Numbered from the stretch's first letter, positions 1-64,000 are shown. The stretch is 64,000 nt of DNA from an uncultured Planctomycetales bacterium (GCA_964489065.1 CAZAXH010000003.1:127104-191103), one strand, 5' to 3'. The notes: generated by a model not told the origin, from the letters alone. A program made the numbers and translations.

Positions 1-104
1 TTTTTTTCCAACGGAAGCGGATGCCCTCAAGCAGCTTTCTGGCCTCGGGAAGAAGGGGTAAGGCTGTGAAAGTGGGAACGGAATTTTAACGGGATTAAGC
101 AGAG

Positions 105-135
105 CCCTGATTCTCAGGTAGAATCAGGGTTTTTT
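105..135 (+). terminator. Rho-independent terminator (9-bp stem ccctgattc/gaatcaggg, 7-nt loop, T6)
   Basis: Perfect inverted repeat 105-113/121-129 followed by tttttt 130-135; read directly from sequence. Confidence 0.7.
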
Positions 136-322
136 GTGGGCGGTCCAGGTGGCTTTTGAGGAAAACAGAACAGGTGTCGAGGGCCCGTATAAAGATTGGA
201 CTGTAAGAGCATTTGGGGGTTGTTAATTTTTCCCCTATGATATAAACTGAAGCTGATAAGCCGGGGCTTGGGAGGGGAAAGTGACCGGCCGTGTTAGTTT
301 TCTTTTGTAAAAAACAAAGAGG

Positions 323-1234
323 ATGTTTATGCCGACGATGACTTTTGACGGGGTGTTTGAAGGCGGGGGCGTGAAAGGAATCGCTCTTATCGGGGCTTTA
401 AAGCGGCTGGAAGAAGAAAATATTTTGTTTAGCCGCGTAGCCGGGACATCGGCCGGAGCGATTACTGCCTCTTTGTTTGCGGCTGGATACTCGGTTGCTG
501 AATTAAAAGAGATCATATGGAAAAAGGATTTTAATGATTTCGCGGACATGTCGTTGTTTAAGCAGGGCCTTTGGAAATTTGTTTTTAGCGCAAATGTGTT
601 GCGGCTGTGGTCTGTTTTGTCCCGTCAGGGCGGGTATGGCTTATTTTCAACGGGAGCGTTGTATAAATGGATCAAGGGATTGTTAAAGGATAAAGGCGTC
701 ACCGATTTTAAATCCGCCGGACGGTATCTTCGCGTTTTCGCCGTGGACATCGTTCATCAAGCCTTGGTGCGGTACGATCAAGACGCTACTCCGGAGGTCG
801 AGGTCGCCGAAGCAGTCCGCCAGTCCATGAGCCTTCCCTTGTTTTTCCGGGGGAGATTTTTTAAAAATTATTCTTTTGTCGTTGACGGCGGCGTTCTGGC
901 CAATTACCCCATTGATACATTTAACGACCGGGGCGGGCTCACATCCACGATCGGACTCAAACTCATATCAGACGAACAAACCCTTCCACCCAGGGTTCCT
1001 GGGAATGTTTTTGCCTATATATTGCGTATTTTTGAAACCATGCAGGTGGCGCATGAAAGACTTCATGTGGAAGAGGCGCAATGGGCCAGGACAATTCCCA
1101 TTCCCACGGGTAAAATTTCAACGATTCATTTTGACCTCTCAGAAGAAGACAAAAAATTTTTATGGGATGCTGGGTATGCGGCGGCCGAGAAAGCCATACA
1201 AGAGGGGCTGTTGACGCCCCAGGGACGAGCCTAA
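323..1234 (+). CDS. Patatin-like phospholipase
   Basis: GGGVKG oxyanion motif, GTSAG (GxSxG) nucleophile motif and DGG motif near the C-terminal half; 303 aa. Confidence 0.85.
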   Translation: MFMPTMTFDGVFEGGGVKGIALIGALKRLEEENILFSRVAGTSAGAITASLFAAGYSVAELKEIIWKKDFNDFADMSLFKQGLWKFVFSANVLRLWSVLSRQGGYGLFSTGALYKWIKGLLKDKGVTDFKSAGRYLRVFAVDIVHQALVRYDQDATPEVEVAEAVRQSMSLPLFFRGRFFKNYSFVVDGGVLANYPIDTFNDRGGLTSTIGLKLISDEQTLPPRVPGNVFAYILRIFETMQVAHERLHVEEAQWARTIPIPTGKISTIHFDLSEEDKKFLWDAGYAAAEKAIQEGLLTPQGRA

Positions 1235-1248
1235 TCCGATACAAGCTT

Positions 1249-1275
1249 TTCCCCTGATTGGGGAACGGCTTTTTT
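1249..1275 (+). terminator. Possible intrinsic terminator after the patatin gene (6-bp stem ttcccc/ggggaa, T6 after a 4-nt spacer)
   Basis: Inverted repeat 1249-1254/1260-1265, tttttt 1270-1275. Confidence 0.45.
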
Positions 1276-1292
1276 GTCCGAAATAAAAAGGA

Positions 1293-1982
1293 GTGATTAT
1301 GAAAAAAATATTCGTCTTGACTATTTCCGTTATAGCCGCGGTCGTGTTTTCCCTTTCTTCTCCGGCGAACGGGCAGGAAATGAAACCGATCCAGCTTCTC
1401 CCCCCCGGGACAACCGGCGGCATGCCCTTGATGCAGGCTTTGAAGGAAAGAAGAAGTTCCCGGGAATTCAGTCCGCGAGAACTGCCTTTACAGGTTTTAT
1501 CTGACCTGCTTTGGGCGGCGAACGGGATGAACCGCCCGGAAACAGGGCACCGTACGGCGCCAACTGCTATGAATATGCAGGAGATCGATATTTATCTGGC
1601 TAAACCCGACGGGCTGTATCTGTTTGACGCAAAAAACAATATGTTGCAGCCGGTCTTAGGCGAAGATATCCGGGCCCTAACCGGCCAGCAGGGCTTTGTT
1701 AAAGACGTTCCGGTGAACCTGATTTATGTGGCGGACCTTTCCAAAGTCAGGAGACTGTCCGGCCCGGACATCGATTTTTATACGGCGATGGATGCGGGTT
1801 TTATCGGGCAGAACGTTTATTTATACTGTGCTTCGGTAGGGCTAGTGACGGTTGTGCGCGGTGCGATCGACAGACCGGCCTTGACCCAGGCGATGAATTT
1901 ACGCGAGAATCAGAAGGTCCTTCTCGCGCAGTCGGTAGGGTATCCGAGAGACGCCTCCCCCGCCGGACCGTTGGAGCCTTAA
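1293..1982 (+). CDS. Nitroreductase-family (SagB/ThcOx-like) protein with N-terminal signal peptide or signal anchor
   Basis: Hydrophobic N-terminus MIMKKIFVLTISVIAAVVFSLSSPANG followed by a nitroreductase-fold region (LWAANGMNRPETGHRTAPTAMNMQEID...). Confidence 0.65.
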   Translation: MIMKKIFVLTISVIAAVVFSLSSPANGQEMKPIQLLPPGTTGGMPLMQALKERRSSREFSPRELPLQVLSDLLWAANGMNRPETGHRTAPTAMNMQEIDIYLAKPDGLYLFDAKNNMLQPVLGEDIRALTGQQGFVKDVPVNLIYVADLSKVRRLSGPDIDFYTAMDAGFIGQNVYLYCASVGLVTVVRGAIDRPALTQAMNLRENQKVLLAQSVGYPRDASPAGPLEP

Positions 1983-2061
1983 TAGCGCGGGAAACCGTTG
2001 GGGATTCAGCGGAAATTCAGCAAGGCCGCCGGTTTGGCGTGTTAAAACGGGATCGGGGACT

Positions 2062-2835
2062 ATGGAAGTGAGCGGCCGATGTCTGGTAGAAGAATCCTCC
2101 CCGGATCAAAAGAGACAAAAAGGACACGTGAACGCCGTGAAAACGAAATCGCTTATTTTGATTGTTGAAGACGAACAAGACATCGTCAAGATGCTGGAGT
2201 ATAACCTTCAGAAGGAAGGATACCGCACGGCATCTGTTGGCAACGGCACGGACGTGGTTCAAACGGCCCTTCACGAGCACCCGGATCTTATTCTTCTTGA
2301 TCTTATGCTCCCCGGAATGGATGGCTTTTCTGTTTGTCAGGAACTTCGCAAGCAAGGTCTAACGGCGTCCATCCCGATCATTATGCTGACGGCCAAGAGC
2401 CAGGAAGCGGATAAAATTATCGGGCTTGAGCTGGGAGCCGATGATTATGTGACTAAACCTTTCAGCCCGAGAGAGCTGTCGGCCCGGGTTAAGGCTGTTT
2501 TGCGCCGCAGCCACAGGCAGTGTCATCTGCCGGAAACGTTATGGTTGGGGGACTTGATGATTGATTTTTCAAAGATCAGGGTGACGTTTAAGGATAAAGT
2601 TGTCGAGCTGACGGCCAAAGAGTTTGAATTGCTTAAAACATTAATTCAGGCCAAAGGCCGGGTTCTGTCCCGGGATTACCTTTTGGATACCGTCTGGGGC
2701 CTTGATCACGCCGCCGAAATCCAGACGCGCACGGTGGATGTTCATATCACGACATTACGCAAAAAACTTTGTGCTGCGGCCGGACACATTGTTACAGTCA
2801 AAAATTACGGATATCGATTTGATTCCGAGCGTTAA
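2062..2835 (+). CDS. phoB: OmpR/PhoB-family response regulator (phosphate regulon regulator)
   Basis: Receiver domain (LILIVEDEQDIV...DLMLPGMDG...MLTAK) plus winged-helix output (VDVHITTLRKKL). Directly upstream of phoR-pst-phoU. True start may be an internal GTG (about 2128/2137). Confidence 0.85.
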   Translation: MEVSGRCLVEESSPDQKRQKGHVNAVKTKSLILIVEDEQDIVKMLEYNLQKEGYRTASVGNGTDVVQTALHEHPDLILLDLMLPGMDGFSVCQELRKQGLTASIPIIMLTAKSQEADKIIGLELGADDYVTKPFSPRELSARVKAVLRRSHRQCHLPETLWLGDLMIDFSKIRVTFKDKVVELTAKEFELLKTLIQAKGRVLSRDYLLDTVWGLDHAAEIQTRTVDVHITTLRKKLCAAAGHIVTVKNYGYRFDSER

Positions 2836-2851
2836 TTTTATCACCCGAGCC

Positions 2852-4633
2852 ATGAAAATCATCCCAAGTCTTACCCTGAAACTGATTTTGTCCTACCTTT
2901 TGATTATCCTCATTTCCTTTGGTTTTGTCGCTGTTTTTCTGGAAAGGAATCTTGAAAAGGATATGCTGCAGGAAAGAAAGGCGTTCCTTATTCATCATGC
3001 CGCGTTGCTTTCAAATCAAATTCCCCGGCGAAACTTTGTCCTTGAAGACGTCCGGTGGCTGGAAAATTTTGTGGTGCAGCAAAGCGCGCAATCTGGCTGC
3101 CGGATTACGCTTGTTTCGAAGACGGGGAAGGTTTTAGCCGATTCGGAAAAACGGCCGAAACAGCTTTCCGGGATGGACAGCCATGCTAACCGCCCGGAAA
3201 TCCGGTTCGCTTTATCAGGAGGAACCGGGGTCGAGGCCCGGTATTCTCTTACATTGAAAAAGAACATGCTTTATGTCGCCGTCCCTTTTCAGGATGGTGC
3301 CGGGATTTTAGGGGTGGTCAGGTTGTCCCTCCCGCTGACACAGGTTGAGAACACGGTGGTTCTGATCAGAAAAACGGTTGTGTCCGGGGGATTGATTGCG
3401 CTGGGCCTCGTGTTGATATTGGGATTATATTTTATTACAAGGACGATCCGGCCCATCAAACAGATGATTCAGGTCTCGCAAAAAATATCCGACGGGGACT
3501 TTAGCAGCCGCGTCATCCCCATGTCGCACGACGAAATCAGGGATCTTGCTTTGACCCTCAATACCATGGCCCAGCACATTGAGGATAAGATCAAGGAGCT
3601 CAACACGCGCAATCAACAACTGGCGGCTATTTTTCACAGTATGGGCGAAGGCGTTGTGGTTACCGATAAGGGAGGGCGCATCCTTTCGATTAATCCGGCG
3701 ATTGAAAGAATTTTCGGAATAAATAATTCGGATGTGAGGGGAAGGCCTTTTCTGGAAGCGATCCGAAATAATGACCTGGCCGAGGTTCTCCTCACTGTTT
3801 TGCGGGAAGGAAAACCTGTGTCCCGGGAAATTTATCCGCTTTTACCGGTCCGGAAAACCTTTCAAATGAATGCCGTCCCCATTTTTGAAGGCCGGGTTAT
3901 TAACGGGTGCTTGGCCGTTATTCATGATATCACGGACATTAAGCGCTTGGAGACCATGCGCCGTGATTTTGTCGCTAACGTTTCCCACGAGTTGAAGACG
4001 CCGCTCACGACCATAAAGGGGTTTGTGGAAACCCTCCTGGGCGGCGCTTTGGACGACCGGAAAAATAACCGTGCTTTTTTAAAGATTATTCAGAACCATA
4101 CGGAGCGGCTGCATACGCTCGTGAATGATTTGTTGTCTTTGGCGCTTTTGGAGTCCAAGGCATCCGTTTTTCATCTTGAAAGAACGCCTTTGCGCCCTTT
4201 GGCGGACACCGCCTTGGCCGATGCGCAGCCGCAATGGCAGAAAAAAAGTTTGACGGTTAAGAATGATATCCCTCCGGACCTTTTTGTCCTGGCTGACAAA
4301 GATAAATTGTTGCAGGTTTTCAGCAATCTTATTGAGAATGCGGTTAAATTCAACAGGGATAACGGCGTCTTAACTGTTTTTTGTCAGGACTTGACCGCTG
4401 CTCAGGTCAAGGTGTGCGTGGAAGACACCGGAATTGGTATCCCGGAGAAGGATCTTTTACGGATTTTTGAACGTTTTTACCGGGTTGACAAAGCCCGTTC
4501 CCGGCAGCTAGGGGGGACGGGGCTAGGGCTTTCGATCGTCAAACATATTATTGAAAAGCACCAGGGAAAAGTTGGGGTGGAAAGCACGGAAGGTTTGGGG
4601 TCCCGGTTTTGGTTTACGCTTGCGAAAGCATAG
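2852..4633 (+). CDS. phoR: PhoR-like sensor histidine kinase (2 TM, HAMP, PAS, HisKA, HATPase)
   Basis: HAMP, PAS (IFHSMGEGVVVTDKGGRIL), H-box FVANVSHELKTPLT, HATPase G-boxes (GTGLGLSIVK). The ORF-track start at 2702 overlaps phoB; Met at 2852 (MKIIPSLTL..., TM1) is chosen. Confidence 0.85.
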   Translation: MKIIPSLTLKLILSYLLIILISFGFVAVFLERNLEKDMLQERKAFLIHHAALLSNQIPRRNFVLEDVRWLENFVVQQSAQSGCRITLVSKTGKVLADSEKRPKQLSGMDSHANRPEIRFALSGGTGVEARYSLTLKKNMLYVAVPFQDGAGILGVVRLSLPLTQVENTVVLIRKTVVSGGLIALGLVLILGLYFITRTIRPIKQMIQVSQKISDGDFSSRVIPMSHDEIRDLALTLNTMAQHIEDKIKELNTRNQQLAAIFHSMGEGVVVTDKGGRILSINPAIERIFGINNSDVRGRPFLEAIRNNDLAEVLLTVLREGKPVSREIYPLLPVRKTFQMNAVPIFEGRVINGCLAVIHDITDIKRLETMRRDFVANVSHELKTPLTTIKGFVETLLGGALDDRKNNRAFLKIIQNHTERLHTLVNDLLSLALLESKASVFHLERTPLRPLADTALADAQPQWQKKSLTVKNDIPPDLFVLADKDKLLQVFSNLIENAVKFNRDNGVLTVFCQDLTAAQVKVCVEDTGIGIPEKDLLRIFERFYRVDKARSRQLGGTGLGLSIVKHIIEKHQGKVGVESTEGLGSRFWFTLAKA

Positions 4634-4653
4634 GGGGGCCGGTGCGGAAAAAA

Positions 4654-4675
4654 TTTACAAAAATTTAACATGTTA
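4654..4675 (+). promoter_or_regulatory. Candidate Pho box upstream of pstS: TTTACA-N5-TTAACA direct repeats overlapping the palindrome TAACATGTTA
   Basis: TTTACA 4654-4659, TTAACA 4665-4670 (11-bp period, like PhoP/PhoB TT(A/T)ACA repeats). Perfect 10-bp palindrome 4666-4675. Lies about 110 nt upstream of the pstS start. Confidence 0.4.
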
Positions 4676-4783
4676 TTAACTTCCTTTTATTTCATATAAG
4701 CGAAAATGCTTTCTGCTGAGCGAGTTGATAACATCCCAGGAACCGATGTTGTGTGCCCGGATTATTCACGTTGAGGAGGGATT

Positions 4784-5638
4784 ATGTTCAAAAAACGATT
4801 TATAGCCATCATTCTGCTGTCATTCCTGTTGGCATCCTGCGCTACGTCGGAAACCAATTCAATTCAGATTAAGGGGTCGGACACGATGGTGAACCTGGTT
4901 CAGGCTTGGGCGGAAAAATATATGGAAAAAAGCCCGGGCGCTTTTGTGGCCGTCACCGGAGGGGGGTCGGGGACCGGGTTGTCCAGTTTGATCAGCGGGA
5001 CCTGCGATATCGCCATGAGTTCCCGGAATATCAAGGACAAGGAACTTGCTTTAGCGGAAAAGCAAGGGATTCATGCCTACGAGATTAAAGCGGCTTTAGA
5101 TGGCTTGGCGGTCGTGGTCAACCCCCAAAACCCGGTTGATCGTTTGACCCTGGATCAACTCGCCGCCGTTTTTACCGGAAAGATTGTCAATTGGAAAGAA
5201 TTAGGCGGCACCGACGAGAGGATCGTGCTCCTTTCCCGGGAGGTGAATTCCGGAACACATGTTTATTTTAAGGAACATGTGTTAAGAAAGAATAACCCTG
5301 ATTCCCAGGAGGAGTTTGCCCCGAGCGCCTTGATGCTTTCTTCTTCCCAAGCCATCGCGGATGAGGTTGCCGGGAACTCCGCCGCCATTGGGTATTACGG
5401 CATGGGTTATGTTTCCGCCAGCCAAAAACCGGTTGCGGTCGCGCAGGAGACCAGCGGGGAATATGTCTTGCCTTTGATCGAAAACGTTATGAACGGGACG
5501 TATCCGATTTCCCGGCCGCTTTTTCTGTATACCAACGGTACCCCCTCGAGTTTGGTCGGGGCATTTATCGATTTCGCGCTTTCCCCGGAAGGGCAGGACA
5601 TTGTGCGTGTCATGGATTTTGTCCCGCTTGCGGAATAA
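4784..5638 (+). CDS. pstS: Phosphate ABC transporter substrate-binding lipoprotein PstS
   Basis: Lipoprotein signal LLASCA; PstS/PBP-type fold motifs (GSDTMVNL..., SGTH); first gene of the pstSCAB order. Confidence 0.85.
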   Translation: MFKKRFIAIILLSFLLASCATSETNSIQIKGSDTMVNLVQAWAEKYMEKSPGAFVAVTGGGSGTGLSSLISGTCDIAMSSRNIKDKELALAEKQGIHAYEIKAALDGLAVVVNPQNPVDRLTLDQLAAVFTGKIVNWKELGGTDERIVLLSREVNSGTHVYFKEHVLRKNNPDSQEEFAPSALMLSSSQAIADEVAGNSAAIGYYGMGYVSASQKPVAVAQETSGEYVLPLIENVMNGTYPISRPLFLYTNGTPSSLVGAFIDFALSPEGQDIVRVMDFVPLAE

Positions 5639-5641
5639 TGT

Positions 5642-6505
5642 ATGCGTAAATTCAAAGAATTTATTATAGAAAAGCTTATTTTGGCCTGTGGCGTGGCTTC
5701 GATTTTTTTTGTCGTTTTGATTTTTCTCTTTTTGGTTAAAGAAGGGCTGGCTGTTTTTAAGTCTGTGAGTTTTTCGCATTTTTTGTTGGGACATAAATGG
5801 TATCCTATTTCCGAACCTCCCCAGTTGGGAATCCTCCCCCTTGTCTTGGGCTCCATTCTCGTCACGGTCGGCGCTGCTGTCATCTCGGTTCCTATCGGCG
5901 TCGGGTGCGCCGTTTATATCGCGGAAATTGCCCCTGTGCGGGTCAAAGAAGGTCTGAAGGCAGGCATTGAATTGCTGGCGGCGATTCCCAGTGTGGTCCT
6001 CGGTTTTGTCGGCATGGTTACGCTTGTTCCTTTGGTTAAAAACGTCTTTCATCTTCCGACGGGGTTGACGGCGTTATCCGGATCGATCATGCTGGCGTTT
6101 ATGGCCATGCCGACGATCGTTTCTATCGCGGAAGACGCTTTGTATTCGGTTCCTAAAAATTATAAAGAGGGCGCGTTTGCCTTGGGGGCTACGCACTGGC
6201 AGACCATTTGGCGCGTCATGTTGCCGGCGGCGTCCAGCGGGATTTTGGCCGCCGTCATGCTGGGGATCGGCCGCGTGATCGGCGAAACTATGGCGGTTAT
6301 GATGATCACGGGCAATGCCGCGATCATCCCCAAAAGTATTTTAGTCCCGGTCCGGACTCTGACGGCGACCGTCGCGGCGGAGATGGGGGAAGCCGTCGTG
6401 GGCAGTGAGCATTATTTTGCACTTTTTGCCATCGGGATTGTCCTGTTTGTGATCAGTTTTATGATTAATGTAACGGCGGATTTATTCCTGCATAAAAGGC
6501 CGTGA
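5642..6505 (+). CDS. pstC: Phosphate ABC transporter permease PstC
   Basis: 6-TM permease with EAA-like loop (AFALGATHWQTIWRVMLPAASSGI); position after pstS. Confidence 0.85.
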   Translation: MRKFKEFIIEKLILACGVASIFFVVLIFLFLVKEGLAVFKSVSFSHFLLGHKWYPISEPPQLGILPLVLGSILVTVGAAVISVPIGVGCAVYIAEIAPVRVKEGLKAGIELLAAIPSVVLGFVGMVTLVPLVKNVFHLPTGLTALSGSIMLAFMAMPTIVSIAEDALYSVPKNYKEGAFALGATHWQTIWRVMLPAASSGILAAVMLGIGRVIGETMAVMMITGNAAIIPKSILVPVRTLTATVAAEMGEAVVGSEHYFALFAIGIVLFVISFMINVTADLFLHKRP

Positions 6506-7353
6506 TGAAAAATCCTTATCGCACACAATCTATTGCATTCTTTTTCCTGCTTTTAGCCACGTTGCTGATCGTGGTGCCGGTCGGGCTCGTTGTGGTCATT
6601 ATTGTTCAGAAAGGCTTGCCGGCCATCCATTGGACGTTTCTGTCCGACATCCCGCGGCAGGGCATGCGTGCGGGAGGCATTTTCCCGGCCATCGTCGGAA
6701 CGTTTTATTTGGTCAGCGGCGCCATTGTTTTTGCCCTGCCGATTGGTCTTTTGGCCGCGGTCTATTTGACGGAATATGCTAAAGACAATTTACTGACGAG
6801 GATCATCAAGCTGGCGATCGTGAACCTGGCCGGGGTCCCTTCGGTTGTTTACGGGTTGTTTGGTTTGGCGCTTTTTGTTGTGTTTTTTAAGCTCGGGGCC
6901 TCGATCCTTTCGGGCTCGTTGACGCTGGGGATTATGATTTTACCGATCATCATCACAACCTCGCGGGAAGCGCTTGAAAGCGTCCCGGCTTCGTTCCGGG
7001 AAGTGAGCCTGTCTCTGGGAGTCAGCAAGTGGCAGACGATCCGGCATATCGTTTTTCCAAATGCGATCCCCGGAATCTTGACAGGAACGATTTTGGGTTT
7101 GGGACGGGCCGCCGGGGAAACGGCGCCGATCCTTTTTACCGTCGCGGCCTTTTATCTGCCGCAACTCCCGGGTTCGATTTTTGACCAGGTCATGGCTTTG
7201 CCCTACCATTTATATGTTATCTCGACGCAGGTCCCGAATGTTGACGAAAAAATCCGTTACGGGACGGCGTTTGTTTTATTGGCGCTGGTCTTATTTATGA
7301 ATCTCATCGCGATCGTGATCCGTTCCAAATTCCGAAAGAAAAAGAAATGGTAA
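6502..7353 (+). CDS. pstA: Phosphate ABC transporter permease PstA
   Basis: Permease with EAA loop (SLGVSKWQTIRHIVFPNAIPGI); ATGA overlap with pstC. Confidence 0.85.
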   Translation: MMKNPYRTQSIAFFFLLLATLLIVVPVGLVVVIIVQKGLPAIHWTFLSDIPRQGMRAGGIFPAIVGTFYLVSGAIVFALPIGLLAAVYLTEYAKDNLLTRIIKLAIVNLAGVPSVVYGLFGLALFVVFFKLGASILSGSLTLGIMILPIIITTSREALESVPASFREVSLSLGVSKWQTIRHIVFPNAIPGILTGTILGLGRAAGETAPILFTVAAFYLPQLPGSIFDQVMALPYHLYVISTQVPNVDEKIRYGTAFVLLALVLFMNLIAIVIRSKFRKKKKW

Positions 7354-8093
7354 AATTTGATGTTAAGAATTTGAGCGTCCATTTCGGGCAGATTCAGGCT
7401 TTAAAGCAGGTTAGCTTGGCTATTCAGGCTAACGAGATTTTAAGCATTATCGGCCCTTCCAACAGCGGGAAGACGACTTTCTTGCGGATGTTGAATAGGC
7501 TCAATGAACTTCACGTACATTTTCGGATGGAGGGGGCGATACGAATCGGCGAGGAAGATATCTTGCGGATCGATGTGGAGCTGTTAAGAAAAAAGGTCGG
7601 GATGGTGTTTGCCTTGCCCCTGCCGTTGCCGTTTTCGGTGTATGATAATGTGGCTTACGGGGTGCGCATGCATGGCGAAAGGAATAAAAAGAAGGTCACC
7701 GAAAGAGTGCGCGTGGCTCTTCAGGAGGCGTACCTTTGGGAGGAAGTGAAAGACCGGCTGGAGGAATCCGCCTTTAAGTTGTCGGGCGGCCAGCAGCAAC
7801 GATTGTGCATCGCCCGGACATTAGCGGTGGAGCCGGAAGTGATTTTGTTTGACGAACCCTGTTCCGGGCTTGACCCTATTTCAACGGCCAAGGTTGAGGA
7901 CGCTATGCTTAAGCTTAAAACTCGGTACACGATTGTCCTGGTAACCAACAACGTAAAGCAGGCCGCCCGTGTGGGCGACCGGACCGCTTTTTTCTTGGGC
8001 GGGGAGTTGATCGAACTGGATGGGACAGAAAAAATATTTACGGCGCCCGGCGACCAGCGCACGGACGATTATATCCGGGGGAAATTCGGTTAA
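7347..8093 (+). CDS. pstB: Phosphate ABC transporter ATPase PstB, copy 1 (H-loop His replaced by Asn)
   Basis: Walker A GPSNSGKTT, signature LSGGQQQRL, Walker B ILFDEP. H-loop region reads VLVTNNVKQAARV where PstB normally has VTHNMQQAAR. Confidence 0.85.
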   Translation: MVKFDVKNLSVHFGQIQALKQVSLAIQANEILSIIGPSNSGKTTFLRMLNRLNELHVHFRMEGAIRIGEEDILRIDVELLRKKVGMVFALPLPLPFSVYDNVAYGVRMHGERNKKKVTERVRVALQEAYLWEEVKDRLEESAFKLSGGQQQRLCIARTLAVEPEVILFDEPCSGLDPISTAKVEDAMLKLKTRYTIVLVTNNVKQAARVGDRTAFFLGGELIELDGTEKIFTAPGDQRTDDYIRGKFG

Positions 8094-8848
8094 TGTCGGA
8101 AATTGTGGCGAAAAATTTGAATCTGTGGTACGGGTCGTTCCACGCACTCAAAGACGTTAACGCGTCATTCGGGGAAAAGCGCATCACGGCCATCATCGGC
8201 CCTTCGGGATGCGGTAAATCGACGCTTTTGAGGGTTTTTAACCGGATGAACGATTTTGTGGACGGGGTGCGTATGTCAGGAGAGGTGGTCATCGAAGGCA
8301 AGAATATTTTGAGCGGCCGCACGGACCTGGTGGCGCTGCGTAAAAAAGTCGGCATGGTTTTTCAGCGGCCCAACCCTTTTCCTCTGTCGGTGTATGAGAA
8401 TATCGTCTTCGGGGAAAGAATCCATGGCGGGCCATTGTCGAAGAATTTTTTGGATGCTATCGTAGAGAAAAGCTTAAAGAGCGTTTTGTTGTGGGAGGAG
8501 CTTAAAGACAGGCTGCGCGCATCGGCGTTGTCCCTGTCTCTCGAACAGAAACAGCGGTTGTGTGTGGCTCGTCTGATCGCGGTCAAGCCGGATGTTCTGC
8601 TTATGGATGAGCCCTGTTCGACCCTGGATCCGCAGGCGACCACTCGCATTGAAGAATTGATGAGGGAACTGAAAAGCGAATATTCGATCATTATCGTGAC
8701 GCACAACATGCAGCAGGCGGCTCGCGTTTCGGATGACACCGGGTTTATGTTGCTGGGAGAATTAATAGAGTTCGGGAAAACCACTGAAATTTTTACCGCG
8801 CCTCAAGACCGGCGCACGGAAGAATACATAACCGGACGGTATGGTTAA
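8093..8848 (+). CDS. pstB: Phosphate ABC transporter ATPase PstB, copy 2 (degenerate signature motif)
   Basis: Walker A GPSGCGKST, Walker B LLMDEP, canonical H-loop VTHNMQQAARV. Signature reads LSLEQKQRL instead of LSGGQQQRL. Confidence 0.85.
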   Translation: MSEIVAKNLNLWYGSFHALKDVNASFGEKRITAIIGPSGCGKSTLLRVFNRMNDFVDGVRMSGEVVIEGKNILSGRTDLVALRKKVGMVFQRPNPFPLSVYENIVFGERIHGGPLSKNFLDAIVEKSLKSVLLWEELKDRLRASALSLSLEQKQRLCVARLIAVKPDVLLMDEPCSTLDPQATTRIEELMRELKSEYSIIIVTHNMQQAARVSDDTGFMLLGELIEFGKTTEIFTAPQDRRTEEYITGRYG

Positions 8849-8863
8849 AAATAGGAGGATTGA

Positions 8864-9538
8864 ATGGAACGACATTTTGATCATGAATTAAAGGAATTAA
8901 ATAATGATATTTTGCGAATGGGGGCTTTTGCGGAAGAAGCTATTTATAAATCCGTTGAGGCCCTGAAAAACCGCGACAGGGCGCTGGCCCAGGACGTCAT
9001 TAATAATGATACGAATGTTGATCAGCTTGAGTTAGCCATTGATGAAAAATGCATCGATCTGATCGCCCGTTATCAGCCGATGGCGAAAGACCTTCGTTTT
9101 ATCACAACGGGCATGAAGATTAATAACGAACTCGAGCGCATCGCCGATATCGCTGTTGATATTGCCCAGCGAACGCTGGAGATTGTTGATAAGCCTTTGC
9201 TCAAACCCCTCGTTGATATCCCGAAGCTCACCCTTGTCGCGCAGAATATGATTAAGTCTGCCATCGATTCTTTTGTGAAAGGAGACATTTCGCTGGCCCG
9301 GAACGTGTTGCTCTCCGACACGGAGGCGGATCAGTTACGGAACCTTATTCAAAAGGAGCTGATCGAAGATTACATGGTCAAAGATGGAGCCACCGCGCCC
9401 CGTGCGGTGCAGCTGTTGCTTATTGCCCGGTTTTTGGAACGGATTTGCGACCATGTCACGAATATCGCCGAAGACGTTATTTATATGATTCAAGCGAAAG
9501 TCGTGAAGCATCATCCTGAACGGCTTCAGGATAAGTGA
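8864..9538 (+). CDS. phoU: Phosphate transport system regulator PhoU
   Basis: 224 aa; two PhoU-repeat helical halves (E/D-x-x-x-D motifs: DQLELAIDEKCIDLIA..., ICDHVTNIAEDV); follows pstB. Confidence 0.85.
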   Translation: MERHFDHELKELNNDILRMGAFAEEAIYKSVEALKNRDRALAQDVINNDTNVDQLELAIDEKCIDLIARYQPMAKDLRFITTGMKINNELERIADIAVDIAQRTLEIVDKPLLKPLVDIPKLTLVAQNMIKSAIDSFVKGDISLARNVLLSDTEADQLRNLIQKELIEDYMVKDGATAPRAVQLLLIARFLERICDHVTNIAEDVIYMIQAKVVKHHPERLQDK

Positions 9539-9574
9539 TTTTTAGAAATTTTATGGATACTCGTGATGTGTCAA

Positions 9575-9604
9575 AAAGCCCTTATGGAGAATAAGGGCTT
9601 TTTT
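9575..9604 (+). terminator. Rho-independent terminator after phoU (11-bp stem, 5-nt loop, T6)
   Basis: aaagcccttat/ataagggcttt inverted repeat 9575-9585/9591-9601, then tttttt; ends the pho operon. Confidence 0.75.
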
Positions 9605-9679
9605 GTCGGAGGCCATCCCGATGGGCCTCGTGAAAATATTGAATTGTGTGCAAGCCGGATTCAATGGTACAATCAACAA

Positions 9680-10501
9680 ATGCGGAAGCCCGAGATGGAT
9701 GCCGGAAAAAAATTAAGACGTCTTCGTTGTTTGCTGGCCCGGATGGACTCGGCGGTCGTGGCCTTCTCCGGAGGGGTCGACAGCACGTTTTTAGCGGCGG
9801 TGGCCGGGGAGACGCTTGGGAAAAAAGTGTTGGCTGTGACGGTTCTCACGCCGTTTGTGACCCGACAGGAGCAGCAGCGGGCAAAAGAGGCGGCACGGCA
9901 GTTGAAGTTAAAGCATGTTTTTAAACGCTTGCCCTTTCCCTCGGACATTTTGCGAAATCCCAGGAACCGCTGTTATCTTTGCAAGAAGCATATTTTTTCC
10001 TGTTTAGCGCGGCTGCGGGCTCAAGCAGGGTATGTCTGTTTGATAGAGGGCTCCCATCAGGATGATTTAAAGGAAGCGCGCCCCGGGAAAAAGGCGTTGA
10101 AGGAATTAAAGGTGCGTAGCCCTTTGGAGGAGGCGGGGTTGACGAAGGCGGATATCCGCCGGTTATCAAAGGCCCTGAGCCTTCCGACCTGGAATATCCC
10201 GTCCGCTCCTTGTTTGGCAACCCGGTTTCCTTTTGGACAGGCCATTGATTCGAAGCACTTGAAATATGTCACCCGGGCAGAATCTTTTTTGCAAAAATTA
10301 GGGCTTAGGTCCGTCCGCGTCCGGGTGCATGGTTCCGTGGCCCGGGTGGAAACGGACCCATGCCGGTTTTATGTTTTGCTGCGAAACCGTCTTGACATCG
10401 TCAGGCGTTTAAAAAGGCGGCCGGTGGCGTATGTTTGCTTTGATTTGGAAGGATATCGCAGCGGATCTATGAACGAGGAGTTGCCATGGAAAAATTTTTG
10501 A
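9680..10501 (+). CDS. larE: LarE-like PP-loop ATP pyrophosphatase (sulfur transferase of the nickel-pincer cofactor pathway)
   Basis: PP-loop SGGVDS, conserved PCLATR cysteine region plus an extra CxxC (RCYLCKKHIFSC). The ORF-track start at 9563 would span the phoU terminator, so Met 9680 (or 9695) is chosen; an extended -10 (TGGTACAAT, 9665-9673) sits just upstream. Confidence 0.7.
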   Translation: MRKPEMDAGKKLRRLRCLLARMDSAVVAFSGGVDSTFLAAVAGETLGKKVLAVTVLTPFVTRQEQQRAKEAARQLKLKHVFKRLPFPSDILRNPRNRCYLCKKHIFSCLARLRAQAGYVCLIEGSHQDDLKEARPGKKALKELKVRSPLEEAGLTKADIRRLSKALSLPTWNIPSAPCLATRFPFGQAIDSKHLKYVTRAESFLQKLGLRSVRVRVHGSVARVETDPCRFYVLLRNRLDIVRRLKRRPVAYVCFDLEGYRSGSMNEELPWKNF

Positions 10502-11229
10502 TAAAGGAAGTTTTAGAAGACGTGCAGGGCGGCCGGCTGTCCGTTGAGGCGGCGATGGATCGTTTGCGCGTCCTGCCGTATGAGGATCTCGGGTTTGCTA
10601 AGGTTGACCATCACCGGACGCTCCGGACGGGCTTCCCGGAGGTGATTTTGTGCCAGGGGAAGACGCCGGAGCAGATTGAGGAAATTTTTAAAACGCTGTC
10701 CGCGAAGAATAGACGGCTGTTGTTAACCAGGGCCGAGGAGCATGTCTATTCCAGGATTAAGGCGATTCATCCCCGGGCGCAGTATAACCGGCAGGCGAAG
10801 ATCGTCGTTATTGATGAAAAGCGTATTCCCGCGAAAGGACGGGTGAGCGTTGTTTGCGCCGGGACCGCAGATATTCCGGTGGCGGAGGAGGCGGCGGTTA
10901 CGGCGGAAATGATGGGCAGCCGTGTGGTGCGGGTTTACGACGTGGGTGTCGCCGGGATTCACCGCTTGCTAGAAAACCTTGAAGAGATAGCCGCCAGCCG
11001 TTGTGTCGTTGTGGTGGCGGGCATGGACGGGGTTCTGCCTTCGGTCATCGGAGGTCTGGTGCCGTGCCCGGTGATCGGCGTTCCGACGTCCGTAGGCTAT
11101 GGGGCGAATTTTAAAGGGGTCGCCCCGCTTTTAACGATGCTTAACAGCTGTGCGGCGGGTGTGACAGTCGTTAATATCGATAACGGGTTTGGCGCCGGTT
11201 TTGCCGCCGCCCGTATAAACAGGAGATGA
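10486..11229 (+). CDS. larB: LarB-like (PurE-like) pyridinium-3,5-biscarboxylic acid mononucleotide synthase
   Basis: N-terminal LarB-specific region (RTGFPEVILCQGKT) plus PurE/AIR-carboxylase-like fold (SVVCAGTADIPVAEE...VVVAGMDGVLPSVIGG). Confidence 0.75.
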   Translation: MEKFLIKEVLEDVQGGRLSVEAAMDRLRVLPYEDLGFAKVDHHRTLRTGFPEVILCQGKTPEQIEEIFKTLSAKNRRLLLTRAEEHVYSRIKAIHPRAQYNRQAKIVVIDEKRIPAKGRVSVVCAGTADIPVAEEAAVTAEMMGSRVVRVYDVGVAGIHRLLENLEEIAASRCVVVVAGMDGVLPSVIGGLVPCPVIGVPTSVGYGANFKGVAPLLTMLNSCAAGVTVVNIDNGFGAGFAAARINRR

Positions 11230-11230
11230 C

Positions 11231-11569
11231 ATGGATTCTCAAAAACCTTTGTGTGCCCGGTGTGCCGGGGCGGAAAAATTTACCCGGCTACTGTCCGGCC
11301 GGCCGGTGACCGCCGGAATGAAATCCGGGTATGTGACGTTGCCGCCGGGCGAGGCCGTGGGCGAACATGTGACCAGCGGCCGGGAAGAGGCGATTTTGAT
11401 CTTGGAGGGGCGGGCGGATATTTTTTGTGGCGGTAAAAACATTTTTTCTGCTGATGCGGTGAGCCTGGTGTATATCCCGCCGGAAACCCTTCATAATATC
11501 CGGAACGCCGGCCCGGGCCGGCTTTGTTATGTTTACGTCGTCAGCCCGGTTGTGGCTTCGCCGGACTGA
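11231..11569 (+). CDS. Cupin-domain protein
   Basis: 112 aa with cupin-2 beta-barrel motifs (GEHVTSGREEAILILEG...LHNIRNAG). Confidence 0.6.
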   Translation: MDSQKPLCARCAGAEKFTRLLSGRPVTAGMKSGYVTLPPGEAVGEHVTSGREEAILILEGRADIFCGGKNIFSADAVSLVYIPPETLHNIRNAGPGRLCYVYVVSPVVASPD

Positions 11570-11583
11570 CAGGGAGGAACCCC

Positions 11584-12468
11584 ATGAATTCGGCCTTTCA
11601 TTGGATTTATTTTTTTTTGAAAGTGGGCTGGCTGTTGGCGGCGGGAAAAAAAGTGCCGGCCAGCACGATTACGGATGATTATAATGAACTCGCCAGGATG
11701 TATGATGAATTTTTTTCCGTGTATATGGCTCCCCACGCCAGGCACCTGGCGCAAAAGCTGCCCCTCTCTTCCGGGGGGGCGCTGAACGCTCTGGACCTCG
11801 CTTGCGGAACAGGAACTTTGACACAGGCCTTAAGCGAACGCCTTGCGGCAGCCGGCGTCTTGACCGCGGTGGACCTTTCAGAAAAAATGATGGAACAGGC
11901 CAAAAAGAAGCTGACCCGGCCGGTGATATTCCGGGTGGAGGACATGATGCGTTTTCTCCTTCAGCAGACAGCGTCGTCTTACGACGCTGTGACCTGCGGC
12001 TGGGCGATCGGGTACTCCCGCCCGCAGTCTCTGATCAAAGAAATGCATCGGGTTTTGACGCCGGGGGGCGCGGTCGGCATTATAGAGAACCGGCAAAACA
12101 CGCTTTTCGAAATCCGGGAAACCGCCATGAAGGTTATGATGCGTTATCCGCAGCATATCCGCCGGACGATGGATTTGACGTTTCGCCTGCCCAGGGATAA
12201 AGATCATTTAAGTCTCTGGTTTCGTAAGGCGGGGCTGAAAGTCAAGGAGATATGGGACGGACAGATAGAGTTTTGTTTCAAGAACGGGGTGGACGTGTTA
12301 AACTGGGTTCTGCACACCGGGGCTAGCGCCGGGTTTGACCGCGTGATGGACCCGGACGCCAAATATGTGTGTGACCTGGCTTTTATTCAGATTATAGAAA
12401 AAGATTATAGGCGTGACGGCCAAATTAAAACAGCGCACCGCTTTGTCGCCGGAGTGGCTCAAAAATGA
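11584..12468 (+). CDS. Class I SAM-dependent methyltransferase
   Basis: Motif I LDLACGTGTLT; GGAGG RBS before Met 11584 (the ORF-track start at 11524 overlaps the cupin gene). Confidence 0.75.
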   Translation: MNSAFHWIYFFLKVGWLLAAGKKVPASTITDDYNELARMYDEFFSVYMAPHARHLAQKLPLSSGGALNALDLACGTGTLTQALSERLAAAGVLTAVDLSEKMMEQAKKKLTRPVIFRVEDMMRFLLQQTASSYDAVTCGWAIGYSRPQSLIKEMHRVLTPGGAVGIIENRQNTLFEIRETAMKVMMRYPQHIRRTMDLTFRLPRDKDHLSLWFRKAGLKVKEIWDGQIEFCFKNGVDVLNWVLHTGASAGFDRVMDPDAKYVCDLAFIQIIEKDYRRDGQIKTAHRFVAGVAQK

Positions 12469-13682
12469 AACAGCTGACTGGGCTGCAGAGAGATAGCGTT
12501 TTGTTTTTTCACGGCCGGACTCCCGAATTCCGCCGGCTGCCGTTTTCCGTGCAGTGGGCGATCCACCGTACCCTGAGAAACGAAAAGATCACGGCCCTGA
12601 ACGGGGATTATGTGATCAATTCTTTTTTTCCCCCGCTGCGTTCCGCTGCTTACCGGGAGATGGTTAAAAGTACGATCGCGATCTATCAGAAAAAACCATA
12701 CCCGTATTCGGCGTATTGCGCGGTGACCAGCCGGTGCGGATATCATTGTTGGCATTGCAGCAGAACAAAACGGGCGGAAGAAGAGCTGGATACGTCCGCA
12801 TGGCAGAAGATCGTCGGGCGTCTGCAGGAGGCCGGGGTTAGTATGATCGGGTTCACCGGCGGGGAGCCTTTATACAGGGCGGATCTGGAGGATATCCTCC
12901 AGGTGATCTGCAAGGACCGGTCCGCCAGCATCCTGTTTACGAGCGGAGAGGGGCTGACCCGGGAGCGGTTGGCTTCTTTGCGGGACGCGGGGCTTGATTA
13001 TGTGGCGGTCAGCCTGGATCATTATGAGCCGTTGCCGCATAATCAAATGCGCGGTCATCCGGATGCTTTTACAACGGCGCTGGAGGCGATTGGGGTGTGT
13101 TTAACGGCCGGGGTTTATACGGCTGTTCAGGTGATGGTCCGCCGGGAGCTGCTGGTTAGAAATCAGATGGAGCGGTTTGTCTCTTTTGTCCGGGACCTGG
13201 GCGTGCCGGAGATCCGGATCATTGAGCCGATGCCTACGGGAGAACTGTTTTGGGGGAGGGACGATGTGCTTCTGGATAACCCAATGCGGGCGGGCCTGAA
13301 AAAATTGCATAGGGCGGTCAACCAGAGACCCTCTGGTCCCAAAGTCGCGGCGTTCGCTTATATTGAAGACGGGCAACAATACGGATGCGGGGCGGGGATA
13401 CAGCATATGTATATCGACGCCTCCGGGAATCTGTGCCCGTGCGATTTTACCCCGCTGTCTTTCGGCCATATCCCCACGGAAGGTTTTGACGTCTCCTTTG
13501 GGCGGCTGCGGGCGGCGTTTGCTCGCCCGGCGCGGCAATGTTTTCTTTTGCGTCATCAGGAGGCTCTCCGGGAACATTATAAAGGGCAGCTGCCTTTATC
13601 TTACCCGGACAGCCTGCAGATTTGCCATAGCTGTCCTGCCGGGCCGGTTCCGGATTTTTACCGTCATTTGGGATGGACGTAA
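12465..13682 (+). CDS. Radical SAM enzyme with C-terminal SPASM/twitch domain (possible peptide or cofactor maturase)
   Basis: CGYHCWHC (CX3CX2C) radical-SAM motif after a roughly 95-aa N-terminal extension; GGEP motif; seven C-terminal Cys including a CPC and a CHSC pair; ATGA overlap with the methyltransferase stop. Confidence 0.8.
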   Translation: MKQLTGLQRDSVLFFHGRTPEFRRLPFSVQWAIHRTLRNEKITALNGDYVINSFFPPLRSAAYREMVKSTIAIYQKKPYPYSAYCAVTSRCGYHCWHCSRTKRAEEELDTSAWQKIVGRLQEAGVSMIGFTGGEPLYRADLEDILQVICKDRSASILFTSGEGLTRERLASLRDAGLDYVAVSLDHYEPLPHNQMRGHPDAFTTALEAIGVCLTAGVYTAVQVMVRRELLVRNQMERFVSFVRDLGVPEIRIIEPMPTGELFWGRDDVLLDNPMRAGLKKLHRAVNQRPSGPKVAAFAYIEDGQQYGCGAGIQHMYIDASGNLCPCDFTPLSFGHIPTEGFDVSFGRLRAAFARPARQCFLLRHQEALREHYKGQLPLSYPDSLQICHSCPAGPVPDFYRHLGWT

Positions 13683-13701
13683 TTTTGGAATGGGGTAAGT
13701 T

Positions 13702-14115
13702 ATGACTTTGGAACGGGTAAAATATATTTTTTTGACAGTCAGCGTTCTGTGCGCGGGGGCGCTGAGTTGCCTCTTTATCTTGATGGGGGTTCGGATGGCT
13801 CTTGCGGGCGGACTGTTTTCTCCTCCGGTGGCGCTGCCTCTGTTTTGGTGGGGAGAGTGGGGAGTCTGCTGGGGTGGGTTTTGCGGGTGGCTGTGGGGTA
13901 AAAAACTTTTTCGCGCGTTGGGCCGGGATTCCTGTCTGGACGCAGGGATGAGGTATGGGCTTTACGCTGGTTTGATGATTGGGACTGTTAATGCCGCGTT
14001 AACCGGGACTTTGCCGTTTGGTTTTGTTTTGGGTATTTTTTTGGGCCCGGCCTTTGGCGTTCTTATGACTGTTTTCGGGAAAAAGATGCTCGCCCGAATT
14101 TCAAGGAGCATTTAG
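13702..14115 (+). CDS. Small Trp/Gly-rich integral membrane protein
   Basis: 137 aa, about 4 hydrophobic segments; unusual WWGEWGVCWGGFCGWLWGKK segment. Confidence 0.5.
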   Translation: MTLERVKYIFLTVSVLCAGALSCLFILMGVRMALAGGLFSPPVALPLFWWGEWGVCWGGFCGWLWGKKLFRALGRDSCLDAGMRYGLYAGLMIGTVNAALTGTLPFGFVLGIFLGPAFGVLMTVFGKKMLARISRSI

Positions 14116-14237
14116 TTTACACGACCAAAGGGAGTGTAAACTAAAAATGCGAATTGATCCTTCAGCGCGAGAGAGCTAAAGCGAACGAGCCGAAGGATGG
14201 TGGTTTAATACCCCGTAGCTTGCTCTGGAGGCTATCC
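14107..14237 (+). repeat. Intergenic structured repeat family R1, copy A (contains a 12-bp perfect stem tttagtttacac/gtgtaaactaaa)
   Basis: Near-identical to copy B over about 110 nt (14107-14215 vs 14338-14447); related copy at 47077-47199. Confidence 0.8.
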
Positions 14238-14337
14238 TTTGATTGTTATGTGGTTGAGGCGCCGGATTGTTTACGGAAAAGACTAAAAGTATGCTTCTGG
14301 GTTGTGTTGTGATATAATCAAAATCCAAATTATTTAA

Positions 14338-14497
14338 TGAGCATTGATTTTACACGCCCCAAGGGAGTGTAAACTAAAAATGCGAATTGATCCTTCAGCG
14401 CGAGAGAGCTAAAGCGAACGAGCCGAAGGATGGTGGTTTAATACCTCGCAGCTTGCTTTGGTTCATTAAATTTAGAGTTTGCTCCGGGGTTTATGCC
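14338..14497 (+). repeat. R1 repeat copy B, with a 3' extension carrying two small CTTG/TTTG-loop hairpins and a GGGGTTTAT tail
   Basis: Direct repeat of copy A; its 3' part matches copy C (ggttcatt...agcttgct...ggggtttat); about 35 nt upstream of glnS. Confidence 0.8.
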
Positions 14498-14533
14498 GCT
14501 GATTTTAAAAATTGATAAAAACAGGAACCCAGC

Positions 14534-16288
14534 ATGTCGTCCCATGAAAATTTTATAAAAAATCCGGGAAAAGATCCTTCCCCGGATTCAACACAATCGA
14601 AAAGCTCCGCGGATTTTATACGGGGCATTGTCGCGGAGGACATCGCCTCCGGGAAACACGGAGGAAAAGTCGTAACCAGGTTCCCTCCGGAACCCAATGG
14701 GTATTTGCATATCGGGCATGCGAAGTCGATTTGTCTGAACTTCGGCATTGCCAAAGAAAACAACGGAATTTGTCATTTGCGTTTTGATGACACTAATCCG
14801 TGCAAGGAAGAAGATGAATACGTGCAGTCTATCCAGAACGATGTGCGCTGGCTTGGGTTTGACTGGAAGGACAAGCTTTTTTTTGCCTCCGATTATTTTG
14901 AACAGTTATACCAATACGCGGAGCAACTGATTAAGCTCGGTCGGGCTTATGTGGACAGCCAGAGCGCGGAAGATATCCGGCGGACCCGGGGAACCCTGAC
15001 AGACGCAGGGCAGGAGAGCCCTTACCGGAACCGTTCGGTTGAGGAGAATCTGGATTTGTTTCGGCGGATGAGGCGCGGTGAATATGAAGAAGGGCAGCAT
15101 GTGGTGCGGGCGAAAATAGACATGGCGTCTCCCAACATCAATATGCGGGACCCGACGATTTTCCGCATTCGAAAGGCGTCTCATCACCGCACCGGGACGC
15201 AGTGGTGCGTTTACCCTATGTATGATTTCGCGCATTGTCTTTCCGACGCCATAGAAGGGATTACTCATTCGATCTGCACTCTGGAATTTGAAAACCACCG
15301 TCCCCTGTATGACTGGTTTCTGAATGAGCTGAAGACGCCTTGCCATCCGCAGCAGATTGAGTTTGCCCGGCTGAACCTGACGTATACCGTTATGAGCAAA
15401 AGAAAATTGCTCGAACTCGTATCCGGGCGATATGTCAGCGGGTGGGACGATCCGCGCATGCCGACTTTGTCAGGGTTGCGCCGCCGGGGATACACTCCGG
15501 CGGCGATTCGGACTTTCTGCGAACGCATCGGGGTCGCGAAAATGGAGGGAACCGTGGATGTCAGCTTCCTGGAACATTGCCTGCGGGAAGACTTGAATAA
15601 AAGGGCTTTGCGCGTCTTTGCGGTTTTGCACCCCTTGAAAGTCGTGATCACGAATTATCCTGAAGGGCAAACTGAAGAACTGGAAGCCGTGAATAACCCG
15701 GAAGACCCCCAATCCGGGACGCGGCGGGTGCGTTTTTCCCGGGTCCTTTATATTGAGAAAGACGATTTCCGGGAAAATCCCCCGCCTAAATTTTACCGTC
15801 TTTCTCCCGGGCAGGAGGTCCGCCTGCGATATGCTTATTTTATTACCTGCCAAGAGGTGATTAAAGACAGGAATGGGGAAGTGACGGAGCTGCGGTGCAC
15901 CTACGACCCGGCCTCTAAGGGAGGGGATTCTCCGGATGGACGTAAAGTCAAGGCGACCCTGCATTGGGTTTCGGCTGAGCACGCTTTTGATGCCGAGGTT
16001 CGGCTGTACGACTATCTTTTTTCAAAACCCGATCCGTCTGACACCGAAAATGGGCAGGATTACAAAGAGAACCTTAACCCGAACTCATTAGAAATTTTAC
16101 GGAATTGTAAAATGGAAGAGTTTTTACGCCAGGCCCAGGCGGGTGTTTCTTACCAGTTTGAACGGCTTGGCTATTTTTGTGTTGATCCCGTTGACGGCAC
16201 TTCCGGCCGGCCGGTTTTTAACCGCACCGTCACGCTGCGGGATTCCTGGGCCAAAATTGAAAAATCTCAAAAAAATAATGGTTTATAA
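14534..16288 (+). CDS. glnS: Glutaminyl-tRNA synthetase
   Basis: Class I aaRS HIGH motif ([14 protein letters not shown]) and VMSKR (KMSKS); close match to the known GlnRS N-terminal region ([13 protein letters not shown]...[15 protein letters not shown]). Confidence 0.9.
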
Positions 16289-16389
16289 AGGCCTGTTGCC
16301 AGGGGGTTGCGGGTGAGGAGGCCTCGCCGAAAAAAATTCAGGAACAGAATGCCATATCAAATGAGATTTGATATAATGACACCTAGCTT

Positions 16390-16956
16390 ATGAAAAAATC
16401 TCTGGGCCCCAAAACTTTTATTTATCCCACGCCCGTTTTAGTCATCGGGACGTATGACCGGGAGGGTGTCCCCAACATGATGACGGCCGCGTGGGGAGGT
16501 ATCTGTTGCTCTTCCCCACCCTGTATCGCGGTTTCTCTGCGGGAGGCGACATATACTTACGGGAATTTAATGTTAAAAAGGGCCTTCACGGTCAATATCC
16601 CTTCACAAAAATATATTAAGGAAGCGGATTATTTAGGGATGGTTTCCGGGCGGGATGAAAACAAGTGCAAAGCCTTGTCTCTGACGGTGGTTGGCAGCGA
16701 CCTTGTTGATGCGCCGTATATCAAAGAGTTCCCGGTCATTTTAGAATGCCAGGTGGTCCAGACCGTCCCGATCGGCGGGCATACCCAGTTTATAGGGGAA
16801 ATCAAAGATGTTAAGGCGGAAGCGTCGTGTCTGGACTCGGCCGGGGTCCCGGATGTGGAAAAGGTAGCGCCTTTTATGTTTTCTCCGGGGGACCGGAGGT
16901 ATTTTGCTGTCCGGCAGTGTTTAGGAAAGGCGTTTGCGATTGGCCGGGAGAAATAA
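16390..16956 (+). CDS. Flavin reductase-like (FMN-binding split-barrel) domain protein
   Basis: 188 aa; flavin-reductase-family N-terminal pattern (FIYPTPVLVIGTYDREGVPNMMTAAWGG). Confidence 0.65.
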   Translation: MKKSLGPKTFIYPTPVLVIGTYDREGVPNMMTAAWGGICCSSPPCIAVSLREATYTYGNLMLKRAFTVNIPSQKYIKEADYLGMVSGRDENKCKALSLTVVGSDLVDAPYIKEFPVILECQVVQTVPIGGHTQFIGEIKDVKAEASCLDSAGVPDVEKVAPFMFSPGDRRYFAVRQCLGKAFAIGREK

Positions 16957-17012
16957 TATTTTTAAATCCCGGCTTTTGCCATGAGAAACGAGAGAGAAAA
17001 GAAAGGGTGTTT

Positions 17013-17375
17013 ATGAAAAAAATTTTACTGATAGAAGACAGTAAAACTATCATGAAAGCCTTGGCCGCGATGCTGGAAGCGAATGGCTTTCAGCCGATCA
17101 CGGCAGGGGATGCCGAGTCGGGAATTGAAAAAGCCCTTTTCGAGAGGCCGGATTTGGTTATTTTGGATACGGTTTTACCTGGCATGAACGGTTTTGACGC
17201 TTGTCAGACCATTAAAGCGAAAATGGGAGACAATCCCCCTCCGATTATTGTTATGACCGGGGATATTGGAGCGATTAATTCCTCCAAGGCCAGGGCCTCC
17301 GGCGCCGATGAGTATGTTGCCAAAACGTCTGATTTTTCTCTTTTATTCGACGCAATCCGGAAATTGATAAAGTAA
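17013..17375 (+). CDS. Single-domain (CheY-like) response regulator receiver protein
   Basis: KILLIEDS...DLVILDTVLPGMNG...VMTG receiver motifs; Met 17013 with RBS chosen over the upstream ORF extension. Confidence 0.75.
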   Translation: MKKILLIEDSKTIMKALAAMLEANGFQPITAGDAESGIEKALFERPDLVILDTVLPGMNGFDACQTIKAKMGDNPPPIIVMTGDIGAINSSKARASGADEYVAKTSDFSLLFDAIRKLIK

Positions 17376-17465
17376 ACACGCGTTTTCCCCCGCCGTTGCC
17401 CCTGGTTTCTTTTAAAAATACTTTAAAGTCGGACTTTCAAGAATGTTTTTCCCCGTTATGGCCTT

Positions 17466-18362
17466 TTGAGAGACATGGATAAAGCGAATCAAAAAGCGTA
17501 CCGCATTACTCTTATTGGCATTGTGATTAATGTCTTTTTGTCCGGAATTAAGTTCCTTGCCGGAATTTTTGGCCATAGCGGGGCGATTATTGCGGACGCG
17601 CTGCATTCTTTGTCCGACCTTACAACGGATTTTGCCGTATTGATTGGGTTTAAAGGGGCGGAAAAGCCCATCGATAAGTCCCACGATTACGGCCATGGAA
17701 AAATAGAAACGCTTGTCGCCGCTTTTATCGGGATTATTTTGTTTTTGGTGGGGGGGAAGATTTTGCTTCAGGGGGGACAGGATGTGGCGGCTTTTTTACG
17801 GGGGGAAATGATGCCGGTCCCCGAATGGTTCACTTGTTTGGCGGCGGCGATTTCTATCGGCATGAAGGAGGTCCTTTACCGCAAAACAGTTTCTGTTGGG
17901 CAGGAAATTAAGAGCCGGGCCATTGTCGCCAATGCCTGGCATCACCGTTCCGACGCCCTGTCGTCTGTCGCGGTTTTATGCGGGATCGCCGGCGCGATTG
18001 TTTTGGGCCCGCCGTGGAGGGCGCTGGATCCTTTGGCCGCTATTTGCGTGAGCCTTTTGATTATGTACACGGCGTTTTCGGTTCTAAAAGAGAGCCTCAA
18101 TGAATTAATGGAGGCGTCTCTCGATGATGAGGTTGAAGATGAAATCATTGCGATCATCGGGAATATCCCGGGAGTGAAATATCCGCATAATCTTAAGACA
18201 AGACGCATCGGCAGAAATATTGCTATCGATATCCATATTAAAGTTTCCAAAGACTTGAATATTATGGACGCGCATAACATCTCTACCTTGGCGGAAGAAA
18301 AACTCCGGCGACGCTTCGGCAAAGAAATTTTTGTTTACGTTCATGTTGAGCCGGCTTTGTAG
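17466..18362 (+). CDS. Cation diffusion facilitator (CDF) family metal efflux transporter
   Basis: HSLSDLTTD and HGKIE CDF signature regions; 6 TM plus a C-terminal cytoplasmic domain. Confidence 0.8.
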   Translation: MRDMDKANQKAYRITLIGIVINVFLSGIKFLAGIFGHSGAIIADALHSLSDLTTDFAVLIGFKGAEKPIDKSHDYGHGKIETLVAAFIGIILFLVGGKILLQGGQDVAAFLRGEMMPVPEWFTCLAAAISIGMKEVLYRKTVSVGQEIKSRAIVANAWHHRSDALSSVAVLCGIAGAIVLGPPWRALDPLAAICVSLLIMYTAFSVLKESLNELMEASLDDEVEDEIIAIIGNIPGVKYPHNLKTRRIGRNIAIDIHIKVSKDLNIMDAHNISTLAEEKLRRRFGKEIFVYVHVEPAL

Positions 18363-18378
18363 CGGCCATAAAATATAT

Positions 18379-19923
18379 ATGAAACCTATTCCCCTGTCTC
18401 CTCCTTTTTTAAAACGGCTGGCTCTCCAAGCTTTTCCTTGGGTGCTTTTTTTGTCTTGCCTGATTGTTCGGACCTGTTTCATCAGCCGGGGGCCGTATCA
18501 TGTCGACACTTTAAATCTTGTCATTCAGGCCCAGGCCACCTTAAAAGACCACCAGGTGCATTTTTTGTTTGGCTTCGGGTATCCGCTTACTGTGCTTCTA
18601 GCCGCGGGTTTTATTTGGGTAGGAGAGAGGCTCGGGCTGGAGGACCCGGTCCTGGCCGTTAACGCGATGAGCGTGTTTTTCAGCTCGGTAACGGTTTTGC
18701 TCACATATTACATGGGCAAGGCGCTTTTTAACGCGTCGGCCGGCGTTGTCAGCGCCCTGGTGTTATCGGTTTCCCCGATTTTTTTGGGACTTTCTGTGTA
18801 TGGGCAGAGCCAGATGCCGGCGCTGTGTTTTTTAATGGCCGGGATGTTTTTTTTAATCCGGGATTACAATCATCGTCCCCAGGATTCTTTTTTTATATCG
18901 GCGTATTTTTTGGGGTTGGCGGGAGCCGCGCGGATGCAGGATGCTTGCCTAATGTTGCCGGCGCTGTTGTTTTTGTTTTTTGTGCCTCCGGCGGCCGGCC
19001 GGTTGGACCGGTCGCCCTTTTTGCTTTCCCAGTTTTGGTTATGGGCCGGGACAGCTTTGTTTGTGGCCGTTGCGTTTCATGTCCCGTTTCTTTTTCAGGC
19101 GAACCGGGATGTCTATCTGAGCCAGCTTAGGCGTTTCTGGGCGGCGGGGCTCACGCAAAATTACCTTGGCTTAGACTCTTCCCGCTTGTTGTTGAGCGGG
19201 GTGTATCTTGTTAAATCAATGACCGAGACGGGGATGTTTTTGTCTTTCCTGGGACTGCTTGCCCTCACGCGTCGGCGGTGGCGCACGGCTGTTTTCCTCC
19301 TTTTATGGTTGCTCGGCCCGGTGCTTTTCTACGGGAACCTTAACACCACCTCCACCTCCCGTTTTTTTCTCCCGGCCCTGCCGCCGTTATGTTTGGCTTT
19401 AGGATTTTGTTTGTCGGCCCTTGTCCGGAAAGGGAAGGTTTTTCTGCTTGCCGGAGCGGCGGTTTTAATCATTATGATCAGCTTAATGGTCCAATATATG
19501 TTCCCCAAATTATGGTTTCGTCATACGACGGCCGCTTTGCCGGGATACAGCCTCTGGGCTGGCCGTCTTACCGAGCCCAACGCCGTGATTATAGCCGGAG
19601 ACGAGGCTTTGTTTATGATTTATTATTCAGGGCGTGAGACGCTGGTGCGGCCGCAGAGCTTGGAAGTCTTGTCCGAAATTCAATTGGAAAAGTTTAAGCA
19701 AACTGTCAATGATTTAATCTTCCAGGGGCGGCCGGTTTATATCACGGCGCCGGCGTTGTATTCCCATGATAAAGACAAACATTTTTCCGGAGCCATGGGC
19801 GCTATGTTCCGGTTTGTCCCGGTCGGCCAGCATATTTACGAAGATTGGCATCTGGGGCCGATGACTTTACAAATTCATCATTTTGCTTTATATAAAGTAG
19901 AGAGGAATGCCTCTGCGCCGTAA
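18379..19923 (+). CDS. GT-C-fold (ArnT/PMT/DUF2723-like) polytopic membrane glycosyltransferase-like protein, paralog 1
   Basis: About 515 aa, multi-TM; N-terminal GPYHVDTLNLVIQAQ...GYPLTVLL and C-terminal PVYIT...HFSG...YEDWH blocks shared with 36336..37889. Confidence 0.55.
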   Translation: MKPIPLSPPFLKRLALQAFPWVLFLSCLIVRTCFISRGPYHVDTLNLVIQAQATLKDHQVHFLFGFGYPLTVLLAAGFIWVGERLGLEDPVLAVNAMSVFFSSVTVLLTYYMGKALFNASAGVVSALVLSVSPIFLGLSVYGQSQMPALCFLMAGMFFLIRDYNHRPQDSFFISAYFLGLAGAARMQDACLMLPALLFLFFVPPAAGRLDRSPFLLSQFWLWAGTALFVAVAFHVPFLFQANRDVYLSQLRRFWAAGLTQNYLGLDSSRLLLSGVYLVKSMTETGMFLSFLGLLALTRRRWRTAVFLLLWLLGPVLFYGNLNTTSTSRFFLPALPPLCLALGFCLSALVRKGKVFLLAGAAVLIIMISLMVQYMFPKLWFRHTTAALPGYSLWAGRLTEPNAVIIAGDEALFMIYYSGRETLVRPQSLEVLSEIQLEKFKQTVNDLIFQGRPVYITAPALYSHDKDKHFSGAMGAMFRFVPVGQHIYEDWHLGPMTLQIHHFALYKVERNASAP

Positions 19924-19954
19924 TGACAAGGAGTGCCGGGAAGGAAGGGAAGGG

Positions 19955-20593
19955 ATGAAACGGCAAAAAGAAATTTTAAGCGTTTTTATTATTGTGGCGT
20001 TCGTCGGGCTGATTGGCCTGGTTCGGTGGGCGAAAACACAACGCGCTCGGGATACCGTGAGTCCGGCACCTGTTTCTAAAACGCGTGGTAATCCTGGTGC
20101 CCTGGTTCACATTATCGAATATTCTGATTTTCAGTGTTCCGCCTGCGCTAAAGGGCAGGGGATTTTGAAGGAATTTTTGGCTAAGGAGGCGGACCGGATT
20201 TTTCTGGAATTCCGGTATTTTCTGATTGAAGAAATTCATCCCCAAGCGTTTCGCAGCGCCGTATATGCGGAATGTGCGGCGCGCCAGAAACATTTTTGGT
20301 CTTTTCATGACTTTTTGTTTTCTGAACAAACTGAATGGAGCCGGGCCGGTGAGGGCGCGGAAACATATTTTAAGGCCTATGCCCGGTCTTCCGGTCTTGA
20401 CATGGGGCAGTTGGATGCTTGTGTTCAGGACAGCACCGTTGCATCCGCCATAGAGAGGGAGATCGTGGAAGCCCGTTTTCGCGGCGTGTCCGCGACCCCC
20501 ACGTTTTTTATAAACGGAAAAATGGTCATTGGGACAACGGCCCTGCGGAACGCCTTGATCCAGTTGTTTCCTGGTTCGGATGGCAATAGATAG
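19955..20593 (+). CDS. DsbA-like thioredoxin-fold thiol:disulfide oxidoreductase, membrane-anchored
   Basis: N-terminal TM anchor, CxxC active site (FQCSACAKG), DsbA-like C-terminal region; RBS before Met 19955. Confidence 0.7.
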   Translation: MKRQKEILSVFIIVAFVGLIGLVRWAKTQRARDTVSPAPVSKTRGNPGALVHIIEYSDFQCSACAKGQGILKEFLAKEADRIFLEFRYFLIEEIHPQAFRSAVYAECAARQKHFWSFHDFLFSEQTEWSRAGEGAETYFKAYARSSGLDMGQLDACVQDSTVASAIEREIVEARFRGVSATPTFFINGKMVIGTTALRNALIQLFPGSDGNR

Positions 20594-20652
20594 CGGACTT
20601 TTTTGTTAAAATAAGAGGATATCCCTTTATCTTTTAAAGGATCGTTTGTATA

Positions 20653-21603
20653 ATGACCCAGGCACAGGAAGAACAACGAAAACCCGTAAAGAGCATGAAA
20701 CAAAAAATTTTATTAGTTGACGATGCCCGGGAAATCCTTGACCTGATGCAGGCGATGCTGGAAGGGCAAGGATATGCGGTGATTGTCGCGACCAACGGGG
20801 TTGAAGGGTTGGCTAAGGCGAAAGAAGACCGGCCGCATCTGATTATCGCCGACGTTTTAATGCCGGAAATGGACGGGTATCTCTTTTTTAAAGAGTTGCG
20901 AAAGGACCCGGTTACCGAACGGATTCCGGTCCTGATTATAACGGCCAGAGCGAAAATGGAAGATTCTTTTCGGGCGATTGGCGTGGACGGATTTTTGGTG
21001 AAGCCGATTGATGCGAACAAACTGTTCGCGGAAGTTGCCCGGGAATTGAGTGTTTTTATTAAAGACAAGGATAACCTCAGCACGCAGGATCTCTCTCCTC
21101 AAACAGTAGAAGATTTGCAGCAAAAGAGCTCGCCTTCTGCGGCGCAGATGAGCGGGGCCTCCTCATCCGGGAAAAGGATTCTTTTGTATGGTTATGAAAA
21201 AAATGTCCTCCGGGAAATGAGCCAGCAACTGGAGCAGAAGCGCTGCGCAGTTACCGTTGCGGAGGACATGCATCAACTCGGCCTTTTGATTGACCGAACG
21301 GACCCGCACATTATTTTTCTGGAGGTGAAGCCAGACGCGGCTGTTTCCCTGGAATCCATTTTGACCTCTGTTCATTCCGTTTTGCAGAGCCGGGATGTTC
21401 AGCACCACGACCCCCGGTTTGTCCCGGATATTATTATCTATAAAGTGCATCATGCGGTCAGCGGGGTGACGGCCATTGCCTCTGACGTCGCTGATACGGA
21501 CAATGTTTTAGCGCAATGCGCGCGGATCGGGTATACGAAATATATCGGGCTGTACTCCCCGTTTACCTTTTATTTAAAGATTAAAGATTTTCTCCGGAAA
21601 TAA
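20653..21603 (+). CDS. Response-regulator protein with one canonical and one degenerate receiver domain
   Basis: KILLVDDA...DVLMPEMDG...LITAR canonical REC; second REC-like half (KRILLYGYE...) lacks the phospho-acceptor context. The start may instead be Met 20695. Confidence 0.65.
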   Translation: MTQAQEEQRKPVKSMKQKILLVDDAREILDLMQAMLEGQGYAVIVATNGVEGLAKAKEDRPHLIIADVLMPEMDGYLFFKELRKDPVTERIPVLIITARAKMEDSFRAIGVDGFLVKPIDANKLFAEVARELSVFIKDKDNLSTQDLSPQTVEDLQQKSSPSAAQMSGASSSGKRILLYGYEKNVLREMSQQLEQKRCAVTVAEDMHQLGLLIDRTDPHIIFLEVKPDAAVSLESILTSVHSVLQSRDVQHHDPRFVPDIIIYKVHHAVSGVTAIASDVADTDNVLAQCARIGYTKYIGLYSPFTFYLKIKDFLRK

Positions 21604-21626
21604 ATAAATTCAGAAGGGGACCGATT

Positions 21627-22187
21627 ATGATCAAGTCATGGCGGCATGACCACTGGATGATATTTGTCATGATGCTGTCTTTAGGCGCGGCGTTGCTGTC
21701 CGGCTGTGATGCTGTATACCGTTTATTGCAGAAAGAAGGCGCGGAAGAGAAAGAGGTTTTGGGTGAAGTGGTGCCCATGGAGCCGAATGTCCGGGTTGCC
21801 GAGGTTCAGAAATTGTTGAAATTGTACGGCTACCGGATCGGCAAAGTTGACGGAATCCTCGGGGGAAACACGAGACAGGCTATCGAAGATTTTCAGCAAG
21901 ATCAAGGCCTGAAAGCGTCCCGATTTGTGGATTTTAAGACCTGGGACGCCCTGACGCGTTTTGAGCGTTTCGGGCTGGTTGTGGATGGGGAGTTAAACGC
22001 CGCGGCCATTCAGACGGCTTTAAAAGAGGCGGGACTTGATCCGGGGCCCATTGACGGCAAGATGGGGAAGAAGACGCAGAAGGCTATTCTTCATTTTCAG
22101 AAACTGGAAGGAATTAAGGCGGACGGGAACATCGGGATCAACACCTTGACGCATCTTGAGATGTACCTCTCGGAAAATCATCCTTAA
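21627..22187 (+). CDS. Lipoprotein with three peptidoglycan-binding (PG_binding_1-like) repeats
   Basis: Lipobox LLSGC; three repeats of the xVxxLQxxLxxxGYxxGxxDGxxGxxTxxAIxxFQ pattern. Confidence 0.7.
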   Translation: MIKSWRHDHWMIFVMMLSLGAALLSGCDAVYRLLQKEGAEEKEVLGEVVPMEPNVRVAEVQKLLKLYGYRIGKVDGILGGNTRQAIEDFQQDQGLKASRFVDFKTWDALTRFERFGLVVDGELNAAAIQTALKEAGLDPGPIDGKMGKKTQKAILHFQKLEGIKADGNIGINTLTHLEMYLSENHP

Positions 22188-22194
22188 CGGCTGT

Positions 22195-24000
22195 TTATCG
22201 AAAGCAGCATATCCGGCCTTTGCCCTCCCTTTTGGCCTGATACAGGGCCTGATCCGTTTTTAAAATAATATCCCGGCGGTCACTGTGCGCCGAATATTCT
22301 CCGGCTCCGACGCTCACAGAAACCGGGCGTTTGCCTTTGAGATTTTTGATGCTCTCGGTCACCTTGCCGGCCACGATTCTCGCCTGCTCAATATTGGTCT
22401 GGGGCAGAATCGCCACAAATTCATCCCCCGCATAGCGGCATACCGTATCGACGGCCCGGAGATTATTTTTAAATACGGTGCTGATCCTTTTGAGCAGCAC
22501 GTCTCCTTCCAGATGCCCAAAATCGTCGTTGTAAGCTTTAAAGTTATCGATGTCGAGCATCAACAGACACATGGGGCTGTGATAGCGGGTGGCCCTTTCG
22601 ATTTCCTTGTCCAGCGTCCGAACGAAATAACGGTAATTATAAATACCGGTTAAAGGGTCGGATACAGACAGGTATTCCAGTTCCCGGTAATTCGTGGCAT
22701 TTTCTATCGACGTGGCCGCCTGCCGGACAATCGTGCATAGGATACGCAGGTCAATGTCTGCGAAAAAAGGGTCATGGGGGTTTTTTTTGTCCGCCACATT
22801 GACGACCCCGACCAGTTTATTTTGGAGCGTGATGGGGGCGATCATGAAGGATTTGTTCTTGTAACCCGGACGGTTTGGGCGGCAGAACTTTTTCCCTTCT
22901 TCAATGTTGTTTATGAGCAACGGCTGTCCTTCCTGAGCGACAATCCCGGCCAAGGGATCCCCTAATTTGATGCGCGTGGACGTGATATGCTCGGGATCCA
23001 CCCCCTTGGCCCCTCGGATCGTCAATTCTTTGCTGGTCGGATCCAGCAGCATGAGGGAACAGCGCTCGACTTCAAGGATTTCCGTGGCTTTTTCAATGAC
23101 AAAATCGACGAGATGGTTTAGATTGCTGATAGACACCATGGTCCGGTCGATGTTCAGGACCTGTTCCAGTTTACGTTTTTCCGTTTCGATTTCCTTGCGA
23201 AGGGCTTCACGTTTGATTTCTTCCTCTTTATTCTTGGAAATGTCTCTTACGAAAGACCACATGCCGGCAGCGTTCCCGGAGTGGTCGTGTAAGAGGTAGG
23301 TCCTCAACTCGACAGGGACAAGGGTGGCGTCTTTGCGGATAAATTCTTTTTCATAAAGCTCGGAATACCCTAGGGCCAAGACCTGTTCTTCCAATATTTT
23401 TTTTTCTTCCGAGTGCCAGTGCGGGGGCGTGATGTCCCAACAGTTCAGCGTTTTGATCTCCGGGGATTTGTACCCCAGCATGTCTTGGAAGGTATGGTTG
23501 AATTCCCGGATATGGCCGTTCATGTCAACCATCACGTACCCATCCCGGCTGGTTTCGTAAAGTTGCCGGTATCGCTTTTCGGATTCCATAATGGCGTGCT
23601 CAGGGCGTTTCCGGTCTGTAACATCAATGGCGTGCTCTAAAATTTGTTTGACACGGCCCTCCTGGTCAAAAACGGGATAGGCATTGATTTCAAAATAGCG
23701 ACGGGAACCTTTTTTGTCGAAATGAACGTGTTCCACGGTAACCGGTTTAAGGGTTTCTTTGATGATCATCAGGGGGCAGGGTAAATTCTGTTCGTGACAG
23801 GGGGTTTCAGATTGATGCATGGCGGTATAGCAGAGACAATCGGGGCCCAATTTGGATTGGCGGGCCGCTTTATTGGCCCCGATGATCCTATGCGTTGCGA
23901 TATCAATAATATAAAAAGGATCTATAATACCATCTATAATTTCTTGTAAATCATACTCGCCGTTTGGGGCGATATTTTTGGTGTGGATGTGCCGGGCCAT
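22195..24000 (-). CDS. PAS-PAS-GAF-GGDEF diguanylate cyclase (A-site variant AGDEF, I-site RxxD present)
   Basis: C-terminal GGDEF domain with RAVDTVCRYAGDEF; upstream GAF and two PAS-like regions; only convincing minus-strand gene in the window. Confidence 0.8.
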   Translation of the reverse strand: MARHIHTKNIAPNGEYDLQEIIDGIIDPFYIIDIATHRIIGANKAARQSKLGPDCLCYTAMHQSETPCHEQNLPCPLMIIKETLKPVTVEHVHFDKKGSRRYFEINAYPVFDQEGRVKQILEHAIDVTDRKRPEHAIMESEKRYRQLYETSRDGYVMVDMNGHIREFNHTFQDMLGYKSPEIKTLNCWDITPPHWHSEEKKILEEQVLALGYSELYEKEFIRKDATLVPVELRTYLLHDHSGNAAGMWSFVRDISKNKEEEIKREALRKEIETEKRKLEQVLNIDRTMVSISNLNHLVDFVIEKATEILEVERCSLMLLDPTSKELTIRGAKGVDPEHITSTRIKLGDPLAGIVAQEGQPLLINNIEEGKKFCRPNRPGYKNKSFMIAPITLQNKLVGVVNVADKKNPHDPFFADIDLRILCTIVRQAATSIENATNYRELEYLSVSDPLTGIYNYRYFVRTLDKEIERATRYHSPMCLLMLDIDNFKAYNDDFGHLEGDVLLKRISTVFKNNLRAVDTVCRYAGDEFVAILPQTNIEQARIVAGKVTESIKNLKGKRPVSVSVGAGEYSAHSDRRDIILKTDQALYQAKREGKGRICCFR

Positions 24001-24345
24001 ATGCCTCCCCTCGCTAAAATTAATAAGACAATAAAATCACTTTTATGCTACTCCTAAAACGGGCGTGAAACAAGAGCTTTGTCCGGCAGAACAGGCCGGA
24101 AGACACGATTTGTTTATCTCGACATTTTAATACTTTGACAAAAAAATATAAATTATATTTATACATTAAAATTTCTGCTTATAATAATAATAACCTTCTG
24201 ATATATAATCATTTCTATACATAATCACAGTAATTTTTACTCTCTTGTTGTTCGAGGGCCGCGGCCATGGGCAAGGGAACCGAGAAATCCTTTAGAATCG
24301 TGAAAGACTTGGCTATGAGGCCGGGAATAAAAAAGGACAGTCCGT

Positions 24346-26142
24346 ATGCACCGAATTAAAGAAATTTTTGAAAGATTAAAATTGTCAGAAAAAATTTGGC
24401 TGGCTTTTGGTTCTGTGAGTTTTGTTTTTCTCCTTTTCTGCGGAGTAGCGATTCACAAGGGTATGGGGGGCTCCAGGAGCGTGGAGTATATCCTTAATAA
24501 CCATATGGAGCAAATCCGGCTGGCGCAAGAGTCTTTGGCGATTGTGGCGGGCATGGAAAGTGCCGTTACTCAATATATTCAAAACTATGATGATAATTTC
24601 GCCAAAACATTTTTTTCATATCATACGCGGCTTTTAAAAAACGGACAGCAGCTCTCTGCCCTGGTTTCGAGCATGGCTGAAGGGGCTTCCCGAGATGAAT
24701 TGTTACGGAAAATAGAGGGATACGGCGCGTCTTTTCAGGAAATGGTTTCTTTGATCAAGAAACGGGGTGTTGATAAAAGTCAGGGGATTTTAGGGCAGAT
24801 GATCGGCGCCGCGCAGGAAGTGGAGGCGGTGGTCAGGAACCAAGGCGTGGATCAGGTGAGCGTGATTTGGTTTCAGATGATCCAGAATGAACAAAATTAT
24901 TATTTGCTGACCGGTGATGAAACGTATATGAAATCAATTCAGCAGAATATTCAGACGATTCAAGACCTGGTCCGGCAGCTCGCCATAGCTGAGAGTGTTC
25001 AGAAATCTCTGGATGCTGTCATGGATAAATATCGGCAGGAAACCATGCGTTTGCTTGATATTGATAAGGAGCTTTTGGTTCGGGAGGAACAACTAGTGAG
25101 CATGAAGGCGGCGTTGGTTTCGCAGATAGAAAGCTTGGCTTCCCAGACAGTTCATAATGTTAACATGAAGAAACAAAAAGTTGTCAAGGATTTAAAAAGC
25201 ACCCTTGCCCTTTTATGGGGTGTTTTCGTTTTTTGCTTGAGTTTTAACTTTTTTTGCGCCAGGGGGTTTAGCCGCGGCATTACCAGGCCGCTGACGGAGA
25301 TTTCCAAAACGTTGGACGCGATTATGACGGGGGATCTGACGATCCGTGTTAATGTCTTGTCTCAGGATGAAATGGGCGACTTTTCCCAGAAGATCAATGC
25401 GTTTATCGCGCAGGTGGCGGATATTTTAAGATGCGTTCAGGTTGCCGTGCAACTGTTTGTGGAGACCTCCCGGGACTTGTCGTCTGTGTCTCAGCAGATA
25501 TCCGAAGGCGCTGAACAGCAGTCCGCGAGCTTTGAGCATATTTCCGGGACGGTCCAGGCGAACGCCATGGATTCCAATCGGGCGAACGACCTTGCCCAAA
25601 GAGCGGCGAAAAATGTTACTGATTCCGGGAAGAATATGGCGAACTCAATGGCGGCGATGGAAGAAATCGCCCGCAGCGCCAAGAATATTAACAATGTTAT
25701 TTCTTTAATTACGGAGATCGCCGATCAGACAAACTTGCTCGCGCTGAACGCGGCCATAGAGGCGGCCAGGGCCGGGGAACACGGGAAAGGTTTTGCCGTG
25801 GTCGCCGACGAGGTGCGTAAATTGGCGGAACGCAGCGCCGCTTCCGCCAATGAGATCACTAAATTGATCATGAACAGCATGAAGCAGGTTGAAAACGGGG
25901 TGAATTTATCGAAGGCGGTCGAAGATAGCCTGAAACAGGTCGTTGAAGATATTAAAAGTATTGCCGAACAGATCCAGGGGATTTCCAGTTCTACAGAAGA
26001 ACAGGCGGCTTCTATGGAGCAAAATTCTTCTATAACAGAAAACTTCGCCGGCACCGCAGAATCCTTGACGATGTCTTCTCAGCAGCTTTATAATAGCGCC
26101 AAAGGGCTGCAGGACATGGTCAGTAAATATAAAATTTCTTAA
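24346..26142 (+). CDS. Methyl-accepting chemotaxis protein (2 TM, periplasmic sensor, HAMP, MCP signalling domain)
   Basis: Highly conserved MCP hairpin [35 protein letters not shown]; HAMP after TM2. Confidence 0.85.
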
Positions 26143-26335
26143 TAACAGGGTGAAAATCGTTCAAGGTACGAAACAAAACGGTTGCGAGGTGATCCTTGGA
26201 AAAAGGGTTCCTCCTTTTTTTCTCCCTTAATTTGCAGTCCTTAGGAGATTGTTTCCCTGAGTGTATTCGCCTTCCCAGAAGACCCCCGGACGCGCCCGTG
26301 AATGAAAGCAGGAGAATAACACGCTTTTTTACTTT

Positions 26336-26415
26336 GGGGATGCACGCCAGTGTTAAGACGTCAGATTATTATGAAGCGAAGAGTTAATAGGTCTAACGCC
26401 CCTGGGTGCGGGGCT
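26336..26415 (+). repeat. Intergenic repeat family R2, copy 1 (GGGGATG...TGTTAAGACGTCAG...GAAGCGAA...TTAATAGG...CGCCCCTGGG...GGGGC)
   Basis: About 80 nt, alignable with 26977-27060 and 48874-48954 in the same orientation. Confidence 0.65.
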
Positions 26416-26452
26416 TCCGTGGCCGAATATCTATAAAAGAACAAGGAGGAGC

Positions 26453-26899
26453 ATGATGAAAAAAATGCCGTTTATCTTGATATTATGGGTGTTTTTCTTT
26501 ATGGCTGCCACGGGTGCCTGGGCAGAGCAATCCCTTGGAGACGCCCTCCGGGGGCTCGTTCTGGAGGGATTACAGGCGACCGAAAAGGAGGATATCGCTG
26601 CAGTGTTGCAGACCATCCATTCGCAGTCCCCGGCGTATAATAAAATAGGCCAGCAGCTTCCCCGGATTTTTGAGGATTATGATTTAAAATATGCGCTGTT
26701 GTCTTATGTGTTTTTAGGGACGGATGATGAGTATGCTGTGGCTCGGATCACGCAAACAACCGAGAAGGTCAACCAAAAAACCGATACCCCTCCTTTTCAA
26801 GGCAATCGGGTGGATATCATTCAGATTTTCCGAAAAGAGAAAGAAGCCTGGAAGTTCTGGAATCAGGTGATTTTGGAATTTGAGCTGTCGGAGGAATAA
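26453..26899 (+). CDS. Hypothetical exported protein
   Basis: Signal peptide MMKKMPFILILWVFFFMAATGAWA; no recognisable catalytic motifs. Confidence 0.55.
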   Translation: MMKKMPFILILWVFFFMAATGAWAEQSLGDALRGLVLEGLQATEKEDIAAVLQTIHSQSPAYNKIGQQLPRIFEDYDLKYALLSYVFLGTDDEYAVARITQTTEKVNQKTDTPPFQGNRVDIIQIFRKEKEAWKFWNQVILEFELSEE

Positions 26900-26933
26900 T
26901 GGGTGGGGCCGGCCAGCCGGCGGAACTGTAAAA

Positions 26934-26960
26934 AGGGGAGGCAAAACGCCTCCCCTTTTT
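26934..26960 (+). terminator. Rho-independent terminator (8-bp GC-rich stem ggggaggc/gcctcccc, loop aaaac, T6)
   Basis: Perfect inverted repeat 26934-26941/26947-26954 followed by tttttt. Confidence 0.8.
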
Positions 26961-26976
26961 TGTCCGCCTTTTGTTT

Positions 26977-27060
26977 CGGGGATGATCGCACGCATGTTAA
27001 TACGTCAGCTCATTTCGTGAAGCGAATTATTCATAAGTATCACGCCCATGGTCGGCAAGC
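26977..27060 (+). repeat. R2 repeat copy 2
   Basis: GGGGATGATCGCACGCATGTTAATACGTCAGCTCATTTCGTGAAGCGAATTATTCATAAG...CACGCCCATGG aligns with copy 1. Confidence 0.65.
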
Positions 27061-27315
27061 GGTTGTCGGGTTGAGCCTGGCTTTAATGTCTTCTTCGGCT
27101 TTCCTTGCTAGTCTGATTGGAAATTTTTCGACTAGGATTTGAAGCACTGCAAGAGAAATCCATGCCAGCAAAGTCGGCCCGGCGCAGATGTCTTTGATCT
27201 CCTAAAACAAAAATTTTTATAATGATGATGTTTTTGTAAGACAAAAATAAGGTATTCAGCCAGAAGGTTGTGTGGTAAAATTTTTCAAGCTTGTAAAAAG
27301 AGGAGACTGTTTCCG

Positions 27316-28413
27316 ATGAAAAAGATGAAAAATATATTTATTTCCTCAATCTATCAGAATGCGGGGAAGACGACGGTTTCTTTGGGGTTGTATCGGACGT
27401 TTCAGGAACGGAAGCTGAAAACGACTTTTATGAAGCCCGTCGGCCAGCAGACAGTGGATTTCTCCGGGCAGACGGTGGATAAAGACAGTTATTTGATCGG
27501 GGAAGTTTACCGCTGTCAGGAAAAAATTAAATGGATGAGTCCGGTCACTGTCGGACGGGGGTTCACGGAAAAATATATTTTTAATCCGCAGCCGGATACC
27601 CTGCGGCAGAAAATTGAACAATGTTTCCTGTCCTTGACCCAGGGCAAGGACGCTATTATCATTGAAGGCACCGGGCACGCCGGAGTGGGCGCTGTCATTG
27701 ATTTGTCCAATGCGGAGGTGGCCAGCATGTTGCACTCCAAGGTTATTATCGTTTCGGAGGGCGGGATTGGCCGCAGCATCGATGAAATCATGCTGAATAA
27801 AGCGTTGTTTGATGCCAAGCAGGTCCCGGTGTTGGGTGTTATCGTCAACAAAGTCCTTCCCCAGAAATATGAGCGGGTTCAGAAAGCCCTCCAGGAAGGG
27901 TTAAAAAAGAAAGGCCTGCCTCTTCTCGGGCTTATCCCCCAGGATCCCATTCTCAGTTCTCCGACTGTCGGGCAATTGATGAAAGATCTCAATCTGCAGT
28001 TGTTGTGCGGCCACACCAGCCTGAACCGCAAAGTCAAAAACACGATTATCGCCGCCATGGAGCCGTACAATATGATCAATTATATTACCGACGGGACGAT
28101 GGTTATCACGTCCGGAGACCGGGTGGATAATATTCTGGCGGCGGTCAGCTCTCACTTGGTTTCTCAGGGGAAAAAAACGCAGGTTTCGGCGATTATGCTG
28201 ACGGGTGGGCTCACCCCCAACGTCAAGATCATAGACCTTTTGGAGAAAAGCCATATCCCTATTTTGATCACCGAGGACGACACGTATAAAGTGGCCGGTA
28301 AAATAGAAAATTTGATCTGTAAGATTCAGAAGACCGATAAAGATAAAATTGCGGAAGCCCGGCAGCTTGTTAAAAAATACGTTGACGTTGAGGCTATTAT
28401 AAATAACATTTGA
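27316..28413 (+). CDS. Phosphotransacetylase N-terminal-domain-like protein (BioD/CobQ-like P-loop plus DRTGG region), no Pta catalytic domain
   Basis: N-terminal P-loop-like ISSIYQNAGKTTVSLGL, 365 aa; resembles the regulatory N-terminal half of long Pta proteins; AGGAG RBS before Met 27316. Confidence 0.55.
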   Translation: MKKMKNIFISSIYQNAGKTTVSLGLYRTFQERKLKTTFMKPVGQQTVDFSGQTVDKDSYLIGEVYRCQEKIKWMSPVTVGRGFTEKYIFNPQPDTLRQKIEQCFLSLTQGKDAIIIEGTGHAGVGAVIDLSNAEVASMLHSKVIIVSEGGIGRSIDEIMLNKALFDAKQVPVLGVIVNKVLPQKYERVQKALQEGLKKKGLPLLGLIPQDPILSSPTVGQLMKDLNLQLLCGHTSLNRKVKNTIIAAMEPYNMINYITDGTMVITSGDRVDNILAAVSSHLVSQGKKTQVSAIMLTGGLTPNVKIIDLLEKSHIPILITEDDTYKVAGKIENLICKIQKTDKDKIAEARQLVKKYVDVEAIINNI

Positions 28414-28414
28414 T

Positions 28415-29575
28415 ATGAAACAGGCCCCTATTTATATCCTTGAAAGCCTGCGGTCGCCGATCGGAAAAACATTTAAAGGATTCAAGTCTGTTTTTCCGCA
28501 CGCGTTAGCGGCTGCCGTCCTGCGGGCCGGATTAAAACAGGGAGGAATTGCCCCAGAGGCCGTTCAGGAAGTGGTGGTCGGTAACGCGGTGTCGGCCGGG
28601 CTGGGGCAGAATCTGCCGCGGTCAATCGCCTTGGTGGCTGGCGTCCCGGATCATGTTCCCGCATACTCTGTCGGTAACGTGTGCGCCTCCGGCCTTCAGG
28701 CTTTTCTTAATATTATTTGCGCCTTGCGGGCTTCTCCTCTTCACCTGGCCGCTGCGGTCGCTGTGGAATCAGCTTCGCATAATCCGGAGATCATCACGTT
28801 GTCCGGGGAGCGCTTGTCCAGTTTACAGGTGGATGGGCTTCAGTGTTCCATGACGGGCCGGCTGATGGGGGACCTGTGCGAAGACCTGGCCCGGGCGCGT
28901 AAAATTTCCCGTGAGGCCCAGGATCAGTACGCGTTTATGAGTCATTCCCGGGCGTTAAGCGCTCAACGGCGGGGCGATTTTGCCGGGGAACTGGTGCCGA
29001 TTTCCCTGGGAGACAATAAAACGCTGGATCAGGATGAGTGTCCGCGCCCGACGATCAACCTGCAGCGTTTGAGCCAGTTGCCGCCGGTTTTTCAGCCGGA
29101 GGGGACGATCACGGCCGGGAACGCCTCGGCTCCGGCGGACGGGGCGTGCGTTGTTTTGGCCGCGTCGGAGGAGTATATAAAAATGTCCCCGCGCCCTCCT
29201 CTGGCGGCCGTCCGCGGATACGCCTGCGTTTATGTGCCTCCGCGGGATATCTTCGGGGCGGCCGGGGAAGCGGTGAAACAATGCTGCCGGGAATGCGGCT
29301 GGCGACTGGGGGATGTTGATGCTTTTGAAATTTGTGAAGCCTTTGCGGCGGCCGCGCTGGCGGCCCGGGACCAACTGGGTATTCCACAGGACAAACTCAA
29401 TGTTAACGGCGGAGATATTGCCCTGGGGCATCCTTTGGGTGCCGCGGGCTTGCGGTGTCTGGTCACGTTAACGCATGTTTTAAAGCGGCGTAAGCAGACA
29501 AAAGGAGTGGTCTGCGTGTGTTTTGGCGGTGGGGGAGCGATCGCACTAGGGATCGAACGGGTTGGTCTGGCTTGA
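28415..29575 (+). CDS. Thiolase-family acetyl-CoA C-acyltransferase
   Basis: N-terminal RSPIGK, active-site region VGNVCASGLQA, C-terminal NVNGGDIALGHPLGAAG...CFGGGGA thiolase signatures. Confidence 0.75.
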   Translation: MKQAPIYILESLRSPIGKTFKGFKSVFPHALAAAVLRAGLKQGGIAPEAVQEVVVGNAVSAGLGQNLPRSIALVAGVPDHVPAYSVGNVCASGLQAFLNIICALRASPLHLAAAVAVESASHNPEIITLSGERLSSLQVDGLQCSMTGRLMGDLCEDLARARKISREAQDQYAFMSHSRALSAQRRGDFAGELVPISLGDNKTLDQDECPRPTINLQRLSQLPPVFQPEGTITAGNASAPADGACVVLAASEEYIKMSPRPPLAAVRGYACVYVPPRDIFGAAGEAVKQCCRECGWRLGDVDAFEICEAFAAAALAARDQLGIPQDKLNVNGGDIALGHPLGAAGLRCLVTLTHVLKRRKQTKGVVCVCFGGGGAIALGIERVGLA

Positions 29576-29679
29576 GCAGCCATCGGAGAGGTCAGGAAGG
29601 AATGCCAAGTCGGCTGCCGGCCTATTTTAAAAAGATTAAAAGCCAGGAATGGCAATACTTTAAAGATATATAATGCGGG

Positions 29680-31041
29680 ATGAACATTATACGGATTCAT
29701 AAAGGCCGGGACATCTGTTTGCCGGGCGCGGCCGAGCGTAAAAAAATATCATTAGCGCTCCCTTCCACGGTCGCGGTGCAGCCTTCTGATTTTTACGGTC
29801 TGTGTTTAAGGCCGGTTGTTAAGGCCGGGGATTCCGTTAAAGTCGGTTCCCCGCTTTTGGAACATAAGGATGACTGGCGGGTCAAAATTGTTTCTCCTGC
29901 CAGCGGAACGGTCTCCGGGATCATGCGGGGGGAAAAACGATCTTTATCGGCGGTTACGGTCCTTTGCGACGGCAAGCAGGACTCGCTTTCTTTCCCTAAA
30001 ATTTCTGCTGCGGAAATCAAAAATGTTTCTCCGGACAGCCTTGTTGAACGGATGCTGGTTGCCGGCGTGTGGCCGTGTCTTCGGCAGAGGCCTTTTTCTA
30101 AAATAGCGGACCCGGGCCGCCGGCCAAAAGCGATTTTTGTGCAGGCGCATATGACCGACCCCCTGTCCCCGGATTTGGATTTTGTCCTGGAAGGGCGCGA
30201 AGCGCGGTTTCATCAGGGCCTGGAGATTCTTAAAAGATTGACTCCTGGAAACGTGTTTGTCTGCTGTTCTCCTGCGGTGCGTTCTAGCGCGATCCGGGAG
30301 GCGAAAGGTGTTTCTGTCGTCGGGTTTTCCGGTCCGCACCCGGCCGGGAATATCAGTACGTTTATTCATCATCTCGATCCTGTCGGGAAAGGTGATCTTG
30401 TCTGGTATATAGGCGCAGAAGACGTTTGCCGCGTCGCGGACCTTATTTTGGAAGGGCGGTTTATCCCGCGGCGGACGATCGCGGTCACGGGAGAAAGGGC
30501 CCCAGCCCGGTTTTACGGCGAAACGATCTTGGGCGCGCCTCTCCGGCATCTCTTTCCCGGGCCACGGCCGGCCGGCTCGCGCTATATTTCCGGGAGCGTG
30601 TTAAGGGGCACGGATGTCGGCCTGGACGGATACGTATGTTTTTACGACCAGCAGGTGACAGCCCTGCCTCAAGGCGGGAACCGGGAGTTCCTGGGGTGGA
30701 TTCGCCCCGGGGGGAACAAATACAGTTTTTCCCGGACTTTTTTTCCGTCTTTATCCAGGAGGACGGCGGCTCCGATATCCCTAGATACCGACATGCACGG
30801 CAGCCGGCGGGCGATTGTTTTATCCCATCTGTATGACGATTATGTGGCCCTGGATGTTTTAACATATTTCTTGGTCCGCGCGATTACGGCGGGGGATATG
30901 GAAGAAGCCCTTCGCCTGGGGCTTTTGGAATGCGCGCAAGAGGATTTTGCCTTATGCTCGTTCGCCTGCGCATCCAAATTTGACGTGGGCGGCGTGATCC
31001 AACAGGGGCTGACACGGCTCGAAAAAGAGGGAGAGGAATAG
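29680..31041 (+). CDS. nqrA: Na+-translocating NADH:quinone oxidoreductase subunit A
   Basis: 453 aa, soluble subunit; first gene of the contiguous nqrABCDEF order. Confidence 0.8.
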   Translation: MNIIRIHKGRDICLPGAAERKKISLALPSTVAVQPSDFYGLCLRPVVKAGDSVKVGSPLLEHKDDWRVKIVSPASGTVSGIMRGEKRSLSAVTVLCDGKQDSLSFPKISAAEIKNVSPDSLVERMLVAGVWPCLRQRPFSKIADPGRRPKAIFVQAHMTDPLSPDLDFVLEGREARFHQGLEILKRLTPGNVFVCCSPAVRSSAIREAKGVSVVGFSGPHPAGNISTFIHHLDPVGKGDLVWYIGAEDVCRVADLILEGRFIPRRTIAVTGERAPARFYGETILGAPLRHLFPGPRPAGSRYISGSVLRGTDVGLDGYVCFYDQQVTALPQGGNREFLGWIRPGGNKYSFSRTFFPSLSRRTAAPISLDTDMHGSRRAIVLSHLYDDYVALDVLTYFLVRAITAGDMEEALRLGLLECAQEDFALCSFACASKFDVGGVIQQGLTRLEKEGEE

Positions 31042-31045
31042 TTCC

Positions 31046-32230
31046 GTGACGTTTCTGGCCCGAAAACTTCAAAGCCTGGGGCGGCATTTTTCCGCCGGCA
31101 GCCCGTTGGCTAAATTTTATCCTGTTTACGAGGCACTGGACACTTTTTTTTTCACCCCCGGAACCAGAACGCCCCAAGCCCCGTTTATCCGGGACTCACT
31201 CGATTTAAAGCGTGTCATGACCTTTGTTGTTATCAGCCTTTTGCCATGCCTGGCGGCCGGGGTTTACAACACCGGGTATCAGGTTCTTCTGGCGCGGGGA
31301 GAGGATATCCGTTTTTGGGCATGCGTGGGGCAGGGGCTGTTGAAAGTCCTGCCGATCATGCTGGTCGCGTACGCGGCCGGTGGTTTCTGGGAGGTGCTTT
31401 TTGCGGTGGTCCGCAAGCACGAGATCAGCGAAGGATTTCTCGTGACGGGGTTGTTGTGTACCCTTATTATGCCGCCCACAGTTCCCCTTTGGCAGGTCGC
31501 GGCGGGCGTCTCTTTCGGCGTGGTGATCGGGAAAGAGATTTTCGGCGGGACGGGATATAATGTTTTTAATCCGGCGCTGGTGTCTCGAGCGTTTTTGTTT
31601 TTTTCTTATCCGGCGCGGTTTTCCGGGGACCGGGTCTGGGTAGCGGTCGACGGGGTCAGCCGGGCCACGCCGCTGGCGGTGTTGTCCGCGGCCGGTCACG
31701 GCGGGCAGGCGGTGTCGGCCCTGCGGGAGGCCGGATACAGTTTTTCAAACATGTTCTGGGGGTTTATCCCCGGGTGTATCGGCGAGACGTCTAAATTCGC
31801 CTGCCTTTTGGGGCTGGTGTTTCTGTTGGTCACCGGCGTTGCCAGCTGGCGGATTGTCGCAGGTTGCGGCCTGGGGCTGCTTGTTACGAGCAGTTTCCTT
31901 TTTCTGTTGCGGGGGCCGGAGGCGCTCGTGTTTTTTTCTCTTCCGCCGTACTGGCATCTGGTGATGGGCGGGTTCGCGTTTGGGGCGGTTTTTATGGCCA
32001 CGGACCCGGTGTCGTCCTGTGCGACAAATCCCGGGCGGTGGATGTTCGGACTGCTGACCGGGGCGCTTGTCGTTCTGATCCGGGTGTTTAACCCCGCGTA
32101 TCCGGAAGGGGTTATGCTGGCCATCCTTTTTATGAACGCGTTCGCGCCGCTGATTGACCATTGTGTCGTGGAGCGCCACATTAAAAAACGCTCCGCGCGC
32201 CTCAAAGTGTTCAGGGAAAAATCCGGATGA
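31046..32230 (+). CDS. nqrB: Na+-NQR subunit B
   Basis: Polytopic; NqrB/RnfD-family FMATDPVS motif (FMN attachment region); GTG start. Confidence 0.85.
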   Translation: MTFLARKLQSLGRHFSAGSPLAKFYPVYEALDTFFFTPGTRTPQAPFIRDSLDLKRVMTFVVISLLPCLAAGVYNTGYQVLLARGEDIRFWACVGQGLLKVLPIMLVAYAAGGFWEVLFAVVRKHEISEGFLVTGLLCTLIMPPTVPLWQVAAGVSFGVVIGKEIFGGTGYNVFNPALVSRAFLFFSYPARFSGDRVWVAVDGVSRATPLAVLSAAGHGGQAVSALREAGYSFSNMFWGFIPGCIGETSKFACLLGLVFLLVTGVASWRIVAGCGLGLLVTSSFLFLLRGPEALVFFSLPPYWHLVMGGFAFGAVFMATDPVSSCATNPGRWMFGLLTGALVVLIRVFNPAYPEGVMLAILFMNAFAPLIDHCVVERHIKKRSARLKVFREKSG

Positions 32231-32943
32231 AAATTAACAAAGACAGCGCCCTTTATACGTTTGGATTTGTCCTGTTGATCTGTGTTGTCTGCAGTTGTTT
32301 GCTGGCCGCGGTTTCCGAAGGCCTGCGGGCCCGCAAAGAACTGAACGCGGCCAATGACATAAAAAAAAATATTCTTAAAGCCGTGGGCCTTAGAGAGCCG
32401 CTGTCTCGCCAGGCTAGCCCGAAGCAGGTCTTAGATGTATTTCAGAAAAAAATTGAAGAGACCGTGATCGACGCGCAGGGCCGTTTCGTCATTGGAAAAA
32501 AGCCGGACGCGATACAGGCGGGTGAAGAATTCTATCCGCTCTATATTTACCGGGAACAGGGAACTATTGTCGCTTATGCCTTTCCCATCGAAGGCAAGGG
32601 CTTGTGGTCTACGCTTTATGGGTATTTGGCCATTGAAGCGGATGGCCGGACGGTGCGGGGCATCACGTTTTATCAGCATGGCGAAACCCCTGGCCTCGGA
32701 GCGGAAATTGAAGAAGACGGGTTTCAGGATAATTTTAAAGGAAAGAAAATATGGGACGCGGCCGCCGGGACTACGGTCCCTGTCACGGTGGTCAAGGGCC
32801 GGGTGAAAGATGTCATCCCGGACGACCGGCAGGGGTTTTATGTGGACGGCATCAGCGGCGCGACGATGACGTGTGGGGGCGTCAATGCGCTTCTGGCCCG
32901 GTGGCTGAAGGTGTACGAACCGTTTTTAAGAAGCCGAAGATAA
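32227..32943 (+). CDS. nqrC: Na+-NQR subunit C (FMN-binding)
   Basis: Single N-terminal TM plus FMN-binding GISGATMT motif. Confidence 0.85.
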   Translation: MKINKDSALYTFGFVLLICVVCSCLLAAVSEGLRARKELNAANDIKKNILKAVGLREPLSRQASPKQVLDVFQKKIEETVIDAQGRFVIGKKPDAIQAGEEFYPLYIYREQGTIVAYAFPIEGKGLWSTLYGYLAIEADGRTVRGITFYQHGETPGLGAEIEEDGFQDNFKGKKIWDAAAGTTVPVTVVKGRVKDVIPDDRQGFYVDGISGATMTCGGVNALLARWLKVYEPFLRSRR

Positions 32944-32967
32944 TTTGAAACTTAAAGGATATCTGTT

Positions 32968-33600
32968 ATGGCGTTTGGTTTAAGCAAAAAAAACCGTCGG
33001 ATTGTCCGGGAGGCTTTGTGGAACAGCAATCCCGTCACTTTTCATGTCCTGGGGATATGCTCGGCCTTGGCGGTGACCGTGCAGTTGAAAACGGCGCTGG
33101 TGATGGGTGCGACGCTGACGTTTGTGCTGTCTTTGTCCAATACGATCATTTCTCTTTTGAGGAATTTTATCCCCGGTAAGATCCGGATTATCGTGCAGCT
33201 TTTGGTGATTTCCTCCATGGTAGTCATCGCGGATCAGGTCTTAAAGGCGTATATGTACGGTGTCAGCAAGCAGTTGAGCGTGTTTGTCGGCCTGATTATC
33301 ACTAATTGCATTGTGATGGGCCGCGCCGAAGCGTACGCCATGCGCAATCCACCTTTTAAATCTTTTCTGGACGGGATCGGCAACGGGCTGGGGTATAGCG
33401 CGGTTTTAATCTGTGTGGCTGTGTTCCGGGAGTTTTTGGGCAGCGGGACGCTGCTGGGCGCGCGCGTTGTTCCGGAACGCTTTTATTCGTCCGGGTATTC
33501 GGATTGCGGGCTGATGGTTTTGGCTCCGGGGGCGTTTTTCCTTTTGGGCGCGATTGTCTGGCTGCAGCGGTATATATCGGGCTATACCGAAAATCCGTAA
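32968..33600 (+). CDS. nqrD: Na+-NQR subunit D
   Basis: 210-aa 6-TM NqrD/RnfE-family membrane protein in the nqr order. Confidence 0.85.
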
Positions 33601-33646
33601 GGACGGTCGCCGGCGTCCAAGCAGGCCCCGGGGAGGAGAATATGTT

Positions 33647-34255
33647 ATGTTAGAGCTGATCAATCTGGGAATTAAAAGTGTTTTTGTCGAGAATATCCTG
33701 CTGGCGTATTTCCTGGGGATGTGTTCCTTCCTGGCCTGTTCCAAGAAAATGGAAACCGCTTGGGGGCTGGGGCTGGCCGTTATGTTTGTGATGGTGGTCA
33801 CCGTGCCGGTTAACTGGGCGGCCAACCATTTTTTGTTAAAAAAGGGGGCGCTGGTCTGGGCAGGACTGCCGGAGGTGGATTTGAGCTTTTTGAGGTTTAT
33901 GGCTTTTATTGCGGTCATCGCGGCGATGGTGCAGATTTTGGAAATGGCCATTGATCGGGTCAGCCCGAAACTATACGCCGCTTTGGGAATTTTTTTGCCT
34001 CTTATCGCCGTGAATTGCGCGGTCTTGGGGGGGGCGCTGTTTATCGCGGAGCGGGAGTATTCTTTGGTGGAATCATGGGTGTTTGGGGCCGGGTCCGGAG
34101 CCGGTTGGGCGCTGGCGATCGTCGCTATGGCCGCCATACGGAAAAAGCTCGGGTATTCCGACATTCCCGTGCCGTTGAGGGGGCTTGGGATCACCCTGAT
34201 GCTGACCGGGCTTATGGCGTTAGGGTTCATGTGTTTTGCCGGAATCCGATTGTAA
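33647..34255 (+). CDS. nqrE: Na+-NQR subunit E
   Basis: 203-aa NqrE/RnfA-family membrane protein; GGGAGGAG RBS before Met 33647 (the ORF-track start at 33554 overlaps nqrD). Confidence 0.85.
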
Positions 34256-34273
34256 AGGAGAAAACAGAACGCG

Positions 34274-35500
34274 ATGGCGTTTTTACCGTTTGTTTTATTG
34301 AGCACCGCGGTCTTTTCGGGGATTATTTTTTGTCTGGTTTTTGTCCTTCATCTGGCGGAGTCGAGGGTCGCCAGAAAAGGGGCTTGCCGGATCACGCTTA
34401 ATGAAGGCAAAAAGACGCTTGTTGTCGGCGCCGGAAAAAAATTACTGATGGCACTGGCCGAAGAGCGTGTCTTCCTGCCTTCGGCCTGTGGCGGCGGCGG
34501 CACGTGCGGGGTGTGCAAGTGCCGGGTCCTGGAAGGCGGGGGAGACATCCTTCCTACGGAAACAGGCCTGTTGACCCGGCGTGAACAAAAAGACCGAATG
34601 CGCCTCGCCTGCCAGGTGAAGGTTCGGGAGGATCTGGTCATCCGCGTGCCGGAGGAAGTTTTTAATATCAGAAAGTTTGCCTGCGCCGTGCGGTCTAACG
34701 CCAACGTCGCCACGTTTATCAAAGAACTGGTGCTGGATGTGCCGGAGCCCTTTGATTTTAAAGCCGGTGCGTACGTTCAGGTTTATGTTCCGCCGTACCG
34801 GCTGAGTTTTCGGTCTTTTGATATTCCTCCTCGGTACCGCCCGGACTGGGACGAGAGCGGGCTCTGGGGGTTGACCGCCGAAAACAACGAGGAAACGTTC
34901 CGGGGGTATTCCATGGCCAATCATCCCGGCGAAAAAGGAAAGCTCGTGCTGAATGTCCGCATCGCCCTTCCGCCGTCCCGGGACATGGGCGTGCCGGCGG
35001 GGATTGTTTCGTCTTATCTGTTTAACCTGAAACCCGGAGACACAGTGGAGGTCAGCGGCCCGTACGGTGAATTTTTTATTAAGGAGACTCAAAGGGAAAT
35101 GATTTATATCGGCGGCGGGGCCGGGATGGCGCCGTTAAGAAGCCATTTGATGTTTTTGTTTCGCGAGCTCAAGACCCGGGACCGCCAGATCTCTTTTTGG
35201 TACGGCGCCCGTTCGTTCCGGGAGATGTTTTATGCGGAGGAGTTTCGCGCCCTGGAGAAGGATTTTTCAAATTTTTCTTATACCGTAGCCCTGTCCGAGC
35301 CGCGTGCCTTTGATAACTGGAGCGGGCCGACCGGGTTTATTCATCAGGTTTTATATGACCAGTATTTAAAAAACCACAAGGAGCCGGAAGAGGCGGAGTA
35401 TTACCTTTGCGGGCCGCCGGCCATGATCGACGCGGTTTTGGGCCTGTTGGATTCACTGGGCGTGCCGCCGGACATGGTCGCTTATGACAAATTCGGGTAA
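34274..35500 (+). CDS. nqrF: Na+-NQR subunit F (2Fe-2S ferredoxin plus FAD/NADH-binding)
   Basis: N-terminal TM, CGGGGTCGVCKC 2Fe-2S motif, RGYSMAN FAD-binding motif and GGGAGMAP NADH-binding motif. Confidence 0.9.
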   Translation: MAFLPFVLLSTAVFSGIIFCLVFVLHLAESRVARKGACRITLNEGKKTLVVGAGKKLLMALAEERVFLPSACGGGGTCGVCKCRVLEGGGDILPTETGLLTRREQKDRMRLACQVKVREDLVIRVPEEVFNIRKFACAVRSNANVATFIKELVLDVPEPFDFKAGAYVQVYVPPYRLSFRSFDIPPRYRPDWDESGLWGLTAENNEETFRGYSMANHPGEKGKLVLNVRIALPPSRDMGVPAGIVSSYLFNLKPGDTVEVSGPYGEFFIKETQREMIYIGGGAGMAPLRSHLMFLFRELKTRDRQISFWYGARSFREMFYAEEFRALEKDFSNFSYTVALSEPRAFDNWSGPTGFIHQVLYDQYLKNHKEPEEAEYYLCGPPAMIDAVLGLLDSLGVPPDMVAYDKFG

Positions 35501-35547
35501 AAGCAGCCGGACAAGCGGTATCCATTTATAAAGGAGAAGGAAACGCG

Positions 35548-36333
35548 ATGCCAAATCATCCTACCGTGACCGCGGTTGTGATCACGAAAAACGAAGAGGC
35601 CCGGATCCGGGCCTGCCTGGATTCCCTGAAGGGCTGGGTCGATGAAATTGTCGTGGTCGATGATATGTCAGAGGACCGCACGGTGGAGATCGCCCGGGAC
35701 GAGTACGGGGCGACCGTGATCCGGCACCCGTTGGAGCAGGATTTTGCCGCCCAGCGCAACCGCGGCATGGCGGCCGCGCGCTCGGAATGGATTCTGGAAA
35801 TGGACGCCGATGAGGTTGTCCCTCCGGAATCCGCCCGGAAGATCAAGGAAGGCCTGGCCGCGGCCGGGGAATGCCAGGGTTTTGTCATCCAGAGGATTAA
35901 TTGCGTTTTTGACCGTCCGCTCAAAAATCCGGGCCGCTCTGACAGCCTGCGCATCGTGAGAAAAAATAAAGGCCAAAGCCGCGGCGTCGTCCATGAATCC
36001 CTTTTTGTCGACGGACCGGTTGGCCGGTTGGAGGCCTGTGTCTATCATTACAACCTGCCTTGTATCAGCCATTTCATCGAGAGGAACAACCATTATTCCG
36101 ATTCGGAAAGCGAAGAGATCGTGTCGACCGAAGGCCGGATTTCCGCCGCGAAGTATAAGAAGCTGATTTTATTTAAGAGTGCGAGGATTTTTTATAAAAG
36201 TTATTTTAAAAATAAGGGCCGCCAGGACGGAATTCACGGGTTTATCCGCGCCGTGCTCCACGCCGTCAAGCCGGTGCTCGTGTGGCTGAAAGTCCTGGAG
36301 CGGGCCATTAAAGACGGGAAGCTGGATCCCTAA
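35548..36333 (+). CDS. Family 2 glycosyltransferase (GT-A fold)
   Basis: AVVITKNEE...VVVDDMSEDRT...EMDADE (DxD) GT2 motifs; translationally adjacent to the GT-C paralog. Confidence 0.75.
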   Translation: MPNHPTVTAVVITKNEEARIRACLDSLKGWVDEIVVVDDMSEDRTVEIARDEYGATVIRHPLEQDFAAQRNRGMAAARSEWILEMDADEVVPPESARKIKEGLAAAGECQGFVIQRINCVFDRPLKNPGRSDSLRIVRKNKGQSRGVVHESLFVDGPVGRLEACVYHYNLPCISHFIERNNHYSDSESEEIVSTEGRISAAKYKKLILFKSARIFYKSYFKNKGRQDGIHGFIRAVLHAVKPVLVWLKVLERAIKDGKLDP

Positions 36334-36335
36334 GG

Positions 36336-37889
36336 ATGGACGTTGTGTTCTCTTTGACTTCAACGCGTAAAAGTTTTTTGCTTTTGGCTGGCGTTTTTAT
36401 TTTCAGCCTGGCTTTAAGGCTCGCTTTGATCAGCAAGGGGCCTTATAATCTCGACACGCTGAACCTCGCGATCCAGTCCCAGAGAACGCTCGAGACCGGC
36501 CGGCTGCATCATTTGTTCGGGACTGGGTATCCGTTGACGGTGTTGCTCGGGGCGCTTTTTATCTTAGCGGCGGATATGTTCACCGCCGCTGACCCTGTTT
36601 TTGCGGTGAACCTGATGAGCGTGGTTTTCAGCGCCGGGGCGGTGGCGCTGATTTATCTTGTCGCCCAAGAGCGCTATGGCCGGACAGCGGCGGCATGGGC
36701 CGCCGCGTCGTTTTCCCTGTGCCCGATTTTTATGTCGCTTTCTGTTTACGGCATGAGCCACGCCCCGGAGATGTTTTTTCTTCTGTTAAGCGTGTTATTG
36801 TTGCAGCGGTTCTTCAAAAGCGGCCGCTTCCAGGACATGGTTCTGTCCGCGGCGTGTTTTGGTGCCATGGGCGCGGCCAGACTGCAGGACATGGTTCTCC
36901 TCTTTCCGGCCGTGTGTTTTTGGGTGACGTTCGGGCAGCCCGCGGCAACAGGGCTGCCCCGTATATCCTTAAAAAGCCGGGGTATACGCCTTGTGGTTTT
37001 TTCCATCGTATCCGTGGGCACAGCGGTCGCGTTTCATCTCCCGTATTTCCTGCAGAATAACCAGATGTATGGCGAAAACCTGTCGCAGTTTTGGCAGAGA
37101 GGGCTTCAGCATAAATATTTGGGGGTTTTGACGCCCCATTTATTGATCGCCGGAGATCATCTGGCGGAAAATTTTACCTGGCCAGGGCTGATTTTAAGCC
37201 TTTTAGGGCTGGCGCTGATCGTCCGCCATGAGGCGACTCGGGGGATATTTTTTTTGCTCTGGATCGCCGGGCCGCTTTTTTTTTACGGGAACCATCGTTT
37301 TATCATTAACCCGCGTTTTTTGTGCGTGATCCTTCCCCCGCTGGTGATCGGACAAGGATATATGATGGTGAAGGTGCTCCGGAAATACCCGGCGGCCCGC
37401 TGGGTGTTGATCCCGGTGTTTGTTCTCATGATTTATGGGACGTTCAGCCGGGTTTATCCGGTATTGAAGTTCCGTCACGAACACGCCCTGTTGCCGGATT
37501 TTGTCCGGTGGGTCGCCGCGAAGGTTGAGCCGGGCGCCCGGATCATCACCGCGGATGAAGCGCTTTTTTATAAGCATTACACGTCGTGCGAGATCTTTCC
37601 TCGGCCTGCGGATGTGCTCCGTTCGGCGCCCGAAGACTTGGCGCGTTTTTACAACACGCTGGACGCGCTCCTGGACCGGGATGTCCCGGTTTATATCACG
37701 ACCGCTTCGCTTTATGCGTATGACCGGGACCGCCATTTTTCCGGTTACTTTAAAAGCCGTTACCCCGGGGAGCGGGTTGGGAGCCATTATTACGAAGATT
37801 GGCACATGGGATCCGCCCAGATCCAGGTCTTTTTGTTTGACTTGTACCGGGTGAGAAAGGAAAGAAAGGAAAGGGACAGTCCCCCATAA
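36336..37889 (+). CDS. GT-C-fold membrane glycosyltransferase-like protein, paralog 2
   Basis: 517 aa; shares GPYNLDTLNLAIQSQ...GYPLTVLL and PVYIT...HFSG...YEDWH blocks with 18379..19923. Confidence 0.55.
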   Translation: MDVVFSLTSTRKSFLLLAGVFIFSLALRLALISKGPYNLDTLNLAIQSQRTLETGRLHHLFGTGYPLTVLLGALFILAADMFTAADPVFAVNLMSVVFSAGAVALIYLVAQERYGRTAAAWAAASFSLCPIFMSLSVYGMSHAPEMFFLLLSVLLLQRFFKSGRFQDMVLSAACFGAMGAARLQDMVLLFPAVCFWVTFGQPAATGLPRISLKSRGIRLVVFSIVSVGTAVAFHLPYFLQNNQMYGENLSQFWQRGLQHKYLGVLTPHLLIAGDHLAENFTWPGLILSLLGLALIVRHEATRGIFFLLWIAGPLFFYGNHRFIINPRFLCVILPPLVIGQGYMMVKVLRKYPAARWVLIPVFVLMIYGTFSRVYPVLKFRHEHALLPDFVRWVAAKVEPGARIITADEALFYKHYTSCEIFPRPADVLRSAPEDLARFYNTLDALLDRDVPVYITTASLYAYDRDRHFSGYFKSRYPGERVGSHYYEDWHMGSAQIQVFLFDLYRVRKERKERDSPP

Positions 37890-38035
37890 GGGACAGGGCG
37901 CTCGTTTGATATAATGACGAAACAGGCGCAGGGTGTTATTATAGGAGCGTAGAAAGAAGCCCTCCCGGCTGGGGCTAATTTAAAATTTTGTTGTTTGGTG
38001 TAAAAGATAAGCACTTTCTCTGGGTATCAGGCGCG

Positions 38036-39625
38036 ATGAAAGGAAATAATGATTTTATATTTTTGTGTCGGGTTTGTTTTTGGTCCCTTGTTGTTGTGTC
38101 GCTGTCCGTTTTGCCATCCCTCACGTTTGCCGCGTTGTCCAGTGTGCCCGATCCCTCGGCCCCGCATAAATTATTCAGTCCTGTCATAAGTGTGGAAAAC
38201 CTCCCTGTGGTTAAAGAGCCGGTCAGGGGCTTGAGCCTTGAGCAGGTGGAGGAGGTCCGCGCACTGTTTAAAAACGAACGGTTTGGCGCGCTGAGCGTCA
38301 TGATGGATAAATATCTGGCCGTGATCGAATCCGATCCGGCCGATGAGTTTTTGATTCATGATTTTCTCTCGATTTTTTCGGAGCCATCCCCTGACTGCGA
38401 GCGCTTGCTTCTTAAATGGAAAGAAACGTTCCCGTATAACTACCAGCCGTATTTGGCCTTGGCCCAGTATTATCATCAGCGGGGATGGGAAAACCGCGGG
38501 TCCAAAATTGTCCAGGAACCTTCGAATGAGCAGTTTCAGAAAATGGAGGACTGTTTTCAGCAAGCAGAGGAAAATATTAAAAAGGTTTTAAAAATGAAGC
38601 CTAATTTGTTGCCCGCGCATGGAATGTTAATCAGCCTTTATGGCGTTTCCAGGCCCGACCGGGAGAAGGAACTGATTACTGCGCGCGCGCTTGAATTGTT
38701 TCCCCATTCTTATCTTATCCGGAAAGAGATCGTGTCTTCGCAAACGCCGCGATGGGGCGGAAGCTATGAACAGATGCAGTCGGTCGCCCGGGATGCGGAG
38801 CCATATAATCGTATCAACCCGAACATGACGAAATTGTATGGTTATATATATGAAGATCAGGCGTGGTATCTGAAGCGGGCCCAGCAATATGATAAGGCGA
38901 TCGACCTGCTGCGGGACGCCTTGGCTTTTGGAGAACGCGCAGCCCTTCATGAGCAGATCGCGGAAATATATTATTATAATTTTAAAGATTCCCCCCGGGC
39001 TTTGGAGGAAATTAACGAAGCAGTCCGGCTCGGCCTGGGAGCATCCTGTTATCTTCTTCGTTCAAAAATATATTATAAGTTGGAAGATTATGCAAATTCG
39101 CTGCGTGATCTGGAAACGGCAATCCGGGTCGATCCATTTTATGACGAAGCGGGGAAATGGGCCCGGGGGGCCGGCCGGGACTTGATGCTTCAGGGGCAGG
39201 AAAAATATAAGTCCAGGCATGTGCGGGCCGCGATTGGCTTGTTTAATGTGTCCCTGAAATTTAATGACCGGGATTACGAAACATTTTACTGGCGGGGGAA
39301 GGCTTTTTTTGACAAAGGGGACGCGGGAGCCGCACTTAAAGATTTTGAGCAGGCGCTGGCCTTGAACCCCGGGGATTTTCAGTCCGTCAGCATGATCAGT
39401 GATATCGCCAGTTCTGAAAGGCAGTTTGATTACAGCCTCGGCTACTGGGAGCGGTTCCTGAAGCTAGAACCAAAGCACGCAGGAGCTTATCTTAAGCGGG
39501 CCAGGGTGTATTACTATAAAAATGATTTTGAGAGTTGTTTGAAAGATTTAAACCAAAGTTGCCGCTTGGGGAACCGGGAAGCGTGCACCCGGATTAATAA
39601 TGTTAAAACCAAGGGCAGGTTCTAA
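38036..39625 (+). CDS. Exported TPR-repeat protein
   Basis: Signal peptide; multiple TPR-like helical repeats (e.g. ALAQYYHQRGW, YYKLEDYANSLRDLETAIRVDP, FYWRGKAFFDKGDAGAALKDFEQALALNP). Confidence 0.65.
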   Translation: MKGNNDFIFLCRVCFWSLVVVSLSVLPSLTFAALSSVPDPSAPHKLFSPVISVENLPVVKEPVRGLSLEQVEEVRALFKNERFGALSVMMDKYLAVIESDPADEFLIHDFLSIFSEPSPDCERLLLKWKETFPYNYQPYLALAQYYHQRGWENRGSKIVQEPSNEQFQKMEDCFQQAEENIKKVLKMKPNLLPAHGMLISLYGVSRPDREKELITARALELFPHSYLIRKEIVSSQTPRWGGSYEQMQSVARDAEPYNRINPNMTKLYGYIYEDQAWYLKRAQQYDKAIDLLRDALAFGERAALHEQIAEIYYYNFKDSPRALEEINEAVRLGLGASCYLLRSKIYYKLEDYANSLRDLETAIRVDPFYDEAGKWARGAGRDLMLQGQEKYKSRHVRAAIGLFNVSLKFNDRDYETFYWRGKAFFDKGDAGAALKDFEQALALNPGDFQSVSMISDIASSERQFDYSLGYWERFLKLEPKHAGAYLKRARVYYYKNDFESCLKDLNQSCRLGNREACTRINNVKTKGRF

Positions 39626-40023
39626 CATTATGAAAACAGGGCTGTTTAAAGCCTGATACGGGGTTATCTGGGGCTTGTGGCCTATTGGAATATGGAAAAC
39701 AAATTTACAAAACAGGTTATATTTATATCTTTTTTTGTGATTTTCATGTACTATATTGCCAATATTGCCTAAGATTCGGCGAATGATAACTAACAGGATA
39801 GAGCAGAGAAAGGACTTCTTTCGAAAGCATTGTTGATAGTCGCGGATGGTCTTGGGGGTTGGTGTTGGGTGGTCAACGGCACGGAGGGTATGGCCGGCCG
39901 TAAACGTCAGCCAATCTTTGTTTGGACTGACGATCGTTGCGGCAGAGTTTTGCCCTAATGGGCCGCGTTGGTTGTTACCGTGGGCAAAAAGAGAAAGAAT
40001 CCTGTAAAAGGAAAAATTTATCA

Positions 40024-41400
40024 ATGACAAGAAATATATTCAATCATAAACCAGAGGCGCTGATTTTTTATAGCTTCCTCTTGGCGATTTTGATCGGTAC
40101 AGTATTGCTGAAGCTGCCTTTTTCCAGCAAGAATAACCCTTTGCCGTGGATTGACGCGCTGTTTATGGCAACGTCCGCTGTTTGTGTTACAGGACTAAGC
40201 GTCGTGGATGTGGGGATGGGCCTGACTTTATTCGGTCAGATTGTTATTTTGTCCCTCATTCAATTTGGCGGATTAGGCATCATGACGTTTTCTTTGTTGT
40301 TTCTTATTTCTATCGGGAAACGGATATCGTTGCATTCCCAGCTTTGTATTCAGGATTTATCGCAGGATATGAGTTTTAGGAATATCCAATATTCGGTATT
40401 TTTGATTTTGGGGATGACGCTCATCATTGAATTTGTCGGGGCGGGGTTATTGTTTTTTAATCTTCGGCCATATCATCCATTACCGTTTGCTGTCTATAGT
40501 TCGATCTTCCACTCGGTTTCGGCTTTCTGTAATGCCGGTTTCAGCCTCTACTCGGATAGTCTGATAGGATTTTCTAAAAATCCGCCTATTATGCTTATTT
40601 TGATGTTTTTAATTATTTTGGGAGGATTGGGATTTATCGTTATTTATGAAGTAGTTAGAATTTTGATGAATAAAACCAGGGACAACAAAAAAATTGCCAT
40701 GAGTTTACACTCCAGAATTGCTTTGACCGGGAGTGTTTTTTTTGTCTTTGGGGGAGCCTTGATCATTTGGTTTCTTGAGAGCCGGGGAACGATGCGCAGC
40801 CTGCCGATAGCATATCAGATTCTTAACTCTCTCTTTTTGTCTGTGACGTCCCGTACGGCGGGTTTTAATACGATTGACACGGCTATGTTATCCAATCCAA
40901 CTCTTTTTTTGGTGATATTTCTTATGTTTATCGGCGCGTGTCCGGGGTCGACAGCCGGCGGGATAAAAATACACACATTTTTATCCGTTGCGGCCCTTGT
41001 CCGCAACAAGCTCAAAGGGCTTGAGATGGCGAGCTTGTTTAAACGGAAAATACCGGAGGCTATCGTCGACAGGGCGTTAACGATATTTATTTCATCCTGT
41101 CTGTTGATATTGATTGCCGTTTTCCTGCTGCAGATGGCCGAGAACCTATCGATTTCGCATACAAAGGTAAATCCCCAAGAAGACTTTCTGGATACACTCT
41201 TCGAAGCCGTGTCGGCCTTTGGGACAGTGGGGTTATCAACTGGCATAACGACATATTTATCTCCTTGGGGCAAGATAATCATAGTCTTCCTGATGTTTAT
41301 CGGCCGTATAGGTCCGCTGACTTTAGGCATAGCGTTACAGACCAGACAAAGCCGTAAGGTGGTTTATGGATTTCCAAACGAAGAAATTGTAGTAAGTTGA
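40024..41400 (+). CDS. ktrB: KtrB/TrkH-family K+ transporter membrane subunit
   Basis: 459 aa, four MPM-type repeats with selectivity-filter-like glycine motifs (LIQFGGLGIMT, FNAGF, AGFNT, GTVGLSTG). Confidence 0.8.
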   Translation: MTRNIFNHKPEALIFYSFLLAILIGTVLLKLPFSSKNNPLPWIDALFMATSAVCVTGLSVVDVGMGLTLFGQIVILSLIQFGGLGIMTFSLLFLISIGKRISLHSQLCIQDLSQDMSFRNIQYSVFLILGMTLIIEFVGAGLLFFNLRPYHPLPFAVYSSIFHSVSAFCNAGFSLYSDSLIGFSKNPPIMLILMFLIILGGLGFIVIYEVVRILMNKTRDNKKIAMSLHSRIALTGSVFFVFGGALIIWFLESRGTMRSLPIAYQILNSLFLSVTSRTAGFNTIDTAMLSNPTLFLVIFLMFIGACPGSTAGGIKIHTFLSVAALVRNKLKGLEMASLFKRKIPEAIVDRALTIFISSCLLILIAVFLLQMAENLSISHTKVNPQEDFLDTLFEAVSAFGTVGLSTGITTYLSPWGKIIIVFLMFIGRIGPLTLGIALQTRQSRKVVYGFPNEEIVVS

Positions 41401-41414
41401 AGGAGGGGTGTTAT

Positions 41415-42074
41415 ATGAAAAATATATTAATTATTGGTCTCGGCCATTTTGGTTGCGCACTTGTGGAAGAATTGAGCAAGAATTCTGTGGAGATTATTGC
41501 TATTGAAGAAGACCAGGCGAAGGCGGACCTTGTCAAGGACAAGGTTGAGCAGGTTGTTGTGGCGAATGCGGCCAATAGGGAGCTTTTATTAAAATTTACC
41601 AAGAATATTGATTGCGCGATTGTCTGCATAAGTGAAAAAATAGACAGCAGTGTGCTGGTAACATATCATTTAAAGGAAATAGGCATAAAGAAGATTATCG
41701 CCAAAGCAACGACGATCGCTCATGGGGAAATTTTAATGTCCATAGGAGCCAGCGAGATTATTTATCCTGAAGAAGAGACGGCTAAAAGGATAGCGAGAAA
41801 TCTTGTCTCCCCGGATATTTTGGATGCGATTAGATTGTCGGATGATTTTGATATTATCGAATCCCCGGTCCCGGAGAAATTTTTGATGAAATCCATAAGA
41901 GATCTACAGTTGCGCAATAAATATGGCATTGACATATTGGCCGTGAAAAATCCTCTCACCGGCCAGACTAAAATCATGCCGCCTTCTGATTATGAATTTC
42001 GACCCGATGATGTCCTGATTTTTATAGGAGAGGCTGGCTCGATTAACAAATTAAATAAACTCCAGGAACCATAA
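41415..42074 (+). CDS. ktrA: KtrA/TrkA-family K+ transporter NAD-binding (RCK) subunit
   Basis: Rossmann IIGLGHFG motif (TrkA-N) plus TrkA-C; 220 aa; AGGAGG RBS; overlaps the ktrB stop. Confidence 0.8.
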   Translation: MKNILIIGLGHFGCALVEELSKNSVEIIAIEEDQAKADLVKDKVEQVVVANAANRELLLKFTKNIDCAIVCISEKIDSSVLVTYHLKEIGIKKIIAKATTIAHGEILMSIGASEIIYPEEETAKRIARNLVSPDILDAIRLSDDFDIIESPVPEKFLMKSIRDLQLRNKYGIDILAVKNPLTGQTKIMPPSDYEFRPDDVLIFIGEAGSINKLNKLQEP

Positions 42075-42379
42075 GGATATGGGGAAAGGAAGAAGTAGGT
42101 GCCAGGCCCCAAAAGGGGACAGGGAGTAAGTAATATTGATAAAGAATGCAATTGATGGAAAGAACATTGTTTTCCATTATCGTCATGTCAATCCCTTTTT
42201 GCTGGTTGCGTTACTCCTTCGGCGTCTGCGTGCCCCGGGTATTTTTATCCTTTTTTTAGAATTATGTCCGGGTATGACCCGTATTGTCACGTTGACGGGA
42301 AAGGGAGGCGTTGGTACAATAACATTTGTTCAGGAAGAGACGGCCTGCGTCTGAATCATTGGCGGAAAGGGTTTTTATA

Positions 42380-42709
42380 ATGAAATTTGGGATTCGCCTT
42401 TTTTGCACGATTTATAATATTTTAGGCCTGCTGGGGCTCAGTGCCTGCGTGTCCAGCGCGGCGGCCCTGTCCCGTTCCCGCAGCCTGGTGATCGGCGAGG
42501 CGGATATGATGCAGATTGTCGCTTATATCGTCGCGGTGCTGTTTTTCTTCTCGGCGTTTCTGCTGATGAAAAGAAAAACCTCCGGATTTCTTCTCCCTAT
42601 TTTTTTGCTTGCCTTTTTTGTGTCCGGAGGGTTTGTCGTCCTTCTGCCTCTTCTGGCGGGGCATATTCTGTTTTTTACCCGCCCCCGCATCAAAGCGCAA
42701 TTTCATTGA
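42380..42709 (+). CDS. Small hypothetical membrane protein (about 3 TM)
   Basis: Hydrophobic 109-aa ORF from Met 42380; no conserved motifs. Confidence 0.4.
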   Translation: MKFGIRLFCTIYNILGLLGLSACVSSAAALSRSRSLVIGEADMMQIVAYIVAVLFFFSAFLLMKRKTSGFLLPIFLLAFFVSGGFVVLLPLLAGHILFFTRPRIKAQFH

Positions 42710-42866
42710 TTTTGTCCTGCGCTTCATCCGGGAACCGCCCGGGCTTCCTGAGTGTCATTGTTTTATTTCATGGAAAAACTGCGGCGCAGGCGCCTTTCCT
42801 TTGTTAAACTAAAGCAAGAAGGGAAACAGGTTTTTCGGGTGTTTGTGTTAACCTAAAGGAGGCCCC

Positions 42867-43391
42867 ATGATTGATCTATTGAGAAAGCGGCGGAGCGTGC
42901 GTGCATATTTGAACCAGCCGATCGAGCCGGAAAAGGTGAGCATCCTGAAAGAGGCTTTGCTGCGGTCTCCGTCGTCGCGTGACATTCAGCCTTGGATGTT
43001 TATTTTTGTGGAAGAGGAGAATGTGCTGAGCCATCTTTCCCGGGTGAAAGTCCACGGCTCCGCATTTTTAGCCGGCGCGCCGATGGGCATAGTGGTTTTG
43101 GGCGACGAATCTGCTTCGGATGTATGGATAGAAGATTGCTCTGTCTCGTCGGTGGTCGTCATGTTAACTGCGACGTCTTTGGGGTTGGGCAGCTGCTGGG
43201 TGCAAATCCGCAATCGCCAGCATTCTCCTTCGGAAAGCGCCGAGAATTATATCCGCAAAATTCTGCGCATCCCGGAAGAATTCCGGGTGGAATCTATTAT
43301 CGCCGTCGGGTATCCGGATGAAGAAAAAAGCGGGATCCCTTTGTCCGAACTGCGTTTTGATAAAATCAAAACCGGGATGTTTTCTGATTAA
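42867..43391 (+). CDS. Nitroreductase-family protein
   Basis: 174 aa; nitroreductase fold (RRSVRAY N-terminus, GLGSCWV motif). Confidence 0.7.
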   Translation: MIDLLRKRRSVRAYLNQPIEPEKVSILKEALLRSPSSRDIQPWMFIFVEEENVLSHLSRVKVHGSAFLAGAPMGIVVLGDESASDVWIEDCSVSSVVVMLTATSLGLGSCWVQIRNRQHSPSESAENYIRKILRIPEEFRVESIIAVGYPDEEKSGIPLSELRFDKIKTGMFSD

Positions 43392-43595
43392 AGCATATCA
43401 GACGGGGCAGGGGTTGCCATGACAGGCGGGCGTCTTTTAAGCGAAAAAATATTCGTCTTCGCAGGAGACCCCAGGCGGACTGCGGATGAATGCGAGAGGG
43501 CAATGGCCAAAGGAAATTTTGCATAAAATAATATTTTGTCGTATATTAATTTAATTGCAGAAACGGGCCATGGGCCCCAAGAACAGGGAGTCGCT

Positions 43596-44843
43596 ATGCC
43601 AAAAAAACGGAACGCCGAGGCCGCTTTAAACATCTCTCATGCGGAAGAGCTGAAGATATTACGACAGATCGTCGATATAACATCTGCGGAGATGGACCTG
43701 GCGCGGACGCTGAAAGAGGTCGTTGGAATTGTCAACGACACGACCCAGGCGGATTCGGTTTTTATCTATCTTTTTGACGAAAGAAAAACAAATTTAACCT
43801 TAATGGCCTCCAAGCTGCCGCACAAAAAAATGCTGGGGCATCTTGTCCTGAAAGTTGGGGAGGGCATTACCGGGTGGGTGGCCCAGGAAAATAAGCCAGT
43901 GGCCATCAGCCAGAACGCCTGCCAGGACGCCCGGTTCAAGAATTTTGATGTTTTGCCGGAAGACCGATATGAAGCCTTCCTGTCCGTCCCTATTGTTTAT
44001 AAGGGGAAGGCGATCGGGGTTATTAATGTCCAGCATAAAAAGCCGCATAATTACAGTGCTCAGACGGTCAATATTATCTGCACGATCGCCAAGCAGGTCG
44101 GGGGGGTGATTGAACACGCTGTTCTTTATGAGCACATTAAGCAGAAAGCCAAGCAGTTTGACAGCCTGGTTAAAGTGAGCCAGTCGATCACTTCGGAAAA
44201 TTATCTGGATGAAATTTTAAACCTGATCGTTGTGGTGACAGCGGAGATGCTGAATTCCAAAATTTGTTCGATCCTCCTTTTGGATGACAGGAAAGAAAAG
44301 GAGCTTGTGATTAAAGCCACGCAGAGTTTGAGTGAGGAATATAAACAGAAACCGAACCTGAATGTGGACCGCAGCCTTTTGGGGGAGGTGATTAAATGCA
44401 AGAAACCGTTGGTGTGTCAGGATGTCCGGCAGGAACAGAAATATTTTTATCGCGACCTGGCGGTGAAAGAAAACCTGACTTCGATGATTGCGGTCCCCAT
44501 GATTGTTAAAGATACCGCGATCGGGGTAATCAATGTATATACCAAAGAGCCGCATGTGTTTACGGATGAGGAAATAGGGGTTTTGCAGATGGTGGCTAAC
44601 CAGGCGGCGGTCGCGGTGGAAAATACCAAGTTGATGCAGGAAGCCCTTAAGGCTAAAGAGGCCCTGGAAACGCGTAAACTTGTCGAGCGAGCTAAAGGCA
44701 TTTTGATGCGCATGAACAATCTTTCCGAGCAGGCCGCGTACCGGTTGATCCATAAAAAGAGCATGGATACCTGCCGTTCCATGAAGGAGATTGCGGAATC
44801 CGTTATTCTCATGGATGAATTGAGCTCCGCAAGCTCCTCATAA
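43596..44843 (+). CDS. GAF-GAF-ANTAR RNA-binding antitermination regulator
   Basis: Two GAF domains followed by a C-terminal ANTAR motif (KLVERAKGILMRMNNLSEQAAYRLIHKKSMDTCRSMKEIAESVI); directly upstream of the amt leader. Confidence 0.75.
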   Translation: MPKKRNAEAALNISHAEELKILRQIVDITSAEMDLARTLKEVVGIVNDTTQADSVFIYLFDERKTNLTLMASKLPHKKMLGHLVLKVGEGITGWVAQENKPVAISQNACQDARFKNFDVLPEDRYEAFLSVPIVYKGKAIGVINVQHKKPHNYSAQTVNIICTIAKQVGGVIEHAVLYEHIKQKAKQFDSLVKVSQSITSENYLDEILNLIVVVTAEMLNSKICSILLLDDRKEKELVIKATQSLSEEYKQKPNLNVDRSLLGEVIKCKKPLVCQDVRQEQKYFYRDLAVKENLTSMIAVPMIVKDTAIGVINVYTKEPHVFTDEEIGVLQMVANQAAVAVENTKLMQEALKAKEALETRKLVERAKGILMRMNNLSEQAAYRLIHKKSMDTCRSMKEIAESVILMDELSSASSS

Positions 44844-44944
44844 AAAGATGTCTTGAGGGCTCCGGAGAAACAGGAAACCGGGGGGCGCGTGGCTGTTGTT
44901 CGTCGTCGGAAATGTAGGGATTTTTTGCTGAAAATAAAAATACC

Positions 44945-44973
44945 TTGACAAAAGATTGCGGAAATATTATATT
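44945..44973 (+). promoter_or_regulatory. Sigma70-type promoter for the amt operon (TTGACA-17-TATATT)
   Basis: TTGACA 44945-44950, 17-nt spacer, TATATT 44968-44973. Confidence 0.55.
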
Positions 44974-45013
44974 TTAACCAGACCATTGACGGTTTATCAT
45001 AACGGGCAAAGAA

Positions 45014-45046
45014 GTCCGGATTCTGTATAAGACTCCGGGCTTTTTT
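45014..45046 (+). terminator. Leader intrinsic terminator T1 upstream of amt (7-bp stem with G·U, 13-nt loop, T6)
   Basis: gtccgga/tccgggc pairing 45014-45020/45034-45040 followed by ttttttattttt. Confidence 0.55.
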
Positions 45047-45063
45047 ATTTTTGGGCATTGATG

Positions 45064-45103
45064 TCCTCTTCATGGCAGGTGTTCTGCGGAAGAGGATTTT
45101 TTT
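45064..45103 (+). terminator. Leader intrinsic terminator T2 upstream of amt (8+4-bp interrupted stem, T7)
   Basis: tcctcttc/gaagagga 45064-45071/45089-45096 with inner gcag/ctgc, followed by ttttttt 45097-45103. Confidence 0.65.
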
Positions 45104-45232
45104 ATGTTTAAAGAGTGGACACAGGGGTCCATCACGAGCAAAGACAGCTTGCGGGTCCGTTGGCGGGGCAGAGTACTTTAATAAAAAAGACGTTGGGTCC
45201 GGGGCAGTCCCGGATCAAGAGGAGGAAAAGAC

Positions 45233-46621
45233 ATGTTTGGAAAAAAGATGAAGACTCTCCCTGTGCTCGCGATTGTCCTGGGTCTTGGGATGATGCTTTG
45301 CGCTGGCTCAGGAATGGCGGAAGAGCCGACCGTAGCCGGTAACGCTGCGGCTTTGGCTGAAAAAAGTGTGGCCCTGGACACCGTGTGGACGCTTATCGCC
45401 GGAATGCTGGTCATGTTCATGCAGGCCGGGTTTGCGATGGTGGAAACCGGGTTTACCCGGGCAAAGAATGCCTGCAATATTATGATGAAAAATTTGCTTG
45501 ATTTTACGGTTGGTGCGGTTATTTACTGGGCTATTGGCTTTGGGATTATGTTTGGGGCCGGGAATTTGTTCTTTGGGACAAGCGGATTTTTCCTGGCTGA
45601 TAGCGGAAGCACGTTTGCTTCTTTAGATTGGAGCAGCGTTTCCTTGGCGTGTAAATATTTCTTTCAGATGGTGTTTGCCGCGACCGCCGCGACGATTGTT
45701 TCCGGGGCCATGGCGGAACGCACTAAATTTTCTGCTTATTTGGTATACAGCGTGGTGATCAGCGCGTTGATTTATCCTGTCGTTGGCCATTGGATATGGG
45801 GCGGCGGCTGGCTGGCGGGAATAGGAATGTGGGATTTTGCCGGGTCAACGGTTGTGCATTCCACAGGGGCCTGGATGGCGCTGGTGGGGGCGATTATGTT
45901 GGGCCCGCGGCTGGGAAAATATCGTGCCGACGGCACTTCCAACGCGATCCCAGGGCATAATATCCCGCTGGCGACCCTGGGGGTTTTTATTCTCTGGTTT
46001 GGGTGGTATGGCTTTAACCCCGGAAGCACGATGGCGGCCGTTCCGGCTATTGGGCATATCGCCATGACGACAACGATTGCCGCGGCGGTCGGCGTTAACG
46101 TGGCGATGGTGACATCCTGGTTTATGTTTTCTAAACCGGATATTTCTATGGCGTTAAACGGTGGGCTGGCAGGCCTGGTGGCGATCACGGCCGGGTGCGC
46201 CTTCGTGTCTCCGGGCAGCGCGGCGTTGATTGGACTGGTGGCCGGTGTCCTGGTTGTCCTGTCCGTGGTTATGCTCGACAAAGTTTTTCATATTGATGAT
46301 CCGGTCGGGGCCGTGTCAGTTCACGGGGTTTGCGGTATCTGGGGCACCCTGGCGGTCGGGCTTTTTGCGCAGGACGTTTTTTCTCCGGGGACGACCGGAA
46401 ACGGGTTGTTTTTCGGCGGAGGAATAAAGTTGTTTATGTCTCAGTTAGCCGGCGTGGGCGCAGTCATGGTTTGGTGTCTTGTTACCGGAATTGTCCTTTT
46501 CTCGGTTATTAAAGCGACAATCGGATTACGGGTGAGTAAAGAAGAAGAATTGCGGGGCCTGGATATTGATGAGCATGGCATGGAGGCTTATTCCGGGTTC
46601 CAGATTTTTACAACGGAATAG
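45233..46621 (+). CDS. amt: Ammonium transporter (Amt family), copy 1, with signal peptide
   Basis: Amt/MEP signature regions ([42 protein letters not shown]); 462 aa. Confidence 0.9.
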
Positions 46622-46627
46622 TCAGAC

Positions 46628-46654
46628 GGGGGCGTCGGGTCTCCCGACGCCCCC
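46628..46654 (+). other. GC-rich perfect hairpin (11-12 bp) between amt1 and the PII gene, no U-tract
   Basis: gggggcgtcggg/cccgacgccccc inverted repeat; read directly. Confidence 0.6.
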
Positions 46655-46704
46655 GGGACAGTGATATAAAAAGACGATTTAAATACGATAAGGAGGAATG
46701 TCCC

Positions 46705-47046
46705 ATGAAATTAATTATTGCCATGATTCAGCCGCATAAGTTGCCGGATGTGAAAAAAGAGCTTTTTGCTGCGGATGTCCATAAAATGACAGTGACAAAT
46801 GTTCTCGGTTGTGGTCAGCAGAAAGGGTATAACGAAACATACCGGGGTGTTGTACACGAGGTGAATTTGCTGAAGAAAGTCCGTTTGGAAATCGCGGTTA
46901 ATGAAAATTTTGTTAAGCCGACGATTGACGCGATTATCCGCGGCGCCAAGACGGGCAAGATCGGAGACGGCAAGATATTTGTACTCGATTTGCCGGAATG
47001 CATCCGGGTCCGAACCGGGGAAAGAGGAAGCGAAGCCATAGGATGA
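46705..47046 (+). CDS. glnK: PII-family nitrogen regulatory protein (amt-linked, divergent T-loop)
   Basis: 113 aa PII fold ([13 protein letters not shown]...[14 protein letters not shown]...GDGKIFV); sits between two amt genes. Confidence 0.75.
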
Positions 47047-47076
47047 TGGAGCGTAAGGCGTCTCCCCATGATTCAA

Positions 47077-47199
47077 TGAGCATTTAGTTTGCACGACCGA
47101 AGGGAGTGAGCCCAAGCGAACGAGTCAAAGGATGTTGGTTTAATACCCAGCAGCTTGCTGCGGTTCATTGAGTCCAGAGCTTGCTCTGGGGTTTATACC
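47077..47199 (+). repeat. R1 repeat copy C, between glnK and amt2
   Basis: Shares the 5' block (gagcatttagttt.cacgacc.aagggagtg), the middle block (agcgaacgag.c.aaggatg.tggtttaatacc) and the 3' block (agcttgct...ggttcatt...agcttgctctggggtttata) with copies A and B. Confidence 0.75.
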
Positions 47200-47234
47200 T
47201 TGATTGGATCAGGACATAACATAAGGAGGGAAGT

Positions 47235-48572
47235 GTGACACACAGGAACCGCGTTAAATTATTGTTGCTGATCGGGGCGGCTTTTTGGGCTGGCCCGGTT
47301 GGCCAGGCCTCGGCAGATGCCGGAACTATTCCCAGCGTTACAGGGCTGGACACCCTGTGGGTGTTGATAACCGCTTTTTTGGTTTTTTTTATGCAGGCGG
47401 GCTTCGGGATGGTGGAGGCGGGTTTTATCCGGGCGAAAAACACCTGTAACATATTGACGAAGAATTTTATGGATTTCTGTATGGCGTCGTTGGGTTATTT
47501 TATGTTCGGTTATGCCATTATGTTCGGGGAGGGGAACGGGTTCCTCGGAGTTAAAGGCTGGTTTTTAGCGGGCGCGGAATCAGGCGCCAGTATCCCTCTT
47601 TATGCCTTTTGGCTTTTTCAGGCGGCCTTTTGCGGGGCCGCAGCCACGATCGTGGCCGGAGGCATGGCAGAACGGATGAAGTTTCAGGGGTACTTGATTT
47701 ATTCTTTTGTCATTTCAGCATTTATTTATCCGATCGTCGGGCATTGGGTTTGGGGCGGCGGCTGGCTGTCGAAGCTGGGGTTTGCGGATTTTGCCGGATC
47801 AACGGTGGTGCATTCCCTGGGCGGTTTCGCTGCGCTGATCGGGACGATGATCCTGAAGCCGCGGACCGGAAAATACAACCCGGACGGATCGGTCAATGCT
47901 ATTGCCGGACACAATATTCCCCTGGCGTCCTTAGGGGTCTTTATCCTGTGGTTCGGATGGTTTGGTTTTAATCCAGGGTCTACGTTGTCTGTCGGGGACG
48001 GCAGTCTGATCGCCCGGGTGGCGATTAACACAAATTTGGCGGCGGCTGCGGGAGGGATAGCGGCGATCATCACGGTGTGGAAAATGTTCGGTAAGCCGGA
48101 TCTGTCCATGGCCATGAATGGCGCCTTGGCCGGGTTGGTTGCGGTTACCGCGCCCTGCGCTTTTGTTGACCCCTGGGCCGCCATTATGATCGGCGCCATC
48201 GGCGGGGTTATTGTCGTGTGCGGTGTTGTTTTTTTGGACCGTCTTCGGATCGATGATCCGGTCGGGGCCGTCCCTGTTCATGGGTTTAATGGTTTTTGGG
48301 GGACCGTTGCCGTCGGGATTTTCGGTCGCCAATCCTTGGGCCTGGCGCACGACGGGCTGTTGTATGGAGGAGGATTGTCTCAACTGGGAATTCAACTCCT
48401 GGGTGTCACGGCGGCTGTCGTTTTTATCTTGGTGACCATGGGGGCGTTGTTCAAGCTGATTGACGCCACTGTTGGGTTGCGGGTTACCGTTGAAGAGGAG
48501 CACCGTGGCCTGGATATCGGCGAACATGGCATGGAATCCTATTCAGGATTTCAGATTTTTACGACATCATAA
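47235..48572 (+). CDS. amt: Ammonium transporter (Amt family), copy 2
   Basis: 445 aa; same Amt signatures ([36 protein letters not shown]). Confidence 0.9.
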   Translation: MTHRNRVKLLLLIGAAFWAGPVGQASADAGTIPSVTGLDTLWVLITAFLVFFMQAGFGMVEAGFIRAKNTCNILTKNFMDFCMASLGYFMFGYAIMFGEGNGFLGVKGWFLAGAESGASIPLYAFWLFQAAFCGAAATIVAGGMAERMKFQGYLIYSFVISAFIYPIVGHWVWGGGWLSKLGFADFAGSTVVHSLGGFAALIGTMILKPRTGKYNPDGSVNAIAGHNIPLASLGVFILWFGWFGFNPGSTLSVGDGSLIARVAINTNLAAAAGGIAAIITVWKMFGKPDLSMAMNGALAGLVAVTAPCAFVDPWAAIMIGAIGGVIVVCGVVFLDRLRIDDPVGAVPVHGFNGFWGTVAVGIFGRQSLGLAHDGLLYGGGLSQLGIQLLGVTAAVVFILVTMGALFKLIDATVGLRVTVEEEHRGLDIGEHGMESYSGFQIFTTS

Positions 48573-48649
48573 ACAAATTGTTTGCTGTTTTTTAGGGAGA
48601 AAACGTCCCGGTTTGAATCTGGTGGCAAGGAGAGGAGGAGAGAAGCGGT

Positions 48650-48790
48650 ATGTTAGCGACGACTATAATGATGGTTTCTTTGGGGGCGCTGTTTTGGGTG
48701 TTTAAAAAATACTTGTGGCTGAAAATGTTTTACACAAAAGAATCTCTCGTCGCTGCTTTAAGAAGAGAGAGCGAAGAGAAGGCAACTTGA
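48650..48790 (+). CDS. Possible 46-aa single-TM micro-protein (MLATTIMMVSLGALFWVFKKYLWLKMFYTKESLVAALRRESEEKAT)
   Basis: Strong RBS (AGGAGAGGAGGAGAG) 8 nt upstream of the ATG; hydrophobic core; below the ORF-track size cut-off. Confidence 0.35.
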   Translation: MLATTIMMVSLGALFWVFKKYLWLKMFYTKESLVAALRRESEEKAT

Positions 48791-48873
48791 ACTAGCCTTT
48801 TTTATCTGTCTTTGAAGAAAACCACGGGCATGCCCGTGGAGGGGTGCGGGAGGGTAACAATGTCCTCTGCTTC

Positions 48874-48954
48874 CGGGATGTTCGTGCATATGTTGAGACA
48901 CTTGATCATTCCGCGAAGCAAGGATTAACAGGGATCGCGCCCGTGGGCGTGGCG
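48874..48954 (+). repeat. R2 repeat copy 3, upstream of glnN
   Basis: CGGGATGTTCGTGCATATGTTGAGACACTTGATCATTCCGCGAAGCAAGGATTAACAGGGATCGCGCCCGTGGGCGTGGCG aligns with copies 1 and 2. Confidence 0.6.
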
Positions 48955-49117
48955 ATCTGTGAAATTCAAGCTTCATAAAAAAGATGGGACGTCGTTAATA
49001 ATGGAACGCGGCGGGCCTGAAAATATTTCCCATTTGGGGGCTTCTGTGTTTTATAATAATCTAATTTTTAGAACGCAGAGAGCTTCGGAATGGATAAATT
49101 AAACATGGAGGAAAAAG

Positions 49118-51223
49118 ATGGAAGAAAGACTCGAACATTTGGGAGGACAAACAGTTTCTGATATTTATGGCCAGAATGTTTTTAGCCTTAAGGCCATGCG
49201 GAATTATCTTTCAGAAAAGGCGTTTCAGTCCTTGAGCAAAACGATCAAAGAAGGCGGGCCGCTTGATCCCGGCATTGCGGATGAGGTGGCTGACGCGATG
49301 AAAACCTGGGCTGTTTCCAAGGGGGCTACGCATTTTACGCACTGGTTTCAGCCGTTAACCGGCACGACCGCGGAAAAACATGACTCATTTATCGTTCCGG
49401 ATGGCGAGGGCGGGGTCCTTCTGGATTTTTCAGGCAAAGAGTTGATTCAGGGCGAGCCGGATGCGTCCAGTTTTCCATCCGGAGGGTTGCGATGGACATT
49501 TGAAGCCCGGGGTTACACGGGGTGGGATCCGACGAGCCCGGCTTTTATTAAAGAAGGGCCACAATGCGCCACACTTTGCATTCCGACCTATTTCATCGGC
49601 TGGAACGGAGAGGCGTTGGATAAGAAGACTCCTCTTTTGCGCTCCATGAAAGCGCTTTCCAAACAGGTTTGTCGGCTGGCCGGCTTGTTCGGCATTGAAA
49701 CCAAAGGCAAACAGGCTTATGCTACGCTGGGCGGTGAACAGGAATATTTTCTTATTGACCGCGAATATTACCTGCAGCGCATTGACCTGATTCAGACAGG
49801 CCGCACGCTTTTCGGGAAGGAACCGGCTAAACATCAGCAGATGGCTGACCATTATTTTGGTGCTATTAAGGGCCGTATTATGGGTTTTATGGAAGATTTT
49901 GACCGGGAGATGTGGAGGCTCGGGGTTCCCACCAAGACGCGCCATAATGAGGTGGCGCCTGGACAATATGAAGTCGCTCCGATTTTTGAGAGCCTGAACC
50001 TGGCTGTGGATCACAATATGCTTTGTATGGAGGTCATGAAACGGGTTGCCGAGCAGCATGGGTTGGTGTGTCTCCTGCATGAAAAGCCTTTTGCCGGGGT
50101 TAACGGTTCGGGGAAACATAATAATTGGGCTATCGTTGGGCCAGACGGAAAGAACTGGCTGGATCCGGGTGATAATCCCCATGAAAATGCCAAATTCCTC
50201 GTTACCCTGTGTGCGGTGATTAAGGCCGTGGACACGCATGCCGGCGTGTTGCGTTCGTCGGTGGCGACAGCGGGTAATGATCACAGATTGGGATCGCATG
50301 AGGCGCCTCCGGCGATTATTTCTATTTTTCTCGGCGAACAGCTTACGGATATTATTGAGCAGATTGAAAAGGGAGAAGCCAAGCATTCTAAATCCGGCGG
50401 AGTCCTTGAGATTGGCGTGGATTCTTTGCCCAACCTCCCGCGTCACGCGACTGACCGGAACCGCACATCCCCGTTTGCTTTCACCGGGTCAAAATTTGAG
50501 TTCCGGGCGGTGGGGTCCAATATGAGTCTAGCCGGTCCGAATATTATTTTGAACACGATCGTGGCCGATGCTATCGGCGATATTTGTTCCCAGTTGGAAA
50601 AAGACTTGAGTGCGAAAAAGGATTTTAACGCCTCTTTGCAGAAAATTTTGAAAAATATCATCAAAACGCACAAACGGATTATTTTTAACGGAGATAATTA
50701 CACGGAAGCCTGGGTGAAGGAAGCCGATCAACGGGGACTCCCGAATCTAAAAAACACTCCGGAAGCCCTGGCCGTGATGAGCGACCCTGAGGTGGCTAGT
50801 CTTTTTGAGCGACACGGTGTTTTAACGAAGAAGGAACTGGCGTCCCGCAACGAGGTGTATCTTGAAGCCTACAATACAACTATTGATTATGAGGCCAAGC
50901 TTTCCGTGGACATGGTCAAGACCCTGATTATGCCTGCGGTGTTTAATTATCAGGAAGATTTGGCGGAGAGTATTAAGTCAGCGGAGTCCGTCAACAAGTT
51001 TAAATCTACGGCGTCCCGTAAACTGCTCGCGGAAATCACCCGGGAGGCGGAAGCGGCATTGAAAAAAACAGATAAACTCCAGGCGGCCATTGATAAAGGA
51101 GCCGCTTTAAAGACGAAGGCAGCCATGGGAGACCTGCGTCTCACGATCGATACTCTGGAAGGCCTGGTTCCGGCTGATTATTGGCCGTTGCCGTCTTACG
51201 CGGAGATGTTGTTTATTGTTTAA
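49118..51223 (+). CDS. glnN: Glutamine synthetase type III
   Basis: 701 aa (GSIII size); GSIII-like N-terminal region and catalytic-domain blocks (NGSGKHNNWA, HEAPPAIISIFLG). Confidence 0.8.
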   Translation: MEERLEHLGGQTVSDIYGQNVFSLKAMRNYLSEKAFQSLSKTIKEGGPLDPGIADEVADAMKTWAVSKGATHFTHWFQPLTGTTAEKHDSFIVPDGEGGVLLDFSGKELIQGEPDASSFPSGGLRWTFEARGYTGWDPTSPAFIKEGPQCATLCIPTYFIGWNGEALDKKTPLLRSMKALSKQVCRLAGLFGIETKGKQAYATLGGEQEYFLIDREYYLQRIDLIQTGRTLFGKEPAKHQQMADHYFGAIKGRIMGFMEDFDREMWRLGVPTKTRHNEVAPGQYEVAPIFESLNLAVDHNMLCMEVMKRVAEQHGLVCLLHEKPFAGVNGSGKHNNWAIVGPDGKNWLDPGDNPHENAKFLVTLCAVIKAVDTHAGVLRSSVATAGNDHRLGSHEAPPAIISIFLGEQLTDIIEQIEKGEAKHSKSGGVLEIGVDSLPNLPRHATDRNRTSPFAFTGSKFEFRAVGSNMSLAGPNIILNTIVADAIGDICSQLEKDLSAKKDFNASLQKILKNIIKTHKRIIFNGDNYTEAWVKEADQRGLPNLKNTPEALAVMSDPEVASLFERHGVLTKKELASRNEVYLEAYNTTIDYEAKLSVDMVKTLIMPAVFNYQEDLAESIKSAESVNKFKSTASRKLLAEITREAEAALKKTDKLQAAIDKGAALKTKAAMGDLRLTIDTLEGLVPADYWPLPSYAEMLFIV

Positions 51224-51250
51224 ACTGGCATGCCTTTGCGAACCAGATTT

Positions 51251-51295
51251 TAGGGCCGGCGTATTGTTTCGCCGGCCCTAAAATTCTTTTCTTGA
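51251..51295 (+). terminator. Probable terminator after glnN (10-11-bp GC stem agggccggcg/cgccggccct, 8-nt loop, T-rich tail)
   Basis: Perfect inverted repeat 51252-51261/51270-51279; tail aaaattcttttctt is interrupted. Confidence 0.5.
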
Positions 51296-51297
51296 AT

Positions 51298-52011
51298 ATG
51301 ATTTTATATATTAAACATATCGGATTGGAAGGGCCGGGGACGCTGGGGACTTTTTTGGCCCAGAAGGGCTTTCTGTCTCAGACGATTGAGGCGTGGGACG
51401 GCGAGCCCTTCCCGGAAGAACTGTCCGGCATTGAGGCCGTGGTATCCTTGGGCGGGCCGATGAATGTCTATGAGGAAAAACAGCATCCTTTTTTGAAGCA
51501 GGATCATCGTTTCATTCAGAAGGTCCTGCAGGAGGGTGTGCCTTTCCTGGGGATTTGCCTGGGGGCCCAGCTTTTGGCCAAGGCCAGCGGGGCCAGGGTG
51601 TCCCGTGCTATGGAGGAAGAGATAGGTTTCTTTCCTATCCGGCTGACGGGGGAGGGGGCTCAAGATCCTTTCTTTCAAGGGGTGCCTTTGGAACTGGATG
51701 TGTTTCAGTGGCACGGGGATACTTTTGATATTCCCTCCGGGGGCGTGTGGCTGGCCCGGGGCGGGTGCCCTCATCAGGCGTTCAGGGTGGGACAATGCGC
51801 GTACGGACTGCAGTTTCATGTCGAGATAACAGGGAAAAATATCCGTGAATGGGCAGAGGCCTATTGGGATTTAGAGGCCCCCGGCTATCTGAACAGGAAA
51901 GACGCCATGCTGTTTCGGTATGAGCAAATAAAGGAAAATTTCCACAGGGCAGGGGAACAGATATATAATAATTTTTCAAAGATCATCTTGGATCATGGGC
52001 GTTCCGATTGA
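51298..52011 (+). CDS. Class I glutamine amidotransferase-like protein
   Basis: GATase1 catalytic Cys context GICLGAQLL and His region LQFHVE; Met 51298 chosen because the upstream ORF extension spans the terminator hairpin. Confidence 0.7.
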   Translation: MILYIKHIGLEGPGTLGTFLAQKGFLSQTIEAWDGEPFPEELSGIEAVVSLGGPMNVYEEKQHPFLKQDHRFIQKVLQEGVPFLGICLGAQLLAKASGARVSRAMEEEIGFFPIRLTGEGAQDPFFQGVPLELDVFQWHGDTFDIPSGGVWLARGGCPHQAFRVGQCAYGLQFHVEITGKNIREWAEAYWDLEAPGYLNRKDAMLFRYEQIKENFHRAGEQIYNNFSKIILDHGRSD

Positions 52012-52060
52012 ATGAAAAAGGGATGTTTTTGAAAAAAGGGCTTTTAAAAAGGACGGCGCG

Positions 52061-53740
52061 ATGATACGTGTGGCGTTGGCGCAGATTAATGCCATGGTGG
52101 GGAGCTTGGAAGGGAACCGGAGGAAAATTTTGCAGTTTATCCTCCGGGCCCGGGAACTGTCCGCGGATTTGATTGTTTTTCCTGAATTGGCGGTTTGCGG
52201 TTACCCTCCGGAAGACCTTTTGTTCAAGGATCATTTTATCCAGGATAACCTGAAGACGCTGAAGGCGTTAAGCCGGGAGATCACCGGGATCACCGCGATC
52301 CTGGGGTTTGTTGACCGGGGTAAAAAAAGAAATATTTTTAACGCGGCAGCCGTGATTCAGGATCATAAAATATGCGGGATTTATCATAAGCAGGAGCTCC
52401 CGAATTACGGCGTGTTTGATGAAAAACGTTATTTTACCCCTGGCACGGGAACCTTGAGCTTCCGGTTGAATGGCGTGGTTTTCGGGCTTAGTATTTGCGA
52501 AGACATCTGGCGGCACGGTCCGCTTTTAGAAGCGCAGATCAAGCAAAAGTTGCCGCTGATCGTGAACCTTTCGGCATCCCCGTATGATTATGACAAGCTA
52601 CAACGGCGGGAGAAACGGTTGAAGGATTGCGCCCGGCAGACGCACGCGTATGTTTGTTACACAAACCTTGTCGGCGGCCAGGATGAACTGGTTTTTGACG
52701 GGGGTAGCCTGGTCATTAATCCGCAGGGCCGCGTGCTTGCTAACGGAAAACAATTTGAGGAGGATTTGGTTGTTCTGGACCTGCCTCTGGCCTCTTCGGG
52801 GCAGAAATACCGGGCGCCGCGGGGATGCATTAATCTTGGGGATAAGACACAAACATTAAAATGCGCCTTGCCTCCTCATAAGGAAGAGCGGTTTTCCCGG
52901 ATGGAGCGCGTTTATCGGGCCCTGGTCTTAGGGACGCGGGATTATGTCCATAAAAACGGGTTTGAAAAAGTCGTCATAGGGTTAAGCGGCGGGATTGATT
53001 CGTCCGTGGTGGCGGCCCTGGCCGCGGATGCGGTTGGCCATGAGAATGTGGTCGGCATTTCCATGCCGTCGAAATATACTTCGGAAGGAACCCAAAGAGA
53101 CGCCCGGGTCCTGGCGCAAAATTTAAGAATCAGGTTTAAGGAAATCCCCATTGACCGTATTTTTCAGACCTATTTGGATGAGCTTGCTCCGGAATTTTCC
53201 GGGTTGCCGTTTGACGTGGCCGAGGAAAATCTCCAGGCCAGGATCAGGGGCAATATCCTGATGAAGTTTTCCAATAAATTTGGCTGGCTGGTTTTAAATA
53301 CCGGGAATAAAAGTGAGGTTGCGGTGGGGTATTGCACGCTTTATGGTGATTTGGCGGGTGGCTTTGCGGTGATCAAGGATATTCCTAAAATACAGGTTTT
53401 TCAACTGGCCAGGTTTATTAACGAAAGACAGCCGGTGATCCCGGATAGTGTTTTGGAGCGGGCGCCGTCCGCGGAATTGCGTTATAATCAAACGGACCAG
53501 GATTCTTTGCCTCCGTATCCTGATTTAGATCCTCTTCTGAAGGGGTATGTGGAAGAACACCTGTCCATAACTCAATTGCAGAAGATGGGCCTGGATAAGA
53601 GTAAAGTCAGGGAAATTATTCTGAAGGTTGATCGGAGCGAATATAAACGCCGGCAATCGCCGCCTGGAATAAAAATTTCGACACGGGCGTTCGGAAAAGA
53701 CTGGCGGTTGCCGATCACGAACGGCTACCGGGAGGATTAA
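52061..53740 (+). CDS. nadE: Glutamine-dependent NAD+ synthetase (N-terminal CN-hydrolase plus C-terminal NadE)
   Basis: 559 aa; nitrilase-like N-domain (IRVALAQINA...ICED) and PP-loop GLSGGIDSS. Confidence 0.85.
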   Translation: MIRVALAQINAMVGSLEGNRRKILQFILRARELSADLIVFPELAVCGYPPEDLLFKDHFIQDNLKTLKALSREITGITAILGFVDRGKKRNIFNAAAVIQDHKICGIYHKQELPNYGVFDEKRYFTPGTGTLSFRLNGVVFGLSICEDIWRHGPLLEAQIKQKLPLIVNLSASPYDYDKLQRREKRLKDCARQTHAYVCYTNLVGGQDELVFDGGSLVINPQGRVLANGKQFEEDLVVLDLPLASSGQKYRAPRGCINLGDKTQTLKCALPPHKEERFSRMERVYRALVLGTRDYVHKNGFEKVVIGLSGGIDSSVVAALAADAVGHENVVGISMPSKYTSEGTQRDARVLAQNLRIRFKEIPIDRIFQTYLDELAPEFSGLPFDVAEENLQARIRGNILMKFSNKFGWLVLNTGNKSEVAVGYCTLYGDLAGGFAVIKDIPKIQVFQLARFINERQPVIPDSVLERAPSAELRYNQTDQDSLPPYPDLDPLLKGYVEEHLSITQLQKMGLDKSKVREIILKVDRSEYKRRQSPPGIKISTRAFGKDWRLPITNGYRED

Positions 53741-53780
53741 GGGTAATAAATTATTTGCAATCAGAAGTTTATACGTCATA

Positions 53781-53820
53781 ATAAGGGCAGACTGCGAAAC
53801 CTGCCCTTATGTTGTTTCTG
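53781..53820 (+). terminator. Possible terminator after nadE (10-bp stem ataagggcag/ctgcccttat, T-rich tail)
   Basis: Inverted repeat 53781-53790/53801-53810 followed by gttgtttctg. Confidence 0.4.
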
Positions 53821-53897
53821 AAGGCTAAACGGGTTTTTATTTTTTATCTAAAGCTAAAATGAGGGGACAGAACCAGATATAAAGGGATTAGGAGAAA

Positions 53898-54386
53898 ATG
53901 AAGGAGGTTGCCGTGAAAAGATGGTGTCTTATTTTTGCAATTATGATGTGCGCTTTCGGCTGTGAACAGAAAAAAGAGGTGAAATTTGAAGCTCCCGTTC
54001 CGCAACCGGCGGCTCATGATTTCATGAAGGACGGGGTTGAGTATTTGGAGCAGGCTAAAGTGCCGGAAGCGATCCGGAGCTTTGATGAAGCGATCAAGCA
54101 GAATCCGGTTGACCCGCAACCCTATCTGGTTCTGGGGCAGACGTATATGCGTATCAACGACTATACCCGCGCGATCGATACCTTTTCTGCGGCGCTGCGG
54201 GTTTCTCCCGACAAGGGGTCATTGCATTATTTGATCGCGGTGAATTACCGGCTCCTGGGAGACCTGGAATTGGCCCGCAAAAACGCGGAAATAAGCATTG
54301 AGTTTTTCCGCCAAAAACAGGATGAAAAAAATTTTTTGATGGCGCTCGCCTTGCTGCAGGAACTTTCCGAAGAGCAAAACAAATAA
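53898..54386 (+). CDS. TPR-repeat lipoprotein
   Basis: Lipobox MMCAFGC; TPR-like repeats (YLVLGQTYMRINDYTRAIDTFSAALRVSP). Confidence 0.6.
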   Translation: MKEVAVKRWCLIFAIMMCAFGCEQKKEVKFEAPVPQPAAHDFMKDGVEYLEQAKVPEAIRSFDEAIKQNPVDPQPYLVLGQTYMRINDYTRAIDTFSAALRVSPDKGSLHYLIAVNYRLLGDLELARKNAEISIEFFRQKQDEKNFLMALALLQELSEEQNK

Positions 54387-54390
54387 CCTT

Positions 54391-54858
54391 TTGGCTGGAG
54401 GCGCCGTTATGGTCCGCTTCTTTTCTTTTTTGAGGGCCGTTGTCATTCTTGCGACGGTATTTTTTCCTTTGTCCAGCGAGTGCGCCGACGAGTCCCCGGA
54501 CATGCAGGAACGGCTGTATAATTTGCGACTGAAGCAGGAAGATGTCAGGGATATTTACCTGAAAAAAAGACAGGAAATGGCGGCGGATTTTCAGGAAAAG
54601 ATGAAGGTTTTGCGGTCCGAAGGGCGCGGTTCGGAAGTTATCCGGGCCGAGATCGGGGATTATCAATATCAGCAGCGGTCGCTTAAGGCGGCTTATCGGA
54701 AAGTCATGAAGGATATTCAGGAGAAAATCAACTCCCTTAAATTGAAAGAGGGGGGGTATTCTTCGGACGTGTCGGTCATTCAGCTTTTGAAGCCCAAGGA
54801 AAATACCTATTGTCCTCCGACGTTATACGAAAGAGTGTTGTTGAATATCCGGTGTTGA
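54391..54858 (+). CDS. Hypothetical exported coiled-coil protein
   Basis: N-terminal hydrophobic segment then a charged helical sequence; no motifs. Confidence 0.45.
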   Translation: MAGGAVMVRFFSFLRAVVILATVFFPLSSECADESPDMQERLYNLRLKQEDVRDIYLKKRQEMAADFQEKMKVLRSEGRGSEVIRAEIGDYQYQQRSLKAAYRKVMKDIQEKINSLKLKEGGYSSDVSVIQLLKPKENTYCPPTLYERVLLNIRC

Positions 54859-54909
54859 TAGTGATGCCCGGCGGCTTGGGGGCGGTCTGATTCAGAATTT
54901 CTGGCACGT

Positions 54910-55242
54910 GTGATGAAACATACAATCCAAAATATATTATCCGGGCTTCCGGAGAGCAGCCAGGAAGAAATATTTACGAGCCTTTTGAAGACCGGGCATT
55001 TTGATTTGGAACGCATTATTTCCACAGGACAAACAACTCCGCCGGGGGAATGGCTTTCGCAAGACAGGCATGAATGGGTGCTGGTTTTAAGCGGCCGGGC
55101 GCGGTTACGTTTTCAGGATGCGGAGAGTTTTCATGAGCTTGAACCCGGCGACGCTGTCTTTATCCCGTCTGGATGTCCTCACCGGGTCGAATGGACCGAC
55201 CCGGCCCAAAAAACCGTATGGCTAGCCCTGCATTACGCATGA
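54910..55242 (+). CDS. Cupin-domain protein
   Basis: 110 aa; cupin barrel motifs (HEWVLVLSGRARLRF...GDAVFIPSGCPHRVE). Confidence 0.6.
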   Translation: MMKHTIQNILSGLPESSQEEIFTSLLKTGHFDLERIISTGQTTPPGEWLSQDRHEWVLVLSGRARLRFQDAESFHELEPGDAVFIPSGCPHRVEWTDPAQKTVWLALHYA

Positions 55243-57425
55243 TTCTTTTTTTTGTCCTTGCGGTGATCGGGACTCTTTCCGCGTTCCCTTCGTTTTTGTT
55301 CCCTTTCGGTTTCTGGCCGGCCGCTTGGGTTTGTCTTATTCCTTTTTTTTTCTGCCTTGCCCGTTCGGGCGCCCTTTACCGCAGGCTTCTGACCGGCGGC
55401 CTGTTCGGCGTCTGTTTTTACGCGCTTTTAATTCGATGGTTTATTTCTTACAGCCTGCCGGGATATTTATTTTTTGTCATTGTGTTGAGTGTCCAGCCCC
55501 TGCTTTTTGCGTTTTTTTTTCCTCCTCCGTTTTCATCCAGGATATTTCGCCTTTTTTATTGGCCGGCTTTGTGGACAGGCAGTGAATATGTCCGGCAGGC
55601 TCTCCTGCGGGGTTTTTCCTGGAATCTCGGGTGTTCTCAGTCCTTTAACCTGTATGTGTTGCAGTGGGCCAGCCTGGGCGGGTCGTTTCTGCTTTCATTT
55701 TTTTTGGTTCTGTGCAACACCTGTTTTTATGAAATGGCGGAGGCGAAGGAGCGGCGGTTATTTTATATAAAAATGCTGGCCGCGGTCAATCTGCTGGCCT
55801 GGGCCGGGGGGGCGGCGCAATATTATTTTTTGTCCGGGGCCCCGGTGCGTGAGCCGCCGGTGCGCGCGGCGGTTGTGCAGGCGGCGGCTGACCCCCGCGA
55901 AAAACTCGACGCCGATCGGGTGAGCCGTTTTGTCGGAGCCCATGTCCGCCTGTCGTTCGCGCGGGACCCTTTTTCCTCCGTCGACATGATCGTGTGGCCG
56001 GAGACCGCGGTTCCGCTGGATCCCCGGCAGGACATTTTCTTGATGGGGACTGTTGTCGAGATGTGCCGCCGTCAGGGTGCCGGCGTCTTAACCGGCATGG
56101 CGTGGGAGGACGATGAAGGCCGTTTGTATAACGGGGCGGCCTGGATTGGCCCGACGGGAGAGTTTTTTGAAGTGTACCGGAAGCAATATTTAGTCCCTTT
56201 TAGCGAGGAACAGCCTTGGCCCGGACGGCGGCTTGGGGCGTTTATTGAAGAGAACTGGGGTAAGAACGCGTATCATTTTACGCGGGGGGAGGGGCTGGGG
56301 GTGTTGCCCTTGTCTTTCATTCGCCCGGGACTGTCCGGATCCGTGGGGCTGGCTATTTGTTCGGAAGACACCGTGAGCGCCCTGTTTCGGAAGTACGCGC
56401 ACGCCGGGGTTGATTTGATGATCGTGCTTCTGAATGATGGCTGGTTTCAAGATTCGACCGCCTTGATTCAGCACGCGCAGAATTCAATTTTGCGGGCGGT
56501 TGAAATCCGCCGCCCGGTTTTACGGGCCGCCAATAGCGGATGGACCTGTCTGATTGATCCTCGCGGACGCGTGCTTCCCCTTTCGGAAACGGGCTTGATG
56601 GAAGCCGGCGCAGGCGTTTTTGAGTTGGTGCCCTTTTCAGGCCGGGCCCCGTATGTTTTTATCGGAGACTCCTTTTGCATTTTATTGACAGCGTTTGTTA
56701 TAATAAGCCTATTATTATCTAGAGTAAAAAAAATAGAGAATAGGGTTATGAGAAAATTCTTAAGCCTGTTGGCGATATCAGTGTGTTGCTTCTCCTTCCC
56801 TTTGTTTTCGGAAGCCGGCGGGGTGGCGGCCCGGAAACAGCAGGGAGTCAGGGTGCATCCCCAGGTTCAGGTTCAGCCGTCTTCACCCGGACGGCCCGGG
56901 GTTTGGCCGGCCAGCTCTTCCGGGAACCAGTCCCAAGAGAGGGAAGAAGCGCAGGCGACCCCCGCGCCGTCATTGATCCCGAAACAATCTTATCCCGAAA
57001 GCCGGGTTTTGACCAGCGCGGCAGGCCGGGCCGGAGGACAGATTATCGGGAGCGTGGCGGCGGACGCGGACATGACTGTTGAAGAAAGTCTGATCCAGCT
57101 TTTGGCCCTGCTGGAGCAATCCAGTGAAATCTGGACGCAAATCAGCGATGTTAATTATAAAGTTCTGGTGGTTTCCCAGCATATAGAACGCTACCGGCAG
57201 GAGGGGACGCTGATCCGTAAACCCCCGGTGTATTACGCGCAGTTTATCACGAGCATGGGGGAAGGGAATCCGGCGCTTTTGTCCCGGCCGTTTTCAGAGC
57301 TTTTACGGCTGGCCGCGATTATGGACTATGACTTTGAGACCGGGCAGAACAAAGACGCGCTGGCGCGCTCAGTCCTCGGCGATGAAATGTACCGGGCTAA
57401 CCGGAAACGGCTGGGGATGCCATGA
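55239..57425 (+). CDS. lnt: Apolipoprotein N-acyltransferase (Lnt) fused in-frame, with no stop, to a C-terminal TM segment plus an exported domain (X1, from about 56749)
   Basis: Multi-TM N-terminus, CN-hydrolase domain with E...K...C triad context (WPETAVP, LAICSEDT) and a terminal TM, then MRKFLSLLAISVCCFSFPLFS plus a roughly 200-aa domain homologous to 59168..59785. ATGA overlap with the cupin stop supports the start at 55239. Confidence 0.7.
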   Translation: MILFFVLAVIGTLSAFPSFLFPFGFWPAAWVCLIPFFFCLARSGALYRRLLTGGLFGVCFYALLIRWFISYSLPGYLFFVIVLSVQPLLFAFFFPPPFSSRIFRLFYWPALWTGSEYVRQALLRGFSWNLGCSQSFNLYVLQWASLGGSFLLSFFLVLCNTCFYEMAEAKERRLFYIKMLAAVNLLAWAGGAAQYYFLSGAPVREPPVRAAVVQAAADPREKLDADRVSRFVGAHVRLSFARDPFSSVDMIVWPETAVPLDPRQDIFLMGTVVEMCRRQGAGVLTGMAWEDDEGRLYNGAAWIGPTGEFFEVYRKQYLVPFSEEQPWPGRRLGAFIEENWGKNAYHFTRGEGLGVLPLSFIRPGLSGSVGLAICSEDTVSALFRKYAHAGVDLMIVLLNDGWFQDSTALIQHAQNSILRAVEIRRPVLRAANSGWTCLIDPRGRVLPLSETGLMEAGAGVFELVPFSGRAPYVFIGDSFCILLTAFVIISLLLSRVKKIENRVMRKFLSLLAISVCCFSFPLFSEAGGVAARKQQGVRVHPQVQVQPSSPGRPGVWPASSSGNQSQEREEAQATPAPSLIPKQSYPESRVLTSAAGRAGGQIIGSVAADADMTVEESLIQLLALLEQSSEIWTQISDVNYKVLVVSQHIERYRQEGTLIRKPPVYYAQFITSMGEGNPALLSRPFSELLRLAAIMDYDFETGQNKDALARSVLGDEMYRANRKRLGMP

Positions 57426-57459
57426 GGGGCCGTGAGGACCGGGAAAGGCCGGGTGTCCG

Positions 57460-59181
57460 ATGAAAAGGCTTGGGAGCGGGCTTCCTCTTTCTGGGGCGTA
57501 TGGTGCGTTTGTCATTATTTTTATTGTTCTGATGACGGTCTGGTTGGCACGGACAACGTATTATATCAACGCCTGGCCGTCGGACTCCGCGGCGTCGTAT
57601 ATTCCAACCGCGGAGAAGCTGTTTGAGATGCGCTTTTTTTCGCAGATGCATGACCTGCATCTGCACGGATTAAGCAAACTTAATATGCGGGGGAAAGAAG
57701 CGCTTGTCGTGGCCATCGCGGTCCTGCAGAGGCTTCTCGGAGACACAAAAAGCCTTTATCCGAATATCCTGCTTTTAATTTTGTCCGCGGGGCTTTCCGC
57801 TGGGCTTCTGTTCCTGATTTTTAAAAGGATTTTTAACGCCGCCGTCGGGTTTGTTGCATTTGTGCTTTTCGCCTGCAGTTTCTGGCCGTATATGTATGTC
57901 CTGCTGGGCGCCCATCAGCCCCTGGTCCTCTGCAATTTTCTTCTTTCATTTTTTTTCCTGCAGCGTGCGGGGCAAAAACGAGTTTATCCTTTTTTGGGCG
58001 GGCTGTTTTTCGGGCTGGTCTTTTTTTCTTCTCCCACGGCCATTATGTATATGCCGTATTACGGGCTGTTGTTGTTGACGGATACTCTGGGCTTCCGTCC
58101 GTCCAGGGTTTTTTCCGCTGAAGCCGGCCGGCATTTTTTGTTTTTTTGCTCCGGCCTGGCCGTCGTGCTGTTGGCGTTCACGCTGCCGCGGCCTTTAGAG
58201 AGCCTGAAGATGTTTATTATTTATGTGTTTTTGAGCCGGGGGGGGAACCATTTTCAGCATTACGGGGATTATCTGAGCCGGTTTTTCCCGGTGCCGGTTT
58301 TTTTCCGGGGCGGCGGATGGCTTTGGATTATTAAATATTTCATGCTGACCATGCCAGTCCTGTTTGCCGCCTGCGGGGGGAGCGTGGCCTACCTTCTGGC
58401 GTGTTCGACCAAACCCCGAAAGACGCTTATGCTGATTCTCCTCGGGCTATCAACGCCCTTGGCGGTGGAGATCATCCAGGTGGCCCAGTTCGGCCGGAAT
58501 TATTTTTCCTGGTTTTTCGGCATGATTTTTTTGGTCTGCGCGGCGGCGGGTCATTATATGGACAGCCATTCCCCTTTTTCCTGGAAAAAACACCGGGCCT
58601 TTTCCGCGATTTTGGCGGTGGTTCTGGCGTGTCACGTTATTTTTAACGCGAAGGTCTTTTTTCAAGATGTCCTGCCGTCCCGTTTGGCCACGACATACGC
58701 GTATGCGTGGCTTTACCAGCGGAACATTGGACAGGTTCTGGTTTACCAGGAGCATCACAGCAACACGTTTGCGGCGGATGTCCTGAATAATCCCAAAGTG
58801 CCGGCAAAAATTAAGTTTTTGGGCATCACGTCTTTTCTACAGGCCCGGGAGGGATATGTCCTTTTGCCGGGGACCAGCGGGACGACGATTTGGAATGATT
58901 GTTCCCGCGGCCCTTTTACCGGCGATCCGGCCCTGCAGGCGATCATTGCGGCCGGGCTTCTGCCGGAATGCGCCGTAGCCCGGTTTCATACGGTGGCGTC
59001 GAGCCGGTACTGGCCGCAGGAAGAAGAAGTCTGTACTTACCGGGACCTTATGCTGGGGCAGGTGTCGGAGGCGGACCGGCGCCTGAGTGAAATTTATATC
59101 CTGGACGTGGCGCGGTTGCGGAAAGTGTACACGGAACAAATTTTAAAAAACAGGGCAGAGGAAAATTATGATAAACAATAA
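57460..59181 (+). CDS. GT-C-fold polytopic membrane glycosyltransferase-like protein, distant paralog 3
   Basis: 573 aa, about 12 TM; middle blocks resemble paralogs 1 and 2 (…FNAAVGFVAFVLFACSFWPYMYVLLGAHQP…). Confidence 0.45.
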   Translation: MKRLGSGLPLSGAYGAFVIIFIVLMTVWLARTTYYINAWPSDSAASYIPTAEKLFEMRFFSQMHDLHLHGLSKLNMRGKEALVVAIAVLQRLLGDTKSLYPNILLLILSAGLSAGLLFLIFKRIFNAAVGFVAFVLFACSFWPYMYVLLGAHQPLVLCNFLLSFFFLQRAGQKRVYPFLGGLFFGLVFFSSPTAIMYMPYYGLLLLTDTLGFRPSRVFSAEAGRHFLFFCSGLAVVLLAFTLPRPLESLKMFIIYVFLSRGGNHFQHYGDYLSRFFPVPVFFRGGGWLWIIKYFMLTMPVLFAACGGSVAYLLACSTKPRKTLMLILLGLSTPLAVEIIQVAQFGRNYFSWFFGMIFLVCAAAGHYMDSHSPFSWKKHRAFSAILAVVLACHVIFNAKVFFQDVLPSRLATTYAYAWLYQRNIGQVLVYQEHHSNTFAADVLNNPKVPAKIKFLGITSFLQAREGYVLLPGTSGTTIWNDCSRGPFTGDPALQAIIAAGLLPECAVARFHTVASSRYWPQEEEVCTYRDLMLGQVSEADRRLSEIYILDVARLRKVYTEQILKNRAEENYDKQ

Positions 59182-59785
59182 CGTTCGTCAGGCGGGCTGG
59201 TGCCTTGAGGTTCTCAGCCTTTGGTGCATGCTGATCATTCTCCTCGTCTTTCTTCAGGGACGGGCTTTGGCCGGCGGTGCGGCGGCTATGAAAAAACAAC
59301 AGGGACCGCAAATGATGCAGCAGAAGATTTTGCAGGAAACGGCGAAGCAGGAACAGGTGGCCCAACAGTATATGGCTTTCCGGGAACAACAGGCCAAGAC
59401 CAGCGTTTTGTCTGCCGAGCAGTTGGGCGTACAGGCGGAAGCGGATTTTTCCGATGTTATTCAGGCTTTATTAAAAACGAGCCGCGCCTGGGCCCTGATG
59501 GTGGACGCGGAGGCGAAAGAAGCGGTGGTTGCTTATTTTTTAAAAGAGTTCCGCGGGAAAGGGATTGTGATTCAGAAGCCGGCGTGGTATTATGTCGGTC
59601 TCATTGATTCGATGTCCCGGGAATCTCCGGACATGCTGACCCAGCCTTTTGACCGGGTGCTGCAGATCGTGGCGATTGTCGAGTATGATTATGAAAACGG
59701 CCAGGATAAGGACATGCTGGCTTATCAGATTTTGGGCAGCAAGGAAGCCGTGATTCAGAACCGGCAGCGGCTGGGGCTTCCCTGA
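59168..59785 (+). CDS. Exported protein X2, paralog of the Lnt-fused C-terminal domain
   Basis: Signal peptide, Q-rich linker, conserved C-terminal block WYYVGLIDSM...QPF...VEYDYENGQDKDMLAYQILG...QNRQRLGLP matching YYAQFITSM...MDYDFETGQNKDALARSVLG...ANRKRLGMP. Confidence 0.55.
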   Translation: MINNNVRQAGWCLEVLSLWCMLIILLVFLQGRALAGGAAAMKKQQGPQMMQQKILQETAKQEQVAQQYMAFREQQAKTSVLSAEQLGVQAEADFSDVIQALLKTSRAWALMVDAEAKEAVVAYFLKEFRGKGIVIQKPAWYYVGLIDSMSRESPDMLTQPFDRVLQIVAIVEYDYENGQDKDMLAYQILGSKEAVIQNRQRLGLP

Positions 59786-59790
59786 TCGGG

Positions 59791-60687
59791 GTGAACAGAA
59801 TGACGGATGAAGGTATTTTAAAAACGCTTTTGACCATTGTTGAGCAGGGCGGGCGTCTGGCCGGGAGCATGATTCATGACAGTCGGCCCTCTTTGAAGCC
59901 GGACCAGTCGGTTTTGACACAGGCGGACAAGGCGGTTTCCGCTCTTACGCGGGACAGTCTGCGAGAATATCTGGCCTCCGGCAATCATGTTTTGATTGAT
60001 GAAGAAGACCCTGCAAGCGCCAGTCTTTTTGACCCGGTGATGTCCGGCGCCTATAAATATGTTTGGTCCCTGGACCCGGTAGACGGAACCAGGGCGTATT
60101 CCAACCAGATGCCGGTCTACGGCGTGTCTTTGGGAATCATGCGGGACGGCCAGCCGTGGATGGGGGCGGTTTTTTTCCCCTCTCTACAGGAATTGTATTA
60201 TTGCGACGGCTCTCGGGCTTTTTTTGTCAGGGATGCTTTTTCTCCCGCGGCCACGGAACACCCGATCATCCCGCTGGATCAGGACATTACGCCGCAATCG
60301 GTTTTCTTGTCTTCCGATCATTTTTTGTGCCGGTACCGGTGGGACCAGGATTTTTGCCAGATTATGATGCCGACCGTGGCCGTGGTGGAGCTATGCTGGC
60401 CCGCGGTCGGCCGGGGGTGCGGCAGTTACTTCGAAGCCAATCTTTGGGATTTTGCCGGGGCCTGGCCGGTGTTTCGAGCCGCCGGTCTGGAGCTCCGTTC
60501 CTGCAAGACAGGCCGGGTTCTGGATAGTTTGCGGAGAGACGCTTTTCGCGGGCAGGGACCAAAAACCTGGCGGATGAGCGGTGATTATATTTTATCTTCC
60601 GGTCGTAATTATCCCCTGATCAAAAAACACATGAAGCCGTTTCCTGCCTGGCTTAGGGCGGCCTGGAAAGCGCCCTGGACAGGATAA
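59791..60687 (+). CDS. Inositol monophosphatase-family (FIG superfamily) phosphatase
   Basis: WSLDPVDGT motif and downstream metal-binding region. Confidence 0.7.
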   Translation: MNRMTDEGILKTLLTIVEQGGRLAGSMIHDSRPSLKPDQSVLTQADKAVSALTRDSLREYLASGNHVLIDEEDPASASLFDPVMSGAYKYVWSLDPVDGTRAYSNQMPVYGVSLGIMRDGQPWMGAVFFPSLQELYYCDGSRAFFVRDAFSPAATEHPIIPLDQDITPQSVFLSSDHFLCRYRWDQDFCQIMMPTVAVVELCWPAVGRGCGSYFEANLWDFAGAWPVFRAAGLELRSCKTGRVLDSLRRDAFRGQGPKTWRMSGDYILSSGRNYPLIKKHMKPFPAWLRAAWKAPWTG

Positions 60688-60804
60688 AATGAGGGGGAAA
60701 AGGGGCGTTTTTGATGATCGAGGGAATTAAAAAGTATCTTTTTAAAAAGCGGAAATAAGTAGTTTTGTCGTCGATAACTAAGCGGGGAGCCTGTGGGATA
60801 ACCC

Positions 60805-60832
60805 TTGACAAAAAGTCTTAAAATGCTATATT
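60805..60832 (+). promoter_or_regulatory. Sigma70-type promoter upstream of carA (TTGACA-16-TATATT)
   Basis: TTGACA 60805-60810, TATATT 60827-60832, about 55 nt before the carA start. Confidence 0.5.
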
Positions 60833-60888
60833 GATGCAGGCTCCCAAAAGAAGGGTCTTGCCTGAATTCCTCAACCTTTGAATCACAC

Positions 60889-62001
60889 ATGAAAGAAGCG
60901 ATTTTATATCTGGAAGACGGTACGAGCTTTAGAGGTCGTACGCTCGGGACCACCGGAGAGACTGCAGGAGAAGTGGTTTTTAACACTTCCATGACAGGCT
61001 ATCAGGAAATTTTAACCGATCCATCCTATGCCGGGCAGATTGTCGTGATGACGTATCCGCTGATTGGCAACTACGGGGTGAATGAGGAGGACGTGGAGTC
61101 CAAGGGCGTTCATGTGAAAGGTTTTATCGTAAAGGAGTTCTGCCGCCGGCATTCCAATTTTCGGGCAAAACAAAGCCTGGGTGACTATCTTGATGAACAC
61201 CGCATTATCGCGATGGAAGGAATAGACACGCGAAAACTAACCCGTCATCTGCGCCTGCGGGGAGCGATGAAGGGGCTTATTTCAACGGAAGATTTTAACC
61301 CGCAGAGCTTAGCGGAAAAATTGTCCAAAGTCCCATCTATGTCCGGCAGTGACTGGGTCAAGGAGGTGTCGGCCCCGGAAAAATATGTGTGGCCGGTTGA
61401 CGCGTCTTCAGGAGGTCCAGGCTGTAGAGTGGCGGCGCTTGACTGCGGGATTAAATTTAATATTTTAAGGATTTTAGCCGGATTGGGTTGTGAGGTCCAT
61501 GTTTTCCCGGCCCGGGCTACTTATGAGCAGATTATGGCTGTCCGCCCGGATGGCCTTTTTCTTTCCAACGGCCCCGGGGATCCGGCGGCCCTGGATTATG
61601 TGATCGGGACCGTGCGTCAATTTATCGGTAAACTGCCGATATTTGGCATCTGCCTCGGGCACCAGATTCTTGGGCTGGCGCTCGGCGGCCAGACTTATAA
61701 GCTGAAATTCGGGCATCACGGCGCCAATCATCCGGTGAGGGACGAGCGGGACAGTCGTATCGGGATTACGTCCCAGAACCACGGTTTTTGCGTGGATTTG
61801 AAGACGCTCCCGCAGGACGATGTGGAGCTTATCGCGTTGAATTTAAACGACCGGACCGTTGAAGGGATCTGCCACCGGAAATTTCCCATTTATTCGGTTC
61901 AACATCATCCGGAGGCGGCGCCCGGGCCGCATGACGCGCAGTACCTGTTCCGGGACTTTGTCGCCATGATGAAGCAGCATAAGGACGCTGTGAATTCGTA
62001 A
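60889..62001 (+). CDS. carA: Carbamoyl-phosphate synthase small (glutaminase) subunit
   Basis: CarA N-terminal domain (LYLEDGTSFRG) and GATase active site GICLGHQ. Confidence 0.9.
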   Translation: MKEAILYLEDGTSFRGRTLGTTGETAGEVVFNTSMTGYQEILTDPSYAGQIVVMTYPLIGNYGVNEEDVESKGVHVKGFIVKEFCRRHSNFRAKQSLGDYLDEHRIIAMEGIDTRKLTRHLRLRGAMKGLISTEDFNPQSLAEKLSKVPSMSGSDWVKEVSAPEKYVWPVDASSGGPGCRVAALDCGIKFNILRILAGLGCEVHVFPARATYEQIMAVRPDGLFLSNGPGDPAALDYVIGTVRQFIGKLPIFGICLGHQILGLALGGQTYKLKFGHHGANHPVRDERDSRIGITSQNHGFCVDLKTLPQDDVELIALNLNDRTVEGICHRKFPIYSVQHHPEAAPGPHDAQYLFRDFVAMMKQHKDAVNS

Positions 62002-62042
62002 AAGATATGCGGCGCAATAAAACTGTTGATATTCAAGTCATG

Positions 62043-64000
62043 AGAAACCGTTATGCCAAAAAGAACGGATATTAAAAAAATTTTGCTTCTCGGGTCCGGA
62101 CCGATTGTGATCGGCCAGGCCTGTGAATTTGACTATTCCGGGACTCAGGCGTGCAAGGCTTTGAAGGAAGAGGGGTTTGAAATCGTATTGGCGAATTCAA
62201 ACCCGGCGACGATTATGACCGACCCGGAGATAGCCGACCACACGTATATTGAGCCTCTGACCCCGGAATATATCGAATATATCATCCGCGAAGAGCGGCC
62301 GGATGCCATTCTGCCCACCTTAGGCGGGCAGACGGCTTTGAATATCGCCATGAAACTTTGTGAAAACGGTGTTCTGGACAAATACAAGGTGATCCTGATC
62401 GGCGCGGATTACGCCACGATCAAGAAGGCTGAGGACCGGGAAGAGTTTAAGAAAGCGGTTTTGCGGGCCGGCCTGGATGTGCCCCGCAGTACGTTCGCCC
62501 GCACCCTGGAGGAGGCCTGGCAGGCTGTCCGGGACCTCGGGTATCCGCTGATTATCCGGCCGTCTTACACGCTGGGCGGGACCGGTGGCGGAATCGCATC
62601 TACGGATGAGGAATTTGAGGCCATTGCTTCTCTGGGGATGGAAAGCAGCATGATTCATGAGATTTTGATTGAGGAGTCCATTGAAGGATGGAAGGAATAT
62701 GAATTGGAAGTTATGAGGGACAATAAAGACAATGTCGTTATTATTTGTTCGATTGAAAATCTTGACCCGATGGGCGTGCATACCGGCGATAGCGTGACTG
62801 TCGCGCCGGCCCAGACTCTGACCGACCGGGAATATCAGAAAATGCGCGACGCCTCTTTAGCCTTGATCCGCGAGATCGGCGTGGAAACAGGCGGTTCCAA
62901 CATTCAGTTCGCCGTGGACCCGGGCAACGGCCGCATGGTTGTCATTGAAATGAACCCCCGGGTGTCCCGGAGTTCGGCTTTGGCCAGCAAGGCGACCGGG
63001 TTTCCTATCGCCAAATTCGCCGCTAAACTGGCGGTCGGTTACTCCCTAGATGAAATTCAGAACGATATTACGCGGGAAACCCCGGCTTCGTTTGAGCCAA
63101 GCATCGATTACTGCGTGGTGAAGGCCCCGCGATTCACGTTTGAAAAGTTTCCGGAAGCCAAAGATATCCTTGGCGTGCAGATGAAATCCGTCGGGGAGAC
63201 CATGGCGATCGGCCGGACTTTTAAGGAAGCCCTGCAGAAAGCGCTCCGGGGCCTGGAGATCGGCCATGCTGGACTGGATAATCGGCTGGATTACCGGAAT
63301 ATCCCGGATGAAAAAATACTCCTGCGCCTGAAGGAACCCAACGCTTCCAGGATTTTTTATGTCAAGTACGCCCTGCAAAAAGGGATGACGGTTGATCAGG
63401 TCGCCGGCATCAGCCGGATTGATCCTTGGTTTATTGACCAGATCGCGCAGATCCTGGATATGGAACGGGAGATCGTCCGGGTGATAAAAGCCGAAAAGGC
63501 TATCCCTGATCCCCTCCTGCGCCGGGCAAAAGAATACGGGTTCAGCGACGTGCAGTTGGCGAAGATGCTGGGGGGCACGGAAGTGGAGGTCCGGCGCCAG
63601 CGCAAGGAAAAAGGGATTGTCGCCACGTTTAAGCAGGTGGATACCTGCGCGGCCGAATTTGAGGCGCACACGCCGTATTTTTATTCAACGTATGAACAGG
63701 AGGACGAGTCGGGTCTGGAGACTCGTAAAGAGGAAGAGACTTCTCGCCGGCCCCGGAAAAAAATTGTTATCTTGGGCGGAGGTCCCAACAGGATCGGCCA
63801 GGGAATCGAATTCGATTATTGCTGCTGCCACGCGGCCTTCGCGTTGAAGGACATGGGGTTTGAAACGATTATGGTGAACTCCAACCCGGAAACGGTGTCC
63901 ACGGATTATGATATTTCCGACCGGTTGTATTTTGAGCCGTTGACCTTTGAAGATGTCATGAATATTATTGATGTGGAACAGCCAGAAGGCGTGCTTGTTC
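62043..64000 (+). CDS. carB: Carbamoyl-phosphate synthase large subunit (5' partial, runs off the window end)
   Basis: [33 protein letters not shown]... ATP-grasp repeats; no stop before 64000, and not listed in the ORF track because it is open-ended. Confidence 0.9.

Follow-up and report, generated by a model that had tools for sequence, protein, structure and literature searches.

Apolipoprotein N-acyltransferase (Lnt) is the enzyme of the last step of lipoprotein maturation and a drug target. We know of no dedicated Lnt partners beyond those of the actinobacterial Lnt-Ppm1 system and the AatD offshoot. Gene fusions of the Rosetta-stone type count among the stronger genomic hints that two proteins are connected, physically or by pathway. 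A described case in which a polytopic membrane protein is fused to an exported one is FbcH of Bradyrhizobium, a cytochrome b/c1 polyprotein: its polytopic part ends in the cytoplasm and is followed by an internal signal peptide and a periplasmic protein, and the chain is split at the signal peptidase site, a cleavage which has been demonstrated experimentally. In other bacteria the two products of FbcH are encoded by separate neighbouring genes.

Lnt of E. coli has eight transmembrane (TM) helices, with both the N- and the C-terminus in the cytoplasm (PMC5500888), and its catalytic triad E267/K335/C387 is accompanied by a stabilising glutamate, E343 (PMC7943197). Rv2051c (Ppm1) of M. tuberculosis is a natural fusion of Lnt to a PPM synthase (PMC3460810). 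AatD, which is homologous to Lnt and shares its catalytic residues, has CexE as its substrate; CexE is cut at A19|G20 to give the mature N-terminus GGGNS, and G20 is then acylated by AatD with a contribution from G21 (PMC7943197).

In the window (the whole stretch of DNA that was analysed, 64,000 nt of an Omnitrophota genome, with all features described here on the plus strand) the reading frame of lnt continues into an exported region, X1, which has a stand-alone paralog, X2. As in Rv2051c (PMC3460810), Lnt is N-terminal and carries its partner on its C-terminus, the two halves are separate and adjacent in relatives (there M. smegmatis and C. glutamicum ppm2/ppm1, in one operon), the fusion is taken as a sign of a shared pathway and a GT-C (GT39/Pmt-type) enzyme belongs to the wider story. 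However, Rv2051c carries a GT2 enzyme of the cytoplasm, attached directly to the cytoplasmic Lnt C-terminus, whereas X is predicted to be exported, has a fold without a Foldseek match in the PDB and obtains the extra membrane crossing from its own signal peptide; the phylum is also a different one, X is not homologous to Ppm1, and in the present case the fusion flips between near-identical lineages. With AatD and CexE/Aap (PMC7943197) the locus shares an Lnt-family acyltransferase gene near that of a small secreted protein without a lipobox, which has a signal peptidase I site and a mature N-terminus of Gly-Gly (both predicted for X). AatD, however, is a dedicated paralog in the aatPABCD transporter operon, whereas the window has a housekeeping-type Lnt with no Aat genes nearby; the +1 glycine is invariant in CexE/Aap but found in 56% of the X family, and no sequence similarity was found between X and CexE/Aap. 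FbcH has the same one-ORF layout as Lnt–X1, although the proteins and the pathway are unrelated and the cleavage, demonstrated there, is predicted here.

The Lnt–X1 reading frame

The interval 55173..57425 is an uninterrupted ORF, and the ATG at 55239 gives a product of 728 aa (55239-57425) which was the same from independent gene callers. This agrees with the first-pass annotation, which had read Lnt without a stop into an exported domain and had taken its start from ATGA coupling; the lnt ATG does share ATGA with the stop codon of a Cupin_2 protein (54910..55242, Pfam). An identical 728-aa protein is already recorded in NCBI and Logan. The order within the fusion is a catalytically intact Lnt, a basic linker of 10 residues, a signal-peptide-like segment and the 200-aa exported region X1.

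The Lnt part (aa 1-503, 55239..56747) was assigned by Pfam, NCBIfam, hydropathy and catalytic residues. It matched the Pfam families LNT_N (PF20154) and CN_hydrolase (PF00795), each with E ~1e-21, and scored 233.4 bits against TIGR00546 (NCBIfam), for which the equivalog cutoff is 132.9. All the catalytic residues are present: E255 (in WPE, 56001-56003), K315 (56181-56183) and E323 (both in YRKQYLVPFSE) and C374 (in AICSED, 56358-56360). By these scores the enzyme is a housekeeping Lnt and a predicted apolipoprotein N-acyltransferase; no second Lnt of the 3.36-Mb chromosome was found among the matches listed. Its core is canonical, sharing with E. coli Lnt (PMC5500888) the LNT_N and CN-hydrolase domains, the E-K-C triad with the stabilising Glu and a final TM helix that follows the periplasmic domain; the departure is confined to the C-terminal end. 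There the canonical chain stops in the cytoplasm a few residues past TM8, whereas here 225 further residues follow in frame, with TM8 (aa 475-493, 56661-56717) and the basic linker SRVKKIENRV (56718-56747) leading into a ninth hydrophobic segment. The 13 residues after the last Lnt helix include six K/R and one D/E; they are followed by MRKFLSLLAISVCCFSFPLFS (aa 504-524) and then by about 200 aa.

Within the linker lies a homopolymer, A8 (56726..56733), which L002 and L003 share. With A7 Lnt would end in ...SRVKK* (498 aa) and with A9 in ...VKKNRE* (501 aa), and since a shift by a single base leads to an immediate stop, the fusion hinges on the length of one homopolymer. This dependence of the frame on A8 had not been mentioned in the first-pass annotation.

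X1, X2 and the internal signal peptide

X1 begins with a retained Met and a putative signal peptide (MRKFLSLLAISVCCFSFPLFSEA, 56748..56816), identified by hydropathy and charge analysis; its ATG had earlier been given as 56749 and is at 56748. The segment has retained the n-, h- and c-regions together with a small-x-small site of the same type as that of X2, with SEA|GG as the putative signal peptidase I site by the simple -3/-1 rule. X1's own Met is kept in every fused lineage, and the Shine-Dalgarno sequence before the internal ATG of the window (GAGAATAGGG) is weak compared with those of the other genes here. The cytoplasmic C-terminus of Lnt (PMC5500888), the basic linker and the hydrophobicity of the next segment support a topology that puts X1 outside the membrane, as is the case for the secreted X2. 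It had been proposed that one extra TM puts the fused domain in the periplasm; the membrane crossing stands, but what had been missed is that the "TM" looks like a cleavable signal peptide with its own Met. X1 would most likely be cleaved at SEA|GG, so that the fused and unfused forms would yield the same products.

After the signal peptide come a conserved, putative mature N-terminus, GGVAARKQQG, and a Pro/Ser-rich low-complexity tether (56817..57035, from alignments), followed by a globular domain of ~125 aa (57036..57425, stop codon included) with the motifs KPP.YY and EYDFE.GQ.KD and a C-terminal NRKRLGMP. AlphaFold modelled this domain as all-helical (pLDDT 92.5, pTM 0.84), and Foldseek found no neighbour of the model in the PDB at E<1. 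X likewise had no match among the Pfam and NCBIfam profiles; it is an unnamed family of an uncultivated phylum, with a helical fold which is confidently predicted and has no solved-structure match by Foldseek. A GT2 polyprenol-phosphate-mannose synthase was considered as an identity for X and rejected, given the lack of a Pfam/NCBIfam match and a location that is exported rather than cytoplasmic. The stand-alone X2 (59168..59785; BLASTP, alignment and model) has a signal peptide ending ALA|GGAAAMKKQQG, then a Gln-rich helix and the X domain, the region equivalent to the X1 tether having low pLDDT in the model. X1 and X2 are paralogs, as had been claimed, with 40% identity over 124 aa (BLASTP, E 2e-26).

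The X family and its association with lnt

X is not confined to this genome: a profile search gave ~440 clusters in the family, and the 32 genome loci which we examined were nearly all from Omnitrophota. X was found directly 3' of lnt in 14 of the 32 loci, with an ATGA overlap in 5 of these 14, while in some genomes X follows a TPR lipoprotein and lnt is not adjacent. This TPR lipoprotein, which in the window lies at 53898..54386 (Pfam TPR families; probable lipobox ...CAFG|C), is the most constant neighbour upstream of lnt/X in Omnitrophota, preceding lnt-X or X in 19/32 loci. X is an unnamed, Omnitrophota-specific exported family which is typically found right after lnt. The family is tied to lnt phylum-wide by adjacency, overlapping stop and start codons, an embedded nucleotide element and at least two independent in-frame fusions. 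The first-pass annotation had suggested that X works with lipoprotein N-acylation; the position of X downstream of lnt in diverse Omnitrophota, often with ATGA, and the independent distant fusion support such a functional link to Lnt.

A small-x-small site after the h-region was found, by a heuristic rule, in 123 of the 137 members with an N-terminal hydrophobic segment, and a lipobox in 3/149 family members. The +1 residue, also assigned heuristically, was G in 56%, S in 24% and A in 20%; Gly was at +1 in 15/18 X copies in lnt operons compared with 5/12 X copies elsewhere.

The embedded element is TGTTATAAT (56696..56704), a putative sigma-70 extended -10 which matches TGnTATAAT exactly. The codons for F-V-I-I in the final TM helix of Lnt spell it out, 52 nt 5' of the X1 ATG; its distance upstream of the X start is ~45-57 nt in most other loci. 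Among five lineages it falls inside the longest invariant nucleotide run of lnt (16 nt, the next longest being 9), and it was found in all 15 of the loci with the amino acid motif, against an expectation from codon usage of 1-9% per locus. It is also present in the independent fusion L056. We infer that TGTTATAAT may be an internal promoter, or another DNA- or RNA-level element, for X1. Lnt-less loci had no consistent extended -10 upstream of X, so TGTTATAAT could serve another purpose, and it was not listed by a consensus promoter scan requiring a -35 hexamer.

Fused and separate genes among relatives

A search of other genomes for Lnt–X fusions identified L002-L009 and an independent fusion in the distant L056/P0175 (39% identity to the L010 Lnt), in which AAAGGAG stands upstream of the retained X Met. 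The genes are separate in L010, L012-L021 and distant Omnitrophota. L005-L008 and L009 (Lnt identity 66-70%) are in-frame fusions with other junction sequences and no long homopolymer; three diverged lineages are fused, each with a different junction, and linker length across the fused lineages is near-constant at 10-11 residues. In the outgroup L010, lnt (504 aa) and X1 (227 aa) are separate and overlap by GTGA. Separate genes are also found in the nearest sister lineage, which is 92% identical and is represented by more than 20 contigs from many samples; here they result from a 1-nt indel at the junction, which reads ...VKKFRE-TAG-agtt-ATG, is 1 nt longer than that of the window and has AAAAAAGTTT at the A8 site. 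A change between window and sister requires two indels in either direction. Since both the nearest sister and the outgroup carry separate, coupled genes, the fused state is labile and switches on and off between close relatives, and the fusion is not a fixed architecture, which the first-pass annotation had missed. That lineages with only 66-70% Lnt identity have nevertheless stayed fused could indicate selection for the fused state rather than neutrality.

The GT-C gene and the wider neighbourhood

The gene between X1 and X2 (57460..59181) encodes, as previously described, a GT-C-like membrane protein of 573 aa. It is PMT_2/GT39-like, with a marginal Pfam PMT_2 score (27.6 bits, cutoff 26.1) and at least 8 hydrophobic segments, and its close homologs are labelled "glycosyltransferase family 39 protein" by NCBI. 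It had been called the third GT-C paralog of the window, which held at the superfamily level but not as pairwise similarity to the two other PMT_2 proteins (E 0.036 and >1), which are 38% identical to each other. The end of the GT-C gene overlaps the start of X2 by 14 nt. An inositol-monophosphatase-family protein (59791..60687, Pfam and synteny) forms the downstream edge of the conserved block and is followed by carA, carB and purF; upstream, an exported protein of ~150 aa (54391..54858, no Pfam/NCBIfam match) is syntenic only in the window's clade (L002-L010, L022, L023).

The GT-C gene adjoins X only in the window clade, L022 and L023, and other genomes have the order Lnt-X-X or Lnt-X with no GT-C, which argues against the general link between X and the GT-C enzyme that had been put forward. 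In a neighbour-joining tree of X domains, built without support values, one of the tandem X copies of L034 grouped with X1 and the other with X2. Since Lnt-X-X copies group with both the X1 and the X2 clades, the duplication would be older than the GT-C insertion, and the GT-C gene is, on this distribution, apparently a clade-specific later insertion between two older X paralogs.

Proposed mechanism and alternative explanations

We consider it probable that the locus represents a shallow read-through fusion with likely cleavage, in which fused and split genes amount to nearly the same and X acts with Lnt. Most of the phylum has lnt and X as separate genes whose translation is coupled by overlapping ATGA or GTGA. 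A frame change in the window's clade would have erased the lnt stop, and ribosomes would run on from the cytoplasmic Lnt C-terminus via the short basic linker into the X1 signal peptide, which would insert as a ninth span and bring the X1 domain to the periplasmic side, beside the Lnt catalytic domain. Signal peptidase I would most likely cut SEA|GG and free the same mature X1 as in the unfused arrangement, and X1 would probably also be expressed independently, by means of the TGTTATAAT element and its own ATG. If the same products arise by either route, it would make little difference whether the genes are fused or split, which would explain the interconversion of the two states through single-base indels. 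At the inner membrane's outer face X would act with Lnt, either as its partner or as its substrate, and the GT-C gene would have arrived later between the pre-existing X paralogs. The case would also trace, step by step, how a signal peptide becomes an internal membrane span once the stop between coupled genes is lost, in a change that is easily reversed.

It is extremely improbable that a sequencing or assembly error in the homopolymer produced the window's fusion and that the real sequence has A9, with a Lnt ending ...SRVKKNRE* (501 aa) and a separate X1 as in the sister lineage. The frame does rest on one A8 run, Lnt with A9 would match the sister lineage's ...VKKFRE* both in length (501 aa) and in the TAG that ends it, and the long-read contig L001 shows that such errors occur in the clade's data. 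However, the identical A8 junction was found in two independent Logan assemblies (SRR15237810 and SRR21822500), from different sequencing runs; the exact 728-aa protein is on record in both databases, and the other fused lineages have junctions without a homopolymer, so that fusion as such is real in the group. The Lnt–X1 fusion of the window is genuine and not an artefact. Could it then be an obligate two-domain enzyme, in which the ninth TM is not cleaved, X1 remains attached as an accessory domain in the periplasm (which might, for instance, deliver substrate, hand off product or handle lysophospholipids) and selection keeps the two together? Three lineages diverged to 66-70% Lnt identity stay fused with a linker of 10-11 residues, the fusion arose anew in L056 and other fusions of Lnt to a partner exist, such as Rv2051c (PMC3460810). 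We nevertheless think this unlikely, because separate genes serve both the 92%-identical sister and the outgroup well, the ninth segment has the proportions of a signal peptide and a small-x-small site of the same type as the free X2, and the Met and upstream expression signals are still there. It is also very unlikely that the GT-C enzyme has X1 and X2 as its accessory subunits or substrates and that [Lnt-X1]-[GT-C]-[X2] is a lipoprotein glycosylation module like the actinobacterial Lnt/Ppm1/Pmt. The genes are tightly packed, down to the 14-nt overlap of GT-C and X2, and Lnt (Ppm2) of Corynebacterium has been proposed as a bridge between Ppm1 and the GT-C enzyme Pmt (PMC3460810), but outside the window's clade the GT-C gene does not adjoin X, X occurs without GT-C in most genomes, the divergence of X1 and X2 appears to predate the GT-C insertion, and in some sister-species MAGs the GT-C gene call is truncated or split and the X genes are intact.

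A more specific form of the idea that X works with Lnt, and one compatible with the read-through explanation, is that X is an N-terminally acylated lipoprotein of the CexE/Aap type with the adjacent Lnt as its acyltransferase, the fusion then being one of enzyme and substrate; we regard this as possible but doubtful. Signal peptidase I would bare Gly-Gly, Lnt would acylate the alpha-amino group and X would be anchored N-terminally, with the tether and helical domain below. CexE, with G20 acylated by AatD after the A19|G20 cut, is a precedent (PMC7943197), and the window has SEA|GG in X1 and ALA|GG in X2. The higher frequency of Gly at +1 in lnt operons and the rarity of a lipobox in the family also favour acylation, as do the full E-K-E-C set of the window Lnt and a layout typical of lipid-anchored proteins, with a signal peptide and a short apolar motif ahead of a long, flexible tether and a globular domain. 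On the other hand, the +1 Gly is not invariant in the X family, the enzyme's scores are those of a genuine housekeeping Lnt, with no second one among the matches listed for the chromosome, and the housekeeping Lnt of E. coli did not acylate CexE (PMC7943197). The neighbourhood also lacks Aat-type transporter genes: no ABC, PAP or TolC genes were found near the window lnt, whose neighbours are the TPR lipoprotein, cupin, GT-C, IMPase and carAB. In addition, X has no Pfam similarity and so none to any Aap/CexE families that Pfam may hold, and in some genomes it follows the TPR lipoprotein with no lnt adjacent. The broader proposition, that Omnitrophota have phylum-wide non-cysteine lipoproteins in which X, after export and a signal peptidase I cut, is N-acylated on a Gly or small N-terminus by one housekeeping Lnt of dual Cys/Gly specificity, seems to us rather unlikely. 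If true, the recurrent Lnt–X fusions would be natural enzyme-substrate fusions, and bacterial glycine acylation would extend far past the plasmid-borne Aat systems of enteric pathogens.

It should also be noted that clustering of proteins at 90% puts the fusion in one cluster with free Lnt and free X1, so that the X family is masked in word-based searches.

Read-through of Lnt into an exported domain

We found an open reading frame of 750 codons without a stop (55173..57425, forward strand), in which the coding frame from the ATG at 55239 gives a product of 728 aa; this ATG shares the sequence ATGA with the stop codon of the preceding cupin gene. Residues 1-503 constitute a complete Lnt, with both LNT_N and CN_hydrolase matched by Pfam, a score of 233 bits for NCBIfam TIGR00546 (cutoff 133) and all of the catalytic residues E255, K315, E323 and C374. 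A simple hydropathy and charge analysis placed the last transmembrane (TM) helix of Lnt at aa 475-493; the 13 residues after it include six K/R and one D/E. Next comes a hydrophobic segment (aa 507-525), which begins with the Met at nt 56748 and leads into approximately 200 more residues; we refer to this exported domain as X1. The C-terminal 124 residues of X1 were 40% identical (E 2e-26) to the protein encoded at 59168..59785 (X2), and the two copies are separated by a 573-aa PMT_2-type membrane protein (GT-C, 57460..59181).

The first-pass annotation had described an Lnt frame running without a stop into a TM-plus-exported domain that is duplicated as a stand-alone gene, and both points were borne out. 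It had also called the GT-C gene a third paralog: a PMT_2-type gene does sit between the X copies, but it is not close to the other two PMT_2 proteins of the window (starting at 18331 and 36336), which are 38% identical to each other and neither of which aligned significantly with it.

Fused and separate states among relatives

At 56726-56733 the Lnt-X1 frame passes through a run of eight A (A8). With a hypothetical A7, Lnt would stop at ...SRVKK*, and with a hypothetical A9 at ...VKKNRE*, the latter being identical in length and TAG to the ...VKKFRE* of the sister lineage. The identical 728-aa protein is recorded in NCBI and Logan, and the A8 junction was the same in independently assembled contigs of SRR15237810 and SRR21822500.

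Relatives were collected via a search with X2 and have their genes in the order TPR lipoprotein, exported protein of 150 aa, cupin, lnt, X1, GT-C, X2, IMPase, carA, carB and purF. Pairwise identities gave the tree (L010,(L009,(L005-8,(window,L012)))), where the L numbers denote related loci or contigs. The outgroup L010, a 3.36-Mb chromosome, has separate genes with a GTGA overlap (lnt 504 aa, X1 227 aa). Both L009 (730 aa, junction SCIRVKRKNHA-MKNL) and L005-L008 (715-730 aa, SKIRGLSKDFV-MKVF) are fused without a long homopolymer, and the window is fused across its A8 run (728 aa, SRVKKIENRV-MRKF). The nearest sister lineage (L012-L021, 92% Lnt identity, > 20 contigs from many samples) has separate genes (lnt 501 aa, X1 225 aa), and its junction, GTAAAAAAGTTTAGAGAATAGagttATG, exceeds the window's GTAAAAAAAATAGAGAATAGGGTTATG in length by one base. 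As to whether the window or its sister changed last, either scenario requires two indels. A further in-frame Lnt-X fusion of 747 aa was found in a distant lineage (protein P0175, MEGAHIT contig L056), with a linker lacking a homopolymer and an Lnt 39% identical to that of L010.

The fusion is therefore genuine and not the assembly error that had been considered, because A8 is shared by independent assemblies, the junctions of other fused lineages differ, and a distant fusion exists. It has at least two independent origins, and single-base indels readily undo it. Programmed frameshifting or slippage at A8 as a conserved mechanism was rejected, as none of the other fusions contains a homopolymer and the run is limited to the window's lineage; in that lineage alone, transcriptional slippage at a low level may occur.

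L001, a long-read contig of the L010 lineage, was rejected as evidence for or against the fusion as it is full of errors: positions 1-3700 contain G7 for the G6 of L010, an extra C and a GT-C gene spread over four frames, probably through homopolymer sequencing errors. Within the one species comprising L005/L006 and L007/L008 (99% identity), GT-C was called as 378 aa or 290 + 250 aa in some MAGs and as 569-573 aa elsewhere, with the differences around locus positions 4290-6014, and those same MAGs had an X1 tether/linker shorter by 15 aa (715 vs 730 aa product). In the sister contig L014, lnt was called in two pieces of 146 and 336 aa. These variants could be either real polymorphisms or assembly errors.

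The X family and its genomic neighbourhood

A word-indexed search with X1 alone gave one match (141 aa, with L001 as its sole context) and suggested that X was an orphan. This was overturned by an exhaustive profile search, which returned 440 cluster representatives (251 with E ≤ 1e-30), so the domain is present in other genomes and not confined to one. The orphan impression arose as an artefact of clustering: the 90%-identity cluster of window 55239-57422, which mixes the 728-aa fusion, free Lnt of 501 and 508 aa and free X1 of 225 aa, carries the 501-aa Lnt as its representative. A Pfam scan of ten X-family members gave no meaningful match in any, no relative of X was found in NCBIfam or among PDB sequences, and neither X nor the Lnt-X junction is covered by a family in Pfam, NCBIfam or Rfam.

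Family members are mostly stand-alone proteins of 170-350 aa. They comprise a signal peptide ending in a small-x-small site, a mature start with a short apolar motif and then basic residues (typically |GGA[AV]A[KR][KR]QQ), a Gln-rich helix or Pro/Ser-rich tether, and a helical domain in which W, Y, Y-D, G and R are invariant, with NR.RLGLP conserved at the extreme C-terminus. A tandem-repeat version was also seen: the 568-aa family member P0021 has four matched X-domain stretches after one signal peptide (…VFA|GGAAARQQ).

We scanned the ORFs of 32 X-encoding genome loci, labelled Omnitrophota nearly throughout, with the proteins of the window. About half had the order TPR lipoprotein, Lnt, X (sometimes with a second X), IMPase and carA, while 6 had TPR lipoprotein, X and carA without lnt; the lnt stop and X start overlapped as ATGA in 5. 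GT-C lay between X copies in the window's clade only (L022, L023). The locus L034 has tandem X copies without GT-C, one joining the X1 clade and the other the X2 clade in a crude NJ tree carrying no support values, and because of this the X duplication appears older than the GT-C insertion. X is associated with Lnt and with the TPR lipoprotein in general, and with GT-C locally. Of the earlier suggestion that X works with Lnt and/or the GT-C enzyme, the first part thus gains from a neighbourhood common across the phylum, whereas GT-C adjacency is restricted to the window's clade. An exported protein of 150 aa that belongs to no family, encoded at 54391-54858 after the TPR lipoprotein and before the cupin, is likewise kept solely in this clade.

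A conserved nucleotide element within lnt

Across five lineages, the longest fully invariant run in lnt was the 16-nt TTTGTTATAATAAGCC at 56694-56709. The next-longest was 9 nt, and elsewhere in the gene the same codon was kept at just 26% of invariant degenerate residues. The core of the 16-nt run, TGTTATAAT, agrees with the extended -10 consensus at every position and corresponds to the F-V-I-[I/M] codons in the last TM helix of Lnt. At loci with this amino acid motif in frame it was encoded as TTTGTTATAAT in 15/15, distant Omnitrophota included, against a codon-usage expectation of 1-9% per locus, which is low since Ile is seldom encoded by ATA. We recorded the element at all Omnitrophota loci covered, namely in the window and in the lnt 3' ends of L007, L009, L010, L012, L026-L053 and the distant fusion L056; in most loci the X start followed ~45-57 nt downstream of it.

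The most economical reading of this pattern is that the element would act as an internal promoter for X, and it may also account for the strong conservation of a short amino acid motif in a TM helix. As a control, the region upstream of X genes that do not follow an lnt was inspected for such a promoter and had no consistent extended -10; the element is therefore tied to the lnt 3' end and not to X generally. At one locus (L037, 2100-2810) an X gene without an adjacent lnt nevertheless has TGTTATAAT shortly upstream of its predicted start, which may be left over from the 3' end of an lnt or be a promoter in its own right. No Rfam family matched the element region, and a standard promoter scan did not list the element because it demands a -35 hexamer. 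A metagenome DNA pattern scan added just two loci, both of the already-known L007 type.

Topology and possible roles of X

Lnt of E. coli has eight TM helices, with both the N- and C-terminus in the cytoplasm (PMC5500888). On this topology, loss of the lnt stop would carry translation through the basic cytoplasmic linker into the X1 signal peptide, and this segment would insert with its N-terminus inside and C-terminus outside, placing X1 in the periplasm next to the catalytic domain of Lnt. The fused segment retains the proportions of a signal peptide (n-region MRK, h-region of ~12 residues, c-region Pro, SEA|GG), and the site is of the same type as in free X2 (ALA|GG) and the family at large, from which we infer that signal peptidase I cuts the fusion at SEA|GG. 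The Met at the X1 start is preserved in every fusion and a strong Shine-Dalgarno sequence is also preserved in L056, which together with the embedded -10 element suggests that X1 is additionally made independently of Lnt. If so, independent synthesis and cleavage would give the same products from the fused and split states, which could explain their interconversion.

These observations fit a role for X on the periplasmic side of the inner membrane, as a partner of either Lnt or the TPR lipoprotein. X could also be a substrate of Lnt, since the Lnt homolog AatD acylates the N-terminal Gly of CexE once this is cut at A|GGGNS (PMC7943197), and a +1 Gly was found in 15/18 X copies of lnt operons vs 5/12 X copies elsewhere. 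We consider this unlikely, however: the +1 Gly is not invariant in the X family (56%), the enzyme resembles a housekeeping Lnt, and Aat-type transporter genes were not found nearby. A search for a second Lnt on the complete 3.36-Mb chromosome found none among the best 120 of 210 matches, which is suggestive, though not conclusive, of a single Lnt there.

The nearest precedent for the fusion is Rv2051c of M. tuberculosis, an Lnt-Ppm1 fusion that other actinobacteria encode as two genes side by side (PMC3460810). In both cases Lnt is fused to a partner and the two parts are adjacent separate genes in relatives. In our case, however, the phylum is different, the partner is exported and of unknown fold, an additional membrane crossing is provided by X1's own signal peptide, and the fused state is labile. 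A literature search found nothing on the FbcH polyprotein, looked up as a further precedent, and nothing linking Omnitrophota with N-acyltransferase or Lnt partners. By itself the fusion is a curiosity of modest weight; the better leads are the X family linked to Lnt and the element embedded in lnt.

Other gene clusters in the window

A second glycosylation module was found at 35548-39625, comprising a GT2 glycosyltransferase (35548-36333), an abutting PMT_2 GT-C (36336-37889), which is the one 38% identical to the PMT_2 / STT3-like protein at 18331-19923, and a TPR/DUF4034 protein (37988-39625). A nitrogen-regulation cluster occupies 43536-51223: it encodes a regulator of GAF-GAF-ANTAR architecture, a pair of Amt ammonium transporters and a glutamine synthetase of type III, and after these come a GATase-like gene and NAD synthetase.
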